The notes under the pieces: generated by a model
Told to the model about the DNA's origin: nothing
What the model saw: only the letters and a program-made list of their open reading frames with translations
The model's database searches: none
Source: Gammaproteobacteria bacterium
Lineage (GTDB): Bacteria; Pseudomonadota; Gammaproteobacteria; Eutrophobiales; Eutrophobiaceae
DNA length: 64,000 nt
NCBI GenBank assembly: GCA_040905045.1
Contig: JBBDSH010000091.1
Location: 1,995-65,994, forward strand
Direction: 5' to 3'
In this document: positions 1-64,000 of the stretch, one piece after another
Position numbering within the stretch: the stretch's first letter is position 1
Layout of the letters: the number at the start of each line of letters is the position of its first letter
Made by a program: the position numbers and the translations under genes

Positions 1-1
1 T

Positions 2-721
2 GACCATCAGAGTCTGGTTGGCGATCTGCCAGGCGCCGTTGATCAATAAGGTCCTCCCCTGCTCGTCTTTCACCGTCCAGACATGGATCGGGGCGGCCGG
101 ATCATGAGGCAGCTCGATATCGTAGGTGCAATCCTGGAAATCAATCGATTCGACTGCATCAGAAAAATGATCCCGGATACGTCGCTGTGAATGCCGGTTG
201 AAATCCGTGTTCCATTGGCCGGCCGTTTCCGGTCGGCTGTTGTCGCAGAACTGCACGCGCACCTCGATATTATGGGGATTGAAAAGGCCGGTCGCCATGA
301 CATACCCGCCGTCCCGACACAGACTTAAAAGTTTTTCAACCGGTTCTTCAAACTCCGGAAACAGCGACAGGAAGCACGTGGCAATGACAACGTCAAATTT
401 CCCCTTGATGTCATACAGATCCGCCTGTTCAAACCCGACACCTGCGAGGCCCGGAAATGCTTTTGCTGTTTCAATGAATTCGGCCGTGTGATCGTAGCCG
501 TGAAGCTGCCATTGCGGGAAACGCCTGTGCAGATAGTACAGTAGCTCACCGTTGCCGCAGCCGATATCCGCCACACTCAACGGGGCTGATGTGTCAAGGC
601 GCTGTTCCAGCGCTGCAGCGATGGTTTTGAAATCTTCCTTGGGATTTTCATAGCGGTCACTGGAAGTATACCGGTACAGTTCCGGATGGCGCTGATACAT
701 GGAACGCCGGTTGTCAGGCAT
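2..721 (-). CDS. class I SAM-dependent methyltransferase; its 3' end runs off the window and it is not in the supplied ORF track
   Basis: Own translation of the minus strand from ATG 721-719 gives MPDNRRSMYQRHPELYRY...LSVADIGCGNGELLYYLHRRFPQWQLHGYDH... The frame is open down to position 2. ADIGCGNG is the glycine-rich SAM-binding motif I. The start overlaps the stop of the upstream gene (TGATG). Confidence 0.7.
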   Translation of the reverse strand, partial: MPDNRRSMYQRHPELYRYTSSDRYENPKEDFKTIAAALEQRLDTSAPLSVADIGCGNGELLYYLHRRFPQWQLHGYDHTAEFIETAKAFPGLAGVGFEQADLYDIKGKFDVVIATCFLSLFPEFEEPVEKLLSLCRDGGYVMATGLFNPHNIEVRVQFCDNSRPETAGQWNTDFNRHSQRRIRDHFSDAVESIDFQDCTYDIELPHDPAAPIHVWTVKDEQGRTLLINGAWQIANQTLMV

Positions 722-1881
722 CAGTTGCGCTCGCCGCCGGCGGTAATAGCACAGGTCTCGCCCGGATACTCCCATCCTTCCCAGTTGGGGACAATAAAAT
801 CCTCGATTACCCAACGCCCGTTACGCAAGGTCCAGATATCATGGTTACGGAAGGACTCGGCCACCTCATAAAAACGCTCGATGGTGATGCCCAGATATTC
901 GCAGAAATGGCGAATATCCTCGTGCGGGATCTCCGGGGCCCGTTCACGGATGATTTCAACGGCTGCCTCGCGGCTGATGCGGCCCGCACGGATATCGATG
1001 GACAAATTGTCGAACAGGCGGGTGCAGCCGAATTTGTACCACTTCAGGTAATGGTGGATGGATATAAAGCCGGAGTCCACGTCGTCGAACGTGTGCCAGC
1101 CCGGGCCGCTGTCCGGCGCCCGGAAACCGTGCTTCTGCGCCACTTCGAAGGTCTTGACCGGATCCCAGGGGAAAAAGTAGCCGAGATAGATCCCGCGCAC
1201 CGGATTGTTCTTGAGTTCCTCTTTTTCCGGTGCGAAATACGGCGTCATCTCCCGGCGGGAGAAATGTTCGCCGACCCAGTCTTCGGCGGTGGTACCCTGG
1301 GTCACGCCGTGGCGGATCAGCCATTCGTAATTTACGTCAACGCCTTCCGATTCCTCCTCCAGATTGCCGTACTCGATAGCATCATTCTCGCCCCAGACGA
1401 TCAGCGGAATACGGAACTTCACGGCAAACTTGAGCGGGATATTGTACAGCGCCATGTGCTTGGGGATGCCGGGCACGGCATAGTTTTCGTAGGACAGCCG
1501 CATGAAGCGCCGTTCCACATCCGGGTTGATCCAGTTGTCGATGTTGTCGACGCCCAGGCGCACGAGATTGTCGAGGTTCTGCTGGCCGATTTCCAGCCGC
1601 GCCGGATCGCGCCAGGTTACGGTCAGTGGATTGAGGCCGTATTCCAGGCAGGTAACGACCTGCCAGTAGCTGTCCTTGCCGCCGCTGACCGGCACGAGGC
1701 AATCATAGCCATGACTGTTCTCGCGCGCCCACTCGGCAATTTCCCGGAAACGGCGTTCCCGTTCCGTCCAGTCAACGCCTTCACGCCGATCCCATGCCCG
1801 GCAGGCACTGCAGATGCCGTCGGGCGGCAGGTTGATGCGGGGGTGGCTTTCCGGGGTTACACAACGTCGGCAGTATTTCAT
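721..1881 (-). CDS. N-acetyl sugar amidotransferase (PP-loop ATPase, WbpG/PseA-like)
   Basis: 386-aa ORF. It has an N-terminal Cys cluster (CRRCVTPESHP...GICSACR) followed by the PP-loop motif VSGGKDS. It lies in a nonulosonic acid cluster and overlaps pseI by 4 nt. Confidence 0.8.
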   Translation of the reverse strand: MKYCRRCVTPESHPRINLPPDGICSACRAWDRREGVDWTERERRFREIAEWARENSHGYDCLVPVSGGKDSYWQVVTCLEYGLNPLTVTWRDPARLEIGQQNLDNLVRLGVDNIDNWINPDVERRFMRLSYENYAVPGIPKHMALYNIPLKFAVKFRIPLIVWGENDAIEYGNLEEESEGVDVNYEWLIRHGVTQGTTAEDWVGEHFSRREMTPYFAPEKEELKNNPVRGIYLGYFFPWDPVKTFEVAQKHGFRAPDSGPGWHTFDDVDSGFISIHHYLKWYKFGCTRLFDNLSIDIRAGRISREAAVEIIRERAPEIPHEDIRHFCEYLGITIERFYEVAESFRNHDIWTLRNGRWVIEDFIVPNWEGWEYPGETCAITAGGERN

Positions 1882-2939
1882 GGCTCCAGCATTGACCAGT
1901 CAAGGGGAGTGCCGCGCGGCACATCACGATTGAACGTTCGTCCGCATACCTCGCTCAAATGGCGGGGCGCAAGCCCGCCACCGGGACGGATACTGCGGAC
2001 ATTATACTCGCTCAGGATCTCGCCGGCGCGGACATCTTCGACAACGTACAGAGAGCGCCGGAAAATACGGCTGGCCTCGACGCTGGGACTGATGCCGTCA
2101 GGGTCGCCAAGCGACTCCCAGGCAGTATAACAATCCCGGCACATACGGCCGAATTCATCGGGCTCCAGGGAAAACAGCGCATCGGGGCCGCCTTCGCTGC
2201 GGTCCAGCGTCAAGTGTTTTTCTATCATCGCGGCACCCAGTGCGATCGCCGCCACCGGTACGGCTGTACCGGTAGTATGATCGGACAAACCCGTCGGGAG
2301 TCCGAATTCCTCCTCATAGGAGGCAATCTTGCGGAGGTGACTTTCCCCGGCCGGCGTCGGATAGGCGCTGACGCAATGCAGGAGAACCAGTTGCCGGCAG
2401 CCGCCGCGGCGTGCCGCGGCCACCGCCTGCCGGACTTCGTCGCGATCGGTAATTCCCGTGGAGATGATCAGCGGTTTGCCGGTTGCCGCCGCCTTTTCGA
2501 TTAACGGCGTGTCATGGGCCTCGAAGGAGGCGATCTTGTAGGCTGGGCAGTCCAGCGTTTCCAGAAAATCCACCGCCGTGGGATCAAAAGGGGCGCTGAA
2601 GACGGTGATGCCCAGTTGCCGTCCTTTTTCGAACAGCGCTTCATGCCATTCCCAGGGCGTACTGGCCTCGGTGTAAAGATCGTACAGGGTCCGGCCCGCC
2701 CAGGGCCCTTCCGTGATGGCAAAATCCTCACCGTCGTGATCGATGGTCAGCGTATCCGCCGTATAGGTCTGCAGTTTGACGGCATCGGCGCCCGCCTCGA
2801 CCGCCGCTTCCAGTATACGAAAGGCGCGTTCCTGTTCGCCCAGATGATTGGCCGACATTTCCGCGACCATGTAGGGCGGATGTCCTCTTCCGATCCGCCG
2901 TCCGTTCAGGATTACTTCTTTTTGCAACGTTACCGTCAT
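1878..2939 (-). CDS. pseI: pseudaminic acid synthase (NeuB family with a C-terminal SAF domain)
   Basis: 353 aa. NeuB-type TIM barrel signature (PYMVAEMSANHLG, AVKLQTY, PAYKIASFE, GLSDHT) and a SAF-like C-terminus. It is co-clustered with pseB/C/F/G. Confidence 0.85.
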   Translation of the reverse strand: MTVTLQKEVILNGRRIGRGHPPYMVAEMSANHLGEQERAFRILEAAVEAGADAVKLQTYTADTLTIDHDGEDFAITEGPWAGRTLYDLYTEASTPWEWHEALFEKGRQLGITVFSAPFDPTAVDFLETLDCPAYKIASFEAHDTPLIEKAAATGKPLIISTGITDRDEVRQAVAAARRGGCRQLVLLHCVSAYPTPAGESHLRKIASYEEEFGLPTGLSDHTTGTAVPVAAIALGAAMIEKHLTLDRSEGGPDALFSLEPDEFGRMCRDCYTAWESLGDPDGISPSVEASRIFRRSLYVVEDVRAGEILSEYNVRSIRPGGGLAPRHLSEVCGRTFNRDVPRGTPLDWSMLEP

Positions 2940-3622
2940 TCCTGCGTATCCGGTTTGCCGGCTTTTTCAATTCTTAGACGATAGCGATGCCCCCGCCAGT
3001 CGAAAAAGGCCGGATAGCGATCGTTGTCCACGACCCGCAGAAGATTGAACTGATCGGCGATGCTGGATTGCGGATCCAGAACACTGTCCGCGGGACCGCG
3101 CCGCGGCCAGTAACTCGGCTCACCTTCCTGGGGCGTTCCTTCCGGCGGCACCGGCTCCTGTAAAAACCGTTCGCAAAGCTGCAGTGTTTTCTCCGCCAGC
3201 ACATGCCGCATTTCATCGATCAACTCATGACCCTCGAATCGCAGATGGTCCCGGTAGATAACCCTGCCCGCATCCACCTCTTCCGCCGCCTCCAGCAACG
3301 AAACAGGTATACGGTTTTTCCCTTCCAGTATCTGCCAGGTCAGGGGCGACATGCCCCGGCCCTGCGGAAGTTCACTGGCGTGCACGACCAGATTACGGTG
3401 GTGAAGGGTAAGGGATCCGGGCGGGACAATGCGATGGCAGCTCAGCAGGAACGCCACCGCACCCTTTGCAAGATCGGACACAGCCCGGCACAGTACGGCA
3501 TGATCGCCGCCGCTGTTGATGCGATCCACGAGTTCCTCACACCAGGGCAGCATCCACTCGTCATTATCGATAAACACAGTTATCCGGCGCGGCCGGTTCC
3601 ACCATTTTGGTATGCGGCTCAT
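2936..3622 (-). CDS. formyltransferase-domain protein (methionyl-tRNA formyltransferase-like N-terminal domain only)
   Basis: 228 aa. VVHASELPQGRGMSPLTWQI resembles the HxSLLPxxRG folate-dependent formyltransferase motif, and EEVDAGRVI resembles the catalytic Asp region. It has 4-nt overlaps with both neighbours. Confidence 0.6.
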   Translation of the reverse strand: MSRIPKWWNRPRRITVFIDNDEWMLPWCEELVDRINSGGDHAVLCRAVSDLAKGAVAFLLSCHRIVPPGSLTLHHRNLVVHASELPQGRGMSPLTWQILEGKNRIPVSLLEAAEEVDAGRVIYRDHLRFEGHELIDEMRHVLAEKTLQLCERFLQEPVPPEGTPQEGEPSYWPRRGPADSVLDPQSSIADQFNLLRVVDNDRYPAFFDWRGHRYRLRIEKAGKPDTQE

Positions 3623-4647
3623 TGTTTCTGAAGTTCTTGTATGATGCGTTGGATTCCGCGGCCGTCACAGATCCCCCTCGCGGCGGCCGCCATGGCGGAG
3701 CGGCGTTTGCCGTCCGCGCACAGAGCCCGGACAGCGGCCGCCACGTCCTGCGCCGTCAGGCCTTCCGCCGATCCCAGGGATTCGACAGCGCCGGCCTGTG
3801 CCAGCGCCGAGGTGTTGGCCGCCTGATTCGCGGCAATCACTATAACAATCGACGGCAGGCCCAGACAGCAACGCTCCAGGGCGGTACCGCCGCCGGCACC
3901 GACCGCCATATCCGCAGCCGCCATGATTGCGGCTATATTAGCACTCTCCTCGTGGATGCGGACGGGATAAGGCAGCGTCACCGCCAGATCGAGGATCACT
4001 TCCCGCCAGATTGAGGCCCGGCCGATCACCACGTCCACGGGCACGCGCAGACCCGCGCGGCGGATCCCCTCCAGGGCGGTCAGGGTGTGGCCGCCGGCGT
4101 CGGTGAAACCGAAACTGACAAACAGGCGGCGGCATTCCGATGACTCTTCACGGCTCAAGGCGCGTTCCCGCTGGCGCTGGAATTCCGGCCGCAGCAGGGC
4201 GTAATCCGGTCCCGTCAGCAGCCGGCAGTCTGCCGGAGCCCGGTTTTCCCAGGCGGCGGCCGTACGGCCGGGCGTCGGATCGATCAATACATCGCAGTCG
4301 CAGCGCCGATCCGCCAGATCGTCGATAACGGCGATGCGCTCGGCCCAGTCGCGGGCGGCGCGATGAAACAACGCGTCCAGGCCGTAATGATCCACAATCA
4401 GCCAGTCGGCCCTGGCGTCCAGCGCCGTATCGATGGATTCCGTGTCATCAGCACCGGCCAGGCTGATGATGCGATGGCCGGAAGCGCCCAGGGCCGGCAC
4501 CGTTTCCAGGGACTCCGGGCAAGTCGCGAAGACACAGGTCCAGCCGTTGCCGGCCAGGGCATCCGCCAGCGCCAGCGAGCGGATAACGTGGCCGCCGCCG
4601 ATGCCGGCCGCGGCGTCCGCCCGGAATACCGCCAGCGGCCGGGTCAT
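3619..4647 (-). CDS. pseG: UDP-2,4-diacetamido-2,4,6-trideoxy-beta-L-altropyranose hydrolase
   Basis: 342 aa. The N-terminus VFRADAAAGIGGGHVIRSLALADAL is typical of PseG (GT-B fold). It sits in a pse cluster. Confidence 0.75.
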   Translation of the reverse strand: MTRPLAVFRADAAAGIGGGHVIRSLALADALAGNGWTCVFATCPESLETVPALGASGHRIISLAGADDTESIDTALDARADWLIVDHYGLDALFHRAARDWAERIAVIDDLADRRCDCDVLIDPTPGRTAAAWENRAPADCRLLTGPDYALLRPEFQRQRERALSREESSECRRLFVSFGFTDAGGHTLTALEGIRRAGLRVPVDVVIGRASIWREVILDLAVTLPYPVRIHEESANIAAIMAAADMAVGAGGGTALERCCLGLPSIVIVIAANQAANTSALAQAGAVESLGSAEGLTAQDVAAAVRALCADGKRRSAMAAAARGICDGRGIQRIIQELQKQ

Positions 4648-5969
4648 TCCCGTACCCGGAACACCGGCTGGATCAGCGGACAGCCGAGGCGATCCGCCAG
4701 GCCCGGCTGCGCGATTTCTTCCGCGATGCGGGCGCAGGTGCGATCGAAGGCCGCCAGCACACCGTCGATATCGGCGTTGTCGTGCGCGTACATCAGGTTG
4801 AAGGCGCCGGTGGTCAGCACGCCCTGTTCCAGCATGCTGACCGCATACAGGGTCTGCACGGCCTGGCGCGAGGCATGGGCATGATCACGGAAGGTCAGCG
4901 ACTGCATGGGCGGCAGGCCGGCAATGGCCATGACATTATCGATACCGTGGCCGGTGATACTCCGCTGCAAACCCTCACGCAGCCGGCGGCCGGACCGCCA
5001 CAGGGTGTCGATAACCGGCTCACACTGCATTTTCTCCAGCACCGCCAGCGCCGCCGCCAGCGACAGTGCTTCACCGCCGAAGGTCCCGGAAATGAATATG
5101 TCGTCGAATTCGCGCATGAGTTCGCGGCGGCCGGCGATCACCGACAGCGGCATGCCGTTGCCCAGGGCCTTGCCGAGACAGGTCAGATCCGGCGTGACGC
5201 CGTAATGGGCCTGGGCGCCGCCTGTATGGATGCGGCAGGCGGTAATGATTTCATCGAACACCAGCACCGCGCCCTGCTCGCGGGTGAGATCGCGCAGGCC
5301 CTGGAGATAACCCGTGCGCGGTTCCTCGGTATGGACCGGTTCAATCATGACGGCGGCGATTTCATCCGGATATTGATCGAACAGTCCGCGCATCGCCTCC
5401 AGATCATTGAAGGGGGCGCGGTGGGTCAGCCCGCGGACGCACTCGGGCACGCCCTTGTGCCGTGTCGTGGCGCCGATGTACCAGTCCTGCCAGCCGTGAT
5501 AGCCGGTGGTGATGACGCGTTCGCGGCCGGTGGCGGCGCGGGCCACGCGCACCGCCGCAGCCGTGGCGTCGGAGCCGTTCTTGCCGAAGCGGACCATGTC
5601 GGCACAGGGAATAATGTCGATCAGCCGTTCGGCCAGCTCGCCTTCCAGCTGCGTGGCCAGGCTGAAACTGATGCCGTGCTGCAGCTGTGACCGGATCGCG
5701 GCGTCCACATCCGGATCACGATAACCCAGTATCACCGCCAGCAATGCGGCCATGACATCCACGTATTCGTTACCGTCAATATCCCTTACCCGGCCGCCGC
5801 GGCCCTGCTGGAGAAAATGCGGGGCGCGCCCGCGCGGGAACAGCAGCGGGCCCTTGGAGAAGGTCTGGGTACCGCCGGGGATGAGGGCTTCCACCTTCGC
5901 CAGCCAGTCACGGCTGGCGGCGTAGCGTTTTTCGTCCGAACCGGCCATGTCCGTGTCAGCCTTCCGCAC
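4644..5969 (-). CDS. class III (glutamate-1-semialdehyde aminomutase-like) PLP aminotransferase
   Basis: 441-aa ORF containing IPGGTQTFSKG, TGYHGWQDWY and FDEIITACR-type class III motifs. The start is uncertain: GTG at 5969 or ATG at 5948. Confidence 0.8.
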   Translation of the reverse strand: MRKADTDMAGSDEKRYAASRDWLAKVEALIPGGTQTFSKGPLLFPRGRAPHFLQQGRGGRVRDIDGNEYVDVMAALLAVILGYRDPDVDAAIRSQLQHGISFSLATQLEGELAERLIDIIPCADMVRFGKNGSDATAAAVRVARAATGRERVITTGYHGWQDWYIGATTRHKGVPECVRGLTHRAPFNDLEAMRGLFDQYPDEIAAVMIEPVHTEEPRTGYLQGLRDLTREQGAVLVFDEIITACRIHTGGAQAHYGVTPDLTCLGKALGNGMPLSVIAGRRELMREFDDIFISGTFGGEALSLAAALAVLEKMQCEPVIDTLWRSGRRLREGLQRSITGHGIDNVMAIAGLPPMQSLTFRDHAHASRQAVQTLYAVSMLEQGVLTTGAFNLMYAHDNADIDGVLAAFDRTCARIAEEIAQPGLADRLGCPLIQPVFRVRE

Positions 5970-6954
5970 CGGCGTTCAGGGCGGTGCCGTTTTTCACCGC
6001 CAGCGCCACCGCCAGTTCCATCAGTGCCATGCGGCCGTCCAGCAGATCCGCCGGCGGTTCGCCGCCGGAGGCGTCGAGGAAACGATGCAGCAGGGCCCGG
6101 TACATGGCGTCGGCGTCCACCCCCTGCGATTCATACAATGTCTGCCAGTCACCGCGATCGCGGCGGAACAGACGCACGCGGCAGTGCTCCGGATCCGCAC
6201 CTTCGCTTTCCCATAACAATGTCCCCTCACTGCCGACCAGTTCGCAGCCGCGGCGCTTGCAGGCCTGCAGGTAATCCAGGTGGATCTCCGCCCGCACGCC
6301 GTTGTCGTGCTGCAGCTGAATGGCGGCGTAATCCTCGACATCGATTTCCAGATCCGAACGGCGTGCCGTTACACCGCCGGCCGTCCGCACCGGTCCGAAC
6401 AGCCACATGAGGTAATCGATTTCATGGATGGCGTCCAGCACTACGCCGCCGCCGGCCTCGCTGCGGGCACAATACAGAGTGCGATAATCCGCCTGCGGCC
6501 GCATGTCGGGCAGCCACTGGCCGAAATGGGCGCGTGCAAACCAGGGCTCGCCGATTTCATGCAGATATCGGTTCAATGTCGCCGGTCCCGGATGAAAACG
6601 CATGTTGCAGACCACATACAGCCGCGGCACGGGTGTGCCGGCCTGTTCCACCAGTTCCGCGGTCTCGGTATCCATGCGATCGGCCAGGGGCTTTTCCACC
6701 AGCACGCGGCAGCCGGCCTCGATCAGTTGTCCGGCGATCGGGACATGATGCGCGTGCGGCGTTGCCACTACGGCGGCGTCCGGGCGCCATTCCAGTGCCC
6801 GATCCATGTCGGTAAACATCATGACGCCGAGGTCGGCGGCAACGGTTTGCGCCCGGGCGCCGTCGCTGTCATGCACGGCCACCTCGGCCCGTTCCCGCGC
6901 CAGCCGCGCATGGCGGCGGCCGATGGAACCGGTCCCGACGACCAGCAGCTTCAT
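5956..6954 (-). CDS. Gfo/Idh/MocA family NAD(P)-dependent oxidoreductase
   Basis: 332 aa. N-terminal Rossmann motif MKLLVVGTGSIGRRH and the EKP motif (VLVEKPLA). Confidence 0.75.
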   Translation of the reverse strand: MKLLVVGTGSIGRRHARLARERAEVAVHDSDGARAQTVAADLGVMMFTDMDRALEWRPDAAVVATPHAHHVPIAGQLIEAGCRVLVEKPLADRMDTETAELVEQAGTPVPRLYVVCNMRFHPGPATLNRYLHEIGEPWFARAHFGQWLPDMRPQADYRTLYCARSEAGGGVVLDAIHEIDYLMWLFGPVRTAGGVTARRSDLEIDVEDYAAIQLQHDNGVRAEIHLDYLQACKRRGCELVGSEGTLLWESEGADPEHCRVRLFRRDRGDWQTLYESQGVDADAMYRALLHRFLDASGGEPPADLLDGRMALMELAVALAVKNGTALNAGAEG

Positions 6955-7640
6955 GACCCGTGCGTCTCCGCAAACCGGCGCGCCAGGTCCAGGTCGTTCT
7001 GTTCGTCGATGTCGACGGATCGCGTGAACGGCATGGGCCAGCCGCGCAGTCCGGGCCCGTAAAAAGTGCGCTGTTCACGGAATGCCGTCACGGTGACGGC
7101 GTAGGTGCTGCCGTTGTCCACGCACAGCGGCCCGATTTCGGCGGCGCTGCGTTCCACCAGTTCCGGCCATTGCGGTCGCAGGCGGCCGTCTTTGCCGATG
7201 CACAGCGCCTGGTGCGGCGGGTGTGTATAGCGGGTAACGGCCATGGCGAAATCGCAGACACCGGGTTCGATGAGATCCAGCACGGCATTGATATCGTCGC
7301 TGTGGCGCAGCGGCGCGGTGGCGTAAAGAAAGGAAATCACATCATAGGATCGCCCGTCACGTTCTTCCCGGTCGAGGATATCGATGCCCACGTCGACAAG
7401 ACCGGCCGTATCCGCGGCCAGCGCGGCGGGGCGTTCACTGACCTCGGCGCCGGCCCCGCGGGCCACCTCGGCAATGCCGGCGTCTTCGGTGGAAACCAGG
7501 ATACGTTCGAAGCGGCCACACGCCCGCGCCGCGTCGATGGTCCAGACGATAATGGGGCGGCCGAGGAAATCGGCCGTGTTCTTGCCGGGCAGGCGTTTGG
7601 ATCCGCCGCGCGCGGGGATGACGGCCAGACACTTCAGCAT
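6951..7640 (-). CDS. pseF: CMP-pseudaminic acid synthetase (acylneuraminate cytidylyltransferase family)
   Basis: 229 aa. AVIPARGGSKRLPGKN is the cytidylyltransferase signature. It sits in a pse cluster. Confidence 0.8.
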   Translation of the reverse strand: MLKCLAVIPARGGSKRLPGKNTADFLGRPIIVWTIDAARACGRFERILVSTEDAGIAEVARGAGAEVSERPAALAADTAGLVDVGIDILDREERDGRSYDVISFLYATAPLRHSDDINAVLDLIEPGVCDFAMAVTRYTHPPHQALCIGKDGRLRPQWPELVERSAAEIGPLCVDNGSTYAVTVTAFREQRTFYGPGLRGWPMPFTRSVDIDEQNDLDLARRFAETHGS

Positions 7641-7668
7641 GGGTGCGTCTCCACTGCCATGATGGTGA

Positions 7669-9812
<2,144 letters not shown>

Positions 9813-9886
9813 TTATTAGACTATATTTCGCGATTCATTAACAACAGACAGTGATGGCGCATCCAGAAATCCTGTCAAGCCGGGAT

Positions 9887-11782
9887 TCAAGATGTCTGGG
9901 AAGCAGCTTTTTCCCCTGGTTTTTTCGCCTTTGCCACCACATAACGATCACGTCCCAGCTCTTTTGCTTTATAGAGGGCCGCATCCGCCGCATTGGTGAT
10001 TGCCTCGACTGAATCACCGTGTTCGGGATACAGGCCAATACCGAGGGAAACTGACAGGCCTTCAAGCCGCTTGCCCTTGTGCTGGATCTTGATCAATTTC
10101 ACAGCCTGGCGAATCTCCTCGGCCCGCTGCTCCGCCACGGAACGGGATATTCCGGGCATGATAACCAGGAACTCCTCACCGCCGAAGCGGCAGGCGACGT
10201 CATCATCGCGGATAATGTTGGCCAGCAGTTCGCCCAGTTCCCGCAGAACGGTATCGCCGGCATCATGGCCATAAGTATCATTGAACTTCTTGAAGTAATC
10301 GATATCCAGCATGATCACGGCCAGGCTGTCGCCGGCGCGCTGTGACCGCGCCATCTCCCGTTCCAGTGTCTCCTGCATGTAACGCCGGTTGAACAGGCCG
10401 GTCAGGGGATCGCGCACCGATTGTTCCTGTAATTCCTCGCGCAGGCGCAGATTGGCCAGGGCCAGGGCAAGATGCTCGGAAGCACTGACACCCAGCTGCG
10501 ACAGTTCTTCCGTGGCATGGTAGGACTCGTAATCCTTCCATTCCGGATTGACGCGCAGATGCAGCAGTCCGATGACGTCGCCATAACCGATCAGGGGAAT
10601 ACACATATAAGGGCCGGATATGTCGTCTTTACAATGATCGCATATCAACTCGCCGGCCGGGTCCAGGACAATATGCGCCCGCCCCTGACGCAACGCCCAG
10701 CAGTCGTTTTGCTCGAATGTCTCTTCAGCGGGCTCCTGTTCCCCCCACGATACCAGTGCCTCGACCAGGGAATGGGAATCATTGAAGGTATAGAGCGCAC
10801 CTCCGATACCGTCGGCGAACAGCTTCTGGATGTAATGCGAGATCACCGGCCGGGTTTCCTCGATGCTGTGGCAGATTTGCAGGCGATCGTTCATCTGTGA
10901 GAGCAGGGAGAACTTGCGATAATGCTGTTCCAGGGCCTGGTGGGCCTGCTGCAGTTCCGTTTCTGTTTTTTCCCTCTCCCGGAGTTCCTCCTTCAACCTG
11001 GTATTGGCTTCCAGGAGTTCCGCGGTTCTTTGTGACACCGTCTCCTCGAGTTCCTTGTGGCTCTTTTCGAGACTTTCTTCGCGTTCCTCGATTACCGTCA
11101 ACATTCTGTCAATGCCGTTTGCCAGAGTACCGACTTCGTCCTTTTGATCCAGGTCCGCCCGTTGGGAATAGTCGTGATGCTCCGTGACCCGTTGCATCAT
11201 GGAACTGAGTTTCCGCAAGGGGTCGGTGAATGACCGGCTCAGCCTGACGGCAATCAACATGGCGATCAAAAACGATACCAGCAATACTATGAATGAAATT
11301 GCAATATTCCTGGCCAGCCGATCCAGCCGTGACTGCATGCTGGATCGAATCACGACCCCGCCGATCTCTTGATTATCGAATATCACCGGGCTGGCAACGG
11401 TGATGATGCCGTCGGCGTATACCGCGCTTTTCTCGCCGAGCGCCGGAGGCCCGGACCAGGCCTCGCCATCGCCGTCTCTCACGAACCGGGCCAGTTGCGT
11501 CCCTTCCGTATCATGGAGAGACCCATAAACAATGTCCGGCCAGATACGCAAGGTATCCAGGGTCTCCTCGGCGGCGGCGGCGTCCTCGAAAATCAGGGCC
11601 GCCCGGCTGTTGGCGCCGATGAGTTCCGCCAGCGTCTCCAGCTCCGACATGGCGGCTTCGCGCTCGTTGAACCAGGATGCGATAACCAGCGATGTGCCCG
11701 ACAGTATTAACGCCACCACGGTGATCGTGACGAACGCGGCTATCAGCTTTTTCCTGATGGAAAGGTCGCGGGACCGGATCAT
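9887..11782 (-). CDS. diguanylate cyclase with CHASE8-like N-terminal sensor, HAMP, coiled coil, GAF and GGDEF domains
   Basis: 631 aa. It has a TM helix, then a periplasmic-type segment (LAELIGANSRAALIFEDAAAAEETL), a second TM and a HAMP domain. The GAF-like core is followed by RDPLTGLFNRR...RFGGEEF, with an RxxD (RDDD) I-site upstream. Confidence 0.85.
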   Translation of the reverse strand: MIRSRDLSIRKKLIAAFVTITVVALILSGTSLVIASWFNEREAAMSELETLAELIGANSRAALIFEDAAAAEETLDTLRIWPDIVYGSLHDTEGTQLARFVRDGDGEAWSGPPALGEKSAVYADGIITVASPVIFDNQEIGGVVIRSSMQSRLDRLARNIAISFIVLLVSFLIAMLIAVRLSRSFTDPLRKLSSMMQRVTEHHDYSQRADLDQKDEVGTLANGIDRMLTVIEEREESLEKSHKELEETVSQRTAELLEANTRLKEELREREKTETELQQAHQALEQHYRKFSLLSQMNDRLQICHSIEETRPVISHYIQKLFADGIGGALYTFNDSHSLVEALVSWGEQEPAEETFEQNDCWALRQGRAHIVLDPAGELICDHCKDDISGPYMCIPLIGYGDVIGLLHLRVNPEWKDYESYHATEELSQLGVSASEHLALALANLRLREELQEQSVRDPLTGLFNRRYMQETLEREMARSQRAGDSLAVIMLDIDYFKKFNDTYGHDAGDTVLRELGELLANIIRDDDVACRFGGEEFLVIMPGISRSVAEQRAEEIRQAVKLIKIQHKGKRLEGLSVSLGIGLYPEHGDSVEAITNAADAALYKAKELGRDRYVVAKAKKPGEKAASQTS

Positions 11783-12315
11783 GAACCGTCCCCTTCGATA
11801 ATCCTGGCGAGACGCAACAGTTGCGAGCTCATTTCCAGGCCGGTGCGCCGGGCCGCCTCAATATTAATGGCGAAACGAACCTTGTTGTTTTCCAGGTAGA
11901 GCTCGATGACACCGCCGTTTTCCGCGAAGCCGTCGATATCGGAAATAGATAACACGCCCCTGTCGCGACTGAGGATGTCCAGTAATGCAACATAATCGCC
12001 GGAAAGTGAGGGGCTGATATAGATTATGGCGCAATCGCCGCGTTCCTCGATGCGCTCCAGCCTGCGGATTGTCAGGGTCCGGCCCTGGACCTCCCTGCCT
12101 TCAAGGTTTTCAAGGGCCTCGCCGAACGGGTCCCGTCCCAGGACACAGAAATACAGATCCTTCTTTGCCTCGGGTTCCTCCGGCCAGTCGATGAAGCGGC
12201 TGAAATTGTAAATAAAAGCCGCCTTGACCTCGTACTCAGGTGCCGCAGCGGCCATGGAATCACAGAACAGGAAAGCGACTGCCGCCAGAAAGAGTTTACA
12301 GTGCTTTAGCGTCAT
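11779..12315 (-). CDS. YfiR-like periplasmic protein (DUF4154 family)
   Basis: 178 aa. It has a signal peptide and the VKAAFIYNFSRFIDWP signature. It overlaps the cyclase start by 4 nt. Confidence 0.75.
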   Translation of the reverse strand: MTLKHCKLFLAAVAFLFCDSMAAAAPEYEVKAAFIYNFSRFIDWPEEPEAKKDLYFCVLGRDPFGEALENLEGREVQGRTLTIRRLERIEERGDCAIIYISPSLSGDYVALLDILSRDRGVLSISDIDGFAENGGVIELYLENNKVRFAINIEAARRTGLEMSSQLLRLARIIEGDGS

Positions 12316-12333
12316 CGAATTAACACCGGGCGC

Positions 12334-14367
12334 CTACCATCGCCAGGTCACCCTGCCGAAGACGGAACGCGGGATCCGGCTCGCGGCTCCGAACAGGTTG
12401 CCGGGTTCGGTATGGTTGTCTTCCAGAAGATTGCGCGCATAAAGATCCAGTGACAAATCCGGCAGCGGCCGCCAGCCCAGGTGCAGATCGAGACGCAGGT
12501 AATCGTCCACGTTCAGGGCCGGTATCCGATCCACATAGAACAGCGACACATCGGCCTCGACGTTGCGCGCCAGATCCAGGTAGGAGCGGATCTGGAACTG
12601 CTGCTGGGGACTGCTTTTCTCGATGTCCGAGGGACCACCAAAGCCGGGCATGTCCAGTACGGCCGGATCGTCGGCGTGCAGGGCGAGTTTTTTGAATGAG
12701 TAGGAGGCCTCCATGCGCCAGTGTTCATTGGCCCGCCAGTGCAGCACCCCCTCCAGACCGTAGATCTCCCCGTGCATGAGGTTGTCCGCCTGAAAGCCGA
12801 ACAGCAGGTGCGGGGGCGGCGGCTCGGTCTCGAACACGGGAGGCAGCGCGGTGCCGGCCAGGAGCTTGTCGTAATCGAAATAAAAGGCGGTGACATCCAG
12901 GGACAAATTATTCGTGATCTTCGGACGGTAGCCCAGTTCCCAGGCGATCAGTTCCTCGGACTCCAGATCGAGGTTGGGCAGGGATGAGAACAATACCGGC
13001 GGCGTACCGGGCAGCATGGCGAAGTTGAAGCGCACCCGCCGATCCGAAGGCGCCGGGGTGCGCACGGCCCGGGAAACCGAGGCCCAGACGGCGTGATTCT
13101 CGTGGGGATGCCACAGCAGGCGCAGGTTGGGCTGATATTCGAAGCCGGTGATGTCGTTGTGCTCGAACTTGGAACCCAGGGTCACGCGCAGGGTGTCCGT
13201 CAGGTCGATATCCGACTGCAGGAAGCCGGTAAACCAGTTGAGATCCTGTCCCAGGGGGTCGGGGTCCAGGGCCAGGGAAGCCTGGCTGTCGTAACTGAGA
13301 AGCCGGTAGCCCAGTCCCCAGATCAGATCCATGCGCTCATGGACGGACAGTTCATGCTCGAATTCCACGTCCCAGGTTTTTGTATCGAAGGTGGCGATGA
13401 TACTTTCTGCATCCAGCCAGTCGAAATAGGACTGCAGGGAGACCCGGCCGGCGTGATCGGTCTCGCGTTCCCAGCGAACCAGGACATTGCCGCCGTACTG
13501 CTCGGTGGTGTCCACGGCGGGCAGCGGCTGGAAAAAAGAGGTCAAGGGCAGAAAGGACAGGGTATCGAATTCATTGCGGAAGAAATCGCCCTGGACGGTA
13601 ACCGCGTCACGGGAGGTGGGGCGCCAGTCCAGACGGCCGCCCAACTGGCCCAGTTGCCAGTCGTCCCGGGCGTCGGATCCGTCCGACAACTCCAGACTGC
13701 CGTGATCGGAATACTTGCCATAGACCCGGTAATGGGCGTTCCGGCCCAGTTCGCCGCCGTAGCGCAGGGAACCGATAACATCGCCCTCGCTGCCCGCGCC
13801 CGCCTGCACCTGTCCGCCCTGGGTGTTTTCCGCCGACTTGGTAATGATATTGATGACGCCGTTGACGGCATTGGCACCCCACAGGGTGCCGCCCGGGCCG
13901 CGGATCACTTCGATGCGATCGATGTCCGACAGCAGGGCATCGTGCTGATTCCAGAAGACACCGGCATTCAGCAGGGAATAAATACTGCGGCCGTCGATCA
14001 ATACCAGTAATTTATTAAACGGCAGTCCGCGAATGGTCACGGACCACTGGTTGTTTGTGGCCCGGGCCACGTCCACGCCCGGCGCCAGACGCAGGGCCTC
14101 CGCCAGGGTGGTGACACCGGAACGGCGGATATCCTCGCCGGATATGACGTAGATGGCCGTGGTGGCCTCGTGCAGTTGCTGGGGTCTCTTGGCGGCCGAG
14201 GTCACCTCCACATCCATGAGGGACTCCAGGGACATGGCCGTCAGGTCGGACTGGGCGGCGGCGTGGACCGGAATACTGAAGACCGCCGACAATAGCCAGA
14301 AGGCGGTGTCAAGATTGCGTTTGACCCCGCCTCTGAACAGCCATGGTTTTGGTAAATCCCCGTTCAT
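12334..14367 (-). CDS. TonB-dependent outer-membrane receptor
   Basis: 677 aa. It has a signal peptide, a plug region (AIYVISGEDIRRSGVTTLAEALRLAPGVDV, IEVIRGPGGTLWGANAVNGVINIITK) and a beta-barrel ending in the aromatic terminus TWRW. Confidence 0.85.
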   Translation of the reverse strand: MNGDLPKPWLFRGGVKRNLDTAFWLLSAVFSIPVHAAAQSDLTAMSLESLMDVEVTSAAKRPQQLHEATTAIYVISGEDIRRSGVTTLAEALRLAPGVDVARATNNQWSVTIRGLPFNKLLVLIDGRSIYSLLNAGVFWNQHDALLSDIDRIEVIRGPGGTLWGANAVNGVINIITKSAENTQGGQVQAGAGSEGDVIGSLRYGGELGRNAHYRVYGKYSDHGSLELSDGSDARDDWQLGQLGGRLDWRPTSRDAVTVQGDFFRNEFDTLSFLPLTSFFQPLPAVDTTEQYGGNVLVRWERETDHAGRVSLQSYFDWLDAESIIATFDTKTWDVEFEHELSVHERMDLIWGLGYRLLSYDSQASLALDPDPLGQDLNWFTGFLQSDIDLTDTLRVTLGSKFEHNDITGFEYQPNLRLLWHPHENHAVWASVSRAVRTPAPSDRRVRFNFAMLPGTPPVLFSSLPNLDLESEELIAWELGYRPKITNNLSLDVTAFYFDYDKLLAGTALPPVFETEPPPPHLLFGFQADNLMHGEIYGLEGVLHWRANEHWRMEASYSFKKLALHADDPAVLDMPGFGGPSDIEKSSPQQQFQIRSYLDLARNVEADVSLFYVDRIPALNVDDYLRLDLHLGWRPLPDLSLDLYARNLLEDNHTEPGNLFGAASRIPRSVFGRVTWRW

Positions 14368-14746
14368 CGTCTACCGATCAGATGGAAAGCGGAATGGATG
14401 GCTTCGTCCTGCCGACCCATGATAACAGCCGGAAAGAGTATAATTACACGCATTACTCTAACTATCCTATAATTTCAGGGAACTCGTTACACAACATTTT
14501 CGGAACCTTGCCAAACAGTTATCATCCTGCCTCCGGCATCGTCGAAAAGCGTAGCGGAATCATTGCTGTACTGATAACCTACTGAATTAAAACATATTTT
14601 ATGACATCTCAGACATCCATCAAGCGCCCGGGGCATTTTTTGTTATCCCTCTCCCTACCCATCGTGGCGCGTCGTTGTGATTGTTTTGAGACATCTCATG
14701 GACCCGGATCGCCCGCCCGGACACACGCACCGGGGACCGGAAACCT

Positions 14747-15154
14747 GTGACAGGGATTTTCCAACGGCACGGTCTCGTTTTGGCGCTGATCTGTCTGATG
14801 ACGGGCTGTGCGACGTTCTCCGGCACCAGAACGGACAAGGATTTCGAAACCTATGCAAAAGATGTATTCCGGCATCAGAACCGGATAGGCAATCAACTGC
14901 TTTTCCTGATCATGGATAACAACGACGATGAACGGCTGCTGCAGGCGGAACAGCGTCTGCTGGATGCCTGTCAGGAATTGAATAACATGGCAATCAGAAA
15001 GATGCAGAGACAGGGGACCAATCCCATCACCAAGTACAAAACCAGGCTGTCCGTGAAGGAATGCGATCAAACCTCCCGGGATGTCGAACTGCTTTTGAAA
15101 AAGCATTACTTCCCCGCCGACCATACCCGGCGGAACGAACAGCCGGCGGAATGA
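14747..15154 (+). CDS. hypothetical lipoprotein
   Basis: 135-aa ORF with a GTG start. It has a signal peptide with a lipobox-like LMTGC. I recognise no family. Confidence 0.45.
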   Translation: MTGIFQRHGLVLALICLMTGCATFSGTRTDKDFETYAKDVFRHQNRIGNQLLFLIMDNNDDERLLQAEQRLLDACQELNNMAIRKMQRQGTNPITKYKTRLSVKECDQTSRDVELLLKKHYFPADHTRRNEQPAE

Positions 15155-15195
15155 TACACTCGTCCCAATAAATCCGTAAGCTGATTAACTCTTCC

Positions 15196-16188
15196 ATGGC
15201 ACTACTGACCCGCATCGGCCTGTTGCTCGGGCTTCTGTTGCTGATTGCCCTGATCCTCTGGCAGGGAGCGATGGAGGTATTCCGGCTGCTGATGGATTCC
15301 GGCTGGCATCTGTTGTGGCTGCCGCTGGTCTGGCTGCCCTATTTCCTTCCCATCACCGAATCCTGGCGCTATCTGTTCAGGCCGGGTGAGGCCCCGGGCT
15401 TCAGGCACGCCCTGCTGGCCACCTGGATAGGCCGGGCCGTCAATAATACCCTGCCCGTAGCCTCCATCGGCGGTGAAGTGGTCAAGGCCCGGCTGCTGAC
15501 CATATGGGGATACAGCGGCATCCGCGCCAGCAGCTCGGTGATTGTCGATAAGACAGTCCAGGTGATTGCCGTTGTCCTGTGGGGACTGATCGGTGTCATC
15601 CTGCTGCTGGCCCTGTCGCTGGACGACAGACTCGCATTATACGCACTGGGCGGCTTCGGTTTCCTGACCCTCAGTGCGGCGGGCCTGTTCTACTTCCAGC
15701 GCGCCGGCATGTTCGGTTTTCTCGCGCACCACGGCGGGAAAATGCTGAAGGTGGAAGGCTGGGAGGGTGTTGCCCTGAGTGCCCGGGAAGTGGATGCTAA
15801 TGTCTACGAATCCTACCTGCGGCACCGGCGTTTCGTGCTTGCCTGCCTGGTAAAGGCCTTCGGACTGGCCCTGCAAACGGGGGAGGTCTGGCTCGGCTGC
15901 TACCTCCTGGGGCACCCGATCAGCATTGTGGAAGCCATTATGCTGAAGAGTCTCACCTCCACCCTGAGCGATATCGCCTTCATCGTTCCCAATGCCTACG
16001 GCATACAGGAAGGCCTGTTTATCGCCCTGGGTTCGCTCATCGGGCTGGATCCGGCCGTGTCCCTGGCCCTTTCCCTGGCATTGCGAATACGCGATTTGCT
16101 CCTGGATCCGGCGGGATTGCTGGCCCTGCATCATTTCGAGAGCCGGCATTTCATTAAACGTAACGGGGCAGCGTCCGGCGAACCTTGA
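15196..16188 (+). CDS. flippase-like / lysylphosphatidylglycerol-synthase-TM-region family membrane protein (hopanoid-associated HpnL-like)
   Basis: 330 aa and polytopic. NNTLPVASIGGEVVKARLL matches the UPF0104 family signature. It lies next to squalene synthase, hpnG and hpnN. Confidence 0.6.
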   Translation: MALLTRIGLLLGLLLLIALILWQGAMEVFRLLMDSGWHLLWLPLVWLPYFLPITESWRYLFRPGEAPGFRHALLATWIGRAVNNTLPVASIGGEVVKARLLTIWGYSGIRASSSVIVDKTVQVIAVVLWGLIGVILLLALSLDDRLALYALGGFGFLTLSAAGLFYFQRAGMFGFLAHHGGKMLKVEGWEGVALSAREVDANVYESYLRHRRFVLACLVKAFGLALQTGEVWLGCYLLGHPISIVEAIMLKSLTSTLSDIAFIVPNAYGIQEGLFIALGSLIGLDPAVSLALSLALRIRDLLLDPAGLLALHHFESRHFIKRNGAASGEP

Positions 16189-16211
16189 TAGAGTCTGTAT
16201 AATCAATCTGC

Positions 16212-16622
16212 TGAATCCGTGTAGAACATGAGGTCATAACGCAGACACGCGGTAAAACCATCCCCCGGATCAAGTCCTGTCTCTTCTACATAAATAACTG
16301 GATGCCGGATAGCGCTGAACAGCGCGCTTCCGGCATGACGGCTTCGGGGTGCCGTCATACCGGCCGTCGAGTTTGGACTTAGCCTGCCCCGGCATGCTGT
16401 TAGCCGGGGAGAGCCGGTATCCATAGGTTGTTTCACCATGCAGAGTATTCCATATACATCATTATAAGATTAGATTTAATCTGCCTCGGAAAATGTGTAG
16501 AAGAGACTGGGATCATGCCTGCCCCGGCCAACGAGCCGGGGTCCGGGGCAGGCTCTGTAGCTCGAATGCGGCATCCGGCCCGCTCGGTCTGCTTATATTT
16601 CCTCGGGCTGTACACGGATTCA
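16212..16622. repeat. nested inverted-repeat (REP/MITE-like) composite element
   Basis: A 12-bp perfect IR, TGAATCCGTGTA (16212-16223) / TACACGGATTCA (16611-16622), encloses a second 12-bp IR, GTCTCTTCTACA (16279-16290) / TGTAGAAGAGAC (16496-16507). Several GC hairpins lie inside, for example ATGACGGC..GCCGTCAT at 16335-16358. Confidence 0.75.
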
Positions 16623-16686
16623 GAAGAGCTATATAGGGCATAGTTAGTTTTACTGCGAATACGGATTTGTCATAATCCTTGCTGCA

Positions 16687-16948
16687 AGCCCGCATATTGC
16701 ACGAGGGATCGCGGATGCTCGCGCCGCTCGCAGCGTGATCCGGCGCCGCTATGGAACTCAAGTCGTAGCAGGAACTACGACATGAGTGAAGAGCAAGCCG
16801 GGCGCGCGAGAGCCAGCGAGCGCCGCGATAGCGAGAAGTGGAGTGGGACGAATTGTACTTGAATACCTTCTGCTGGATAGCGACCGAAGTTTATGATTAA
16901 GCAAGTTTTTTATCTCCACTTCGCGCGCCCTCGTGCAATATGCGGGCT
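16687..16948. repeat. 21-bp perfect inverted repeat pair flanking a 220-nt structured insert
   Basis: AGCCCGCATATTGCACGAGGG (16687-16707) is the exact reverse complement of 16928-16948. The interior holds further hairpins (GTCGTAG..CTACGAC). The right arm contains the first ATG (16940) of the squalene synthase ORF. Confidence 0.8.
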
Positions 16949-18034
16949 AACCCGTACGGAAAAATAATGAACCAGATACAAACAAACACGGCCGCGGAAG
17001 ATGACCTGGCCTACCAGAATAAGAGCCTGCAGGGTGTCTCAAGGACCTTCGCCCTGACCATCCCGCAGCTTCCCGATTCTCTCGTCCATGTGGTCGGCAA
17101 CGCCTACCTGCTTTGCCGCATTATCGATACCATCGAGGACGACAAGCATTTACCCATTAATGAGAAGCGCGCTTTCGCGGAACAGTTCAGCGGAGTTGTC
17201 GCCGGCCGTGACAATGCGGAGGAATTCGCCGGCAAACTCGCACCGCTGTTGTCGGAATCCGCTACAAATGATGAAAGGGATCTGATCGAGCATACGCCGA
17301 CGGTTATTCGCATAACCCACGGTTTCAATGCACGCCAGCGCGCGGCCCTGGAGCGCTGTGTCGCCATCATGGGCGACGGCATGGTGAAATACCAGGAAAG
17401 CGATGTCCGTTTTGGTCTGCCGGATCTGCCGGCCATGGACGACTACTGCTATTACGTGGCCGGTGTGGTCGGTGAAATGCTGACCGAGTTGTTCTGCGAT
17501 TACTCACAGGACATTGACGGGCACAGGAATGAATTGATGCGTCTGGCCGTCTCCTTCGGCCAGGGCCTGCAAATGACCAATATATTAAAGGACATCTGGG
17601 ACGACCGGGAACGCGGCATGTGCTGGCTGCCGCAGGATATATTTCAACAATACGGCGCCGATCTGCGTGATGTTTCACCGGAGAATATCACACCGGAATT
17701 CCAGCAGGCGCTGGGGCACTTGATCGGGGTGGCCCATGCCCATCTGGACAACGCCCTGACCTACACATTAATGATCCCCGCCGGGGAAACCGGTATCCGC
17801 CGCTTCTGTCTCTGGGCGCTGGGCATGGCCGTGCTCAATCTGCGCAAGATCAACAATCACAGGGATTATACCGCCGGCCGCCAGGTCAAGATTTCACGTC
17901 GCAGCGTCAAGGGCACGATTTTCATGACCAATCTGCTGACGCGGCATGATGCCGCCCTGCGCCGGCTGTTCGCTCTCACCGCCCGGGGCCTGCCGCTGCA
18001 AAGCCTGTCGCGGGATTCCGATACCACCAACTGA
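16940..18034 (+). CDS. sqs: squalene synthase (farnesyl-diphosphate farnesyltransferase, single-enzyme Sqs type)
   Basis: 364-aa ORF. LQGVSRTFALTIPQLP, the first Asp-rich motif RIIDTIEDD and a later DxxxD-like region match the family. Its length fits Sqs rather than the shorter HpnC/HpnD. The alternative start is ATG 16967. Confidence 0.8.
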   Translation: MRANPYGKIMNQIQTNTAAEDDLAYQNKSLQGVSRTFALTIPQLPDSLVHVVGNAYLLCRIIDTIEDDKHLPINEKRAFAEQFSGVVAGRDNAEEFAGKLAPLLSESATNDERDLIEHTPTVIRITHGFNARQRAALERCVAIMGDGMVKYQESDVRFGLPDLPAMDDYCYYVAGVVGEMLTELFCDYSQDIDGHRNELMRLAVSFGQGLQMTNILKDIWDDRERGMCWLPQDIFQQYGADLRDVSPENITPEFQQALGHLIGVAHAHLDNALTYTLMIPAGETGIRRFCLWALGMAVLNLRKINNHRDYTAGRQVKISRRSVKGTIFMTNLLTRHDAALRRLFALTARGLPLQSLSRDSDTTN

Positions 18035-18047
18035 CAGTCGAGTTCCA

Positions 18048-18758
18048 TTGAAACGGCTCGGCATTCTCACTGCACTGATACCGGAGGCCGTCTGCCTGGT
18101 GGAAAAGCCGATGACCGATCAGGTAATACAGTTATCGGACGGGATCATGCTCTATGTCTGCGGCATGGGGGCGGAGCGGGCCCGGCAGGGTGTTGCCCGG
18201 TTGCTTGAAGACGGCGCCGACTCACTCATGAGCGTGGGCACCGCCGGGGGACTGGATACGGCGCTGAACCCCGGCGATGTTCTGCTGCCGGAACACATTC
18301 TTCAGAGCGACGGCCGTCGCATGGCGGTTCATGGGCGCTGGCGCGATGCTGCAGTGACGGCATTAACCGGAGCAGAGGTTCCCGTCCACGGCGGCGATCT
18401 GTTACAGGTAAATGAAGTCATCCGGAACGCGGAGGAAAAACGGAAGTCGCATGCGCAAACCGGGGCTGTGGCGGTGGACATGGAAAGCTTTGTGGTGGCG
18501 GAGGAAGCAAACCGGTACGGCATCCCCGCCCTGGTTATTCGTGTTATTGTTGACACTGCCGATATGGTGGTACCGGATGCTGTCCTGAATTACAGCGATG
18601 TTTACGGCCGGCCGCGGATCATGGGTCTGGCGGGTTCATTATTCCTGCGGCCGCGGCAAATTGTGCAATTGTTGCATCTGGCCCGCTGTTTTCGTACAGC
18701 GGCCGGACGCCTGCAACAGGTGGGCAAGGAACTGCACCGGCTCGTCCCGCCGGCTTGA
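18048..18758 (+). CDS. hpnG: hopanoid-associated phosphorylase (PNP/MTAN nucleosidase fold, HpnG-like)
   Basis: LGILTALIPEAVCL (first beta-strand), SVGTAGGL and AVDMES motifs fit the nucleoside phosphorylase-I fold. TTG 18048 was chosen because the track ATG at 17946 would overlap sqs by 89 nt. Confidence 0.65.
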   Translation: MKRLGILTALIPEAVCLVEKPMTDQVIQLSDGIMLYVCGMGAERARQGVARLLEDGADSLMSVGTAGGLDTALNPGDVLLPEHILQSDGRRMAVHGRWRDAAVTALTGAEVPVHGGDLLQVNEVIRNAEEKRKSHAQTGAVAVDMESFVVAEEANRYGIPALVIRVIVDTADMVVPDAVLNYSDVYGRPRIMGLAGSLFLRPRQIVQLLHLARCFRTAAGRLQQVGKELHRLVPPA

Positions 18759-18858
18759 CGTACATCAAAGGGGTTGAAAATCCATCTTGTCATCACCAGA
18801 CCGCTGGTTTATAAGAACGGCCGGTATTCATGGTTCCGGAAAGGAGTGAGATAACAAC

Positions 18859-19602
18859 ATGTTGACTGAAGAACAGAAACAGGATTTTGAACGCGACGGC
18901 TTTATTGTCATCCGCGGCCTGTTCGACGAATCCGAAATGCAACGAATCACCGAGTGGACAGATGAAGTAACATCCTGGCCCGAAGTCCCCGGAAAATACA
19001 TGATGTATTTCGAAACGAGCCGGCTGCAACCGGAACAGCGCATCCTCAACCGCATGGAGGATGTGGAACCCTATCACAGGGAGTTCAGCGATCTCTTCCA
19101 GGGTGAAAAGCTGCAGGGCATCGTCGGCGAGCTGTTCGGCGAACCCGCCGTGCTGTACAAGGACAAGATCAATTTCAAGATGCCGGGTGGCGACGGCTTC
19201 AAGGCGCACCAGGACGTCCAGGCCGGCTGGGATACCTACGCCGATCTGCACATTACCGCCCTGGTCAGCATCGATGCCTCCACACCGGAAAACGGTTGTC
19301 TGGAGATGGCCGCGGGTCATCATCGCGCCGGCCTCATAGGCGACAAATGGAAACCGCTGGATGAAGACGCCCTGGTATACACGCCCGTCCCGACCGCGCC
19401 CGGCGACGCGGTGTTTTTCGATTCCTACGCCCCGCATCGTTCCAAACCCAACCTTACCGACATGCCGCGCCGTGTTCTGTACGTTACCTATAACCGGGCC
19501 TCGGAAGGCGATCACCGCCGTCAGTACTATATCGACAAACGCAAAAACTACCCGCCTGATTGCGAACGCGAGGAAGGCAGGGAATACGTTTTCCGCGTAT
19601 AA
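18859..19602 (+). CDS. phytanoyl-CoA dioxygenase (PhyH) family Fe(II)/2-oxoglutarate dioxygenase
   Basis: 247 aa. FERDGFIVIRGLF at the N-terminus, an HxD motif (AHQD) and a distal His (APHRS). AAGGAG lies 10 nt upstream of the ATG. Confidence 0.8.
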   Translation: MLTEEQKQDFERDGFIVIRGLFDESEMQRITEWTDEVTSWPEVPGKYMMYFETSRLQPEQRILNRMEDVEPYHREFSDLFQGEKLQGIVGELFGEPAVLYKDKINFKMPGGDGFKAHQDVQAGWDTYADLHITALVSIDASTPENGCLEMAAGHHRAGLIGDKWKPLDEDALVYTPVPTAPGDAVFFDSYAPHRSKPNLTDMPRRVLYVTYNRASEGDHRRQYYIDKRKNYPPDCEREEGREYVFRV

Positions 19603-19765
19603 TCAACCCATCCCGGATAAAACCAACCGGACAAATCCTGGTCTCACCCGGGGAGGCCGGACACCGGCGTCCCGCCGTTACAATGGGTTTAATCAGTAAT
19701 TCGTATAATCCATGTCCTGAACGTATTCGACGGACAGCAGAATAATCAAAAACCAGTTCTTCAAG

Positions 19766-22393
19766 ATGCGTTTACTCAGGAAAACCGGCCTGCAGCTGCT
19801 TAAAAACTGGATCGACCTGGTACAGAAGTACCGGGTCGCGGTCATTCTTGTCGCCGTAATATCGGCGGTGTCCGCCTTCCATTATACCGTCAATAACATC
19901 GGTATGGATTCGGATACCAAGGATCTGCTGTCGGAAGATCTGCAATGGCAGAAACTGGACCGGGCCTACGAACGGCATTTTCCCCAATACCTGGATAATG
20001 TCCTGGTCGTCGTCGAAGCCGACACGCCGGATCAGGCCATGGACGCGGCACGCGCCCTGTATGATGAATTCGGCCGGGGAGAGGATAGCATCTCCGGCGT
20101 CTATTACCCCTATGCCCTGGAAATCATCCGGCAGTCCTCGCTGCTGTTCCTGAACACCGGCGAACTGCAGGATCTTGCCGATAATCTCGCCGCTATACAG
20201 CCGTTTCTCTCCAAGCTGACTGAAGATCAGACCCTGCGCGGGCTTTTCGACATGCTGTCGGATGCCATCGACGCCATGGAAGACGGTGAAGAGATCGATA
20301 TCGAGCCTCTGTTGCGGCAGATTAATACCGCGATCACAAGCGTCGAGGACAACAAGCCGTTTCGTGTTTCCTGGCAGCACCTCATGCGCGGTGAGGAAAC
20401 AGAAAAGGATGTTTACCGTGAATATATCGTCCTGCAACCTGAACTCAACTACAGCAAACTGTTCCCCGTCGCGACGGCCATCGAAAAAATCCGTGAGCGG
20501 ATCAAGCAGGCGCATCTGTCCGGGATCGGCGCCCGGGTTAATCTGACCGGCAGCGCCATGCTGGCGCATGAGGAAATGAAAAGCGTTACCCGTGGAACCG
20601 GTATCGCATTGGGACTGGCACTGCTGGTCGTCACGGTCATCATGTGGCTGGGCCTGGGTTCGGTGCGTCTGGTTATAGCCAGCCTGCTGACCCTGATTAC
20701 GGGGTTGATATTCACCGCCGGTTTCGCCACCGCGGCCATCGGCAACCTGAATCTCATTTCGGTCGCCTTCGCGGTGCTGTACATCGGCCTGGGCGTGGAT
20801 TTCGCCATCCACTATTGCCTGCGCTACCGGGAGCTGCTGGCCAATGACATGGACAAGCACGACGCCATCGACGAGTCTTCCCTGAACACCGGCCGATCGC
20901 TGTTCCTCTGCACCATGACAACGGCCATCGGTTTTTTCGCCTTTGTTCCCACCGACTACGACGGCGTCGCGGAACTGGGCCTGATCTCCGGCGTCGGCAT
21001 GTTCATCAGCCTGATCGTCACCATGACGCTGCTGCCGGCGCTGCTCAGCCTGCTGCCCCTGAAAAAACCGGTTCAAATGCGATCCCCGGGTCTGCCGTTA
21101 CCGCGCCGGATCGGGGCCTTCCCCCTGACCCACGCCCGCAGCGTGCGCTGGACGGCACTGCTGCTGAGTGTCCTGGCCCTCGCCGCCGCCACCCAGATCC
21201 GGTTTGATTACAACACGCTGAATCTGCAGAACGCCGACAATGAATCCGTCATTACCTTCAAATCCCTGCTCTCGGATCCGGATACCTCGCCCTGGCGCGG
21301 GGTCATCGTGGCGCAAGGCCGGGATGATGCTCAACGAACCATGACACAACTGGAAGCACTGCCGGTGGTCGAGGATGTCATCTGGCTGGAGGACTTTATC
21401 CCCGGCAACCAGCCGGAAAAACTGGCCATTATAGAGGAAATGAATCTGCTTCTGTTCGGCCTGCCGCAGCCCGGTGAGGTATCCTCGAACATTACCACCG
21501 GTGAACAATACGACGCGGTCCGGGAATTCAATGACAGACTCGGGCAGACGCCGTTGCTGGAAACCGAACCGGTCATGAACCGGCTGCATCGGGATCTGTC
21601 CGCGTACGTGGACAATCTCGAACAGATGGGAGCCGACGAGCGGGCACGCTCGCTGGAGACATTATCGGAAAGTATCCTGGCCTCCCTGCCCGGGCGTCTG
21701 CAGACCCTGCGGGAATCCCTGCAGGCCGTTGCCGTTTCCGTCGAGGATCTGCCGCAACAAATTGTCCGCCGCTGGCGCAGCGACGAGGACGGTTATCTGC
21801 TTGAAATCATGCCGGTGGAAAACCTGATGGACAACGGCGCCATGCGCCGGTTCGTAAAAGAGATCCAGAAGCGGGACGAACGCCTCATCGGTGCGCCCGT
21901 GGTGACACTGGAGGCCAGTGACGCGGTGGTCGGTGCCTTTGCACAGGCTTTTCTGTACGCTTTTGCGGTGATCGCGCTGTTTCTGTTTATCGTACTTAAA
22001 CACAAGCGTGATGCGATTTACATATTGACACCACTGACTATGGCCGCCGTCTTCACCGCATCGGCTACCGTGTTGCTGGACATGCCGTTCAACTTCGCCA
22101 ACATTATCGCCCTGCCGTTGCTGCTGGGGATCGGCGTCGACAGCGGCATCCATATTCTGCATCGTTACCGCACCGCGCTGCCGGCGCACAAAAATATACT
22201 GGCCACCAGTACCGCACGGGCGGTGGTGGTCAGCGCCCTGACCACCATGGGCAGTATCGGCAACCTGGCCTTTTCGCACCATACCGGTACCGCCAGCATG
22301 GGCAAACTGCTGACCCTGGGGATAGCCGTGACACTGATTTGCATGCTGATAATATTGCCGAGTCTGCTGGCCCGGGAGAACAGGAGTCAGTAA
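19766..22393 (+). CDS. hpnN: RND/MMPL-type transporter, hopanoid-associated HpnN-like
   Basis: 875 aa. It has two 6-TM bundles, each preceded by a large soluble loop, and sits in hopanoid gene context. Confidence 0.75.
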   Translation: MRLLRKTGLQLLKNWIDLVQKYRVAVILVAVISAVSAFHYTVNNIGMDSDTKDLLSEDLQWQKLDRAYERHFPQYLDNVLVVVEADTPDQAMDAARALYDEFGRGEDSISGVYYPYALEIIRQSSLLFLNTGELQDLADNLAAIQPFLSKLTEDQTLRGLFDMLSDAIDAMEDGEEIDIEPLLRQINTAITSVEDNKPFRVSWQHLMRGEETEKDVYREYIVLQPELNYSKLFPVATAIEKIRERIKQAHLSGIGARVNLTGSAMLAHEEMKSVTRGTGIALGLALLVVTVIMWLGLGSVRLVIASLLTLITGLIFTAGFATAAIGNLNLISVAFAVLYIGLGVDFAIHYCLRYRELLANDMDKHDAIDESSLNTGRSLFLCTMTTAIGFFAFVPTDYDGVAELGLISGVGMFISLIVTMTLLPALLSLLPLKKPVQMRSPGLPLPRRIGAFPLTHARSVRWTALLLSVLALAAATQIRFDYNTLNLQNADNESVITFKSLLSDPDTSPWRGVIVAQGRDDAQRTMTQLEALPVVEDVIWLEDFIPGNQPEKLAIIEEMNLLLFGLPQPGEVSSNITTGEQYDAVREFNDRLGQTPLLETEPVMNRLHRDLSAYVDNLEQMGADERARSLETLSESILASLPGRLQTLRESLQAVAVSVEDLPQQIVRRWRSDEDGYLLEIMPVENLMDNGAMRRFVKEIQKRDERLIGAPVVTLEASDAVVGAFAQAFLYAFAVIALFLFIVLKHKRDAIYILTPLTMAAVFTASATVLLDMPFNFANIIALPLLLGIGVDSGIHILHRYRTALPAHKNILATSTARAVVVSALTTMGSIGNLAFSHHTGTASMGKLLTLGIAVTLICMLIILPSLLARENRSQ

Positions 22394-22715
22394 TCGGGAG
22401 TTGGGAGGTGAGAACAAACTGCGAAGAAGTGCCGCTCCCTGGCACGAAACTCTTCCTTGAAACGGCGCGGGGAGAGACGTCCTGTCAGCATGTCATCCAT
22501 AAGCTACTTCCCTTTATCCCCGCCATCGACTATAGGCCCGACCGCAACCGCTGACTATCCCCTCATGGGGGTATAACCCCTATCCCCTATTCCGGGTATC
22601 AGGACTGATTGTTTCTTTGCTGAACATACAGATACAGGAATCAACAGCGTGAAAACAGTCAGTAAAGTTTTTTATTTTTCAGCAGAATTTGTGGGTATCG
22701 GAAGGGCAATAGTTA

Positions 22716-22865
22716 ATCTCGCCAAGCACGCCAAGAGCGCAAAGAGTTTTACTGTTCACTCAATCAACCCATTGACGGTGCGAATGATCCCGTCCTTAGA
22801 GACTATTCCCTTGGCGTTCTTGGCGTTCCTGGATCGGAGTCCAGGACAGGCTTTGCGAGAGTCCT
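22716..22865. repeat. 9-mer-array hairpin element, copy A1
   Basis: The left arm is ATCT-CGCCAAGCA-CGCCAAGAG-CGCAAAGAG (22716-22746). The right arm is CTTGGCGTT-CTTGGCGTT..CTTTGCGAGAG (22809-22865) and is interrupted by the 25-nt hairpin module at 22828-22852. Confidence 0.75.
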
Positions 22866-22926
22866 TTGAAAAATTATCCCGGAATATTGTGCTCGATCTC
22901 AAGGCCCACGGGCTCAAAAATCCGCC

Positions 22927-23991
22927 TCAGGTTCTTGCCTCGATCCAGTCGGCAATGGCGGGCGGCAGGAGTTGCTGTGACCGGGCACTGACGTAGAGTC
23001 CGATGTGCCCGCCGGGGAATTCCAGTTCCGTGTAATCTTCCGTGCCCAGGCATCCGGCCAGCGCCTTGCTGGCGTCTGACGGCACAATGTGATCGTCCCG
23101 GGCAAAGATGTTCATAACAGGAATGGTTATTTGTTCCAGATCCACCGTCTTGCCGCCGATTTCGATACTGCCCTTGACCAGCCTGTTTTCCTGATAAAAT
23201 TGTTTGACGAAATCGCGGAACGCTTCACCCGCCTGATCGGGACTGTCAAATATCCATTTTTCCATGCGCAGGAAGTTCGCCGCCTGATCCGGATCATCGA
23301 GTATATCAACCAGATCCACGTATTTTTTTCCCATCAGCCTGAACGGTTTCAGCATTAAAAAGAGCCAGTTGAGAAATTCACCCGGGATGTTGCCCATACT
23401 GTCAACGCATTGATCCACATCCACATGCCGAACCAGATGGCTCAAAAGATCATGGCGAGTATGAAAATCCACCGGCGTCACCGTCGTTATCAGGTTTTTT
23501 ACCTTCGCTTGATGCAACGCCGTATAGCAGAGACTGAACGTACCGCCCTGGCAAATACCCAGTACATTGATCCTGTCCAGATCATGGGCGGCGAGGATCA
23601 CATCGACACAACGATCCAGATAACCGTTGATGTAATCATTCAGGGACAGATGACAGTCCGACTCGTCCGGATAACCCCAGTCAATCAGGTAAACGTCCAG
23701 ACCCCGGTCCAGCAATCCCCGGATCAACGAACGGCCCTCCTCCAGATCCGCCATATAGGGTCTGTTAACCAGGGCGTAAACAATCAGGATCGGGACGGGA
23801 TTCAGCACCTCCGCCCTGGCTCGGTAACGGTACAAGACAATCTTGTCTTCACTGTAAACGGCATCTTTCGGCGTTGGCCCGACCTCGATATCTCCCAGCC
23901 CGGATAATGTGTCAAAGCCTCGGACAAGACGGGAATAATACGCGTGTATCTCCGCCGGGATACTCTCGGGATCAATATTGAACGGGTTCAT
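22927..23991 (-). CDS. phaC: class III poly(R)-hydroxyalkanoate synthase, catalytic subunit
   Basis: 354 aa from ATG 23991 (MNPFNIDPESIP...). It carries the lipase-box-like GICQGG and has the length and layout of Allochromatium-type PhaC. The longer track start at 24087 overlaps phaE. Confidence 0.9.
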   Translation of the reverse strand: MNPFNIDPESIPAEIHAYYSRLVRGFDTLSGLGDIEVGPTPKDAVYSEDKIVLYRYRARAEVLNPVPILIVYALVNRPYMADLEEGRSLIRGLLDRGLDVYLIDWGYPDESDCHLSLNDYINGYLDRCVDVILAAHDLDRINVLGICQGGTFSLCYTALHQAKVKNLITTVTPVDFHTRHDLLSHLVRHVDVDQCVDSMGNIPGEFLNWLFLMLKPFRLMGKKYVDLVDILDDPDQAANFLRMEKWIFDSPDQAGEAFRDFVKQFYQENRLVKGSIEIGGKTVDLEQITIPVMNIFARDDHIVPSDASKALAGCLGTEDYTELEFPGGHIGLYVSARSQQLLPPAIADWIEART

Positions 23992-24025
23992 GTCAGTGAT
24001 CTTCCATGGCGTGCCGTCGTTATCG

Positions 24026-25144
24026 TCATGATCGCTTTCCCCTGCGCGATCCTTTATCTTCGTCACCCAATGCATCCATATCATCACGCAGCTGTTTCAA
24101 TTCACGCCTCAGGTCTTCGATTGTGGAGCGCAGTTCCTGTTGTTCTTTCTCGTTATGACGCAACGCATCCTGCAAAACCTGCTGACTGTCGAGAATATTC
24201 TTCATTTCCCGGCCGGCGGGGATGTCCAGTTGTTTGTAAAAATCCTGCAGCACGGCACGGCTCTGACCCCGGAATTCCATCAACAGCGAAATCATTTCCC
24301 CGTAGAGAATGGAATACTCCTCACTTTCCACGTATTTTGAAAAAACCTCTTCGTTGCTTTCCGACCATATATCGTAAAATTCTCTCAGACTGTTGATGGA
24401 TCGGTTCTTCCGTCCCATTTGCAGTATCTTCTCTTCCAGGCGATCCAGCGCCTCCTTGCCCAGCCGGGACAACACATCGCGGTATTCCCGGCACTTTTCC
24501 TGACCGGCCTGCCACAGACGCATGCTTTCCCGCACTTTTTCATATTCTTCACGAAACGGTCCGATACCCGGAAGCGACAGCAAGCGATCATTGAATTGTT
24601 GCAGGTCATCACCCAGCTGTCCGCCGAAGAGTTCGTCAGGCGGTATGGGGACAAAGGCCTGCTCCCAGGCATCGGAGAAAGAGGTTGGGGAATTATCGCC
24701 ACCGGCAGACTCGTCAAACCGGGTTTTCATCCGTTTGATATGGCGGTGCAGAATGGACTGCCATTCCTCGCCGGCGTCGGCAGCACCGGCAATCTCCCGG
24801 AGCATTTCACTGAACTGGGTGGAGAGGGAATAGAAACCGCGGGACCGGCCGAGGATACTGTCAAACACGGGTTTTGATTCTTCCGGAATCAACGGCCTCA
24901 CCGATGCCCACCATTGATCCAGCGCCCGTTGCCACTCCTCACGTTCCGGGCTGTCATGGCCGCCTGGCTTAGCTGTGAAGGATTCCAGATAACGCCGCTG
25001 GAGCTCCAGCCATTCCGGACTGAAAAAGGGATTTGTATTATCTTCCAAGTTCCCCCCGATAGGGTCGTATTGACGGGAATCATTGCATCCGCCGGAAAAG
25101 GATCTCGTCAAGCGCGCAAAGTTCGCAAAGAGATCAAAGTCCAT
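24026..25144 (-). CDS. phaE: class III PHA synthase subunit PhaE
   Basis: The conserved PhaE N-terminal motif (SPEWLELQRRYLE) begins 44 codons after ATG 25144. The first 32 codons coincide with a repeat arm, so TTG 25048 (preceded by GGGGGG) is a plausible true start. Confidence 0.8.
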   Translation of the reverse strand: MDFDLFANFARLTRSFSGGCNDSRQYDPIGGNLEDNTNPFFSPEWLELQRRYLESFTAKPGGHDSPEREEWQRALDQWWASVRPLIPEESKPVFDSILGRSRGFYSLSTQFSEMLREIAGAADAGEEWQSILHRHIKRMKTRFDESAGGDNSPTSFSDAWEQAFVPIPPDELFGGQLGDDLQQFNDRLLSLPGIGPFREEYEKVRESMRLWQAGQEKCREYRDVLSRLGKEALDRLEEKILQMGRKNRSINSLREFYDIWSESNEEVFSKYVESEEYSILYGEMISLLMEFRGQSRAVLQDFYKQLDIPAGREMKNILDSQQVLQDALRHNEKEQQELRSTIEDLRRELKQLRDDMDALGDEDKGSRRGKRS

Positions 25145-25245
25145 AATTCCTCTGCGTGCTTGGCGATCCCCGGAACAAGTCCGGGGCAGGCTTGGCGAGA
25201 TCCACCATTACCCTTCCAGATCCCCACAAATTTTGCCGAAGAGTC
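25100..25245. repeat. 9-mer-array hairpin element, copy A2
   Basis: The left arm GATCT-CGTCAAGCG-CGCAAAGTT-CGCAAAGAG (25101-25134) lies inside the annotated phaE 5' end. The right arm CTGCGTGCTTGGCGATCC..CTTGGCGAGATCC contains the hairpin module at 25168-25192. The tail ACCATTACCCTTCCAGA is shared with copy A3. Confidence 0.75.
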
Positions 25246-25377
25246 TTTATTATAGAGATCCTGCCACCGGCTTGCCTAACCGGATTTTGCAGAGGGGTGC
25301 GGGGTTATGAATTCCGGTGTTTACCAACAAGATCGGGGATTCCCTGTACCGGCCAGGTCTGACTGAATCAATACTTG

Positions 25378-25420
25378 TAAATAAAAATGCCCGGTTCACG
25401 GGGGGAGGAATGAACCGGGC
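25378..25420 (-). terminator. rho-independent terminator downstream of the phasin gene
   Basis: A 10-bp perfect stem, GCCCGGTTCA (25389-25398) / TGAACCGGGC (25411-25420). On the minus strand it is followed by ATTTTTATTTA. Confidence 0.75.
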
Positions 25421-25449
25421 ACACTCCGAACAACATTAGTCCGAAGATT

Positions 25450-25878
25450 TTAGGCGACTTTTTTCCGGCTCGACTTTGCGGGCGCCGCCGGCTTTTTCGC
25501 CGCCGGCTTCGGCTTATCGGACGGCGCAACCGCCTGTTTCACTTCCTTTTTGCCGTCTTCGAACCGCTTTTCCATCCAGGACAGTAATTCCTCCTGGGAC
25601 TCGGTGATGATACCGGTGGCTTCACGGGTCAGCTCCATCACCTTGTCGCTGTAGCTGGAGGCCAGATCGGTTTCGGCCGACAGCAGATCCTCGTATTTCT
25701 TTGCTCCCGTGAACAATCTCGCCTGTTCGACGGAACCTTCGATACCCAGACGTGCAAGACTCATATGCAAATCGGTCATCCTGCTAAAGATCCGGCTGTT
25801 TATGTCATTGAGTTCCTGCAGTCTCTCGTAGGGAAACCTGCTGTTGTCAGACATCATGTTGAGAATTTCGTTCGTCAT
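25450..25878 (-). CDS. phasin-family PHA granule-associated protein
   Basis: 142 aa from ATG 25878 (MTNEILNMMSDNS...). It has a helical core and a Lys/Ala/Pro-rich tail (KPKPAAKKPAAPAKSSRKKVA). It lies directly upstream of phaEC. Confidence 0.6.
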   Translation of the reverse strand: MTNEILNMMSDNSRFPYERLQELNDINSRIFSRMTDLHMSLARLGIEGSVEQARLFTGAKKYEDLLSAETDLASSYSDKVMELTREATGIITESQEELLSWMEKRFEDGKKEVKQAVAPSDKPKPAAKKPAAPAKSSRKKVA

Positions 25879-25903
25879 CGCCCTGCTCCTGTATGTGTGG
25901 ACT

Positions 25904-25946
25904 GGACTATTGTGCAATGCATCAATATTGCACTGCACAATAGTCC
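25904..25946. promoter_or_regulatory. candidate operator palindrome in the phasin promoter region
   Basis: GGACTATTGTGCA (25904-25916) and TGCACAATAGTCC (25934-25946) form a 13-bp perfect inverted repeat. The spacer is TGCA-rich, and a third half-site-like ACTATTGTCAA begins at 25955. It lies 26-68 nt upstream of the phasin ATG. Confidence 0.4.
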
Positions 25947-26055
25947 ACTCGGTTACTATTGTCAACCAATACCCGTTAATGGGCATCTATTGTTTCAGAC
26001 AAGAATTTTCCCTGCGATTACAGGTAATTACAGAATTTTCCCGAGCGTGCGGCGG

Positions 26056-26610
26056 TCAGAAATTCGGCTGCTTGTGCCTGGGCAGCCGGGCGTATCGCTC
26101 GAGGGAGTCGGTGATGACGGCTTTGGCGGTCGCAGCGTCCTTCCAGCCTTCCACGCTTACCCACTTGTCCGGCTCCAAATCCTTGTAATGTTCGAAGAAA
26201 TGTCTGATCAAATCCAGCAGTGCCGGTTGCATGTCCTCGGGTGAAGACACATTCTGATGAAAACGGGACACCTTGTCCGTGGGCACGGCCAGAACCTTGC
26301 CGTCATCCCCCGCTTCGTCCGCCATATCCAGCAGGCCGATAGGCCGGCAGGTAATTACGGAACCGTGGATCAGGGGCATGGGAGTGGCAATGATCACGTC
26401 CACCGGATCGTCGTCTTCGGCCAGGGTGCGCGGGACATAGCCGTAATTGCAGGGATAACGCATGGAGGTATTTAGAAATCGATCCACGAACATGGCGCCG
26501 GTGGCCTTGTCGATTTCATATTTCACCGGATCACCCTGTATGGGTATTTCGACGATGACGTTGATTTCCTCGGGCGCGTTCTCTCCGGGCCCGACACGTT
26601 CAAGATTCAT
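26056..26610 (-). CDS. ppa: inorganic pyrophosphatase (family I)
   Basis: 184 aa. EIPIQGDPVKYEIDK, RYPCNYGYVPRTL, DDPVDV and DEAGDDGKVLAVP are classic Ppa motifs. Confidence 0.9.
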   Translation of the reverse strand: MNLERVGPGENAPEEINVIVEIPIQGDPVKYEIDKATGAMFVDRFLNTSMRYPCNYGYVPRTLAEDDDPVDVIIATPMPLIHGSVITCRPIGLLDMADEAGDDGKVLAVPTDKVSRFHQNVSSPEDMQPALLDLIRHFFEHYKDLEPDKWVSVEGWKDAATAKAVITDSLERYARLPRHKQPNF

Positions 26611-26639
26611 GAGTCGATTTCCTCAATCTAAGTAAGTGT

Positions 26640-26836
26640 TCCGAATTCCACTCCAGCCGCTGTAGTCGGAGTGGATAAGGACGGAGTCATGGGGCATTGG
26701 AGCGACTAGCGCCATGGACGAGCGCGGGACCGAGCCAGGGATGGCTCGGGGAGCGGAGATGCCCCATGACTCCGTCCTTTCTCCCGGCCAATCTCTCATT
26801 CTCAACACTTGAGCAACAACTCTACTGGAATTCGGA
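26640..26836. repeat. long nested hairpin element between ppa and acs
   Basis: Outer 11-bp IR TCCGAATTCCA (26640-26650) / TGGAATTCGGA (26826-26836). Inner 21-bp perfect IR AAGGACGGAGTCATGGGGCAT (26677-26697) / 26759-26779. Small internal stems are also present (CCACTCC..GGAGTGG and CGAGCC..GGCTCG). Confidence 0.8.
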
Positions 26837-26855
26837 GCATCTATTTAGTGCTCTT

Positions 26856-28793
26856 TCAGGGTAATTTGCGGTTGCGGATCAACTCATCCACCACGGAAGG
26901 ATCCGCCAGGGTGCTGGTATCGCCGAGATTGTCCAGCTCATCGGCGGCCACCTTGCGCAGTATCCGGCGCATGATCTTGCCGGAACGGGTCTTCGGCAGT
27001 CCCGGCGCCCACTGGATCACGTCCGGCGTGGCAATGGGGCCAATCTCTTTGCGGACCAGTTGCACAAGTTCCTTGCGCAATTCCTCGGAGGGCTCGATAC
27101 CCGACATCAGGGTGACATAGGCGTATATGCCCTGCCCCTTGATATCGTGTGGAAATCCGACCACAGCCGCTTCGGCGACATCGTCGTGCAGGACCAGGGC
27201 ACTCTCCACTTCGGCCGTGCCCATGCGATGACCCGATACGTTAATGACATCATCCACGCGACCGGTGATCCAGTAATAACCGTCTTTGTCCCGCATGGCA
27301 CCGTCACCGGAAAAGTATTTCCCCTTGAAAGAACTGAAATAGGTCTGGACAAAACGATCATGGTCCCCGTACACGGTGCGCATCTGGCCCGGCCAGGAAC
27401 GCTTCATGCACAGGGAACCGGCCGCCTCGCCTTCCAGTTCATTGCCCTGATCGTCAACAATGCAGGGCTCGATACCGAAAAACGGCCACGTCGCCGAGCC
27501 GGGTTTCAGAGGCGTGGCTCCAGGCAGGGGCGTGATCAGGATGCCGCCGGTTTCCGTTTGCCACCAGGTATCCATGAGCGGGCAACGGCCGTTGCCCACA
27601 ACATGGTAATACCATTCCCAGGCCTCGGGATTGATGGGCTCGCCGACGCTGCCCAGAACACGCAGGGATTCACGGCTGGTGCGCGTGACGTAGTCATCCC
27701 CCTGGCCGTGCAGGGCGCGGATGGCGGTAGGCGCGGTATAAAAGATATTGACCTTGTGTTTGTCGATCACCTGCCAGAAACGGCCGGCGTCGGGATAGGT
27801 GGGCACACCCTCGAACATCAGTGTCGTGGCGCCGTTGCATAACGGACCGTAGACGATATATGAATGGCCGGTGACCCAGCCCACGTCCGCCGCGCACCAG
27901 TAGATATCGCCGTCGTGATAATCGAAGACATACTTGTGGGTCATGGCCGTAAAGAGCAGATAACCGCCGGTGGTATGCAGCACGCCCTTGGGCTTGCCGG
28001 TGGAACCGGAAGTGTAGAGGATATACAGGGGATCCTCGGCGTCCATCTCCTCGGGCGGGCAATCGCTTGATACAGTTTCCATGGCTTCGTGATACCAGAC
28101 ATCCCGTTCCTCGTTCCAGGCGATATCACCGCCGCTGCGCTTTACGACCAAAACAGTACTGACGCCGGGACAGGATTCCAGCGCCGTATCCACATTGCCT
28201 TTCAGGGGCGTGATGCGGCCGCCGCGGACGCTCTCGTCGGCGGTCACGACCACGCGGCAGTCGGAATCCAGAATACGATCCCGCAGGGCGGCGGGGGAAA
28301 AACCGCCGAACACCACCGAATGCACGGCCCCGATACGGGCACAGGCCTGCATGGCCATCGCCGCCTCCGGGATCATGGGCATATAAATAGCAACGCGGTC
28401 GCCTTTTTTCACGCCGCGGGATTTAAGGACATTGGCGAAGCGGCAGACCTGTTCATACAATTCGCGGTAGGTAACGGTTTTGTCCGTGTCCGGTTCGTCC
28501 CCCTCCCAGATAATTGCAGGCTGATCGCCGCGTGTCTCCAGGTGCCGATCGATACAATTATAGGAAACATTCAAACGGCCATTGATAAACCACTTGATAT
28601 CCGCACTGTCGTAATCCCACTCCTGTACTTTGTCCCACTTTTTAAACCAGTCTATGAACATCTCCGCCTGTTCCGCCCAGAAACCGTCGGAATCCTCAAT
28701 GGAGCGTTTGTACATGGTCTGATACTGTTCTTCGGTAATATGGGCCTGTGTACGGATATTCTCCGGCACCGGATAGACTTTCACGTCGGACAT
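26856..28793 (-). CDS. acs: acetyl-CoA synthetase (AMP-forming)
   Basis: 645 aa. [15 protein letters not shown] and SGKIMRR motifs are present, and the protein looks like Acs along its full length. Confidence 0.95.
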
Positions 28794-28881
28794 AAAAACG
28801 CTCCCCTGGAGAAATTTCGTTGACTCGATTGTAGCGTGAGACCGCCGGCAAGGAAAATCAAACGGGTTTTAGTGTTAACCA

Positions 28882-28908
28882 CTTGAAATAACGGCCGTAA
28901 ACCCATAT
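28882..28908 (+). promoter_or_regulatory. candidate sigma-32 (heat-shock) promoter of lon
   Basis: CTTGAAA (28882-28888), a 13-nt spacer, then CCCATAT (28902-28908). This matches the CTTGAA-N13-15-CCCCATnT consensus and lies about 40 nt upstream of the lon ATG. Confidence 0.5.
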
Positions 28909-28947
28909 GAATGAATCCATACTCACAATCAAACAGACTCCCCGCAT

Positions 28948-31332
28948 ATGATGGACGACAAACAGGACCCCGGAATCGTCACCGAATCCGGCGATATCCG
29001 GCTGCCCGCACGCCAGGATGATGTCCTTCCGGACAAATTGTATCTCCTCCCCGTGGGAGAACGGCCGTTCTTTCCGGTGCAGACACTGCCGCTTATCTCC
29101 AGCGAGGAATCCTGGCTGGAGACTATAAACCGTGTCGGCTCGACACCGCACCACATCGCCGGCGTCTGCCGGACCACTCATTCCCCCGAGACCATGCCCG
29201 AGCCGGATGCCTTTGAGGAAACGGGCACGGTTGTCCGCATTCATAACGCCGAACGCGATTCCGGCAAGATCCATTTCATCGCGGAGGGTATCCGTCGCTT
29301 TCGCATCGTGCGCTGGATATCGACAAAGGCCCCGTATCTGGTCCAGGTGGAGTACCCGGAGCCGCCGGAGGAGGACGAGGACGAACTCAAGGCTTACTCC
29401 ATGTCCCTGCTCAATACCATCAAGGAACTGCTGCCGCTGAACCCGCTGTACAAGGAACAGCTCAAGGCATTCCTGGAACGCTTCAATATGGATCAGGCCT
29501 CGCCCCTGACGGACTTCGCCGCCCTGCTCACCAGTGCCGGCGGTGAGGAGTTGCAGGATGTACTGGCCACGGTACCCCTGCTCAAACGCATGGAAAAGGT
29601 CCTGTTGCTGCTGCGTAAGGAAGTGGAACTGGCCGGGCTGCAGCAGCAGATCCACCAGAAGGTCCAGGAACAGATGAACGAGCAGCAGCGCGAGTTTTTC
29701 CTGCGTGAACAACTGAAGGCGATCCAGAAGGAACTGGGCATCTCCAAGGACGACAAGACGGTGGAGGTCGAGCGCTTCCGGGAACGCATGGAAGAACTGA
29801 CCATCCCAGAGGCGGCGCAAAAGCGCATTGACGACGAAATGGAAAAACTGTCGTACCTGGAGGTGGGTTCGCCGGAATACGCCGTGACGCGCAATTACCT
29901 GGATGTCATTACGTCACTGCCCTGGGGCAAGTTCTCTGAAGATGTCCTGGATCTCAAGCATGCCCGGGAGATTCTGGATCGGGATCACGACAGCCTCAAC
30001 GATATCAAGGAACGCATCATCGAATTCCTGGCCCTGGGCGTACAGAAAGGCGAGATGGCCGGCGCCATCCTGTTGCTGGTGGGACCGCCGGGCGTGGGAA
30101 AATCCTCTATCGGCCGATCCATCGCCGAAGCCCTGGGCCGGGAGTTTTATCGTTTCAGCCTGGGAGGCATACGCGACGAAGCCGAGATCAAGGGCCACCG
30201 CCGCACCTACATCGGCGCCATGCCCGGCAAGGTCATTCAGGCGCTGCGGGATGCCGGCACATCCAACCCGGTCATCATGCTGGACGAAGTGGACAAGATC
30301 GGCGCTTCCTTCCAGGGCGATCCGGCCTCGGCGCTGCTGGAAGTACTGGACCCGGAACTCAATACAGACTTCCTGGATCATTACCTGGATGTCCGCTACG
30401 ACCTCTCCAAGGTACTGTTTGTGTGCACGGCCAACCAGCTGGATACGATTCCGTCACCCTTGCTGGACCGCATGGAAGTCATACGGCTGGCGGGATACAT
30501 CACGGAAGAGAAAATCACCATCGCCCGGCATCACCTGTGGCCCAGGGCCCTGAAAAATGCCGGTGTGCGGTCCGGTGACATCCGCATTACCGACGCGGCG
30601 TTGAAGAAGCTCATTGAGGGCTACGCCCGCGAGGCCGGCGTGCGCAATCTGGAAAAACAACTGGGCCGCATTATCCGCAAGGTGGTAGTGAAAAAACTGG
30701 AAGGGGCAAAGACACCGATCCGCATCAGCGTCGACAATCTTGAGGATTACCTGGGTAAACCCATCTTTCGCAAGGAAAAGCCGGTATCCGGCGTCGGCGT
30801 CGTCATCGGTCTGGCCTGGACTTCCATGGGCGGCGCCACACTGTCGGTGGAGGCCAGTCGGGTACATGCCCGCAAACGCGGCTTCCAGTTGACCGGACAA
30901 CTGGGCAATGTCATGAAGGAATCGGCGGAGATCGCCTACAGTTACGTCATCTCCCATGCCGGGGCGCTGGGCGCGCCGCCGGAATTCTTTGACGAGGCGC
31001 AGATCCATCTGCATGTGCCGGAAGGCGCCACGCCCAAGGACGGCCCCAGTGCCGGTATTACCATGGCCACGGCTTTGCTCTCCCTGGCCACGGGGCGCAG
31101 GATCAAGCGACCGCTGGCCATGACCGGCGAAATGACACTGACGGGGAAGGTCCTGCCCGTGGGCGGTATCCGTGAAAAAATCGTCGCCGCCCGGCGTTCG
31201 GGGGTTCTCGAGATCATCATGCCCGACGACAACCGCCGCGACGTGGACGAGTTGCCGGATTATCTGCGTAAGGGGTTAACGATCCACTTCGTCAAAAAAT
31301 ACGACGAAGTGGCGGGTATTGTCTTTAAGTGA
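28948..31332 (+). CDS. lon: ATP-dependent Lon protease (endopeptidase La)
   Basis: 794 aa. It has a LON N-domain, Walker [10 protein letters not shown] and the protease site PKDGPSAG. The stop TGA lies inside the first heptamer of repeat B1. Confidence 0.95.
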
Positions 31333-31501
31333 GGAGTGAGGAGTGAGGAGTGACCAAGCCTCGTCATGCCGGAAAGTGCGTCAGCACTTATCCGGCATCA
31401 AGCTGTTGATAAATACGGGCATGAATACCGAATAAGGTCGGCAAGTATTCCGATATTACAGTGATTTTACTCCTTACTCCTCACCCCTCACGCCTCACTC
31501 T
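31327..31501. repeat. heptamer-array inverted-repeat element, copy B1
   Basis: The left arm has 4 tandem heptamers, AAGTGAG GAGTGAG GAGTGAG GAGTGAC (31327-31354). The right arm has 5 inverted heptamers, TTACTCC TTACTCC TCACCCC TCACGCC TCACTCT (31467-31501). The core of about 110 nt contains the hairpin ATGCCGGA..TCCGGCAT. Confidence 0.85.
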
Positions 31502-32726
31502 TTTTCGCGTAACGCTTCTCGACGTAATCGTCAACGATTTGCCGGAATTCCTCGGCAATATTTTCGCCACGGAGCGTCGTCACCTTTTTACCGTCGATAA
31601 AGACCGGCGCCGACGGCGCCTCGCCCGTGCCGGGCAGGCTGATGCCGATGTCCGCGTGCTTGCTCTCGCCGGGACCGTTGACGACACATCCCATGACCGC
31701 CAGGTTCATCTCTTCCACGCCGGTGTACGTTTCGCGCCAGACAGGCATCTGGCTGCGCACGTAGCCTTGGATATTATCCGCCAGTTCCTGAAATACGGTG
31801 CTGGTGGTGCGGCCGCAACCGGGACAAGCGGTGACCATGGGTGTAAAAGAGCGCAGACCCATGGTCTGCAAAATCTCCTGGGCGACGATGACCTCCCGGG
31901 CCCGATCGCCGCCGGGTTCCGGTGTCAGGGAGATGCGGATGGTGTCGCCGATACCCTCTTGCAGCAATACCGCCAGTGCGGCGGTGGAAGCGACGATGCC
32001 TTTCGAGCCCATGCCCGCCTCGGTCAGGCCCAGGTGCAACGCGTAATCACAGCGGGCGGCCAGATCACGGTAGACACTGATCAGCTTCTGAACGCCGCTG
32101 ACCTTGCAGGACAGAATGATGTGATCCCTGGGCAAACCGATTTCCTCGGCCTTTTCCGCGCTGGTCAGGGCGGACACGATCAGCGCCTCCTGCATGACCT
32201 CATCCGCCTCCTTCGGTTCGGGCAGGCCGGCGTTTTCGTCCATCATGCGCGTGGCCAGTTCCTGATCCAGACTGCCCCAGTTGACGCCGATGCGCACCGG
32301 TTTATCGTATTCGATGGCCTTTTCGATCATGGTGGCGAACTGGCTGTCTTTCTTGCGGCCGAAACCGACGTTGCCGGGATTGATGCGGTACTTGGCCAAC
32401 GCACCGGCACAGTCCGGGTATTTGCTGAGGAGTTGATGGCCGTTGTAATGGAAATCCCCGACCAGGGGCACCGTACAGCCCCACTGGTCCAGCTTTTCCC
32501 GGATGGGCGCCACAGCGGCGGCGGATTCCTCGTTATTGACGGTGATTCGCACCAGTTCGGAACCGGCTGCCGCCAGTTGCTGAACCTGCCGTGCCGTGCC
32601 CTCGACATCGGCTGTATCGGTATTGGTCATGGATTGCACCACAACCGGGGCGTCACCGCCGATGGTAACGGCGCCGACCCTGACACCGACACTGCGACGC
32701 CTTGGTATTTCCTGCCTGTTGGTCAT
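31488..32726 (-). CDS. ispG: 4-hydroxy-3-methylbut-2-en-1-yl diphosphate synthase
   Basis: 412 aa. [12 protein letters not shown], the TIM-barrel domain and the C-terminal Cys motifs (ACPGCGRT) are present. The stop lies inside the right arm of B1. Confidence 0.95.
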
Positions 32727-33010
32727 GAAATAAACTGCCTTGTGAATAATCTTGATTGCGGTGGGAGTCTAACCGGCGCATAAACCGTGTCAAGCCGGAC
32801 CCGGATGCTGCAATCTTACACCGGTTTTATGCCGGGATCGTCCGGAAATTCACCACCTGAACAGCGGACCCGCACCACCGGCGGGCACCTGAGCAGACAT
32901 GGTTACAGCGGAATCCGCCCGCATACATCGGCGGGACCGCCATACGCCGCCGCGACCCGGACGCGGTGCGGGAGGAAAAAAAAACCATTGCATGCCATAC
33001 TATCGCGGTT

Positions 33011-33529
33011 ATGAAAAATCAGAAAAACAGTTATAACAGGGAAGAATTGCTCGCATGCGCCAGAGGTGAACTCTTCGGTCCGGGAAATGCCCAGTTGCCG
33101 TTGCCCAACATGCTGATGTTCGATCGCATCACCGAGATCAACGATCACGGTGGCAGTGGCGGCAAGGGTATCATGGTCGCGGAACTGGATATCAATCCCG
33201 ATTTATGGTTCTTTGAGTGTCACTTCCACGGTGATCCGGTCATGCCGGGTTGTCTGGGACTGGATGCCATGTGGCAGATGGTCGGCTTTTTCCTGGGCTG
33301 GACCGGCGCACCCGGTCGCGGTCGCGCCCTGGGCTCGGGACAGGTAAAATTCAGCGGCCAGGTTACGCCGCGGAATAAACTGGTCCGCTATACTATCGAT
33401 ATCAAGCGAATCATCCGGCGCGGTCTCATCATGGGCGTGGCCGACGGGATCATGGAAGTGGACGACAGGACGATTTACACAGCCGGCGATCTCCGCGTAG
33501 GCTTGTTTCAGCAAACAGAAAACTTTTAA
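33011..33529 (+). CDS. fabA: 3-hydroxydecanoyl-ACP dehydratase/isomerase
   Basis: 172 aa from ATG 33011. [22 protein letters not shown] and [23 protein letters not shown] (active-site His) are collinear with E. coli FabA. Confidence 0.9.
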
Positions 33530-33535
33530 TTCGTC

Positions 33536-34777
33536 TTGGGGGAAGAACCAGCTTTGAAAAGAGTGGTCATAACCGGTCTGGGTATCAAGTCCAGTATCGG
33601 AACGAACAAACAGGAAGTGATCGATTCCCTGGTCAACGGCCGCGGCGGCGTGGAATTCTGTCAGGAATACGCGGATCTCGGATTCCGAACCCATGTATAC
33701 GCCCCCGTCAAACTGGATCTGGATGCGATTATCGATCGCAAACAAAAGCGTTTCATGGGCGATGCAGCCGCTTATGCCTATCTGGCCATGCAGGACGCCA
33801 TGCAAGACGCCGGGCTGGACAGGGATGCCGTTTCCGATCCCCGTATCGGCCTGATTGCCGGCAGCGGCGGTTCTTCCACCGCCAACATGATCGCGGCCGC
33901 CGATATCATGCGCGAGAAAGGCGCAAGGAAAGTGGGACCGACCATGGTGCCGCGCGTCATGGCCAGCACCTGCAGCGCCTGCCTGGCCGTTGCCTACGGC
34001 ATCAAGGGCGTCAATTATTCCATCAGTTCGGCCTGCGCCACCAGCGCCCACTGCATCGGCAATGCCTGTGATCTGATCCGGGACGGCAAACAGGATATTA
34101 TATTTGCCGGCGGCGGCGATGAACTGCACTGGAGCGGAACACTGCTATTCGATGGCATGGGTGCCCTGTCCGCCAAATTTAACGATGATCCCGAGCACGC
34201 CTCGCGGGCCTTCGATGCGGACAGGGACGGCTTCATCATCTCGGGGGGCGGCGGCATCCTGGTACTGGAAGAACTGGAGCACGCCCGGGCACGCGGAGCG
34301 AAGATATACGCGGAGGTCGTCGGCTACGGTGCCACCTCCGACGGCCTGGATATGGTCAAGCCCTCCGGTGAAGGCGCGGCGCGCTGCATGCGCATCGCCC
34401 TGGAGAATGTCGACGGCCCGGTGGACTACATCAACGCCCACGCCACCAGCACCCCGGCCGGAGACGTGGCCGAACTGTCCGCCATCCGGGATGTATTCGG
34501 TGAGGACATGCCCGCCGTCAGTTCCACCAAGTCCTTGTCCGGGCATGGTCTCGGCGCCGCCGGTGTCAATGAGGCCATCTTCTCACTGTTAATGATGGAA
34601 CAGGACTTCATCTGCGCCTCGGCGAACATTTTCAATCTGGACAAGGACGCCGAGGGCGCCCGCATTGTCAAAGAACGCATCGACAACGCCGGGCTGAAGA
34701 CCGTCATGTCCAACAGCTTCGGTTTCGGCGGCACCAATGCCACGCTGGTGTTCAGGAGACTTGCGAGTGAGGAGTGA
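33536..34777 (+). CDS. fabB: 3-oxoacyl-ACP synthase I
   Basis: [29 protein letters not shown] (active Cys), [11 protein letters not shown] and [13 protein letters not shown]. The start is TTG at 33536 or 33554. The last codons (ASEE-stop) lie in heptamer array B2. Confidence 0.9.
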
Positions 34778-35008
34778 GGCGTGAGGAGTAAGGAGTGAGG
34801 AGTGAGGAGTAATCTTCCATTATGCCAGAGAACTTCCCCGTCCGGATCAAAGTCCGTAACAGGCTCCGTGTTTACCGAGTATCCACAAGTTGTTTTATCT
34901 GAGCCTGATGCCGGATAACCGCCACGCGGTTTCCCGCATAACGGAGTTCTCTTTACTCCTCACCCCTTACTCCTCACTCCTCACGCCTCAGGCCTCGCGT
35001 CTCACGGA
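34765..35008. repeat. heptamer-array inverted-repeat element, copy B2
   Basis: The left arm has 7 tandem heptamers (GAGTGAG x2, GCGTGAG, GAGTAAG, GAGTGAG x2, GAGTAAT; 34765-34813). The right arm has 8 inverted heptamers (34953-35008). The core is homologous to the B1 core but in the opposite orientation (TTATCCGGCATCA[A/G]GCT...GATAAA). Confidence 0.85.
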
Positions 35009-35014
35009 ATAACC

Positions 35015-36847
35015 ATGGAGATATCCACCCTCACCGCTCTCGCCGTCATCGGCATTCTCGGCATCGCCTGCCAGTGGCTTTCCTGGTGGCTGCGCCTGCC
35101 GGCCATTCTGCTGCTGTTGCTTGTGGGCATCCTCGCCGGTCCGGTTACCGGACTCATCAATCCCGACGCCCTGTTCGGCGATCTGCTGTTTCCGCTGGTG
35201 TCGTTGTCCGTCGCGGTCATTCTGTTCGAGGGCAGCCTCACACTGAAATTTGAAGAAATCCGGGGACTGCGCAAGGTGGTCCGCAACCTCATCAGTATCG
35301 GTGCGGTGATCACCTGGCTGATTACCGCCGCCGCCGCGCATTTTATCCTGGGATTCAGTCCGGACCTGGCCCTGCTTTTCGGAGCGGTGGTGGTGGTTAC
35401 CGGACCGACAGTCATTATCCCCATGCTGCGGGCGGTCCGGCCCAATGCCGACATTGCCAACATCCTGCGCTGGGAAGGCATTGTCATCGATCCCCTGGGA
35501 GCGCTGTTATCGGTGCTGGTATTTGAATTCATCATTTCCAGCCAGATAGGGGACGCGCTCGGCCATGTACTCCTGACCTTCGGGCGCATAGTCCTCATCG
35601 GCTTTATCATGGGTATTGTTTTCGCCCACATACTCGGCTTTATCCTGCGCCGCCATTTGATTCCGGAATACCTTCGTAATGTCCTCGCTCTGACACTGGT
35701 ATTCGGAGTCTACGCCGTTTCCGACATGGTTGAACACGAATCGGGACTGCTTGCCGTAACCATCATGGGTATCGCGTTGGCGAACATGAAGAATACCGAT
35801 ATCTCGGACATTCTCGACTTCAAGGAAAGTCTCAGCGTGTTGCTGATTTCCGGCCTGTTTATCATACTCGCCGCCCGTCTTGAGGGCGGTGTGCTTCTCG
35901 ATATGGGCTGGCCAGCCTTGCTGTTACTGGGCGCCATCATGTTCCTGTCCCGCCCGATCGCGGTATTTGTTTCCGCACTGGGTTCCGATCTGAACATCAG
36001 GGAGAAGCTGATGATCGCATGGATCGGACCGCGCGGTATCGTCGCGGCGGCCATTTCCGCCGTATTCGCTCTCCGGCTTGAGGAGGCGGGACTGGAAGGC
36101 GCTGAATTGCTGGTCCCGGTAACCTTCCTGGTCATCATCGGCACCGTAGTTATACAAAGTGTCACGGCCAAACACCTGGCGCAATGGCTGGGTGTGCGGG
36201 AACCGCCGCCGCGTGGCGTTCTTATCACCGGGGCGGGTATTGTTTCGCGAACCATCGGCAAGGCCCTGCAGGAACAGGGCTTCAAGGTACTGCTGACCGA
36301 CAGCAACTGGGAAAATATCTCTCTGGCCCGCAAGGAGGGTCTGGATACCTACTACGGCAATCCGGTTTCGGAACATGCCGACCGCAATCTTGTTCTCGTC
36401 GGTATAGGTAATCTGCTGGGTATGTCGGGAAGCACCCATCTGGATTCCCTGGCCGCGCAGAAATACAAATCGGAATTCGGTGCCCGGCATATCTATGAAC
36501 TGGTATCGGCCCGTGACAAAAATACTCCGGAGAAGCACCAGGTCTCGACCCGGCATCGCGGACGACAGTTGTTCGCGGATGACATCAACCACGCCACAAT
36601 CGCAGGCTGGCTCAGAACCGGCGCCAGAATTGATACGGCTCAATTAACCGAGGACCATGATTTCCAGGCCTATCTGAATGACCATTGGGATCACTGCATA
36701 CCCCTGTTTGCCGTTGACCCGAAAGAACATTTGTACTTTTTTACCGTCGACGAGGAATTAATACCGGAAAGCGACTGGAAGGTAACCAGCCTTATACTGC
36801 CGGAACACGAAACCTATCAGCGCCGAAAAGCGGAGCAGAATGAATAA
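35015..36847 (+). CDS. CPA1-family Na+(K+)/H+ antiporter with a C-terminal TrkA-N/RCK-like domain
   Basis: 610 aa. An N-terminal polytopic exchanger domain is followed by a Rossmann-like VLITGAGIVSRTIGKALQEQGFKVLL. Confidence 0.8.
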   Translation: MEISTLTALAVIGILGIACQWLSWWLRLPAILLLLLVGILAGPVTGLINPDALFGDLLFPLVSLSVAVILFEGSLTLKFEEIRGLRKVVRNLISIGAVITWLITAAAAHFILGFSPDLALLFGAVVVVTGPTVIIPMLRAVRPNADIANILRWEGIVIDPLGALLSVLVFEFIISSQIGDALGHVLLTFGRIVLIGFIMGIVFAHILGFILRRHLIPEYLRNVLALTLVFGVYAVSDMVEHESGLLAVTIMGIALANMKNTDISDILDFKESLSVLLISGLFIILAARLEGGVLLDMGWPALLLLGAIMFLSRPIAVFVSALGSDLNIREKLMIAWIGPRGIVAAAISAVFALRLEEAGLEGAELLVPVTFLVIIGTVVIQSVTAKHLAQWLGVREPPPRGVLITGAGIVSRTIGKALQEQGFKVLLTDSNWENISLARKEGLDTYYGNPVSEHADRNLVLVGIGNLLGMSGSTHLDSLAAQKYKSEFGARHIYELVSARDKNTPEKHQVSTRHRGRQLFADDINHATIAGWLRTGARIDTAQLTEDHDFQAYLNDHWDHCIPLFAVDPKEHLYFFTVDEELIPESDWKVTSLILPEHETYQRRKAEQNE

Positions 36848-37044
36848 ACTCTGTGATTAAGTTCACAAGATAAAGAGATTCGACGGTATTCGCATGACAA
36901 GTTGAGATTCCCGTCACAGCAAATCGCCCGGCAGTTCTCTATTATCAGAATCGCAAGATGTGAGTAACCTCCCTGATCTTGCGCCCGGCTCTGCTCATCA
37001 GCCCTCTTCCCCCAACGAAGGAGCAACCGGGCCTTTTTTAAATA

Positions 37045-37172
37045 AGTAACCCGACATCGTTCTATTGAACACGCTGTGAATACTTCCATGTACGCTCGAC
37101 GGCCGCATCTCCCGGATCAAGTCCGGGACAGGCTCTGCGGCCGACGGTTCCATAGAACGATGTCGGGTTACT
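37045..37172. repeat. hairpin element with 21-bp perfect terminal inverted repeats
   Basis: AGTAACCCGACATCGTTCTAT (37045-37065) is the reverse complement of 37152-37172. The centre carries the 25-nt hairpin module TCCCGGATCAAGTCCGGGACAGGCT (37110-37134). Confidence 0.8.
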
Positions 37173-37194
37173 GACAATCAGATCAGTAACTCGC

Positions 37195-37977
37195 CTATCG
37201 CATCCCCCTGGCCTTTTTAATCTCATCGTAGGCGCGCTGGATTTCCTGGGACCGTTCCGTAGCCGCTTCAATCATGTCGTCCGGCACGCCCTGCCCCATC
37301 AGTTTGTCTGGATGGTATTGATTCATAAGCTTGCGATAGGCCTTCTTGATCTCCGCATCACTGGCATTTTCGTCGACACCCAGGGCCTGATAGGCCAGTT
37401 CCAGATTGCCCGCAGCGCCGGGCTGTCCGCCCCGAAAACTGTCCTGCGCCCGTATCATCCGGATCAATTGTTCAAAAGCGGCCGACGAGATCCCCAGTCG
37501 CGACGCAACCTGCCGCAGAACACGTTCTTCGCTTTCATCCAGGCGGCCGTCCGCCAGAGCCACATTGACCAGATAGACCAGCAGCATCTGAATCAGGTTG
37601 GGCCGTCGGCCGCATACAGACAGAAATTCCTGTAACTGTGCGTCCAGATCAAAATCCGGTTCCGCGCCCTGCTTGAACAGGCGGATGGCCTCGCGGCGAT
37701 GCTGCGCAGTCAGCCCCATGTGCGCCATGAATTGCTCGGTCTGCCGGATCTCGTCTTCGGAAATGCGGCCGTCGGCCTTGGCGAGATGCCCGAGGGTTCG
37801 GAACACGGTCATGAAAAAACTCTCCTGGATCCTTTGCCGTTGCTCCGGCGTACCGCCCATCTGTGCAATCCGATAACCCCTATCAAACAGATGGCCGACA
37901 AACAGCCCCAGCAAGGCGGGCAATATTCCGCCCATGCTGTATCCCAACAGACCGCCGACGACTTTGCCGATAATCAT
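37195..37977 (-). CDS. djlA: co-chaperone DjlA (TM anchor, TerB-like domain and C-terminal J domain)
   Basis: 260 aa. It has an N-terminal TM segment and a C-terminal J domain, [32 protein letters not shown]. Confidence 0.85.
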
Positions 37978-38138
37978 AAAATCAGATGATGAGTCACTGC
38001 CCCCGTTCGTACAAGATTAACGGAAGAATAGATAATCGAACGGGAACATGTTGAAAACAGATTCATGGATAACAAGTATGGAAATAACGGGATGTGAAAA
38101 TGGAAAGCGGCTTTGAATCCGGCGGTAAAGCTTAATGC

Positions 38139-38462
38139 TTATGAAGCATGGGGTAGCGCGAAATCGATCACCTCGTTTTCCCGGGCAAATTCCGTTCTGA
38201 TCCTGTCATCCGGACTGAGCTTGATAAGATACTGGGGCTTTTTATACCAGAGCGTGGTTCCGTGCCGGTTTAACCTGCCGGGCAAATCGACAACCACATA
38301 GACACCGGCACGAAGCTGCCCGAACCTGTCGTAACCTGCTATCCGGGCCGCCGGGCGGGCAATAGTACCGGTACAGCCGATGAGCCCGGGATTATAGTCG
38401 GCATTGACTACAAGAACGAGATCGCCGACGTCAAAATGCTGTGGTGGACTCTCCTCCTGCAT
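38139..38462 (-). CDS. hypothetical protein
   Basis: 107-aa ORF with no overlapping stronger ORF. I recognise no family. A small stem, ATGCTT..AAGCAT, overlaps the stop. Confidence 0.35.
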   Translation of the reverse strand: MQEESPPQHFDVGDLVLVVNADYNPGLIGCTGTIARPAARIAGYDRFGQLRAGVYVVVDLPGRLNRHGTTLWYKKPQYLIKLSPDDRIRTEFARENEVIDFALPHAS

Positions 38463-38578
38463 CTACCCCTCGTTCATGAAACAACACAATAATAGTATAG
38501 CGTAAATATCCGCGGTTTGTCCCGGACCAGCGCGGCCTCACCCGGGTTCCAATGGAATTTCAATAATATACAGGGGAG

Positions 38579-39496
38579 TTATTCCCCCATCAGGCTGTTA
38601 TAAACGATTTCCAGGAACTGCTCCGGGTTGATGAAACCGTTCCCCAGGGAGCTGTCGTAATCGGCATTGGGCTTCAGGGCCAGGACCTCTTCCAGACTTT
38701 TGCCCCGGTGGATTAGATCCTGAATGCGGTCGCGGACGGTTTTAAGCATGACCAGATAATCTTCCAGGTCGCTCCGGTCGCCCATAGGTCCATGCCCGGG
38801 AATGATCCTGGTGTCATCATCGACCAGCGCCAGGATTTTCTCCACAGCGGCGATCATCCCGTCAATGGAACCACCACTGGAAATATCGATAAACGGATAA
38901 TTGCCGTGAAACCAGGTATCGCCGGTATGCACGACATTGGATTCCGGGAAATGCACCACGCTGTCACCGTCGGTATGCGCATGCGCCACATGAAAGACCC
39001 GGGTGTCCTCACCGTTGACATGAAAGGTCACATCATGGCTGAAGGAAATCACCGGCAGCGCCGCCTTCGGTGATGGCGGAACCTTCCGGTTCAGGGAACG
39101 GATAAAATTCTCCTGCGTCATGCGTTCATACACATTATCGTGGGCAACAATGACCGCGCCGGCCTTGCCGAAGTTCTCATTGCCGCCGGTATGATCGAAA
39201 TGCCAGTGCGTATTAATGACGAACTTCACCGGTTTTTCCGAGATAGCCGCGATGGCCGCCTGGATTTTATCCGTCAGGGGCGCGAATTGATCATCGATGA
39301 TATAGACGGCGTCACCCCCGGCGGAGACACCGATGTTGCCGCCCGCTCCCTCCAGCATATGGATGTTGCCTCGCACATGATGGGTCTTGATCTCTATCTT
39401 GTCGAAGTCCAGCTGCTGGGCCGCAGTATTTGTTACAGGCAGAAACAGAATGACCAGGGCTATTAAACCGGAATATTGTCTGATGGTATGGCGCAT
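38579..39496 (-). CDS. secreted MBL-fold metallo-hydrolase
   Basis: 305 aa. It has a signal peptide, the HxHxDH motif (THWHFDHTGG) and a later HTDGD. Confidence 0.8.
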   Translation of the reverse strand: MRHTIRQYSGLIALVILFLPVTNTAAQQLDFDKIEIKTHHVRGNIHMLEGAGGNIGVSAGGDAVYIIDDQFAPLTDKIQAAIAAISEKPVKFVINTHWHFDHTGGNENFGKAGAVIVAHDNVYERMTQENFIRSLNRKVPPSPKAALPVISFSHDVTFHVNGEDTRVFHVAHAHTDGDSVVHFPESNVVHTGDTWFHGNYPFIDISSGGSIDGMIAAVEKILALVDDDTRIIPGHGPMGDRSDLEDYLVMLKTVRDRIQDLIHRGKSLEEVLALKPNADYDSSLGNGFINPEQFLEIVYNSLMGE

Positions 39497-39524
39497 GATT
39501 CGGCTTCCTCTCGATGAGTGTTGT

Positions 39525-39629
39525 CATTGGAATATCGGTGATACCGGGTTGATAACCAAGCTGCTTAATCAGTGTGGTTAATTGACTGCGATGATGGGTC
39601 TGGTGATTGAAAAGGATCTCGCCAAGCAC
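39525..39629 (-). pseudogene. C-terminal remnant of a DinB-family protein fused to repeat A3
   Basis: LGEILFNHQTHHRSQLTTLIKQLGYQPGITDIP matches only the last helix and His motif (HxxHHRxQL) of DinB/YfiT-like proteins. Upstream the sequence runs straight into the 9-mer repeat arm. Confidence 0.3.
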
Positions 39630-39735
39630 GCCGAGACCGCAAAGGAATCATGGATTTTTACCTCTTTGCGAGCTTGGCGTGCTTGGCGAGATCCACCATT
39701 ACCCTTCCAGACGCCCACGAATTTTTCTGAAGAGC
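39614..39735. repeat. 9-mer-array hairpin element, copy A3 (best preserved)
   Basis: GGATCTCGCCAAGCACGCCGAGACCGCAAAGG (39614-39645), a loop of about 16 nt, then CCTCTTTGCGAGCTTGGCGTGCTTGGCGAGATCC (39661-39694). The arms are near-perfect complements of about 32 nt. The tail ACCATTACCCTTCCAGAC is shared with A2. Confidence 0.8.
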
Positions 39736-39800
39736 CATAATTCATGATAATCCATGACTCGTGAAGGTATCGGAATAGTACCACTTTCCGGTCCGGGTTC

Positions 39801-41288
39801 TCACTGCAAGTCCACCGGAAAAACGGAAATATCAATATTCCACACCAGCGGCACAATCAGCAATACCGCGGCGGAGATCAATAATATGCCGATCAGATTC
39901 AGCCAGATACCGATCTTCATCATCTGCTGTATGGTGACCTGACGGCTGCCGAAGACGATGGCATTGGGCGGCGTTGCCACCGGCAGCATAAAGGCGTAGG
40001 ACGCGGCAATAGTCGCGGCAATCATCAGACTGAAAGGATGAACCTGCATGGCGGCGGCCAGGGCGGCCATAACAGGCAGAATGATGGTGGCCGTGGCGGT
40101 ATTGGAGGTAATCTCCGTCAGGAAAGTGACCAGGGCGGCTGCAGCCAGAACCATGAACACAATGCTGGTGCCTTCCAGTACGGTCAGCCGGCCGGCGATG
40201 AAATCGGTAAGACCGCTTTGTGAAAAACCCTGGGCCAGGGCAAAACCGCCGCCGAACAGGATCAGGATATCCCAGGGAATAGTAATGGCCGTCTGCCAGT
40301 CCAGCAGAAATTCTCTCTTTTGCCAGTTGGAAGGGATAACGAATAACAGGATGGCTCCGCCCATGGCAATGGTGGAGTCCTGCACATACTCGAACAACGG
40401 CATAGCCGTCAGGCCGCGCAGGATCCAGAGCCCCGCAACCAGGACAAATACCGTCAATACCGCCTTTTCCTGATAACTGACACGCCCGAGTTCCGTGATT
40501 TCGCACTCAATGGTTTCCCTGCCGCCGGGCAGGTGCTTGATCCCGCTGCGGAACAGGACATGGGTTAACAGGAACCATGTAATGAACAACATGACAACCG
40601 ACAATGGCAATGCGAAGGTCATCCAGTCCACCAGATTGATGGTGATGCCGTAGGTCTTTTCCACGACACCCGCGAAAATGGCGTTGGGCGGCGTGCCAAT
40701 CAGCGTTGCGACGCCACCGATGGAAGCGGCATAGCCGATACCCAGCATTAGTGCGGTACCAAAACGGAAATGTCCCGCTTCCGTGTCCAATTTCAGTTCG
40801 GGATCGGACTTGATGCCGTTCGCCACCCGGCTCACTACCGCCAGGGCGATGGTCAACATCATCATGGTCGTGGCTGTGTTGCTGATCCACATGGACAGGA
40901 ACCAGGTGGAAAGCATGAAGCCAAAAATGATGCGGTTTGGTGTAACGCCGATAAGCCGGATGGTATACAGAGCGATGCGGCGATGCAGATTCCACTTCTC
41001 CATGGTAACGGCGATAAGAAACCCGCCCATGAAAAGATAAATAAGATGGTTGGCATAGGACAGCGTTACCACGCCGCCTTCCATAATGCCCAGGATCGGA
41101 AAGAGAAATATGGGCAACAGGGCCGTGGCGGGTATGGGAATGGCCTCGGTGATCCACCAGACGGCCATGAGTGCGGCGACGGCCGCCACATTCATGGCCG
41201 CCGGGGACATACCCTCCGGTTCGGGCAATAACAGCAACAAAAGAAAAAACAGCGGTCCCAGGATCAATCCGAGTGTATTCCGGTTCAT
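39801..41288 (-). CDS. DASS/SLC13-family anion:sodium symporter
   Basis: Polytopic protein with the typical N-terminus (AAVAALMAVWWITEAIPIPATALLP). ATG 41288 was chosen because it forms an ATGA overlap with the upstream stop. Confidence 0.8.
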   Translation of the reverse strand: MNRNTLGLILGPLFFLLLLLLPEPEGMSPAAMNVAAVAALMAVWWITEAIPIPATALLPIFLFPILGIMEGGVVTLSYANHLIYLFMGGFLIAVTMEKWNLHRRIALYTIRLIGVTPNRIIFGFMLSTWFLSMWISNTATTMMMLTIALAVVSRVANGIKSDPELKLDTEAGHFRFGTALMLGIGYAASIGGVATLIGTPPNAIFAGVVEKTYGITINLVDWMTFALPLSVVMLFITWFLLTHVLFRSGIKHLPGGRETIECEITELGRVSYQEKAVLTVFVLVAGLWILRGLTAMPLFEYVQDSTIAMGGAILLFVIPSNWQKREFLLDWQTAITIPWDILILFGGGFALAQGFSQSGLTDFIAGRLTVLEGTSIVFMVLAAAALVTFLTEITSNTATATIILPVMAALAAAMQVHPFSLMIAATIAASYAFMLPVATPPNAIVFGSRQVTIQQMMKIGIWLNLIGILLISAAVLLIVPLVWNIDISVFPVDLQ

Positions 41289-41878
41289 TGCCTTACCCAG
41301 CAAAGAATTTGATTATTGGCCGGCATCACGTGACGACTTCGAAAATGCATCCCTGCATCCCGTGCCAGTCGATCCAGGTCTTCGAAATTACGCAGGCCGC
41401 TGCCGGGATCACGGGACCGCAACATGCCGTCGAAACGCTCGTTGCTGTCGCTTGTATAACGATTATAGAAATTAAAGGGTCCGTACAACAAGAATAATCC
41501 GTCTTTTTCCAATAACCGGCCGACACCTGCAAACATGGCCTCGACCTCATGCCAGTGCATGATATGGGCGGTATTGGCGGAGAAGACGGCGTCCACATCC
41601 ATACAGGGCCAGGGCTCCTGCATGACATCAAGTACCAGCGGCGGCCGCGTATTGGGCAGATCCGCTTCCTCCAGCCAGAGATTGATACCGGCATGATGCT
41701 CGGGGGTATCGCTGGTGTGCCAGACAAGGTGCGGCATCCGCTCGGCGAAATATACCGCATGCTGGCCTGTCCCGCTGCCGATCTCCAGAACCGCCGCCGC
41801 CCTCTGCAGCATGGGCACGATGACCTGGAGGATCGGCTCCCGGTTATTGTCGCAGGCGGGGCTGTAAGGCTTGTTCAT
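41285..41878 (-). CDS. DUF938-family SAM-dependent methyltransferase-like protein
   Basis: 197 aa. NREPILQV, LEIGSGTGQHAVYFA, ANTAHIMHW, LYGPF and MPANNQIL are characteristic of DUF938. Confidence 0.7.
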   Translation of the reverse strand: MNKPYSPACDNNREPILQVIVPMLQRAAAVLEIGSGTGQHAVYFAERMPHLVWHTSDTPEHHAGINLWLEEADLPNTRPPLVLDVMQEPWPCMDVDAVFSANTAHIMHWHEVEAMFAGVGRLLEKDGLFLLYGPFNFYNRYTSDSNERFDGMLRSRDPGSGLRNFEDLDRLARDAGMHFRSRHVMPANNQILCWVRQ

Positions 41879-42297
41879 GAATGATTAACCGGGGGTTTTC
41901 CGCGCAGCTGTTTGGTACGCCCGCGCCTAGTCTTGCTCTCCAGACGCCTGCGCTTCGCGGCCCGTGTCGGTTTTGTGGGTTTACGCGGCTTACGGGTAAC
42001 CAGTGTCTCGCGCACAAGTTCACCCAACCGATCCAGCGCCGCCTGCCGGTTGCGTTCACGGCTGCGGTACTCCTGGGCCTTAATAACCACGACACCGTCG
42101 GCGGTAATCCGCTGATCCTGCAGTTTCAACAGTCGGTGTTTAATGTAGTCCGGCAGACTCGAAGCCCTGATGTCGAAACGCAAATGGATGGCGGATGCCA
42201 CCTTGTTGACGTTCTGTCCCCCGGCACCCCGGGATCGGATCGCCTCCAGTTCGATCTCATCCTCATGAATCTGTATACCGCCATTGATTTTCAACAT
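41875..42297 (-). CDS. arfB: alternative ribosome-rescue factor ArfB (peptidyl-tRNA hydrolase, YaeJ)
   Basis: 140 aa. It has the GGQ motif (RSRGAGGQNVNKV) and a basic C-terminal tail. Confidence 0.85.
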   Translation of the reverse strand: MLKINGGIQIHEDEIELEAIRSRGAGGQNVNKVASAIHLRFDIRASSLPDYIKHRLLKLQDQRITADGVVVIKAQEYRSRERNRQAALDRLGELVRETLVTRKPRKPTKPTRAAKRRRLESKTRRGRTKQLRGKPPVNHS

Positions 42298-42298
42298 C

Positions 42299-42904
42299 TC
42301 AATCGAACAGGTTCCGCGGGAATGAGGGACGCTCCGTCAATCGCCCGAGATAGCCGGATAATCCCGGAAAATCCCGGAGCAGCTTGAGACTGTCGGCCCA
42401 GAGCAAATTATAACCGACGATAATATCCGCTGCGCTAAAGCCCGTATCAAGGATATATCCCACTTTCCCGATATGACTATCCAGGCATCTCACGTTGGAC
42501 AAATATTCCTCCCGCGCCAGATCGATGGCCGCCCGTGAACGTTTCTGCTTGGGATAAATCAACATATGCTTGCGCATGGACCACAGGACAGGTTCCAGTT
42601 CCGCCATGCAGAAAAATATCCACTGATAATAATAACCACGCTGTATGGAACCGGAATCGGGTATCAGTCTGCCGCCGGCGTATTTCTCCGCCAGCCAGGT
42701 ACAGATTGCCGCGGACTCGGTGATAACGATTCCGTCGTCAACCAGCACCGGCACCTTGCCGTAGGGATTAACCGAGAGAAACCCGTCACTGAATTGTTCA
42801 CCCGCCGGCAGATCCACCGTAACCGACTCGTAATCGAGCTCAAGTTCCGCCAACAGCCACTGTACACGCGTCGAACGCGATTTTGGGTATTCATACAGTC
42901 TCAT
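42299..42904 (-). CDS. glutathione S-transferase family protein
   Basis: 201 aa. The N-terminal thioredoxin-like GST domain contains NPYGKVPVL and ITESAAI. Confidence 0.8.
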   Translation of the reverse strand: MRLYEYPKSRSTRVQWLLAELELDYESVTVDLPAGEQFSDGFLSVNPYGKVPVLVDDGIVITESAAICTWLAEKYAGGRLIPDSGSIQRGYYYQWIFFCMAELEPVLWSMRKHMLIYPKQKRSRAAIDLAREEYLSNVRCLDSHIGKVGYILDTGFSAADIIVGYNLLWADSLKLLRDFPGLSGYLGRLTERPSFPRNLFD

Positions 42905-42942
42905 TATCTTTCCTTAAGGCCGCTCCCCCGGAAGTATCCCTC

Positions 42943-43821
42943 TTAATATAAATCCGTCAAAATTTCGGAATCGCGGAATTCGTTAATGGTGGTATCGAAA
43001 GTCTGTTTCATAATCTCATCCAGAGGCTGTTCGCGCAGATCCCGGTTAAGGACTTCGATGCCCCATGGACCCTTGTAATCGAAACGATCCATAAGATCGA
43101 TAAACCCACGGATATCGAATTCTCCCTGCCCGCACAGGAGGCGGTGATTTACCGTCGCGTCCAGCAGGTCTTCGGGCACAGCGGCCGGCCCGTCGTTCAA
43201 TTCCACCCCGAAGAAATCATCGCGGCTTAACTTGCTTTCGATCTCCGCAAAGGAAATACCCAGCATATAAACATGCCAGAGATCGAAAATGAAACCGCCG
43301 TTCGCGGCACCCGCGCCCCGGCACAGCGTCAAGGTATCGTCAAGAGTGCTGATAATGGAGGACGGCATAAATTCAAACAGAACTCCGGTACCGTGATCGG
43401 CTGCCTGACGGCAGAGCACGGAAAATTCCTGTATGAGTTTTTGCATGGGACAGCTTTCGCCGGAGAAATCGCCAACCTTGATATGCCTTGCACCCAGGGC
43501 TTCGGCGGTATCCAGGAGCATTTTCCGGTTCCGGTCGGATAGCCGTCGCCGCTCCGGTTCGTCGATAAACCAGTCGGTCAGAAATTCCAGTTCCACGTGC
43601 TGAATGCCGTTGTCATCGAGGATCTGCCGCATTTCTTCCAGCGTGCGCGTTTTCAGGGTATGTTCCAGATCGGCGTGCCAGAACCCCATCCCCGTGAAAC
43701 CGACCCGGCCGGCGGCCTCGACACGTTCCTTGAAATCAAACACGCTGTATTCATGGTCGGTGTGGGGATACGCCCCGCCGGCAAGTGTCCAGTAGGATCC
43801 CAGTATGTCAACTTCTCTCAC
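42943..43821 (-). CDS. sugar phosphate isomerase/epimerase (xylose-isomerase-like TIM barrel)
   Basis: 292 aa. The layout fits the AP-endonuclease-2/TIM barrel family (GFTGMGFWHADLE, HVELEFL and HIKVGDF). Confidence 0.7.
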   Translation of the reverse strand: MREVDILGSYWTLAGGAYPHTDHEYSVFDFKERVEAAGRVGFTGMGFWHADLEHTLKTRTLEEMRQILDDNGIQHVELEFLTDWFIDEPERRRLSDRNRKMLLDTAEALGARHIKVGDFSGESCPMQKLIQEFSVLCRQAADHGTGVLFEFMPSSIISTLDDTLTLCRGAGAANGGFIFDLWHVYMLGISFAEIESKLSRDDFFGVELNDGPAAVPEDLLDATVNHRLLCGQGEFDIRGFIDLMDRFDYKGPWGIEVLNRDLREQPLDEIMKQTFDTTINEFRDSEILTDLY

Positions 43822-44026
43822 GGTTTACATCACTCTGTATAATCGATACATGTACAACCCTTTCTCTTGCAAAGGGAATTGGGACACAGATATATAACAT
43901 ACAGAAGTATGCCAATCCAGGAACCTGACACGATGATGACACATATCGGCTTTATTCCGCTCCGCATTACCATTATAGTCACAACACTCGAATGAACCGG
44001 AAATTGTAATAAAGGAGGCAAGAATC

Positions 44027-44659
44027 ATGTTAACCATCTACGGTCATCCGCTGTCTTCTCCCACCAACAAGGTACGCATGGGCGCCAATGCGGCGGGACT
44101 TGAATACGATTTTGTTTTTATTGACCTGGCTGAAGGTGAACAGAAATCCGAAAAATACCTTGCCATTAATCCGGTGGGGCAGGTTCCCGCTATTGACGAT
44201 GACGGCTTCACACTGTTTGAAAGCAATGCCATCAATAAATACTTTGCCCGCAAGGCGCAATCGGGATTGTATCCAAATAATCACCGGGGCCAGGCACTGG
44301 TCGATCAGTGGACCGATTTCGTCACCAATCTTGTCGGTGCCGGCTATACGCGCCTGCTCTTCAACAAGATTATTGCCCCGCAGGTCGGTGCTCCGGTCAA
44401 CGACAATGCCATACGCGAAGGTGAAGAAATGGTCAGTCGCGCCTTCCCCATTGTTGAAAAACAATTAACCCGCTCGCCTTTTCTTGCCGGAGAGGAACTT
44501 ACGCTGGCGGATATCGCCCTGCTGGCAACCGTCGATCCCAGTGAGGTCATCGAGATGGATCTCGCCCCGCACCCGAAACTGAATGACTGGCGTGAGGCTC
44601 TGCGCAAGCATGAATTTTACACCCGCGTGCATAATTATTTCGGTGAAGGAGTATTGTAA
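44027..44659 (+). CDS. glutathione S-transferase
   Basis: 210 aa. LAINPVGQVPAIDDDGFTLFESNAI is present, and AAGGAGG lies 7 nt upstream of the ATG. Confidence 0.85.
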   Translation: MLTIYGHPLSSPTNKVRMGANAAGLEYDFVFIDLAEGEQKSEKYLAINPVGQVPAIDDDGFTLFESNAINKYFARKAQSGLYPNNHRGQALVDQWTDFVTNLVGAGYTRLLFNKIIAPQVGAPVNDNAIREGEEMVSRAFPIVEKQLTRSPFLAGEELTLADIALLATVDPSEVIEMDLAPHPKLNDWREALRKHEFYTRVHNYFGEGVL

Positions 44660-44686
44660 ATGCGTAACCGATTTGAAGTTACAGTC

Positions 44687-45262
44687 ATGAAACTAAGATC
44701 CCTGTCCGGTTTATTGATAATCATGGCGGTTACAGCGGGCTGTGCGCTGAGCCCCCAGGTCGTGGACATTCGGCCGGAGGTTACAACCGCACCGGCCGAA
44801 GATCGTAAGGCTGAAGCGGCTCTCGGCCTGGAAGTGGCTGATATCCGCGAAAGCCCGATCCTGGGCAAGCGCGACGGCGTTTATAAAGAAACCGCAACCA
44901 TCAGTACGGAGGGGGATATCACCCGACCGATACGGGAGAGCCTGTCCGGAGCATTGGAGAATATGGGCTATCGACTGGTCGAAGACGGTTCGGCACAACC
45001 GTTGAAAGTGGAGATCGTCGCGCTTGAATACGGGGTAGATAAAGAGAAAGTGACCCGTAGTATTAAAACATACGCCGCAATTAATGCTGCCTATCGAAAG
45101 GGAGACAGGACTTACCACAACACCTACAAAGTGACACGAACCAAAAAGATGCTGACCGCACCGGGCATGGAAGAGAATCAAACGCTGATTAACGAGACAC
45201 TGGCGGCAGCATTACAACAAATGCTGCGTGACGGGGAACTATTCGGGTTGATTGGCGAATAG
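44687..45262 (+). CDS. YajG-like outer-membrane lipoprotein
   Basis: It has a signal peptide with the lipobox AVTAGC. Length and layout resemble E. coli YajG. The track start at 44660 sits upstream of the more likely ATG 44687. Confidence 0.55.
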   Translation: MKLRSLSGLLIIMAVTAGCALSPQVVDIRPEVTTAPAEDRKAEAALGLEVADIRESPILGKRDGVYKETATISTEGDITRPIRESLSGALENMGYRLVEDGSAQPLKVEIVALEYGVDKEKVTRSIKTYAAINAAYRKGDRTYHNTYKVTRTKKMLTAPGMEENQTLINETLAAALQQMLRDGELFGLIGE

Positions 45263-45287
45263 GCGAAGGAACCCGGAGGATCGGATA

Positions 45288-45908
45288 TCACATGGTTTGA
45301 TGTTCGCCGTTGACCGGTTTGCGCCAGGTATAAACCCGCATCGGCGGTGCATTAAACAGCGCCATGTTCACATCCGGCCGGCCCAGCAACTCACTGCCGA
45401 TATCCGCCACCTGCCCGCGGAATTGATAAGCGACGAAACGACCGCCCGGGGCAAGCGATGCCCATACCGCACGGATAATATTCCGGCCTGTTTCCCAGGG
45501 CATGGTCGAGAACGGAATTCCCGATATCACCACATCCGGGCGCGGAAGACCGTAGTGCAGAAGGATTTTCTCGATATCCAGGGCGCTGCCGCAGTGATTG
45601 ATAAGGCGCCTGTCACTGATTTCATCAAGCAGGGGAATAAATTCAGCTTCCAGCTCGATATTCAGGAGCGTGGAGTCTTTCGGCAAAACCCGCAGAAAGG
45701 CGCGGCTGGTGCCGCCGGTGCCGGGCCCCAGTTCTACCGCCACCCCGGCCTGTTCCAGGCGGGCCGCCTCGATGACCCGGTTTTCCAGATAACGGGAACT
45801 CGGGATAATGGAGCCTACCTGTTCGGGATTGCGCAGGAATCCCCTGAAAAATGCAAGACCGTTAGTCCTGCGCAACGATTCTGGTCGTATTTCGCTTTTT
45901 TCGCTCAC
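45288..45908 (-). CDS. class I SAM-dependent methyltransferase (phospholipid/rRNA-adenine methyltransferase-like)
   Basis: 206 aa. The motif I sequence VELGPGTGGTS follows an IIPSSRYL segment. Confidence 0.7.
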   Translation of the reverse strand: MSEKSEIRPESLRRTNGLAFFRGFLRNPEQVGSIIPSSRYLENRVIEAARLEQAGVAVELGPGTGGTSRAFLRVLPKDSTLLNIELEAEFIPLLDEISDRRLINHCGSALDIEKILLHYGLPRPDVVISGIPFSTMPWETGRNIIRAVWASLAPGGRFVAYQFRGQVADIGSELLGRPDVNMALFNAPPMRVYTWRKPVNGEHQTM

Positions 45909-46100
45909 GGGAACAGCTCCTTGCCAGTTTATTGTTTCTGTTAACAGACATGATATGGCCGGAATAACAAGCGGTAGTCCGGCTCCGGCAATGCCGAAAC
46001 TGTACTGCTTTTTCAGCAGATATCAACCCCGAAGTCCGGGTCAACGGGATTGGAAACCCGCCCGTTAGCCGTGCAAATGGTGCCATTACGCCGTATAAAC

Positions 46101-46283
46101 CTACCTTTTCGCCATTGCATCAAGAAACTCGTCTGTCGTATTGGCATGGGGAAACGGTTCATCCGGAACCGGCAGCCCCAGCGCCCGGCATAGCGGTTCC
46201 CAGCCGTCCCCGGCACGCCATTCCAGCAAACGTTCCGGCGGAACACCCCGTCTGACTGCATCATTATCGTATGAAAACATCAT
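46101..46283 (-). pseudogene. C-terminal remnant of a sulfotransferase-family protein
   Basis: The 60-aa ORF VPPERLLEWRAGDGWEPLCRALGLPVPDEPFPHANTTDEF matches only the conserved C-terminal block of bacterial sulfotransferase-4-type proteins. There is no room for the N-terminal part of about 150 aa. Confidence 0.4.
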
Positions 46284-46291
46284 TCATCGGA

Positions 46292-47095
46292 TTAGAAAAA
46301 AACCAGTGTACGCACTTCTATGCTCTGGCGCGGAGGCGCATCAGGCAGCGTGGACGGATCATCGAAGGCGCCGTGGGCGGTATACCGGGCACGGCCGTCA
46401 TCAAGGGAATCATACACCTTGAATACCAGCGCCTCGTCCGCCTGCATTTCCGGAAAATAATACCATTCGTGTTCCGGGTTATAAGCAAGATGATAAATCT
46501 CGCCTGTACGATGTTCGTATACCAGCTCGGTCAGGATCAAATCTTCCGTGCTTATACTGGCCGCGTTACACAAGGCCAGTGGTGATCGTATCGCCGGCAC
46601 GTTAACCGGTCTCCACACCTGTACAATCTGGAAACGGTGTTTCAGCAGTTCGTCGGCTTCATCGGGCAACAGATCGCGGACGCGCTGCGGTGCCGAATTC
46701 TCCGTGTAGTCATTATGCACCGCTATCACCGGTTCACGGATCTTTTTCTCCTGCCGCATCAGTTCATCACCGGCGCGCAGGGTATGATCGAACACGACTA
46801 CCCGCGAACCGCCGGTAATACGCCTGACCAGTTGCTTCACTTCCGGATAGTAGACATTCTCCAGCTCGTCCCGGTCAAAGAAATCCTTTACCAGAGTCTC
46901 ATGCCGAACGAATACAAAACCGTCCCGGTCGAGCAAAAAACTGTCCGCCAGCGGCCGGCCGTTATGAATAGTAACGGACCTTTCCTCGAAACGGCTGTCG
47001 TCGTATTCGAGCCGGATGCCCCTGCGCAACACTCGGGAACGCCTGCCGCTCGTATTGACGCCGTATCGGAGGGAAGCCTGTACGCCGCTGCTCAT
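46292..47095 (-). CDS. CmcJ/NvfI-family oxidoreductase-like protein
   Basis: 267 aa. VVFDHTLR, VHNDYTENSAP, IVQVWRPV, PLALCNAASI, WYYFPEM and SIEVR follow the family pattern as I remember it. Confidence 0.55.
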   Translation of the reverse strand: MSSGVQASLRYGVNTSGRRSRVLRRGIRLEYDDSRFEERSVTIHNGRPLADSFLLDRDGFVFVRHETLVKDFFDRDELENVYYPEVKQLVRRITGGSRVVVFDHTLRAGDELMRQEKKIREPVIAVHNDYTENSAPQRVRDLLPDEADELLKHRFQIVQVWRPVNVPAIRSPLALCNAASISTEDLILTELVYEHRTGEIYHLAYNPEHEWYYFPEMQADEALVFKVYDSLDDGRARYTAHGAFDDPSTLPDAPPRQSIEVRTLVFF

Positions 47096-47104
47096 TGCGC
47101 TCTT

Positions 47105-47878
47105 TCACAGAATCCGGGACGGTGCCGGAAACGGCGGGGAATTGGGAAACAGCGGCGGCTTGTCATGACCTCCCGCAGTGACGGGAAACCATATGGAATA
47201 AATGAAGCTGGTACGGTCGAAAATCTTTTTCACTCCCGGTTTTTCCAGTGTATGTCCGATGCTCGGCTGTGCCGCCAGCGCCGCAAGTCGGCGTATGCCG
47301 GTCTCCGGGGATTCGCCCGCGGCACTCTTTGACGGCGCCGTGCTAACGATGGATATTTCACGCCGGCCGGCATCGTATAGCAGCCAGGCCGAGGACAATC
47401 CTGCGCCGGCAGCATGTTCCCGTATTGCCGGCCAGGCCTGATCCGGACTATCGAACTTCGCTCCGGCATCGAATTGCCATTCCTCAATCCGCATCAAACC
47501 CTGTTGCGTAAAAAGATCCCGGAAATTCTCCGCCGCGATGACCCGCCATACCTTGGCGGAGCATTCCTGAAACATGGGCCTGTCCGGGAAACGCACGCCG
47601 TCCAGTTCAAAATCGTTCGCCACCCAGGAGGCGAACTGTTCGGCATTGGATACAGTATCGAACAGATAGGCACCGCCGCTGAGAACCGTATCCGTTCCCG
47701 GTTGCGCCAGTATGGGCAGGAGTTTCTGATGCATGCCGGGCCGGGCCGCCATCAATACCCGGTCTCTCTCAATGACATCCGGTACCTGATCGGCGGGAAC
47801 CGCGTTCGTGAGCGTCAACCGATCCGTCACGCAGCCTTCCACCGGTACGGTGCCGATACCGAATCCGTCCGTCGTCAT
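47105..47878 (-). CDS. hypothetical protein
   Basis: 257-aa ORF lying 9 nt upstream of the CmcJ-like gene. I recognise no family. Confidence 0.4.
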   Translation of the reverse strand: MTTDGFGIGTVPVEGCVTDRLTLTNAVPADQVPDVIERDRVLMAARPGMHQKLLPILAQPGTDTVLSGGAYLFDTVSNAEQFASWVANDFELDGVRFPDRPMFQECSAKVWRVIAAENFRDLFTQQGLMRIEEWQFDAGAKFDSPDQAWPAIREHAAGAGLSSAWLLYDAGRREISIVSTAPSKSAAGESPETGIRRLAALAAQPSIGHTLEKPGVKKIFDRTSFIYSIWFPVTAGGHDKPPLFPNSPPFPAPSRIL

Positions 47879-47924
47879 TTTTTGTCCCCTCCCGCCGTGA
47901 AAATCTGATTTTTAATCTTTTTCA

Positions 47925-50900
47925 TCAAACTTTTTCATCATTACCCCATTCCCGCCAGCCCTGCAACAGGGGAAAATATAATCCCAGCTTTACGGGACGA
48001 TTGTCCATGTTCCGGACAACAGCCGCGTATCGTTCCAGTTGCTCGCGGTAGCGTTCCCGTTCGCGATCCAGAAAGGCATCGACGTTGCCGCCCTTATGCC
48101 GGGAAGTCTTGTAGTCGACAATCCAGCGTACGCCTTCCTCGTCAATAAAGGTTCTGTCGAGCACCACGTTGATCAGCTTGCCCGCGTACACACCGCTGAC
48201 GGCGTATTCATTCCGCGCATCCCCATGACGGTGATCCAGCAGCCAGTGAGCACGCCGGTCGCGGATCAGATTAACCAGAGCATCCTCCACGGTGGCCAGG
48301 GCCTCGTTCATGTCTTCTCCCGCATCCGGTATACCCAGCCGTTTCAATGACAGGCGGTAATAATCCCGCCCGGATCGGATCCTGTCCTCATTCCATTGCT
48401 CAATACCCTCATCCGCGATCCGTTGAATGCAGCGGTGAACCACGGTGCCGATATGCTTGATGGCCTCGCCGGCCCATTCATATTCAATATCCACCGTATC
48501 CTCATGCACGACTTCATCCACGTCCCGGGGATGCCAGTCAACAGCGTCCGGTGCCTGCGGCAATGACCAGCCGGCGATCAGACGCCGCAGCGTGCGCGGC
48601 TGTGGACCGGATCCTTGCGGCCGTCCCGGCAGAGCCGGCGCGCCGTTCCGTAACACGGCATCACGGCATTGCGCCTCAGCCACCGGCCATAACTGCGCCA
48701 GCAGGCTGTCCGCCCGCGGCGGAACCGGTGAGAGTTCACCGTCACGTTCCCGGCTTTTCACCGAGGCGATCAGGTGCAGCTTCTTTTTCGCCCGGGTCGC
48801 GGCGACGTAAAGCAGGCGGCCGTCTTCAAAGGACTGTTTTTCACGATCCAGCCTGCGCAGGAACTGATAGACGGGTGACTCGTCGGCACCCGCTTCCTTG
48901 ACCGGCGCCAGCAGCAGATCCTGATGATCGCGATGCGGGCTTTCCGACCACAACAGCAGCCGGGTATCGTCATTGCGGCTGCCGCGGGACAGGCCGGGCA
49001 GGATGACCGTGTCGAATTCCAGACCCTTGGCCTTGTGAATGGTCATGATCTGCAAATGGTCGTCGGCATGGATATCCGCCGCGGCGTACAGGCTGCTCAC
49101 CTGCTCCATGAAACCGTCCCGGTCCTTGAGATCCCCGCCGTCGTCGAATTGCTCCAGCAGATCGAAAAAGCTGCGCGCATTTTCCAGATCGGTCTCGCTG
49201 TTCAGCGTGGCCGGCCCGCCGATCCGCAGCCATACCGATTCCACCCAGCGGCTTAACGAAAGACGCTGCCTGTCCCGCAGGGCCGCCTGCAGTACCGGCC
49301 GCAAGCGCAGCAAACGACCGCGCCCCGCTTCGGACAGGGCCTGTACGCATGCCTCGTCCAGGATGCATTCCCACACAGTACGCTCACGTGAGCCGCCGGC
49401 GAGCGCCAGCAAATCCGCCAGGTCGAGTCCGCACCAGGGCGCGCGCAGAACGGCCAGCCAGGCTATGCCATCGGCAAAATGGTGCAATGCCCGTGTCAGT
49501 GCCATCAGATCCTGGATGGCGGGCTGTTCGCCCAGGGGATCGATATCCACGGCCCGGTAACGCAGGCCGGCCTGCTTGAGCCGCGGGACGATATCCAGTA
49601 AATGTGTGCGACCGCGCACCAGGATGGCAACGCGCCCTTCCGGGTCCGCCTCGCGGGCTGCCAGCACCTGCTGTAAAACGATATCCGCCTCGCTCTGACT
49701 GTCATCCACAAGCGTGTGCAATCGCACCGCGTCACCGTCCAGATGATTGTGATACGCCTCGGCCGGGGTATAGTGCACCGCGCCGCGGCCGGGATCCGCG
49801 GTCTGCGGCAATACCTGTGTAAAAACCTCGTTCACCCATTGCACCAGTCCCGACTGGGAACGGAAATTGACCCGGATATGCAGCGGCGTCACCGGTACCT
49901 GTCCCAAACGCCGTTCCTCCCAGGCATTGAGAAACAGCCCCACCTCCGCTTCGCGGAACCGGTAGATGGACTGCATGGGATCGCCCACCAGAAACAGGCT
50001 GTGGCCGTCTTCCATGGACCAGCCGGCGGTGAGTCGTTGCAGTAATGTAAACTGGTTAATGGAGATATCCTGGAATTCATCCACCAGGATATGACGGATC
50101 CGGTAATCCAGGTTCAGTGCCAGATCCGTAGGTGCCTCCTCGTCCCCCAGTGCCTGAATGGCCGCCTGGGTGATGCCGCTGAAATCGATGCGGTTCTGCT
50201 CCGAGCACAACAGCCACAGCCGAGCATCGGCCAGTTTCAGCAATTCACACAAAGCCTGCACCACCTGCCATTCCTCGTCGGTATAGGCGACCGGCGGCAG
50301 ATGCCGGATCGCCAGCAACTGCCGGCTCAGGGAGTCGTCTTCCGACAGCCGGGCGATCAGGGCCTTGAAGCGATCCTTCATGGCCGTGCGCTGTTCCGCC
50401 TCGCCGGTTTTCCCGGCGGCGGGGAATCCGTCGCGGGCGGTGGGCGACTGCCGCCAGTTGCCGTCGCTCTTCAACAATAATGCCACCAGCCCCTGCCATT
50501 GCGGCAGGGATCCGGCCGCCGCCGAAGGGAGTTCCGTCAATCCGGCACAGGCGCGGGCGGGGGACTCCCTCTCCTCTCTCTCCAGGTTGGCCGCGGCGAA
50601 ATCCAGCAGTTCGGCGACTTCCCGGCCGTCCCCGTCCGGGAAATCGCGCCGGGCCGCGCTCAAGGTTTCCTCCGCCACATGCCGCAACGCCCCTTCCAGC
50701 TCCTCGCGGCGTATTTCGCCGGCCACATGCCGCAGCCATTGATCGCGGCGGGCCAGCATACCCGCGAGCATATTACGGATACGCGGCAGATCGTTATCCA
50801 GGTGCGCCAGCAGCACGGCAATGGCATCGGACCAGCCCTGGCCGCTTTCCAGTTCCGCCAGGGTGTCCGCGGCGGCCTGTTCATAGAGTTCCGTGGCATC

Positions 50901-51341
50901 CTCGACGATCTCGGGCTGGGCGCCAAAACGGGACAACACTGGCATCTGCCGGGTCAATGCCCCGCACAGGGAATCGATGGTCTGAATGCGCAGCCGCCCG
51001 GGATTGTCTTCCAGTTGCCAACCCTGCTCCCGGTTTCGTGTCATGGCCGCGTTGGCCAGAACGTCGGTCTTGCGTGCCGCTTCATCGTCGGGCGTGTTGC
51101 CGTCAACGACGCGTTCCAGGGCGTCGATAATACGCCCGCGCATTTCCGCCGCCGCCTTGCGGGTAAAGGTAATGGCAACGATCTCCTCCGGAGCCTCGAC
51201 CACCGACAACAGGCGCAGATAGCGCTGGATCAACAATTCCGTTTTTCCGGAACCGGCCGGCGCCTGGACGATGAATGATTCATCCGGCTCGATGGCGCGC
51301 AGGCGCTGATCCAGATCGGCGACGTGTTGTTCAGTCGTCAT
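47925..51341 (-). CDS. addA: UvrD/Rep-type helicase with a C-terminal PD-(D/E)XK nuclease domain (AddA-like)
   Basis: From ATG 51341 (MTTEQHVADLDQRL...). It has Walker A APAGSGKTE, helicase motifs (VDEFQD, TIHKAKGLEFD, YVAATRAKK) and a C-terminal nuclease motif (IVDYKT). It overlaps the addB stop by 11 nt. Confidence 0.85.
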   Translation of the reverse strand: MTTEQHVADLDQRLRAIEPDESFIVQAPAGSGKTELLIQRYLRLLSVVEAPEEIVAITFTRKAAAEMRGRIIDALERVVDGNTPDDEAARKTDVLANAAMTRNREQGWQLEDNPGRLRIQTIDSLCGALTRQMPVLSRFGAQPEIVEDATELYEQAAADTLAELESGQGWSDAIAVLLAHLDNDLPRIRNMLAGMLARRDQWLRHVAGEIRREELEGALRHVAEETLSAARRDFPDGDGREVAELLDFAAANLEREERESPARACAGLTELPSAAAGSLPQWQGLVALLLKSDGNWRQSPTARDGFPAAGKTGEAEQRTAMKDRFKALIARLSEDDSLSRQLLAIRHLPPVAYTDEEWQVVQALCELLKLADARLWLLCSEQNRIDFSGITQAAIQALGDEEAPTDLALNLDYRIRHILVDEFQDISINQFTLLQRLTAGWSMEDGHSLFLVGDPMQSIYRFREAEVGLFLNAWEERRLGQVPVTPLHIRVNFRSQSGLVQWVNEVFTQVLPQTADPGRGAVHYTPAEAYHNHLDGDAVRLHTLVDDSQSEADIVLQQVLAAREADPEGRVAILVRGRTHLLDIVPRLKQAGLRYRAVDIDPLGEQPAIQDLMALTRALHHFADGIAWLAVLRAPWCGLDLADLLALAGGSRERTVWECILDEACVQALSEAGRGRLLRLRPVLQAALRDRQRLSLSRWVESVWLRIGGPATLNSETDLENARSFFDLLEQFDDGGDLKDRDGFMEQVSSLYAAADIHADDHLQIMTIHKAKGLEFDTVILPGLSRGSRNDDTRLLLWSESPHRDHQDLLLAPVKEAGADESPVYQFLRRLDREKQSFEDGRLLYVAATRAKKKLHLIASVKSRERDGELSPVPPRADSLLAQLWPVAEAQCRDAVLRNGAPALPGRPQGSGPQPRTLRRLIAGWSLPQAPDAVDWHPRDVDEVVHEDTVDIEYEWAGEAIKHIGTVVHRCIQRIADEGIEQWNEDRIRSGRDYYRLSLKRLGIPDAGEDMNEALATVEDALVNLIRDRRAHWLLDHRHGDARNEYAVSGVYAGKLINVVLDRTFIDEEGVRWIVDYKTSRHKGGNVDAFLDRERERYREQLERYAAVVRNMDNRPVKLGLYFPLLQGWREWGNDEKV

Positions 51342-54015
51342 CGTCAGCGTCCCGTGGCGGCAGTTCATGAATACGGCACAAGGGGTGTTGATCGCAATAC
51401 CGGCAGGCGCGGGCGTCTTTGGGATCAACGCGGGCGTCACCGTCAAGGAAACCCCGCGCCAGTCCGGCCACAACACCACGCCAACTGGCCAGTAAATCAC
51501 TCCATTCCGGAACGGGATGAGCGTCACTGATCAGGTATTTCGCCTGATTCGAGGCGGAGAAGGCTTTCGTTGCAGGCAGGATACCGTCCTCGCTGGCCAG
51601 ACCCTGATAACCGAACCCCCGGCCGCGTTTCAGACGGCCGAAGGCAACGGCCGCCACTTCCGCATCCCGGGTCACGGCATACAGCGGCAGTTGCGGATCA
51701 TCGGGCCGTTCGCCCAGCCATTCGTTCACCCCGGCCTCGCCGGTTTTGTAATCAATAATGACTTCACGGCCGTCCGCCAGTCGATCGATGCGATCAATAC
51801 GCGTGTTCACTTCGACGCCTTCAACGCGGATACGTTGCGCTTCCTCGCCGGCAACAACGATAAACGGCGCGCGCTGCCTTTCCTGTTGCAGCCATTGCCG
51901 CAGCGTATGTATCAAACGCGCTTTCTCCAGGCCGGTGAAGCGTTCCGTCCACAGGCGCGGGTGCCGTTTTTTCAGCAACTGGATGACCTCGTCGGTCACC
52001 GACGCCAGCAAGCGCTCCAGTTCCCCGGGGTCCATAGCGCACAACTGTTCCTGTGAGTGCAGCCGTTGCCAGAGAAGATGCAGGGCACGATGAAGGAGCA
52101 GGCCCCGATCCCGCGGGCTGAGGCCGATATCTACCTCTTCCGGCGCGCCGGCGTGCAGGCGGTGGCGGGCAAAGGCCCGGAACGGACAGACGGACTGATC
52201 CCGGAACAGGGCCGTGCCGCCGATGGCACCGCCGGCGGCCGGGGGCGGCGCCCGTTCATCGCTGAAGGTTTCCAGCTTGCCGGCGGCCAGTATTCGCGCC
52301 GCGTAATGCGGTACTGTCACCGACAGCGGTTCCGCGCTGCTTTCCATATAGGGTTTCAATAACGGGCTCGGGCGCAGGGTGCGCTCCTTTTCATTTTCCG
52401 GGTAACTGAGCACAACCTGTTGCGCGGAGCACGCCAGCCGCGACAGGGTTTGCCGCGCCTCTTCCAGCGTCACTTCCGCCGTCGCGCCGGGCATGGCGCT
52501 GCGCCGCTGCAGGGAAAACGGGATGTACGGATTGGGCCGGGCCGGTGGCGGCCAGGTCTCTTCCTGCAGCCCCGCAACCCAGAGGTGATCGAAGCCCATG
52601 TCCGCGGCCCCGGCCGGGCCCAGTATCTGGACGGGCACCTCGCCCGTTTCCGGCTGAAAATGCTGTGCCGTCGCGATGCGGCGCAGATAGCCGAGGGCGC
52701 TGCTGTAGGTCAGCCGGCCGTCCAGCAGTTGCAGGGAAACGAACCGATCCAGAACCTCACGCCAGGCCTTGAGGACCTGGTATTCACCGCTGTCGGGCAC
52801 ACGATCGCCGGGCCAGCCGTACAGGGTCAGCAAATGTGAAATGTATCCGGCCCAATCGCCGGGCCTGGCCTGATGCGGCAGTGTCTGCAGATGGTCACGG
52901 GCATTCTGCAATTGTTTCATCAGCAGGCCGGGGCGGCGGGGTTCCTCCAGCCGCCGGCCGGCGATATGAAGCAATGTGGCGATATCCGCCCGGGTTTCCC
53001 CATGATCCCGCAGGCAGACGTCCAGCCGCGCCCGATCCAGTTCCTCTTCCCCGGCGCCGTACAGCCACGGACTCCTGAGTATTGCCCCCCACTGCTCTAC
53101 AGATAATGGTTCCCGGCCCAGTGCCAGCAGGCTGAAGGCCGTGTTAACAAGGGGATAATCCGGTAACGGTTTGCCCAGGGACAGACTGAAGGCTTGCGCA
53201 TCCTCCGGGACCGCGTCGGCGATGGCGCCCGGATTGAAGCAGTCTTGAAACCGGCGGAGGATATGGCTGCGCCGGTTCTGCAGATCCGGGATGACGATAC
53301 CGATCCCGGCACTCGTGTCCGCTTCCAGTATTTCGCGCGCCCAGCCCGCCGCGGTGTTGATCTCCTCACCAGTATTGGCGCAGGCCGCCACGCGGATACG
53401 AGTGCCGGTCACGACCCGGTCCCGGCCCGCGATGTGGATCGCTCCCCCCTCCGCCTCAATTCGGTCAAACAGGTATTGTTGCCGGGGCGTGATCCGATCA
53501 AATCCGATCAGTGCAAGCCGGTTCGTACCCCTGATGTATTCCGCGAGCAGGTCAAGCAGGGAACCGCTGTCGCACCAGTGATTATCGGAACAGGTCCTTT
53601 TGAAACTGTCGGCCCAGTTCCTGAAAGCCCGGGCATCTTCATTGAGTCCCGTCTCCGCCGGAAAAACCGGCAGGCGATACTGATGCATGAGGTCCCAGGC
53701 TTCCATAACCCGCTTGACCATATCGGGGGCCTGCATCAGCGCGTTCGCCCGGGATGATTCATTAATAATCCGTTGCCACAATACCTGCTCCTGCGAGTCG
53801 TTCAGCAACAGCAGCCCGGCTTGCTCCTGTACATGGTTGTCCCAGCAGCGCTGCAGCCAGGCCTGCCAATGCAGTATATCCGGAGACGACCAGGCCGTTT
53901 TGCCCTGCCGGATTTGCCAATGGGCATAATCGTATTGCAAACGCCGGGCCAGACGGCGGTTGGCGGCAACCAGTGTGTATTCCGCATCCAGCAATTCCAG
54001 GTGTTTCTTATTCAT
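51331..54015 (-). CDS. addB: AddB-like PD-(D/E)XK nuclease / inactivated helicase subunit
   Basis: 894 aa. It has a C-terminal nuclease motif (IIDYKTG) and a terminal Cys cluster (ACRYCDQHPLC) typical of the AddB iron-sulfur staple. Confidence 0.75.
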   Translation of the reverse strand: MNKKHLELLDAEYTLVAANRRLARRLQYDYAHWQIRQGKTAWSSPDILHWQAWLQRCWDNHVQEQAGLLLLNDSQEQVLWQRIINESSRANALMQAPDMVKRVMEAWDLMHQYRLPVFPAETGLNEDARAFRNWADSFKRTCSDNHWCDSGSLLDLLAEYIRGTNRLALIGFDRITPRQQYLFDRIEAEGGAIHIAGRDRVVTGTRIRVAACANTGEEINTAAGWAREILEADTSAGIGIVIPDLQNRRSHILRRFQDCFNPGAIADAVPEDAQAFSLSLGKPLPDYPLVNTAFSLLALGREPLSVEQWGAILRSPWLYGAGEEELDRARLDVCLRDHGETRADIATLLHIAGRRLEEPRRPGLLMKQLQNARDHLQTLPHQARPGDWAGYISHLLTLYGWPGDRVPDSGEYQVLKAWREVLDRFVSLQLLDGRLTYSSALGYLRRIATAQHFQPETGEVPVQILGPAGAADMGFDHLWVAGLQEETWPPPARPNPYIPFSLQRRSAMPGATAEVTLEEARQTLSRLACSAQQVVLSYPENEKERTLRPSPLLKPYMESSAEPLSVTVPHYAARILAAGKLETFSDERAPPPAAGGAIGGTALFRDQSVCPFRAFARHRLHAGAPEEVDIGLSPRDRGLLLHRALHLLWQRLHSQEQLCAMDPGELERLLASVTDEVIQLLKKRHPRLWTERFTGLEKARLIHTLRQWLQQERQRAPFIVVAGEEAQRIRVEGVEVNTRIDRIDRLADGREVIIDYKTGEAGVNEWLGERPDDPQLPLYAVTRDAEVAAVAFGRLKRGRGFGYQGLASEDGILPATKAFSASNQAKYLISDAHPVPEWSDLLASWRGVVAGLARGFLDGDARVDPKDARACRYCDQHPLCRIHELPPRDADDDD

Positions 54016-54141
54016 GACAGAAATCCGTTAGATGCATGGCATTGGTCGCATGATTTGGTCAAGTCTCGTAACATCGGTGCAATGACAAATACAAACGGGC
54101 GGTGTTAGGCTGTGTTTCAGGATAGTAAAGAATAAACCATC

Positions 54142-55143
54142 ATGACGCGAAACGCTGTCTCCCCTGCACGGGCCATCAGAAGTCCGTGTTATCAGGTTCC
54201 GCCGGCAAGGCAAGTGCCCGGCCTGTTCGAGGATGTTCGTAATGGACTGTTGTCCCGGCCGCGCAGCCTGCCGCCGAAGTATTTTTATGATGATAGGGGT
54301 TCGGAATTGTTCGAGCGGATCTGCAGTACTCAAGAGTACTATCCAACCCGTACCGAAGACGCCCTGTTGGCCGAGCACAGTAAACATATCATAGCCGCCA
54401 CACGGCCGGATGAAATCATCGAACTCGGCAGCGGCAGTTCAAGAAAGACACGCCGGCTTTTTGATGCCTGTGAGGCGCTCGACCACGCCTGTAATTACAG
54501 TCCCTTCGACGTCTGCGAGCCCGCGCTGGAACAGGCCACCGATGAGCTAAGCAAAACCTATCCCTGGCTGGAAATCACCCCCCTGGCCGGGGATTACCAC
54601 GCGGGCCTGGGCAACTTTCCCGCCGGCACCGGCACCAGTCTCTATATTTTCCTCGGCAGCACTCTGGGCAATTTCACGCGCGAACAGGCAAAAGACTTTA
54701 TTCGGGAAGTCCATGACTGCATGAAGCCGGGCGATTATTTCCTGCTCGGCGCGGATCGACTGAAAGATCCGAGGGTACTGAAAGCCGCCTACAACGACAG
54801 TCAAGGCATTACCGCACAATTCAACCTCAATGTTCTGAGGGTGCTCAATCGGGAACTGAATGCCGATTTTGAACCGGCCAGTTTTGAACACAAGGCCGTC
54901 TTCAACGAGCGGGAATCCCGTATTGAAATGCATCTGCAATCCGGCCATGAACAGACCGTGCATTTACACAGTCTGGGAAAGACCATTCATCTTCAAAAGA
55001 ATGAATGCATATTGACCGAATACAGCCACAAATTCCGCTATCAGGAATTGCAGGATTTGTTAACGGATAACGGTCTGGAAATCATGCGTCATGACCAGCC
55101 ACGGAATGAATACTTCTCCCTGATCCTTTCGCGCCGACCCTGA
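54142..55143 (+). CDS. egtD: EgtD-family histidine N-alpha-methyltransferase-like protein
   Basis: 333 aa. LPPKYFYDDRGSELFERI, EYYPTRTE, ELGSGSSRKT and FLGSTLGNF are the EgtD/DUF2260 signature blocks. Confidence 0.75.
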   Translation: MTRNAVSPARAIRSPCYQVPPARQVPGLFEDVRNGLLSRPRSLPPKYFYDDRGSELFERICSTQEYYPTRTEDALLAEHSKHIIAATRPDEIIELGSGSSRKTRRLFDACEALDHACNYSPFDVCEPALEQATDELSKTYPWLEITPLAGDYHAGLGNFPAGTGTSLYIFLGSTLGNFTREQAKDFIREVHDCMKPGDYFLLGADRLKDPRVLKAAYNDSQGITAQFNLNVLRVLNRELNADFEPASFEHKAVFNERESRIEMHLQSGHEQTVHLHSLGKTIHLQKNECILTEYSHKFRYQELQDLLTDNGLEIMRHDQPRNEYFSLILSRRP

Positions 55144-55249
55144 AGCCTGTTGCATAAGGGCACGCGAAGTAGAACGTAATCGGTTTGATTCATTCGTGGT
55201 ATTCCAAAGACCTATTGCTGAGAATGCAGAAGGTCAAAAGTTCATCATT

Positions 55250-55338
55250 CCTTTGCGTACTTGGCGATCTTGGCGAGATCATTCAGCATGCAGCCCGAGG
55301 ATGGGAAAGAGAATGGATCTCGCAAAGATCGCAAAGAG
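55250..55338. repeat. 9-mer-array hairpin element, copy A4
   Basis: TCCTTTGCG-TACTTGGCG-ATCTTGGCG-AGATC (55250-55280), a loop, then GGATCT-CGCAAAGAT-CGCAAAGAG (55315-55338). Confidence 0.75.
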
Positions 55339-55378
55339 GTAATGATTCATTATTCCCTGGTGGAATCTGGAATACCTT

Positions 55379-56062
55379 TTAATCATTACGTGGTAATTCC
55401 TCCGCCAGAGACGGGGTATCGATAAAACGATTACGCCGGCCCTGTAGTTCTTCAATACGGTTGTTGCGGTATTGTTCCTGTTTACTGGGAGGGTCGGTCC
55501 GGTTCCATTGCCTGAGGGTTTCCAGCATGCCCGGTTTTATCGGCAAATCGTAGGTGTCATGCATGTAAAAAATCGCCCTGGCGATATTTCCGCGGGCGAT
55601 CGCGCGCGGCTCGACAACCCTTGAATCCCACTCAAAATCACAATCACTGAAACGCCAGTCTTCTCCTTCGATTTCACCAAACGGCAAATCATTGCGGAGT
55701 ATAACCAGTTCACTCCACACCGGATACATATTATGCAGGTCGGACTCCATTTCCATAAAACCCTGATTGCTGCCGTCATAACATGCCAGGCGGTTGGCAC
55801 ACTCCACGTTTTCCAGCATCCAGCTAACGGAATAGATATGGTCGACATCAATGTATTTCCCGTTCTTCGTTTTACGGTCCCTGCCAAACTGATAACCGCA
55901 ATAGAGTGTCCAGCCGCCCTGTGAATAAAGATCACCCCGGAAATAGTTATTCACGACATGATCGTAGTTCCGGATGGATGATTCTCCATACACACCACGC
56001 CCCTGGAACAGGACAAGGACAAGAAGGAATGTGAGTGAAAAGCCGTTTTTGTAATTTATCAT
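55379..56062 (-). CDS. endA: secreted endonuclease I (EndA/Vvn family)
   Basis: 227 aa. It has a signal peptide plus LYCGYQF, DVDHIYSVSW, SDLHNMYP and RGNIARAIFYM. Confidence 0.85.
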   Translation of the reverse strand: MINYKNGFSLTFLLVLVLFQGRGVYGESSIRNYDHVVNNYFRGDLYSQGGWTLYCGYQFGRDRKTKNGKYIDVDHIYSVSWMLENVECANRLACYDGSNQGFMEMESDLHNMYPVWSELVILRNDLPFGEIEGEDWRFSDCDFEWDSRVVEPRAIARGNIARAIFYMHDTYDLPIKPGMLETLRQWNRTDPPSKQEQYRNNRIEELQGRRNRFIDTPSLAEELPRND

Positions 56063-56170
56063 TGTCTGATTGACTCACATTATTCATTGATAATTGATTT
56101 TTTTGTTCGCACCCATGCTTCCCGGAAGAAGTCTGGAACTTGCAGGCGTATGCCATTGTAAGGCTGCCGG

Positions 56171-57142
56171 TCAGCGGAGCACGCCGCGCCTTAGCAACTG
56201 CCAGAGTATACTGGATCCGAAGAGAATCGGATGTCGCCGCAGGCGCGGTGTGATTTCGATGGTAACGCCTGTATGCCGCTTTATCTTCCAGGCCGCGTAT
56301 TCGATACAATGGTTGAACGTGAATACAGCCTTGACCAGCCTGGCCACGGATAAAATACGACCCTGCTGCCGGCGCAACCACCATTTCCTTCCGCATCGGC
56401 GTTGCTCACGTTTATCAACCATGCAACGGAAATCGCCTTCCGGCTCAGCCTGTAATCGACCCTCCATGGCGGGGACGGCCGCGCCGGTAAGTCGACTGTA
56501 ATCGCCAAGGTTCAAATGCGTCAGTTTTCTTTCCCTGCCCCGCTTTTCAGGCCGCAGTTCCGCCGCATAGGTCAAGGCAAGCCCGCGGGTCCAGATTTCC
56601 TCCGCATTAACATTGCGGCTACCCAGCATCGGAATGGTCGTTTGCAGAAATGTTATCACTGCTTCAGCCAGAGACCGGTTCACCCGGTGCAGGGTTACCT
56701 CGTCGCGCGTATAAAGAGTCCGCACCGGCTGGGCAAAACGCGCCCAGATATAGGAGTGAAACCAGTCCCGGCATCCCCGCTCAAAATCATGCCGGGAGAG
56801 AACCGCGTATTTGCATCGCAGCACGGCTTCTTCGCCGCCGACTTCCATGTAGAAAACGTTCGGAGGCAGCCAGGCGTTCAATATCCGCAAGTGCCGTTTC
56901 CCGTAGGCATTACGGTAGTCGTCCACGATGGCATACAAGTCCACCACGCCTTCGGAAGGATTGTGCGTATGCAGGCAGGAACCGTAGAGAATCACCGCAT
57001 CCAGCGCCTCACCAAAACGCGATTGCAGTTCCCGCGCAAGCAGGGTGAATTCCGGCGCCACAACACGGGAACTCTGCGATGCCACTTCCGCAAGCAGTTG
57101 CAACGGCAAGTCCGGAGTGGATTGTTTTGATGACTTCTGCAT
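56171..57142 (-). CDS. Tam41/Mmp37-like nucleotidyltransferase-fold protein (tentative)
   Basis: 323 aa. AVILYGSC, VVDLYAIVDD, KYAVLSRHDF..W..YIWARFAQPV and ALTYAAELRPEKRG follow the order I associate with Tam41-type CDP-DAG synthases. The C-terminus is strongly basic. Confidence 0.4.
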   Translation of the reverse strand: MQKSSKQSTPDLPLQLLAEVASQSSRVVAPEFTLLARELQSRFGEALDAVILYGSCLHTHNPSEGVVDLYAIVDDYRNAYGKRHLRILNAWLPPNVFYMEVGGEEAVLRCKYAVLSRHDFERGCRDWFHSYIWARFAQPVRTLYTRDEVTLHRVNRSLAEAVITFLQTTIPMLGSRNVNAEEIWTRGLALTYAAELRPEKRGRERKLTHLNLGDYSRLTGAAVPAMEGRLQAEPEGDFRCMVDKREQRRCGRKWWLRRQQGRILSVARLVKAVFTFNHCIEYAAWKIKRHTGVTIEITPRLRRHPILFGSSILWQLLRRGVLR

Positions 57143-57162
57143 GGGTGGAGTGTAGCGTTCCG

Positions 57163-58146
57163 TCAGGGAACAAAAAAGGTGGCCGGCCCTGCGGATGAAA
57201 TTCTCAAAGGCCCTTCGGCGCTCTCCGCTGCGTGCAGTTCACCGTCAATAATAAACTCATCATCCATAAACAGTTCCAGGGCAGTCGTATTGAAACTTTC
57301 ATAACCGTCGATCGCGGCCAGATGCTCGCCCCGCCCGCGCAGTAGAGACGGCAGGGAACGCCAGAAACGCTGCGGTGATTCCCGCACCAGGGTTGCGTGG
57401 ATCGGCGCCCGCTCCCTGCCCCAATACGGCCGCGTACCCAGCAACAGGCGATCCAGAGCGCTGGCCAGAAGGATTATATAGGCCCCCTCCCGTTCGTCCC
57501 CGTCTCCCCCGGTTACTGAAAGGCGCGCGGGTAATAATGCATCCCCGGACCGGCCGACCAGTAAACCACCGAGCAGCCAGAGCAGCACAAGTCCGCCGGC
57601 AATCTCGCTGGTCATGCCGAGACGGCTGATCTTTTCATGGAAATAACGCACGCCGCTTGCTATGGCGCCGGCACCGAAAAACATGCCGTAAAGGTCCGCA
57701 CGACCCGGCCGTTCTATACGCAGCACCGGGCGCTGCACGAGACAGGATGATAGCGGCCTGTCTAACCTACCCTGCAGACGTTTCAGAACCCGTGTCAGCC
57801 CGCCGCGCACGCCCAAATCCAGGGCCGTCATATTGGTGGTGCCGGCGGGAATAATACACAACGGCGGCCAGCCGGTTGATCCATGCGACTCGAACAGGCA
57901 GGTTAATACCGCCTGGACCGTGCCGTCGCCACCGGCAACGGCCAGGACTTCCGGTTGTTCCGCAAGCAGAATATCAAGGGCCGCACCGATTTCCACGGGA
58001 GTGGAAGCCTCCTGATACAGCGCATCAACACTCCCGGAAAAAATGCCTGCCGCAGGTCTTTTCATTTTACGGACACGGCCGCTTAGAGGGTTGCAAAGCA
58101 GGCCAACCTTCATCCGCTCACCGGTCGCAGGGAGATCATTACTCAT
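57163..58146 (-). CDS. lipid kinase of the diacylglycerol kinase catalytic (LCB5/YegS/DgkB) family
   Basis: From ATG 58146 (MSNDLPATGERMKVGLLCNPLSG...). AVAGGDGTV and IIPAGTTN are present. The longer track ORF (to 58551) overlaps lptG and is rejected. Confidence 0.75.
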   Translation of the reverse strand: MSNDLPATGERMKVGLLCNPLSGRVRKMKRPAAGIFSGSVDALYQEASTPVEIGAALDILLAEQPEVLAVAGGDGTVQAVLTCLFESHGSTGWPPLCIIPAGTTNMTALDLGVRGGLTRVLKRLQGRLDRPLSSCLVQRPVLRIERPGRADLYGMFFGAGAIASGVRYFHEKISRLGMTSEIAGGLVLLWLLGGLLVGRSGDALLPARLSVTGGDGDEREGAYIILLASALDRLLLGTRPYWGRERAPIHATLVRESPQRFWRSLPSLLRGRGEHLAAIDGYESFNTTALELFMDDEFIIDGELHAAESAEGPLRISSAGPATFFVP

Positions 58147-58157
58147 TCTATGATGAA

Positions 58158-59222
58158 TCAGGCGACCCGGCGCAGAAGGATTACGGCCAGTAAAATCAGG
58201 AGAGCGCCGGGCATAAGAGCGATCACCGCCGTATTCATATTCAGCAGCAAACCGGTGTTGGCTATGATTTGATCGAGGAGGTAGACGGCGATACCGCTCA
58301 ATCCCGCGAGCACCACGCGGGCACCCAGTCCCGTACGCACCGAGCCGAAAACGAAAGGCACCGACAACAGCATCATGGCGATAGTGGTCAGCGCGGCCCC
58401 CAGCTTGCGCCACATTGCCAGGGAGTAGGCTTCCGCCTCCTGCCCGGTATTGCGCAGAAAACGGACATGCCGGAACAGTTCCGTCGGCGACAGGCTCTCG
58501 GGCGGCTTGGTCAATGTCTCGATCTGTCCCGCATCCAGAAACGGTTCCCATGACATCGACACCCTTTGCTCTGATTCAACCGATTGCCCGTCGATCTGCT
58601 TGATGGTCACTCCGCGCAGCATCCATCGATCGCGGTTGACAATATCGGCCCGTTCCGCGTGGATATAATTTTCCATCAGTCCGAAACTGTCGAAACGAAG
58701 GATCTCGATGTCCAGCGCACGGTTTGTATGCGGCATTCTGCCCACGCGCAGAATGTTCGACTCATCACGGCTCCATATGCCCAGATCGCGGCCCAGTTCG
58801 GTACTCTGTTCCAGGGCTGCGGATCGTTTCAAAATGGCCTGTTGCTGCAAGGGAGGTGCAACAAACTGTTCAAGCAGGACCATAATCACCACAAGTATCA
58901 GACCGACTCTGAGCGATTCCAGACCGACCCGTGCCGGCGAGAGACCGGCGGCCCGCAGGGAAATAAGTTCATGATGCATGGCCAGCCTGCCCAACGCTAT
59001 GACGTTACCCAACAATGCAATGAAGGGAGCAAGCTGGATCAACCGGCGCGGCAGAAGAAGCGCGACGTAGGCAAAAGCATCTCCGATCTCGTAGGTGCCT
59101 TCCCCGACATTTTCAAGCTGTTCCAGCAAATCCATAAATGCGAACAGCGGCAAGAGTGCAATGGCGGCAAGCACCAGGCCACCGAGAATCTGCCGGGTCA
59201 GATATCGGCTGATGGTTTTCAT
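58158..59222 (-). CDS. lptG: LPS export ABC transporter permease LptG
   Basis: From ATG 59222 (MKTISRYLTRQILGG...), which forms an ATGA overlap with the lptF stop. It has the YjgP/YjgQ permease layout. Confidence 0.85.
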   Translation of the reverse strand: MKTISRYLTRQILGGLVLAAIALLPLFAFMDLLEQLENVGEGTYEIGDAFAYVALLLPRRLIQLAPFIALLGNVIALGRLAMHHELISLRAAGLSPARVGLESLRVGLILVVIMVLLEQFVAPPLQQQAILKRSAALEQSTELGRDLGIWSRDESNILRVGRMPHTNRALDIEILRFDSFGLMENYIHAERADIVNRDRWMLRGVTIKQIDGQSVESEQRVSMSWEPFLDAGQIETLTKPPESLSPTELFRHVRFLRNTGQEAEAYSLAMWRKLGAALTTIAMMLLSVPFVFGSVRTGLGARVVLAGLSGIAVYLLDQIIANTGLLLNMNTAVIALMPGALLILLAVILLRRVA

Positions 59223-60289
59223 GAGCGGCGCCGGCGGGTTCCCCGGAATCCGGACAACACGACAATGACAATCACCAGCATTAATCCATGCAGCCACCAT
59301 ATTCCCGGTATGGCGGGCACCGTACCCTGTTCCACCCAGGTTCGTGCCAGGCCGCTGAGATTGTAATAAATCGCGAATACCAGAGCCGCGGTAAACGACT
59401 TTTCACCGCGCCCCTGCCGCGGCGACGCCCGGCTCAACGGAATCGCAATCAGAGCGAGTAGCACAGCCGCCACGGGCCTGGACAGGCGCCATTGCAGTTC
59501 CGCTATGTCGTAAGGCTGATTCGAAGCCAGTAATGTCAGCGTTGACGCGGCCTTTCGCCTGTAACCCAGCTCCTTGGTGGTATCCGTCTGATAAACCAGT
59601 TTGCTGAACCGGATCGTGGAATCCTCCGCCCCACCACGATCAAACTTGTAAATAACGCCGTCAAACAAATGCAGCTGCGGGACGCGATTGGGATCGATAT
59701 CCCTTCGATAGGCCTCTCTTGCCGTTACAATCTCGCTGTGACGTTCATCCCGCGTGTAATGAAAAACGTTTTGCATAAGGCCGCTCTGACTGTCCTTGCG
59801 TTGCAGATAGACAATCCTGCCGCTGTCTTCGTTGCCGTAAAAACGTCCCGCCTGGAATCGATCCGTATTCAGTTCCGCTTCAGCGCGTGCATCCATAATA
59901 TAGCTGCGCTCGTAAGCCCACGGTCTGCCGAACATGGATATGGTCCCGCTGAGTAATGCAACAGGGATGGACAGTACGAGCACGGCCTTGATGATATGCG
60001 ACGTGCTCATGCCGACCGAACGAATAGCGATGATCTCCTGGTCGCGATGCAGTCGACCCAGGCCGACAATGACGCCCACATAGAGCGAAATGGGAATCAA
60101 AACTTCAAGGGCGATCAGGGTTTTCAGAAAAATCAGTTCGATCATGGCGGCCACGCCCAGGGTTTCCGTTACCGCCTCGGCGAGAAAACGGGCGCTGCTG
60201 AAGCTGGCGAAGAGCCCCGTCAGGATCAGACTTACGACAAGGAACGGCCTGAGTATTTCACTGATGATGTATAACTCGATTCTCTTCAA
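59219..60289 (-). CDS. lptF: LPS export ABC transporter permease LptF
   Basis: 356 aa (MKRIELYIISEILRPFLVV...). It has a TTG start overlapping the upstream stop (TTGA) and the YjgP/YjgQ family layout. Confidence 0.85.
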   Translation of the reverse strand: MKRIELYIISEILRPFLVVSLILTGLFASFSSARFLAEAVTETLGVAAMIELIFLKTLIALEVLIPISLYVGVIVGLGRLHRDQEIIAIRSVGMSTSHIIKAVLVLSIPVALLSGTISMFGRPWAYERSYIMDARAEAELNTDRFQAGRFYGNEDSGRIVYLQRKDSQSGLMQNVFHYTRDERHSEIVTAREAYRRDIDPNRVPQLHLFDGVIYKFDRGGAEDSTIRFSKLVYQTDTTKELGYRRKAASTLTLLASNQPYDIAELQWRLSRPVAAVLLALIAIPLSRASPRQGRGEKSFTAALVFAIYYNLSGLARTWVEQGTVPAIPGIWWLHGLMLVIVIVVLSGFRGTRRRRS

Positions 60290-61416
60290 AGATGCTTCTC
60301 GTAGATTCGATAGCGCTTATAGACTGTACTTCCGACAGTATCCAGAATACCGCGCATGGGTTTGTTGTCCTCCAGAATCCAGGACATCTCCACTTCCCTG
60401 ATACCATGATTGATCACCGGCAGTAGCGTCTGGTCGATCACCATGAAGGCCAGCGCGATGCCCATAGGCGTATTCTGGTAGCGTTTGCGTACTCCCATCA
60501 ACGGTACTCTCCCCGTCCGTATCCGGCGATTCCGCAGTTGCCTGATCAGATGCAACCAGCCTTTCGGCAGCAACTTTCCGTCAATTTCACCGACCACTTC
60601 ATTGAGATTGGGCAGGACGACCGTGAAGGCTGCCGGCTCGCCGTCAACCTCCGCCACCTGGATAAAATCACGGGGAACAAACAACCTCAGGCCGGTACCG
60701 ATATCGGCAAACTCCTCCCGCGTAAAAGGCACAAAACCCCAGTTTTCCGACCAGGCATCATTGAATATATCCCGCAATGTTTCCATTTCTTCAGCAAACC
60801 TTTTACGGTCCAGAGGCCGCAGACGGACACGCGTGGAGTAACGTTCAACCAGTCTTTTCATTACTGCAGGTGTCTCGAAATCCGTGTGTATCCAGTAGGC
60901 AAGCAGGTCCCGCGCAGGCGCATATCCCTGCCTTTCAATCAGCCGGCCGTAACATTCCCTTGAATGCGGCATCATAATCACCGGCGGTGTATCGAATCCA
61001 TCAACGAGTATGCCGCAGTCATGGTTAATGGAAAAATTGAACGGCCCGGTTATCAGTTTTGTACCGTGATCACGCAGCCAGTCTTCCGCAGTCTGAAATA
61101 ATAGTTCGGCTACGGCGGGATCGTCTTCACATTCAAAAAAACCGAAATGACCGGTTGCCGCATGATATTGCCGGCGATGCAGGTGATCGATCTGGGCGCT
61201 GATCCTGCCGGCCGGTTTTCCATTCCGGAATACCAGCCAGGCCTGCCATTCCGCATGCCTGAAATAGGGATTGAAACGGGAAAGATGAATGCGCCGTTCA
61301 AGATACAGGGGCGGGACCCATGCGGGATCATCCCGATAAAGATACCCGGGGAGTTCGATGAAGGACGCAATGTCACTCCGGCTTTCGACCGGCTGCACAG
61401 TGATCGTATCTGACAT
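60286..61416 (-). CDS. large (about 376 aa) GNAT-like N-acyltransferase family protein
   Basis: From ATG 61416 (MSDTITVQPVESRSDIASFIELP...). It has a two-lobed acyl-CoA N-acyltransferase-like layout and is translationally coupled to lptF. Confidence 0.5.
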   Translation of the reverse strand: MSDTITVQPVESRSDIASFIELPGYLYRDDPAWVPPLYLERRIHLSRFNPYFRHAEWQAWLVFRNGKPAGRISAQIDHLHRRQYHAATGHFGFFECEDDPAVAELLFQTAEDWLRDHGTKLITGPFNFSINHDCGILVDGFDTPPVIMMPHSRECYGRLIERQGYAPARDLLAYWIHTDFETPAVMKRLVERYSTRVRLRPLDRKRFAEEMETLRDIFNDAWSENWGFVPFTREEFADIGTGLRLFVPRDFIQVAEVDGEPAAFTVVLPNLNEVVGEIDGKLLPKGWLHLIRQLRNRRIRTGRVPLMGVRKRYQNTPMGIALAFMVIDQTLLPVINHGIREVEMSWILEDNKPMRGILDTVGSTVYKRYRIYEKHL

Positions 61417-61743
61417 TAGTAAACCATATGAATCGGCACGCCGGCATCCGGAACCCGACTGTGGGAGAAAGCGGGTACGGCATGACCATGATAGCACAGG
61501 GCTGCCGGACTCCGGCTATGCTGCCTGTTCCCTGAACGGGGCGGCACAGAGACCCAGGCCGGATTCCGGGCCTGAAAGCAGAACCCGGGCCGGCAAGCAT
61601 GCATTACCTCACAAATCGGCTCCCCGGGGCTTGCATCGGAGCCAGAGAACTGACTTGATGGAAAATATATACCGATTATGAAAGGAAACTGGCGATGAAG
61701 GTCATAAATGCGATAAACTGCGCCAACTTCCAAGATGGTCCCC

Positions 61744-61782
61744 ATGATGAATTTTTGCTGGCAACAGCGGGAAATTCATCAT
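61744..61782. promoter_or_regulatory. 11-bp perfect inverted repeat upstream of (or in the 5' end of) the FAAL gene
   Basis: ATGATGAATTT (61744-61754), a 17-nt spacer, then AAATTCATCAT (61772-61782). It ends 43 nt before ATG 61825. Confidence 0.4.
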
Positions 61783-61824
61783 AAACTAGCACATTGCTCA
61801 AGAATCCTTTATATTATCAACAAG

Positions 61825-63690
61825 ATGACAGATTCTCTTAACCAGGGGGGCGAAGCTCTGAGTTCAGCGATCAAGATGCCCGGAACCACGGGCCATCCGG
61901 TACGGAAACATGTACCTTCCGCAGACTCACCGGCTCCGGCCCCGGTGAAACCGACGCCGACCCGTAGCGGTCAGGTACAGCGTCTCGCTGATTTTGCCAC
62001 GCTTACCGATGCCCTCGATTACGCAGCCACGGGCGATACCGGCTACAATTTTTATGACGGCAGGGGCAATCTGCGCTCGGTATTACCCTACCGGGAACTC
62101 AGAGAACGCGCCCGTGACGCCGCGCGTCGGATGATTTCCGCGGATATAGAACGCGGCGAACACGTTGCCATCATCGCCGATACCACACCGGAATTCGTTA
62201 TTCTGTTCTTCGCCTGCCGTTACGCCGGGCTGGTGCCGTTTGCCATGCCGGTGCCCATCAATCTCGGCAGTCACGATATCTACGTACAGCAATTGCGCGG
62301 CATGCTGGAAAGCAGCGAGGCCGCCGCTGCCTTTGCCAATGTGGAATACATCAGCTTTCTGCAAGAGGCCGCCGGCGATAATAATGAATTAAAATGGCTC
62401 GGAACTCCCGAGCAACTGGACAGGCTGCCCCTTTCCGATATTGAATTCCGGGACAATCACCCCTCGGAAACCGCCTACCTGCAGTTCACATCCGGCAGTA
62501 CCCGCAATCCCCAGGCGGTTGTTATCACGGAACAATCCGTCATGAGCAATCTCCAGGGCATAACCCGTTACGGCCTTGAGATGCATCCTGAAGATCGTTG
62601 CGCATCCTGGTTGCCGTTTTACCACGACATGGGACTGGTCGGCCTGATCATGTCGCCCATGGTCGCCCAGCTTTCCGTGGACTTCCTGTCCACCCGTGAC
62701 TTCGCCATGCGGCCTTTACAATGGCTGCGGTTGATCAGCCGCAATCGCTGTACCATCGCATTCAGCCAGCCGTTCGGGCTTAAGCTCTGCACCCTCAGGG
62801 CCCGCAGTGCGGACCTGGAAGATCTGGATCTGAGTTGCTGGCGTGCCGCCGGTATCGGTGCCGAGATGATCCGCCCGGATATTCTCCGGAATTTCGCTGA
62901 TAAATTCGCCCCCACCGGTTTCCGCCTGGAAGCGTTTCTGCCCTGTTACGGGCTGGCCGAAGCGACACTTGCGGTCACCTTTGCCGACATCAGCAAGGGT
63001 TTTGAAAGCCTTTGCGTGGATTCGGGAGCGCTGGTGGAGCGGAATATTGCCGTTCGGGTACAGGCGGACGGACGCGCGCACAATGAATTCGTCAATTGCG
63101 GTCACCCGCTTCCCGGGCTGGAAATCCGTATTGTCGATGAGGATAACGGACCCCTGCCGGATCTTCGCATCGGACGAGTATTGATGCGCGGTCCCAGTGT
63201 CATGAGCGGTTATCACAACAGCCCCGGGGAAACCGCCAGGGCCTTAAAAGACGGCAACTGGCTGGATACCGGAGACCTGGGTTTTCTGTTTGAGGGCAGC
63301 CTTTATATCACCGGCCGGCGAACGGACGTGATCATCGTGAACGGACGGAATATCCGTGCCCAGGATATCGAAACCCTCGCCGAGCAACAGGAAGAGATCA
63401 GGACCAGAGAGGTATCCGCGTTCGGTATCGTAGATGAAAATGACGATACGATTGTGGTTCTGGTCATCGAACACCGTTCATCCTCCCCTGAACAACGTCA
63501 AAACCTGACGACACGCCTGCAACGACTGGTGTATGCCTCTTTCGGCGTCCGCTGTCAGGTGGAACTGGTACCTCCCCATACCCTGCCCCGGACCTCGTCC
63601 GGAAAACTGTCACGCACCGCCGCCCGCAAGGGCTTTCTGGAACGCAACTGCCTGACAGAGACACAAGCGGCCCAATCCGACAGCGGGTAG
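61825..63690 (+). CDS. fatty acyl-AMP ligase / acyl-ACP synthetase-type adenylating enzyme
   Basis: It has a FAAL-like N-terminal block (LADFATLTDALDYAA...YNFYD), the AMP-binding motif QFTSGSTRNPQAVV, TGDLGF and the C-terminal SSGKLSR. The start is uncertain: 61735, 61825 or 61876. Confidence 0.8.
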   Translation: MTDSLNQGGEALSSAIKMPGTTGHPVRKHVPSADSPAPAPVKPTPTRSGQVQRLADFATLTDALDYAATGDTGYNFYDGRGNLRSVLPYRELRERARDAARRMISADIERGEHVAIIADTTPEFVILFFACRYAGLVPFAMPVPINLGSHDIYVQQLRGMLESSEAAAAFANVEYISFLQEAAGDNNELKWLGTPEQLDRLPLSDIEFRDNHPSETAYLQFTSGSTRNPQAVVITEQSVMSNLQGITRYGLEMHPEDRCASWLPFYHDMGLVGLIMSPMVAQLSVDFLSTRDFAMRPLQWLRLISRNRCTIAFSQPFGLKLCTLRARSADLEDLDLSCWRAAGIGAEMIRPDILRNFADKFAPTGFRLEAFLPCYGLAEATLAVTFADISKGFESLCVDSGALVERNIAVRVQADGRAHNEFVNCGHPLPGLEIRIVDEDNGPLPDLRIGRVLMRGPSVMSGYHNSPGETARALKDGNWLDTGDLGFLFEGSLYITGRRTDVIIVNGRNIRAQDIETLAEQQEEIRTREVSAFGIVDENDDTIVVLVIEHRSSSPEQRQNLTTRLQRLVYASFGVRCQVELVPPHTLPRTSSGKLSRTAARKGFLERNCLTETQAAQSDSG

Positions 63691-63700
63691 CCGGGCCATT

Positions 63701-64000
63701 ATGGCCGGACCGGTGGTACTGACGGGGGCGACGGGCTTCATCGGCACCGCCATTCTGGAAAGCCTCATTACAAGCGGACGGCCTGTCCGCGCCCTGACCC
63801 GGCGGCAGCGGCCCGATACCGATACCGTTCAATGGATCCACGGCGATCTGCATGACCGGGAAGCCCTGCAAGAGCTGGTCGCCGGCGCCGACGCCATAAT
63901 CCATTGTGCCGGAGCCGTCCGCGGCGCATCACTGAACGATTTTTCCCGGGTCAATACCGAGGGGACACTCAATCTGGTGGAGACAGCGGTGCGAAACGCC
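63701..64000 (+). CDS. NAD(P)-binding extended-SDR (epimerase/dehydratase/NDUFA9-like reductase); its 3' end runs off the window and it is not in the supplied ORF track
   Basis: Own translation from ATG 63701 gives MAGPVVLTGATGFIGTAILESLITSGRPVRALTRR...GDLHDREALQELVAGADAIIHCAGAV... It has the TGxxGxxG Rossmann motif and is open to the window end. It lies 10 nt after the FAAL stop. Confidence 0.65.
   Translation, partial: MAGPVVLTGATGFIGTAILESLITSGRPVRALTRRQRPDTDTVQWIHGDLHDREALQELVAGADAIIHCAGAVRGASLNDFSRVNTEGTLNLVETAVRNA

Follow-up and report, generated by a model that had tools for sequence, protein, structure and literature searches.

The DNA analysed here is a stretch of 64,000 nucleotides (the window) from an uncultured gammaproteobacterium. 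In the list of open reading frames, positions 56171–64000 hold seven genes, five of which are chained on the minus strand while a FAAL-type gene and an SDR gene form a divergent pair. An independent gene call on L001, a contig that is 99.99% identical to the window and matches positions 55437–64000 with a single mismatch in 8564 bases, gave the same starts. The stop codon of the GNAT-like gene (cerS) overlaps the TTG start of lptF (TTGA, 60289–60286), and the lptF stop overlaps the lptG start (ATGA, 59222–59219). The lptG stop is followed after 11 nt by the ATG of a kinase gene (58146), a 20-nt gap precedes the ATG of a Tam41-like gene, and 10 nt separate the FAAL stop from the SDR start. Reading these junctions confirmed the overlaps and the 20-nt and 10-nt gaps of an earlier sequence-only reading, which had counted 12 nt between lptG and the kinase gene. 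That reading had also described the genes as translationally fused; the overlapping codons are there and suggest translational coupling, but the encoded proteins are separate. The divergent genes cerS and aasR are separated by positions 61417–61734 (318 nt, rising to 408 nt with an aasR start at 61825); a consensus promoter scan of this stretch gave no more sites than shuffled sequence, and no promoter was therefore assigned.

The 376-aa product of cerS (60286–61416, minus strand) is a bCerS-like N-acyltransferase and a distant GNAT, for which no PDB relative was found and the sole Pfam match was marginal (Acetyltransf_1, E 7e-4). The family is very large, with 7424 clusters at 50% identity. 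The protein is 56–62% identical to the products of Nitrosomonas and Nitrosospira genes at the position of Neut_1100, the published orthologue of CC_1154/bCerS (41% identity, E 5e-105; PMC11324152, Table S2D), and 47% identical to YghO, a member of the E. coli spt locus. On the plus strand, the aasR-like gene for a FAAL-type acyl-ACP synthetase (61735–63690, with a start at 61735 or 61825) matches the fatty acyl-AMP ligase model NF006624 (837 bits, cutoff 600) and is 46% identical to the FAAL of the E. coli spt locus, the BL21 counterpart of which is the characterised AasR. Its homologs in related loci (44–61% identity) adjoin cerR-acpR-spt in every case. The cerR-like gene for an SDR/epimerase-fold reductase (63701–64000, plus strand; Epimerase PF01370, E 3e-17) contributes the first 100 of its 302 codons before running past the window end, and is present at full length on L001 (5681–6589, minus strand). 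It is 37–54% identical to its counterparts in related loci, and 43% identical to the SDR of the E. coli locus.

Beyond base 64000, L001 adds the remainder of the SDR gene, genes for an acyl carrier protein with a PP-binding domain (acpR, 5399–5653), an aminotransferase (spt, 4218–5402) and an MsbA-like exporter of the ABC_membrane and ABC_tran families (2399–4120), all on the minus strand of that contig, and a MarR gene. The aminotransferase passes the NCBIfam equivalog model for serine palmitoyltransferase (NF047599, 602.8 bits, cutoff 500), while the BioF and Kbl models both scored below their cutoffs; its best solved relative is the S. wittichii SPT (2x8u, E 1.9e-123). Both the lysine of the TFSKS motif in Spt and the serine of the DSM motif in the carrier protein are kept. 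Identities to the proteins of the E. coli spt locus are 53% for Spt, 53% for AcpR and 46% for AasR, and the BL21 versions of these three proteins produce 3-oxosphinganine. The recovery of a carrier protein and an alpha-oxoamine synthase directly after the SDR bears out the earlier suggestion of a Caulobacter-type gene content for ceramide and ceramide phosphate. The ABC exporter, a half-transporter, shares 28% identity with MsbA of E. coli. Orthologues (43–56% identity, apart from three at just 35–36%) occur near spt or cerS in 20 of 80 loci: five lie no more than about 120 bp from spt, another five, the three less similar ones among them, abut cerS, and ten are at a distance of 0.9–3.4 kb from one or the other gene. 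This position makes it a candidate flippase.

Downstream of lptG, the cpgB-like gene (57163–58146, minus strand) encodes a 327-aa lipid kinase of the DAGK/LCB5 family (DAGK_cat PF00781, E 2.9e-13), a candidate ceramide kinase, with the previously noted GGDGT motif, here placed at residues 72–76, and no CxxxCxxC motif. A YegS-type identity was rejected, with YegS-family models far under their cutoffs (26.8 bits, cutoff 118.65). The kinase is 40–44% identical to the kinases that occupy the corresponding place in loci of Nitrosomonas, of which Neut_1105 of N. eutropha is the published orthologue of CC_1160/CpgB (PMC11324152, Table S2D). The cpgC-like gene (56171–57142, minus strand) encodes a 323-aa nucleotidyltransferase that matches Tam41_Mmp37 (PF09139) below the Pfam cutoff (E 1.3e-3), a domain that is also precomputed for many of its homologs. 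The fold confirmed the assignment: the best PDB matches to an AlphaFold2 model (pLDDT 85.9) were the Tam41 CDP-DAG synthases 7ecd (E 1.2e-8, TM 0.52/0.59), 6ig2 and 6ig4, and the next fold class had a TM of about 0.26. CC_1161/CpgC carries the same Tam41 InterPro domain. In 38 of the 80 related loci, an orthologue (34–56% identity) comes next after the gene for the kinase.

The permease genes lptG2 (58158–59222, minus strand, 354 aa; TIGR04408, 310 bits) and lptF2 (59219–60289, minus strand, TTG start, 356 aa; TIGR04407, 338 bits) are not accompanied by a gene for an ABC ATPase in the window. The window LptG is 28% identical to E. coli LptG, 34–35% to the spt-linked LptG of E. coli and other Escherichia, and 55–59% to those of the Nitrosomonadaceae; for the window LptF the figures are 21% with LptF of E. 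coli, 27% with that of P. aeruginosa, and 37–38% with the spt-linked proteins of Escherichia, Pseudomonas and Azorhizophilus. In neighbour-joining trees, built without canonical betaproteobacterial or alphaproteobacterial LptF, the window proteins group with the spt-linked pairs in 100 of 100 bootstraps, with the canonical E. coli LptG outside the one clade and the canonical LptF of E. coli, P. aeruginosa and V. cholerae outside the other. The glutamate of the LptB-coupling helix is retained in both (LptG Glu85 aligns with E. coli LptG E88, LptF Glu85 with E. coli LptF E84). The spt-linked lptFG is a second pair in E. coli, present in 4128 of 5426 complete genomes and missing from 1298, while the canonical pair is present in all 5426. 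Judged from these sequences, the window pair sides with the spt-linked paralogues that E. coli, Citrobacter and Pseudomonas have beside a canonical pair, rather than with canonical LptF/LptG; the idea of the LPS extractor itself being hard-wired to ceramide genes is not supported.

The linkage recurs in relatives. Among 80 loci with a CerS homolog from Nitrosomonadaceae, Pseudomonas, Azorhizophilus, Salinisphaera, Citrobacter, Escherichia, Nitrospirales, Desulfobulbaceae, Geobacter and Alphaproteobacteria, cerS is repeatedly linked to spt, acpR, cerR, aasR, lptF-lptG, the kinase gene and the Tam41-like gene. For the 48 loci from other species with full 10-kb flanks, the lptF-lptG pair is present in 32, spt in 33, and the kinase and/or Tam41-like gene in 27 (24 of which also have lptFG), and the linkage is thus not due to chance. 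Eight of the 32 loci with lptFG, enterobacterial loci among them, are without the kinase and Tam41-like genes.

With acpR, spt and the ABC exporter gene added from L001, the locus reads aasR-cerR-acpR-spt-ABC, divergent from cerS-lptF-lptG-cpgB-cpgC. By its gene content it is a cluster for the synthesis of ceramide and ceramide phosphate that carries its own export genes, and delivery to the outer membrane probably relies on a duplicate, dedicated set of the permeases that extract LPS. That the window holds half of a divergent locus for sphingolipid synthesis and outer-membrane delivery is, in our judgement, likely. What genes are present, which families they belong to, how their order is conserved and where the permeases fall in the trees was observed directly, while each enzymatic and transport step is inferred from the homologous systems of Caulobacter and E. 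coli. AasR would load a fatty acid onto AcpR, and Spt would condense acyl-AcpR with serine to 3-oxosphinganine, which N-acylation by CerS and reduction by CerR would convert to dihydroceramide; the order of these steps is complicated by the reported periplasmic location of CerR in Caulobacter. The DAGK-family kinase would then produce ceramide-1-phosphate, and the Tam41-fold enzyme would turn it into ceramide phosphoglycerate or an NDP-activated ceramide (published work has yet to settle which reaction CpgC catalyses). The product is predicted to stop at a mono-substituted ceramide phosphate derivative, since the 70 kb seen contain no homologs of CpgA, CC_1153 or CC_1152. The anionic lipid would cross the inner membrane by way of a flippase, for which the ABC exporter is the candidate, and would be extracted by LptF2-LptG2, which would borrow the ATPase LptB encoded elsewhere and feed the Lpt bridge to the outer membrane.

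A rival view, in line with the sequence-only reading, takes the operon's lptF-lptG for the sole pair of the organism, a true LPS extractor co-transcribed with ceramide-phosphate genes; either one extractor would serve both LPS and sphingolipid, or sphingolipid would have replaced LPS as in Sphingomonas. We consider this unlikely. S. wittichii is reported to have the locus-linked pair only, and in Bacteroidetes and Myxococci sphingolipid production goes with just one lptFG (bioRxiv 10.64898/2026.04.12.717747). Both window permeases score above the cutoffs of the NCBIfam equivalog models for LptF and LptG, but these models do not discriminate, and PGAP also names the spt-linked second E. coli pair LptF/LptG. 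No second pair was seen within 70 kb, which carries little weight because a typical genome is some fifty times larger (70 kb being about 2% of it). As canonical betaproteobacterial LptF is absent from the tree, the spt-linked clade could stem from a canonical lineage that still includes the window pair; against this stand the identities of 34–39% to the E. coli, Citrobacter and Pseudomonas paralogues, as compared to 21–28% to canonical gammaproteobacterial proteins, the 100 of 100 bootstraps, and the absence from the window locus of the canonical pepA-lptF-lptG neighbourhood of E. coli.

It is very improbable that ceramide is made while the kinase and the Tam41-like protein work on a glycerolipid, taking diacylglycerol by way of phosphatidate to CDP-DAG, and the LptFG-like pair exports a non-sphingolipid. 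In favour of this view, diacylglycerol is about as good an in vitro substrate of CpgB as ceramide, CDP-DAG synthesis is the activity of Tam41 proteins, and the eight lptFG loci that lack the two genes would fit. However, phosphatidate is unchanged in a Caulobacter cpgB deletion, ceramide phosphoglycerate in that species needs both cpgB and cpgC, nearly all cpgB genera also encode spt, bcerS and cerR, and the two genes accompany cerS/spt loci across phyla, mostly together with lptFG. An accidental adjacency, or a decaying remnant without joint function, seems least credible of all: the region is reduced in K-12-type E. coli and spt-linked lptFG is missing from some genomes of that species, but here no frame is broken, the stop and start codons of neighbouring genes overlap or lie close together, catalytic motifs are retained, and this linkage recurs in dozens of distant taxa.

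The preferred reading, a sphingolipid locus with dedicated export permeases, places the window within a known system, of which there are published cases in Caulobacter, Pseudomonas relatives, Nitrosomonas and E. coli. The arrangement had been taken for undescribed, but a published figure shows lptF2/lptG2 within the sphingolipid locus, beside cerS, cpgB and cpgC, in Caulobacter, N. eutropha, A. vinelandii, P. luteola and S. wittichii (Olea-Ozuna 2024, PMC11324152), and experiments show that sphingolipid export needs LptF2/LptG2 with LptB as power source (Uchendu 2026, bioRxiv 10.64898/2026.04.12.717747). In the latter study, Caulobacter LptF2/G2 co-purified with LptB and were essential solely while anionic sphingolipid was made. 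Our orthology to Caulobacter bCerS, CerR, CpgB, CpgC and LptF2/G2 is a chain, computed here from the window to the Nitrosomonas and E. coli loci and extended to Caulobacter by published BLAST tables. For the permeases, the low identities in those tables (24–33% for Neut_1102/1103 against CC_1156/1155) and the separate deep clade of alphaproteobacterial locus-linked LptF in our neighbour-joining tree mean that the beta- and gammaproteobacterial pairs may be an independent recruitment rather than orthologues of Caulobacter LptF2/G2. In N. oligotropha (L004), the order cerS, NTP_transf_3, lptF, lptG, CDP-OH transferase, kinase and Tam41-like gene equals that of N. eutropha Neut_1100–1106, the orthologues of CC_1154, 1153, 1156, 1155, 1159, 1160 and 1161 (PMC11324152, Table S2D). 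Unlike Caulobacter, in which CpgA, CC_1153 and CC_1152 are tied to the second phosphoglycerate, the window locus has none of the three and is a minimal variant of the system that includes an ABC exporter.

An open reading frame listing of the window recovered every gene named in the sequence-only reading at its coordinates. On the minus strand, a 376-aa CerS-like protein with a marginal Acetyltransf_1 match (60286-61416; E 7e-4) is followed by LptF (59219-60289; TIGR04407, 338 bits, cutoff 230), LptG (58158-59222; TIGR04408, 310 bits, cutoff 240), a DAGK-family kinase (57163-58146; DAGK_cat, PF00781, E 2.9e-13) and a Tam41-like protein (56171-57142) with a sub-threshold match to Tam41_Mmp37 (E 1.3e-3). 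The divergent plus-strand genes encode an AasR-like fatty acyl-AMP ligase (NF006624, 837 bits, cutoff 600) and, up to the window end, the first 100 codons of a CerR-like SDR, identified by family match. As read from the sequence, stop and start codons overlap as TTGA at 60289-60286 (cerS/lptF) and as ATGA at 59222-59219 (lptF/lptG), 20 nt precede the Tam41-like gene and 10 nt separate the ligase gene from the SDR gene. The close spacing of lptG and the kinase gene was also seen, although the gap is 11 nt and not 12 nt as first read (kinase ATG at 58146), and the description of the genes as translationally fused holds for the overlapping codons but not for the proteins, which are not fused. A promoter and terminator scan gave counts equal to those in shuffled sequence, and the window yielded no match to Rfam and no tRNA.

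The locus continues on a 16-kb assembly contig, L001, which was recovered via its exact LptF product, differs from window positions 55437-64000 by 1 mismatch in 8564 bases and extends 6.3 kb further. The exact ligase sequence, taken with either of its two possible start codons, gave no match. The full-length SDR (302 aa) is followed on L001 by an acyl carrier protein of 84 aa (PP-binding), an aminotransferase of 394 aa, a 573-aa exporter with ABC_membrane and ABC_tran domains (L001 2399-4120, minus strand, about 2.2-3.9 kb past the window end) and a divergent MarR gene. The decisive test of the ceramide reading, a search past position 64000 for acp and spt genes, was thus positive, since both are present directly after the SDR gene.

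The aminotransferase on L001 scores 602.8 bits against NF047599, above the cutoff of 500 for this serine palmitoyltransferase equivalog. Identification as BioF (338.5 bits, cutoff 426) or Kbl (316.7 bits, cutoff 460) was rejected. Its closest solved structure in a PDB search is the Sphingomonas wittichii serine palmitoyltransferase 2x8u (E 1.9e-123), with Kbl at 2e-69, and the PLP-binding lysine is kept (Lys244 in a TFSKS motif). By these matches, the protein is a bacterial serine palmitoyltransferase (Spt) with a predicted 3-oxosphinganine-forming activity. The acyl carrier protein, AcpR, contains PF00550 and a DSM motif with Ser40, scores below the cutoffs of the housekeeping ACP equivalogs and is encoded by a gene that overlaps the spt start. 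Identities to the counterparts in the E. coli spt locus are 53% for Spt, 53% for AcpR (over 53 residues), 46% for the ligase, 43% for the SDR and 47% for CerS (YghO in E. coli), and the gene order aasR-cerR-acpR-spt is found at the window locus and in at least 25 related loci. The ligase has both the family and the position of AasR, and selectivity for AcpR is predicted. Experimental validation has been published for the AasR, AcpR and Spt proteins of both Caulobacter and E. coli BL21 (Padilla-Gomez et al., 2022). The SDR belongs to the epimerase fold family, is encoded between aasR and acpR and is 37-54% identical to the SDRs of related loci. Its putative tie to Caulobacter CerR (CC_1164) is indirect, through these identities and through Neut_0459, which is 38% identical to CC_1164 (E 4e-52; PMC11324152 tables). 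A sugar-epimerase and glycosyltransferase context for the SDR was rejected on model scores.

CerS is a member of a very large family, for which there were more than 8000 matches and, at the 50% identity level, 7424 clusters. Nitrosomonas genes at the Neut_1100 position encode proteins 56-62% identical to that of the window, and no CerS more than 62% identical was found among the GTDB species representatives. Neut_1100 is in turn 41% identical to CC_1154, the Caulobacter bCerS (E 5e-105; PMC11324152 tables), and it is only indirectly, through the Nitrosomonas genes and this published table, that the window CerS is tied to CC_1154. Some proteins in the family are much longer than 380 aa (P0122, 784 aa; P0141, 630 aa; P0219, 940 aa); one of the long proteins contains two CerS-like stretches and others have additional N- or C-terminal regions.

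A PDB sequence search returned no informative relative for CerS, the kinase or the Tam41-like protein. The kinase contains the GGDGT motif and is missing the eukaryotic CxxxCxxC motif, and it is encoded at a locus that also holds spt, cerS and cerR. CpgB has been described by an LCB5/DAGK domain and a GGDG motif, by the absence of CxxxCxxC, as being unlike YegS and as encoded in genomes with spt, bcerS and cerR (PMC10331486). A YegS-type kinase was rejected, with scores of only 18-27 bits against the YegS models (cutoffs 118-387). The kinase fits the published description of CpgB, with ceramide phosphorylation as its predicted activity. Since the Pfam match of the Tam41-like protein is weak, this call was tested by structure. 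An AlphaFold2 model (pLDDT 85.9) had its best Foldseek matches to the Tam41 CDP-DAG synthases 7ecd, 6ig2 and 6ig4 (E about 1e-8, TM 0.5-0.6), with other nucleotidyltransferases far lower, in agreement with the original call. The Caulobacter protein CC_1161 (CpgC) has a Tam41 CDP-DAG-synthase domain (PMC11324152), and the predicted Tam41/Mmp37 fold and the location 20 nt after the kinase gene identify the window protein as a putative CpgC.

We compared the locus to those of relatives in a genome scan seeded with an alignment of 16 CerS sequences, in which the best 120 matches gave 80 loci from Nitrosomonadaceae, Pseudomonas, Azorhizophilus, Salinisphaera, Citrobacter, Escherichia, Nitrospirales, Desulfobulbaceae, Geobacter and Alphaproteobacteria. 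No Caulobacterales locus is among the 80 listed, as would be expected for a list of this length, since bCerS from Caulobacter reaches no more than 41-47% identity to any of the other groups (PMC11324152 tables). A gene for spt is located within 10 kb of the cerS homolog in 43 of the 80 loci. When the window proteins were mapped onto the loci, the 48 with full 10-kb flanks contained spt in 33 cases, an lptF-lptG pair in 32, a kinase and/or Tam41-like gene in 27 and an NTP_transf_3 gene in 36, while a CpgA-like CDP-alcohol transferase and an ABC exporter were each present in 19. The Nitrosomonas oligotropha locus (L004) has the order cerS, NTP_transf_3, lptF, lptG, CDP-OH transferase, kinase and Tam41-like gene, which is the published order of Neut_1100-1106, and the window genes, 40-62% identical to those of Nitrosomonas, are thereby tied to Caulobacter via the published orthology table. 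The layout closest to that of the window was found on a 3.5-Mb chromosome of a gammaproteobacterial MAG (L008). At 13419-17230 of L008 the kinase is missing and a calcineurin-like phosphoesterase is encoded between lptG and the Tam41-like gene; genes for an LpxO-like Asp/Arg hydroxylase and a CofD-family transferase come next. This gene set hints at a different head-group chemistry.

Genes for CpgA, NTP_transf_3 (CC_1153-like), the metallophosphoesterase, the Wzx-like flippase, the LpxO-like hydroxylase and CofD all occur in related loci, but no homologs were found in the window or on L001. It is because these genes are absent that cerS overlaps lptF and that lptG nearly abuts the kinase gene. 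In Caulobacter, CC_1160 and CC_1161 are required for the first head-group step, and CC_1159, CC_1153 and CC_1152 have been linked to the second phosphoglycerate by Olea-Ozuna et al. (PMC11324152). Since CC_1160- and CC_1161-like genes are kept at the window locus and homologs to CC_1159 and CC_1153 are missing, we predict that the product is a mono-substituted ceramide phosphate derivative, unless the missing genes are located elsewhere in the genome.

The permease pair, flanked by cerS and the cpgB-like kinase gene and with PF03739 in both proteins, had been read as the LPS extractor. Matches to the NCBIfam LptF and LptG equivalogs are not decisive on this point, because PGAP gives the same names to two different pairs in E. 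coli. There, the essential canonical pair linked to pepA is present in 5426 of 5426 complete genomes and the identically named spt-linked pair in 4128 (for example at L083, E. coli S10, NZ_CP010229.1 2354216-2374415), where the cerS homolog is named only "protein YghO". The window LptF is 21% and 27% identical to the canonical LptF of E. coli and P. aeruginosa, respectively, as compared to 37-38% for the spt-linked LptF of Escherichia, Pseudomonas and Azorhizophilus, which themselves match either of these canonical proteins at 25-30% identity. In neighbor-joining analyses, the window LptF and LptG each clustered with the spt-linked proteins to the exclusion of the canonical ones in 100 of 100 bootstraps, with Poisson distances in the LptF tree and gammaproteobacterial sequences as the only canonical ones. 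The LPS extractor reading was not borne out, as the pair falls outside the canonical clade and has cerS and a lipid kinase gene as neighbors instead of pepA; from these comparisons, it is most likely a dedicated paralog. The coupling-helix Glu that contacts LptB in E. coli is kept in both permeases and no ABC ATPase gene was found within the 64-kb window, which fits the published borrowing of LptB by LptF2/G2.

No second lptF-lptG pair was found in the approximately 70 kb examined (the window and L001), as would be the case if the pair were the only one in the genome, similar to the situation in S. wittichii. A sole pair would either move both LPS and the anionic sphingolipid or serve a membrane in which the sphingolipid has replaced LPS. 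Weighed on only these 70 kb of the genome, and with both permeases grouped with the spt-linked paralogs, we consider such a role improbable. The spt-linked clade in which the window pair falls spans beta- and gammaproteobacterial, Nitrospirota and Desulfobacterota genomes. Locus-linked LptF proteins from Alphaproteobacteria (L055, L062, L070, L074, L075) form a deep clade of their own, apart from both the canonical gammaproteobacterial and the non-alphaproteobacterial spt-linked LptF. This separation suggests that the spt-linked LptFG clade of beta- and gammaproteobacteria and Nitrospirota may have been recruited independently of the alphaproteobacterial LptF2/G2, and that LptFG duplicates may have entered sphingolipid loci on more than one occasion.

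Orthologs of the ABC exporter were identified in 20 of the 80 loci. Seventeen are 43-56% identical to the exporter on L001, and their genes either abut cerS, are located within about 120 bp of spt or are up to about 3 kb distant. Three more, found in alphaproteobacterial loci where they abut cerS, are only 35-36% identical. The exporter is part of an orthologous group whose genes accompany spt or cerS. Like MsbA, it is a half-transporter with ABC_membrane and ABC_tran domains, but E. coli MsbA is only 28% identical, and identification as MsbA was rejected (TIGR02203, 244.7 bits, cutoff 602; NF008381, 201 bits, cutoff 867). In L008, a Wzx-like gene (PF01943, the CC_1166 family) takes the position after spt that the ABC exporter gene has on L001. 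The two types occur together in none of the 28 loci with either gene, as compared to about 2 expected by chance, an exclusion that is only suggestive. No such exporter is named in the literature searched, according to which a sphingolipid flippase has yet to be identified. We consider the spt-linked MsbA-like exporter to be a candidate for the inner-membrane sphingolipid flippase in the many lineages where the Wzx-like CC_1166 is missing. This is a modest lead, weaker in novelty than a single extractor for both lipids would be, but more likely.

For the Lon protease encoded in the window, identity to named proteins does not exceed 72%, and all of these come from uncultured Gammaproteobacteria; the Lon proteins of Sulfurivermis and Sulfuricella reach 67-68%. 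The source is an uncultured lineage of Gammaproteobacteria, taken broadly so as to include Burkholderiales. A hopanoid-associated group is located on the plus strand at 15196-22393 and encodes LPG_synthase_TM, squalene/phytoene synthase, PNP_UDP_1 nucleosidase and PhyH dioxygenase proteins and the RND transporter HpnN (TIGR03480, 940 bits), which places a second outer-membrane lipid transport system on the same 64 kb. The PhaE subunit of a class III PHA synthase is encoded at 24026-25144 on the minus strand, beside a gene of the alpha/beta-hydrolase fold (22927-24087, minus strand) that could be PhaC. The window also contains a FabA-FabB pair (32966-34777, plus strand), an AddAB-type helicase-nuclease pair (47925-54015, minus strand) and, adjoining the locus, a stand-alone EgtD histidine methyltransferase (54142-55143, plus strand), with no other ergothioneine gene seen in the window.

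The gene arrangement is confirmed, and its interpretation as a sphingolipid synthesis locus is supported. The proposed ceramide and ceramide-phosphate gene content is borne out by spt, acp, a kinase and a Tam41-fold protein at a single locus. The arrangement had been thought undescribed, but was already reported in PMC11324152 and bioRxiv 10.64898/2026.04.12.717747, and the window locus is a minimal example of this published class of sphingolipid synthesis-and-export loci. The pathway and the transport link that had been read from motifs alone had only recently been worked out by the field, and the new biology is little. The compact nine-gene locus, from an uncultured gammaproteobacterium, keeps only the genes linked to ceramide, ceramide phosphate and the first head-group step, which makes it useful as a minimal gene set for reconstitution in a heterologous host. 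In addition, the comparisons are evidence that the spt-linked LptFG outside Alphaproteobacteria form one widely transferred clade, which pipelines label like the essential LPS extractor, and the ABC exporter, found near spt or cerS in 20 of the 80 loci, is a flippase candidate.

Canonical LptB2FG (E. coli b4261/b4262; PDB 5x5y, 6mhu, 6mit, 6mjp) shares with the window pair the Pfam family, the length, the coupling Glu and the pattern of hydrophobic segments, in which three precede the central region and two or three follow it. It differs by an identity of only 21-28%, a separate clade, the pepA neighborhood and a lipid A substrate, as compared to the presumed anionic sphingolipid of the window pair. 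The E. coli yghO-spt locus (BL21, UTI89 and about three-quarters of the complete genomes) has aasR, the SDR gene, acpR, spt and yghO in common with the window locus, and its lptF-lptG pair belongs to the same clade, but is located beside spt and not after cerS. That locus has neither a kinase nor a Tam41-like gene, and instead of an ABC exporter it encodes a Wzx-type "lipopolysaccharide biosynthesis protein".

The same genes have been described in N. eutropha (Neut_1100-1106, Neut_0458-0461), A. vinelandii and P. luteola (PMC11324152 Fig 7, Table S2). Nitrosomonadaceae are the closest relatives at the protein level (40-62% identity), but the spt operon of N. eutropha is located elsewhere in the genome, whereas it is adjacent at the window locus. 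The divergent layout of the window locus, spt-acpR-cerR-aasR versus cerS...lptF2-lptG2...cpgB-cpgC, is shared by A. vinelandii and P. luteola and was also seen in their relatives Azorhizophilus (L017) and Pseudomonas sp. (L028). In the published loci, cerS is followed by NTP_transf_3, and lptG2 and cpgB are separated by a gene for a CpgA-like transferase; the window lacks both genes.

The Caulobacter region CC_1152-CC_1168 (CCNA_01210-01226) contains aasR, cerR, acpR, spt, cerS and phosphosphingolipid genes, including that of the ceramide kinase CC_1160 (CpgB), as well as "second versions" of LptC, LptF and LptG (PMC11324152, Olea-Ozuna et al., 2024). It agrees with the window locus in the AasR, CerR, AcpR, Spt, CerS, kinase and Tam41 families and in having the LptF/LptG pair next to cerS. 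It differs in gene order and in the CC_1158 phosphoesterase, the CC_1157 HIT protein, LptC2 and the Wzx-like CC_1166, which have no homologs at the window locus, and the MsbA-like exporter after spt is a feature of the window locus. The Caulobacter permeases are only 24-33% identical to their beta- and gammaproteobacterial counterparts (PMC11324152 tables). In Caulobacter, lptF2, lptG2 and lptC2 can be deleted only if spt or cpgB is inactive, and the single LptB is bound by both LptF2 and LptG2, which form a complex with each other (Uchendu, Isom and Klein, bioRxiv 10.64898/2026.04.12.717747). The logic expected to be shared by the two loci is that ceramide is made, rendered anionic and exported via an Lpt-like extractor that uses LptB.
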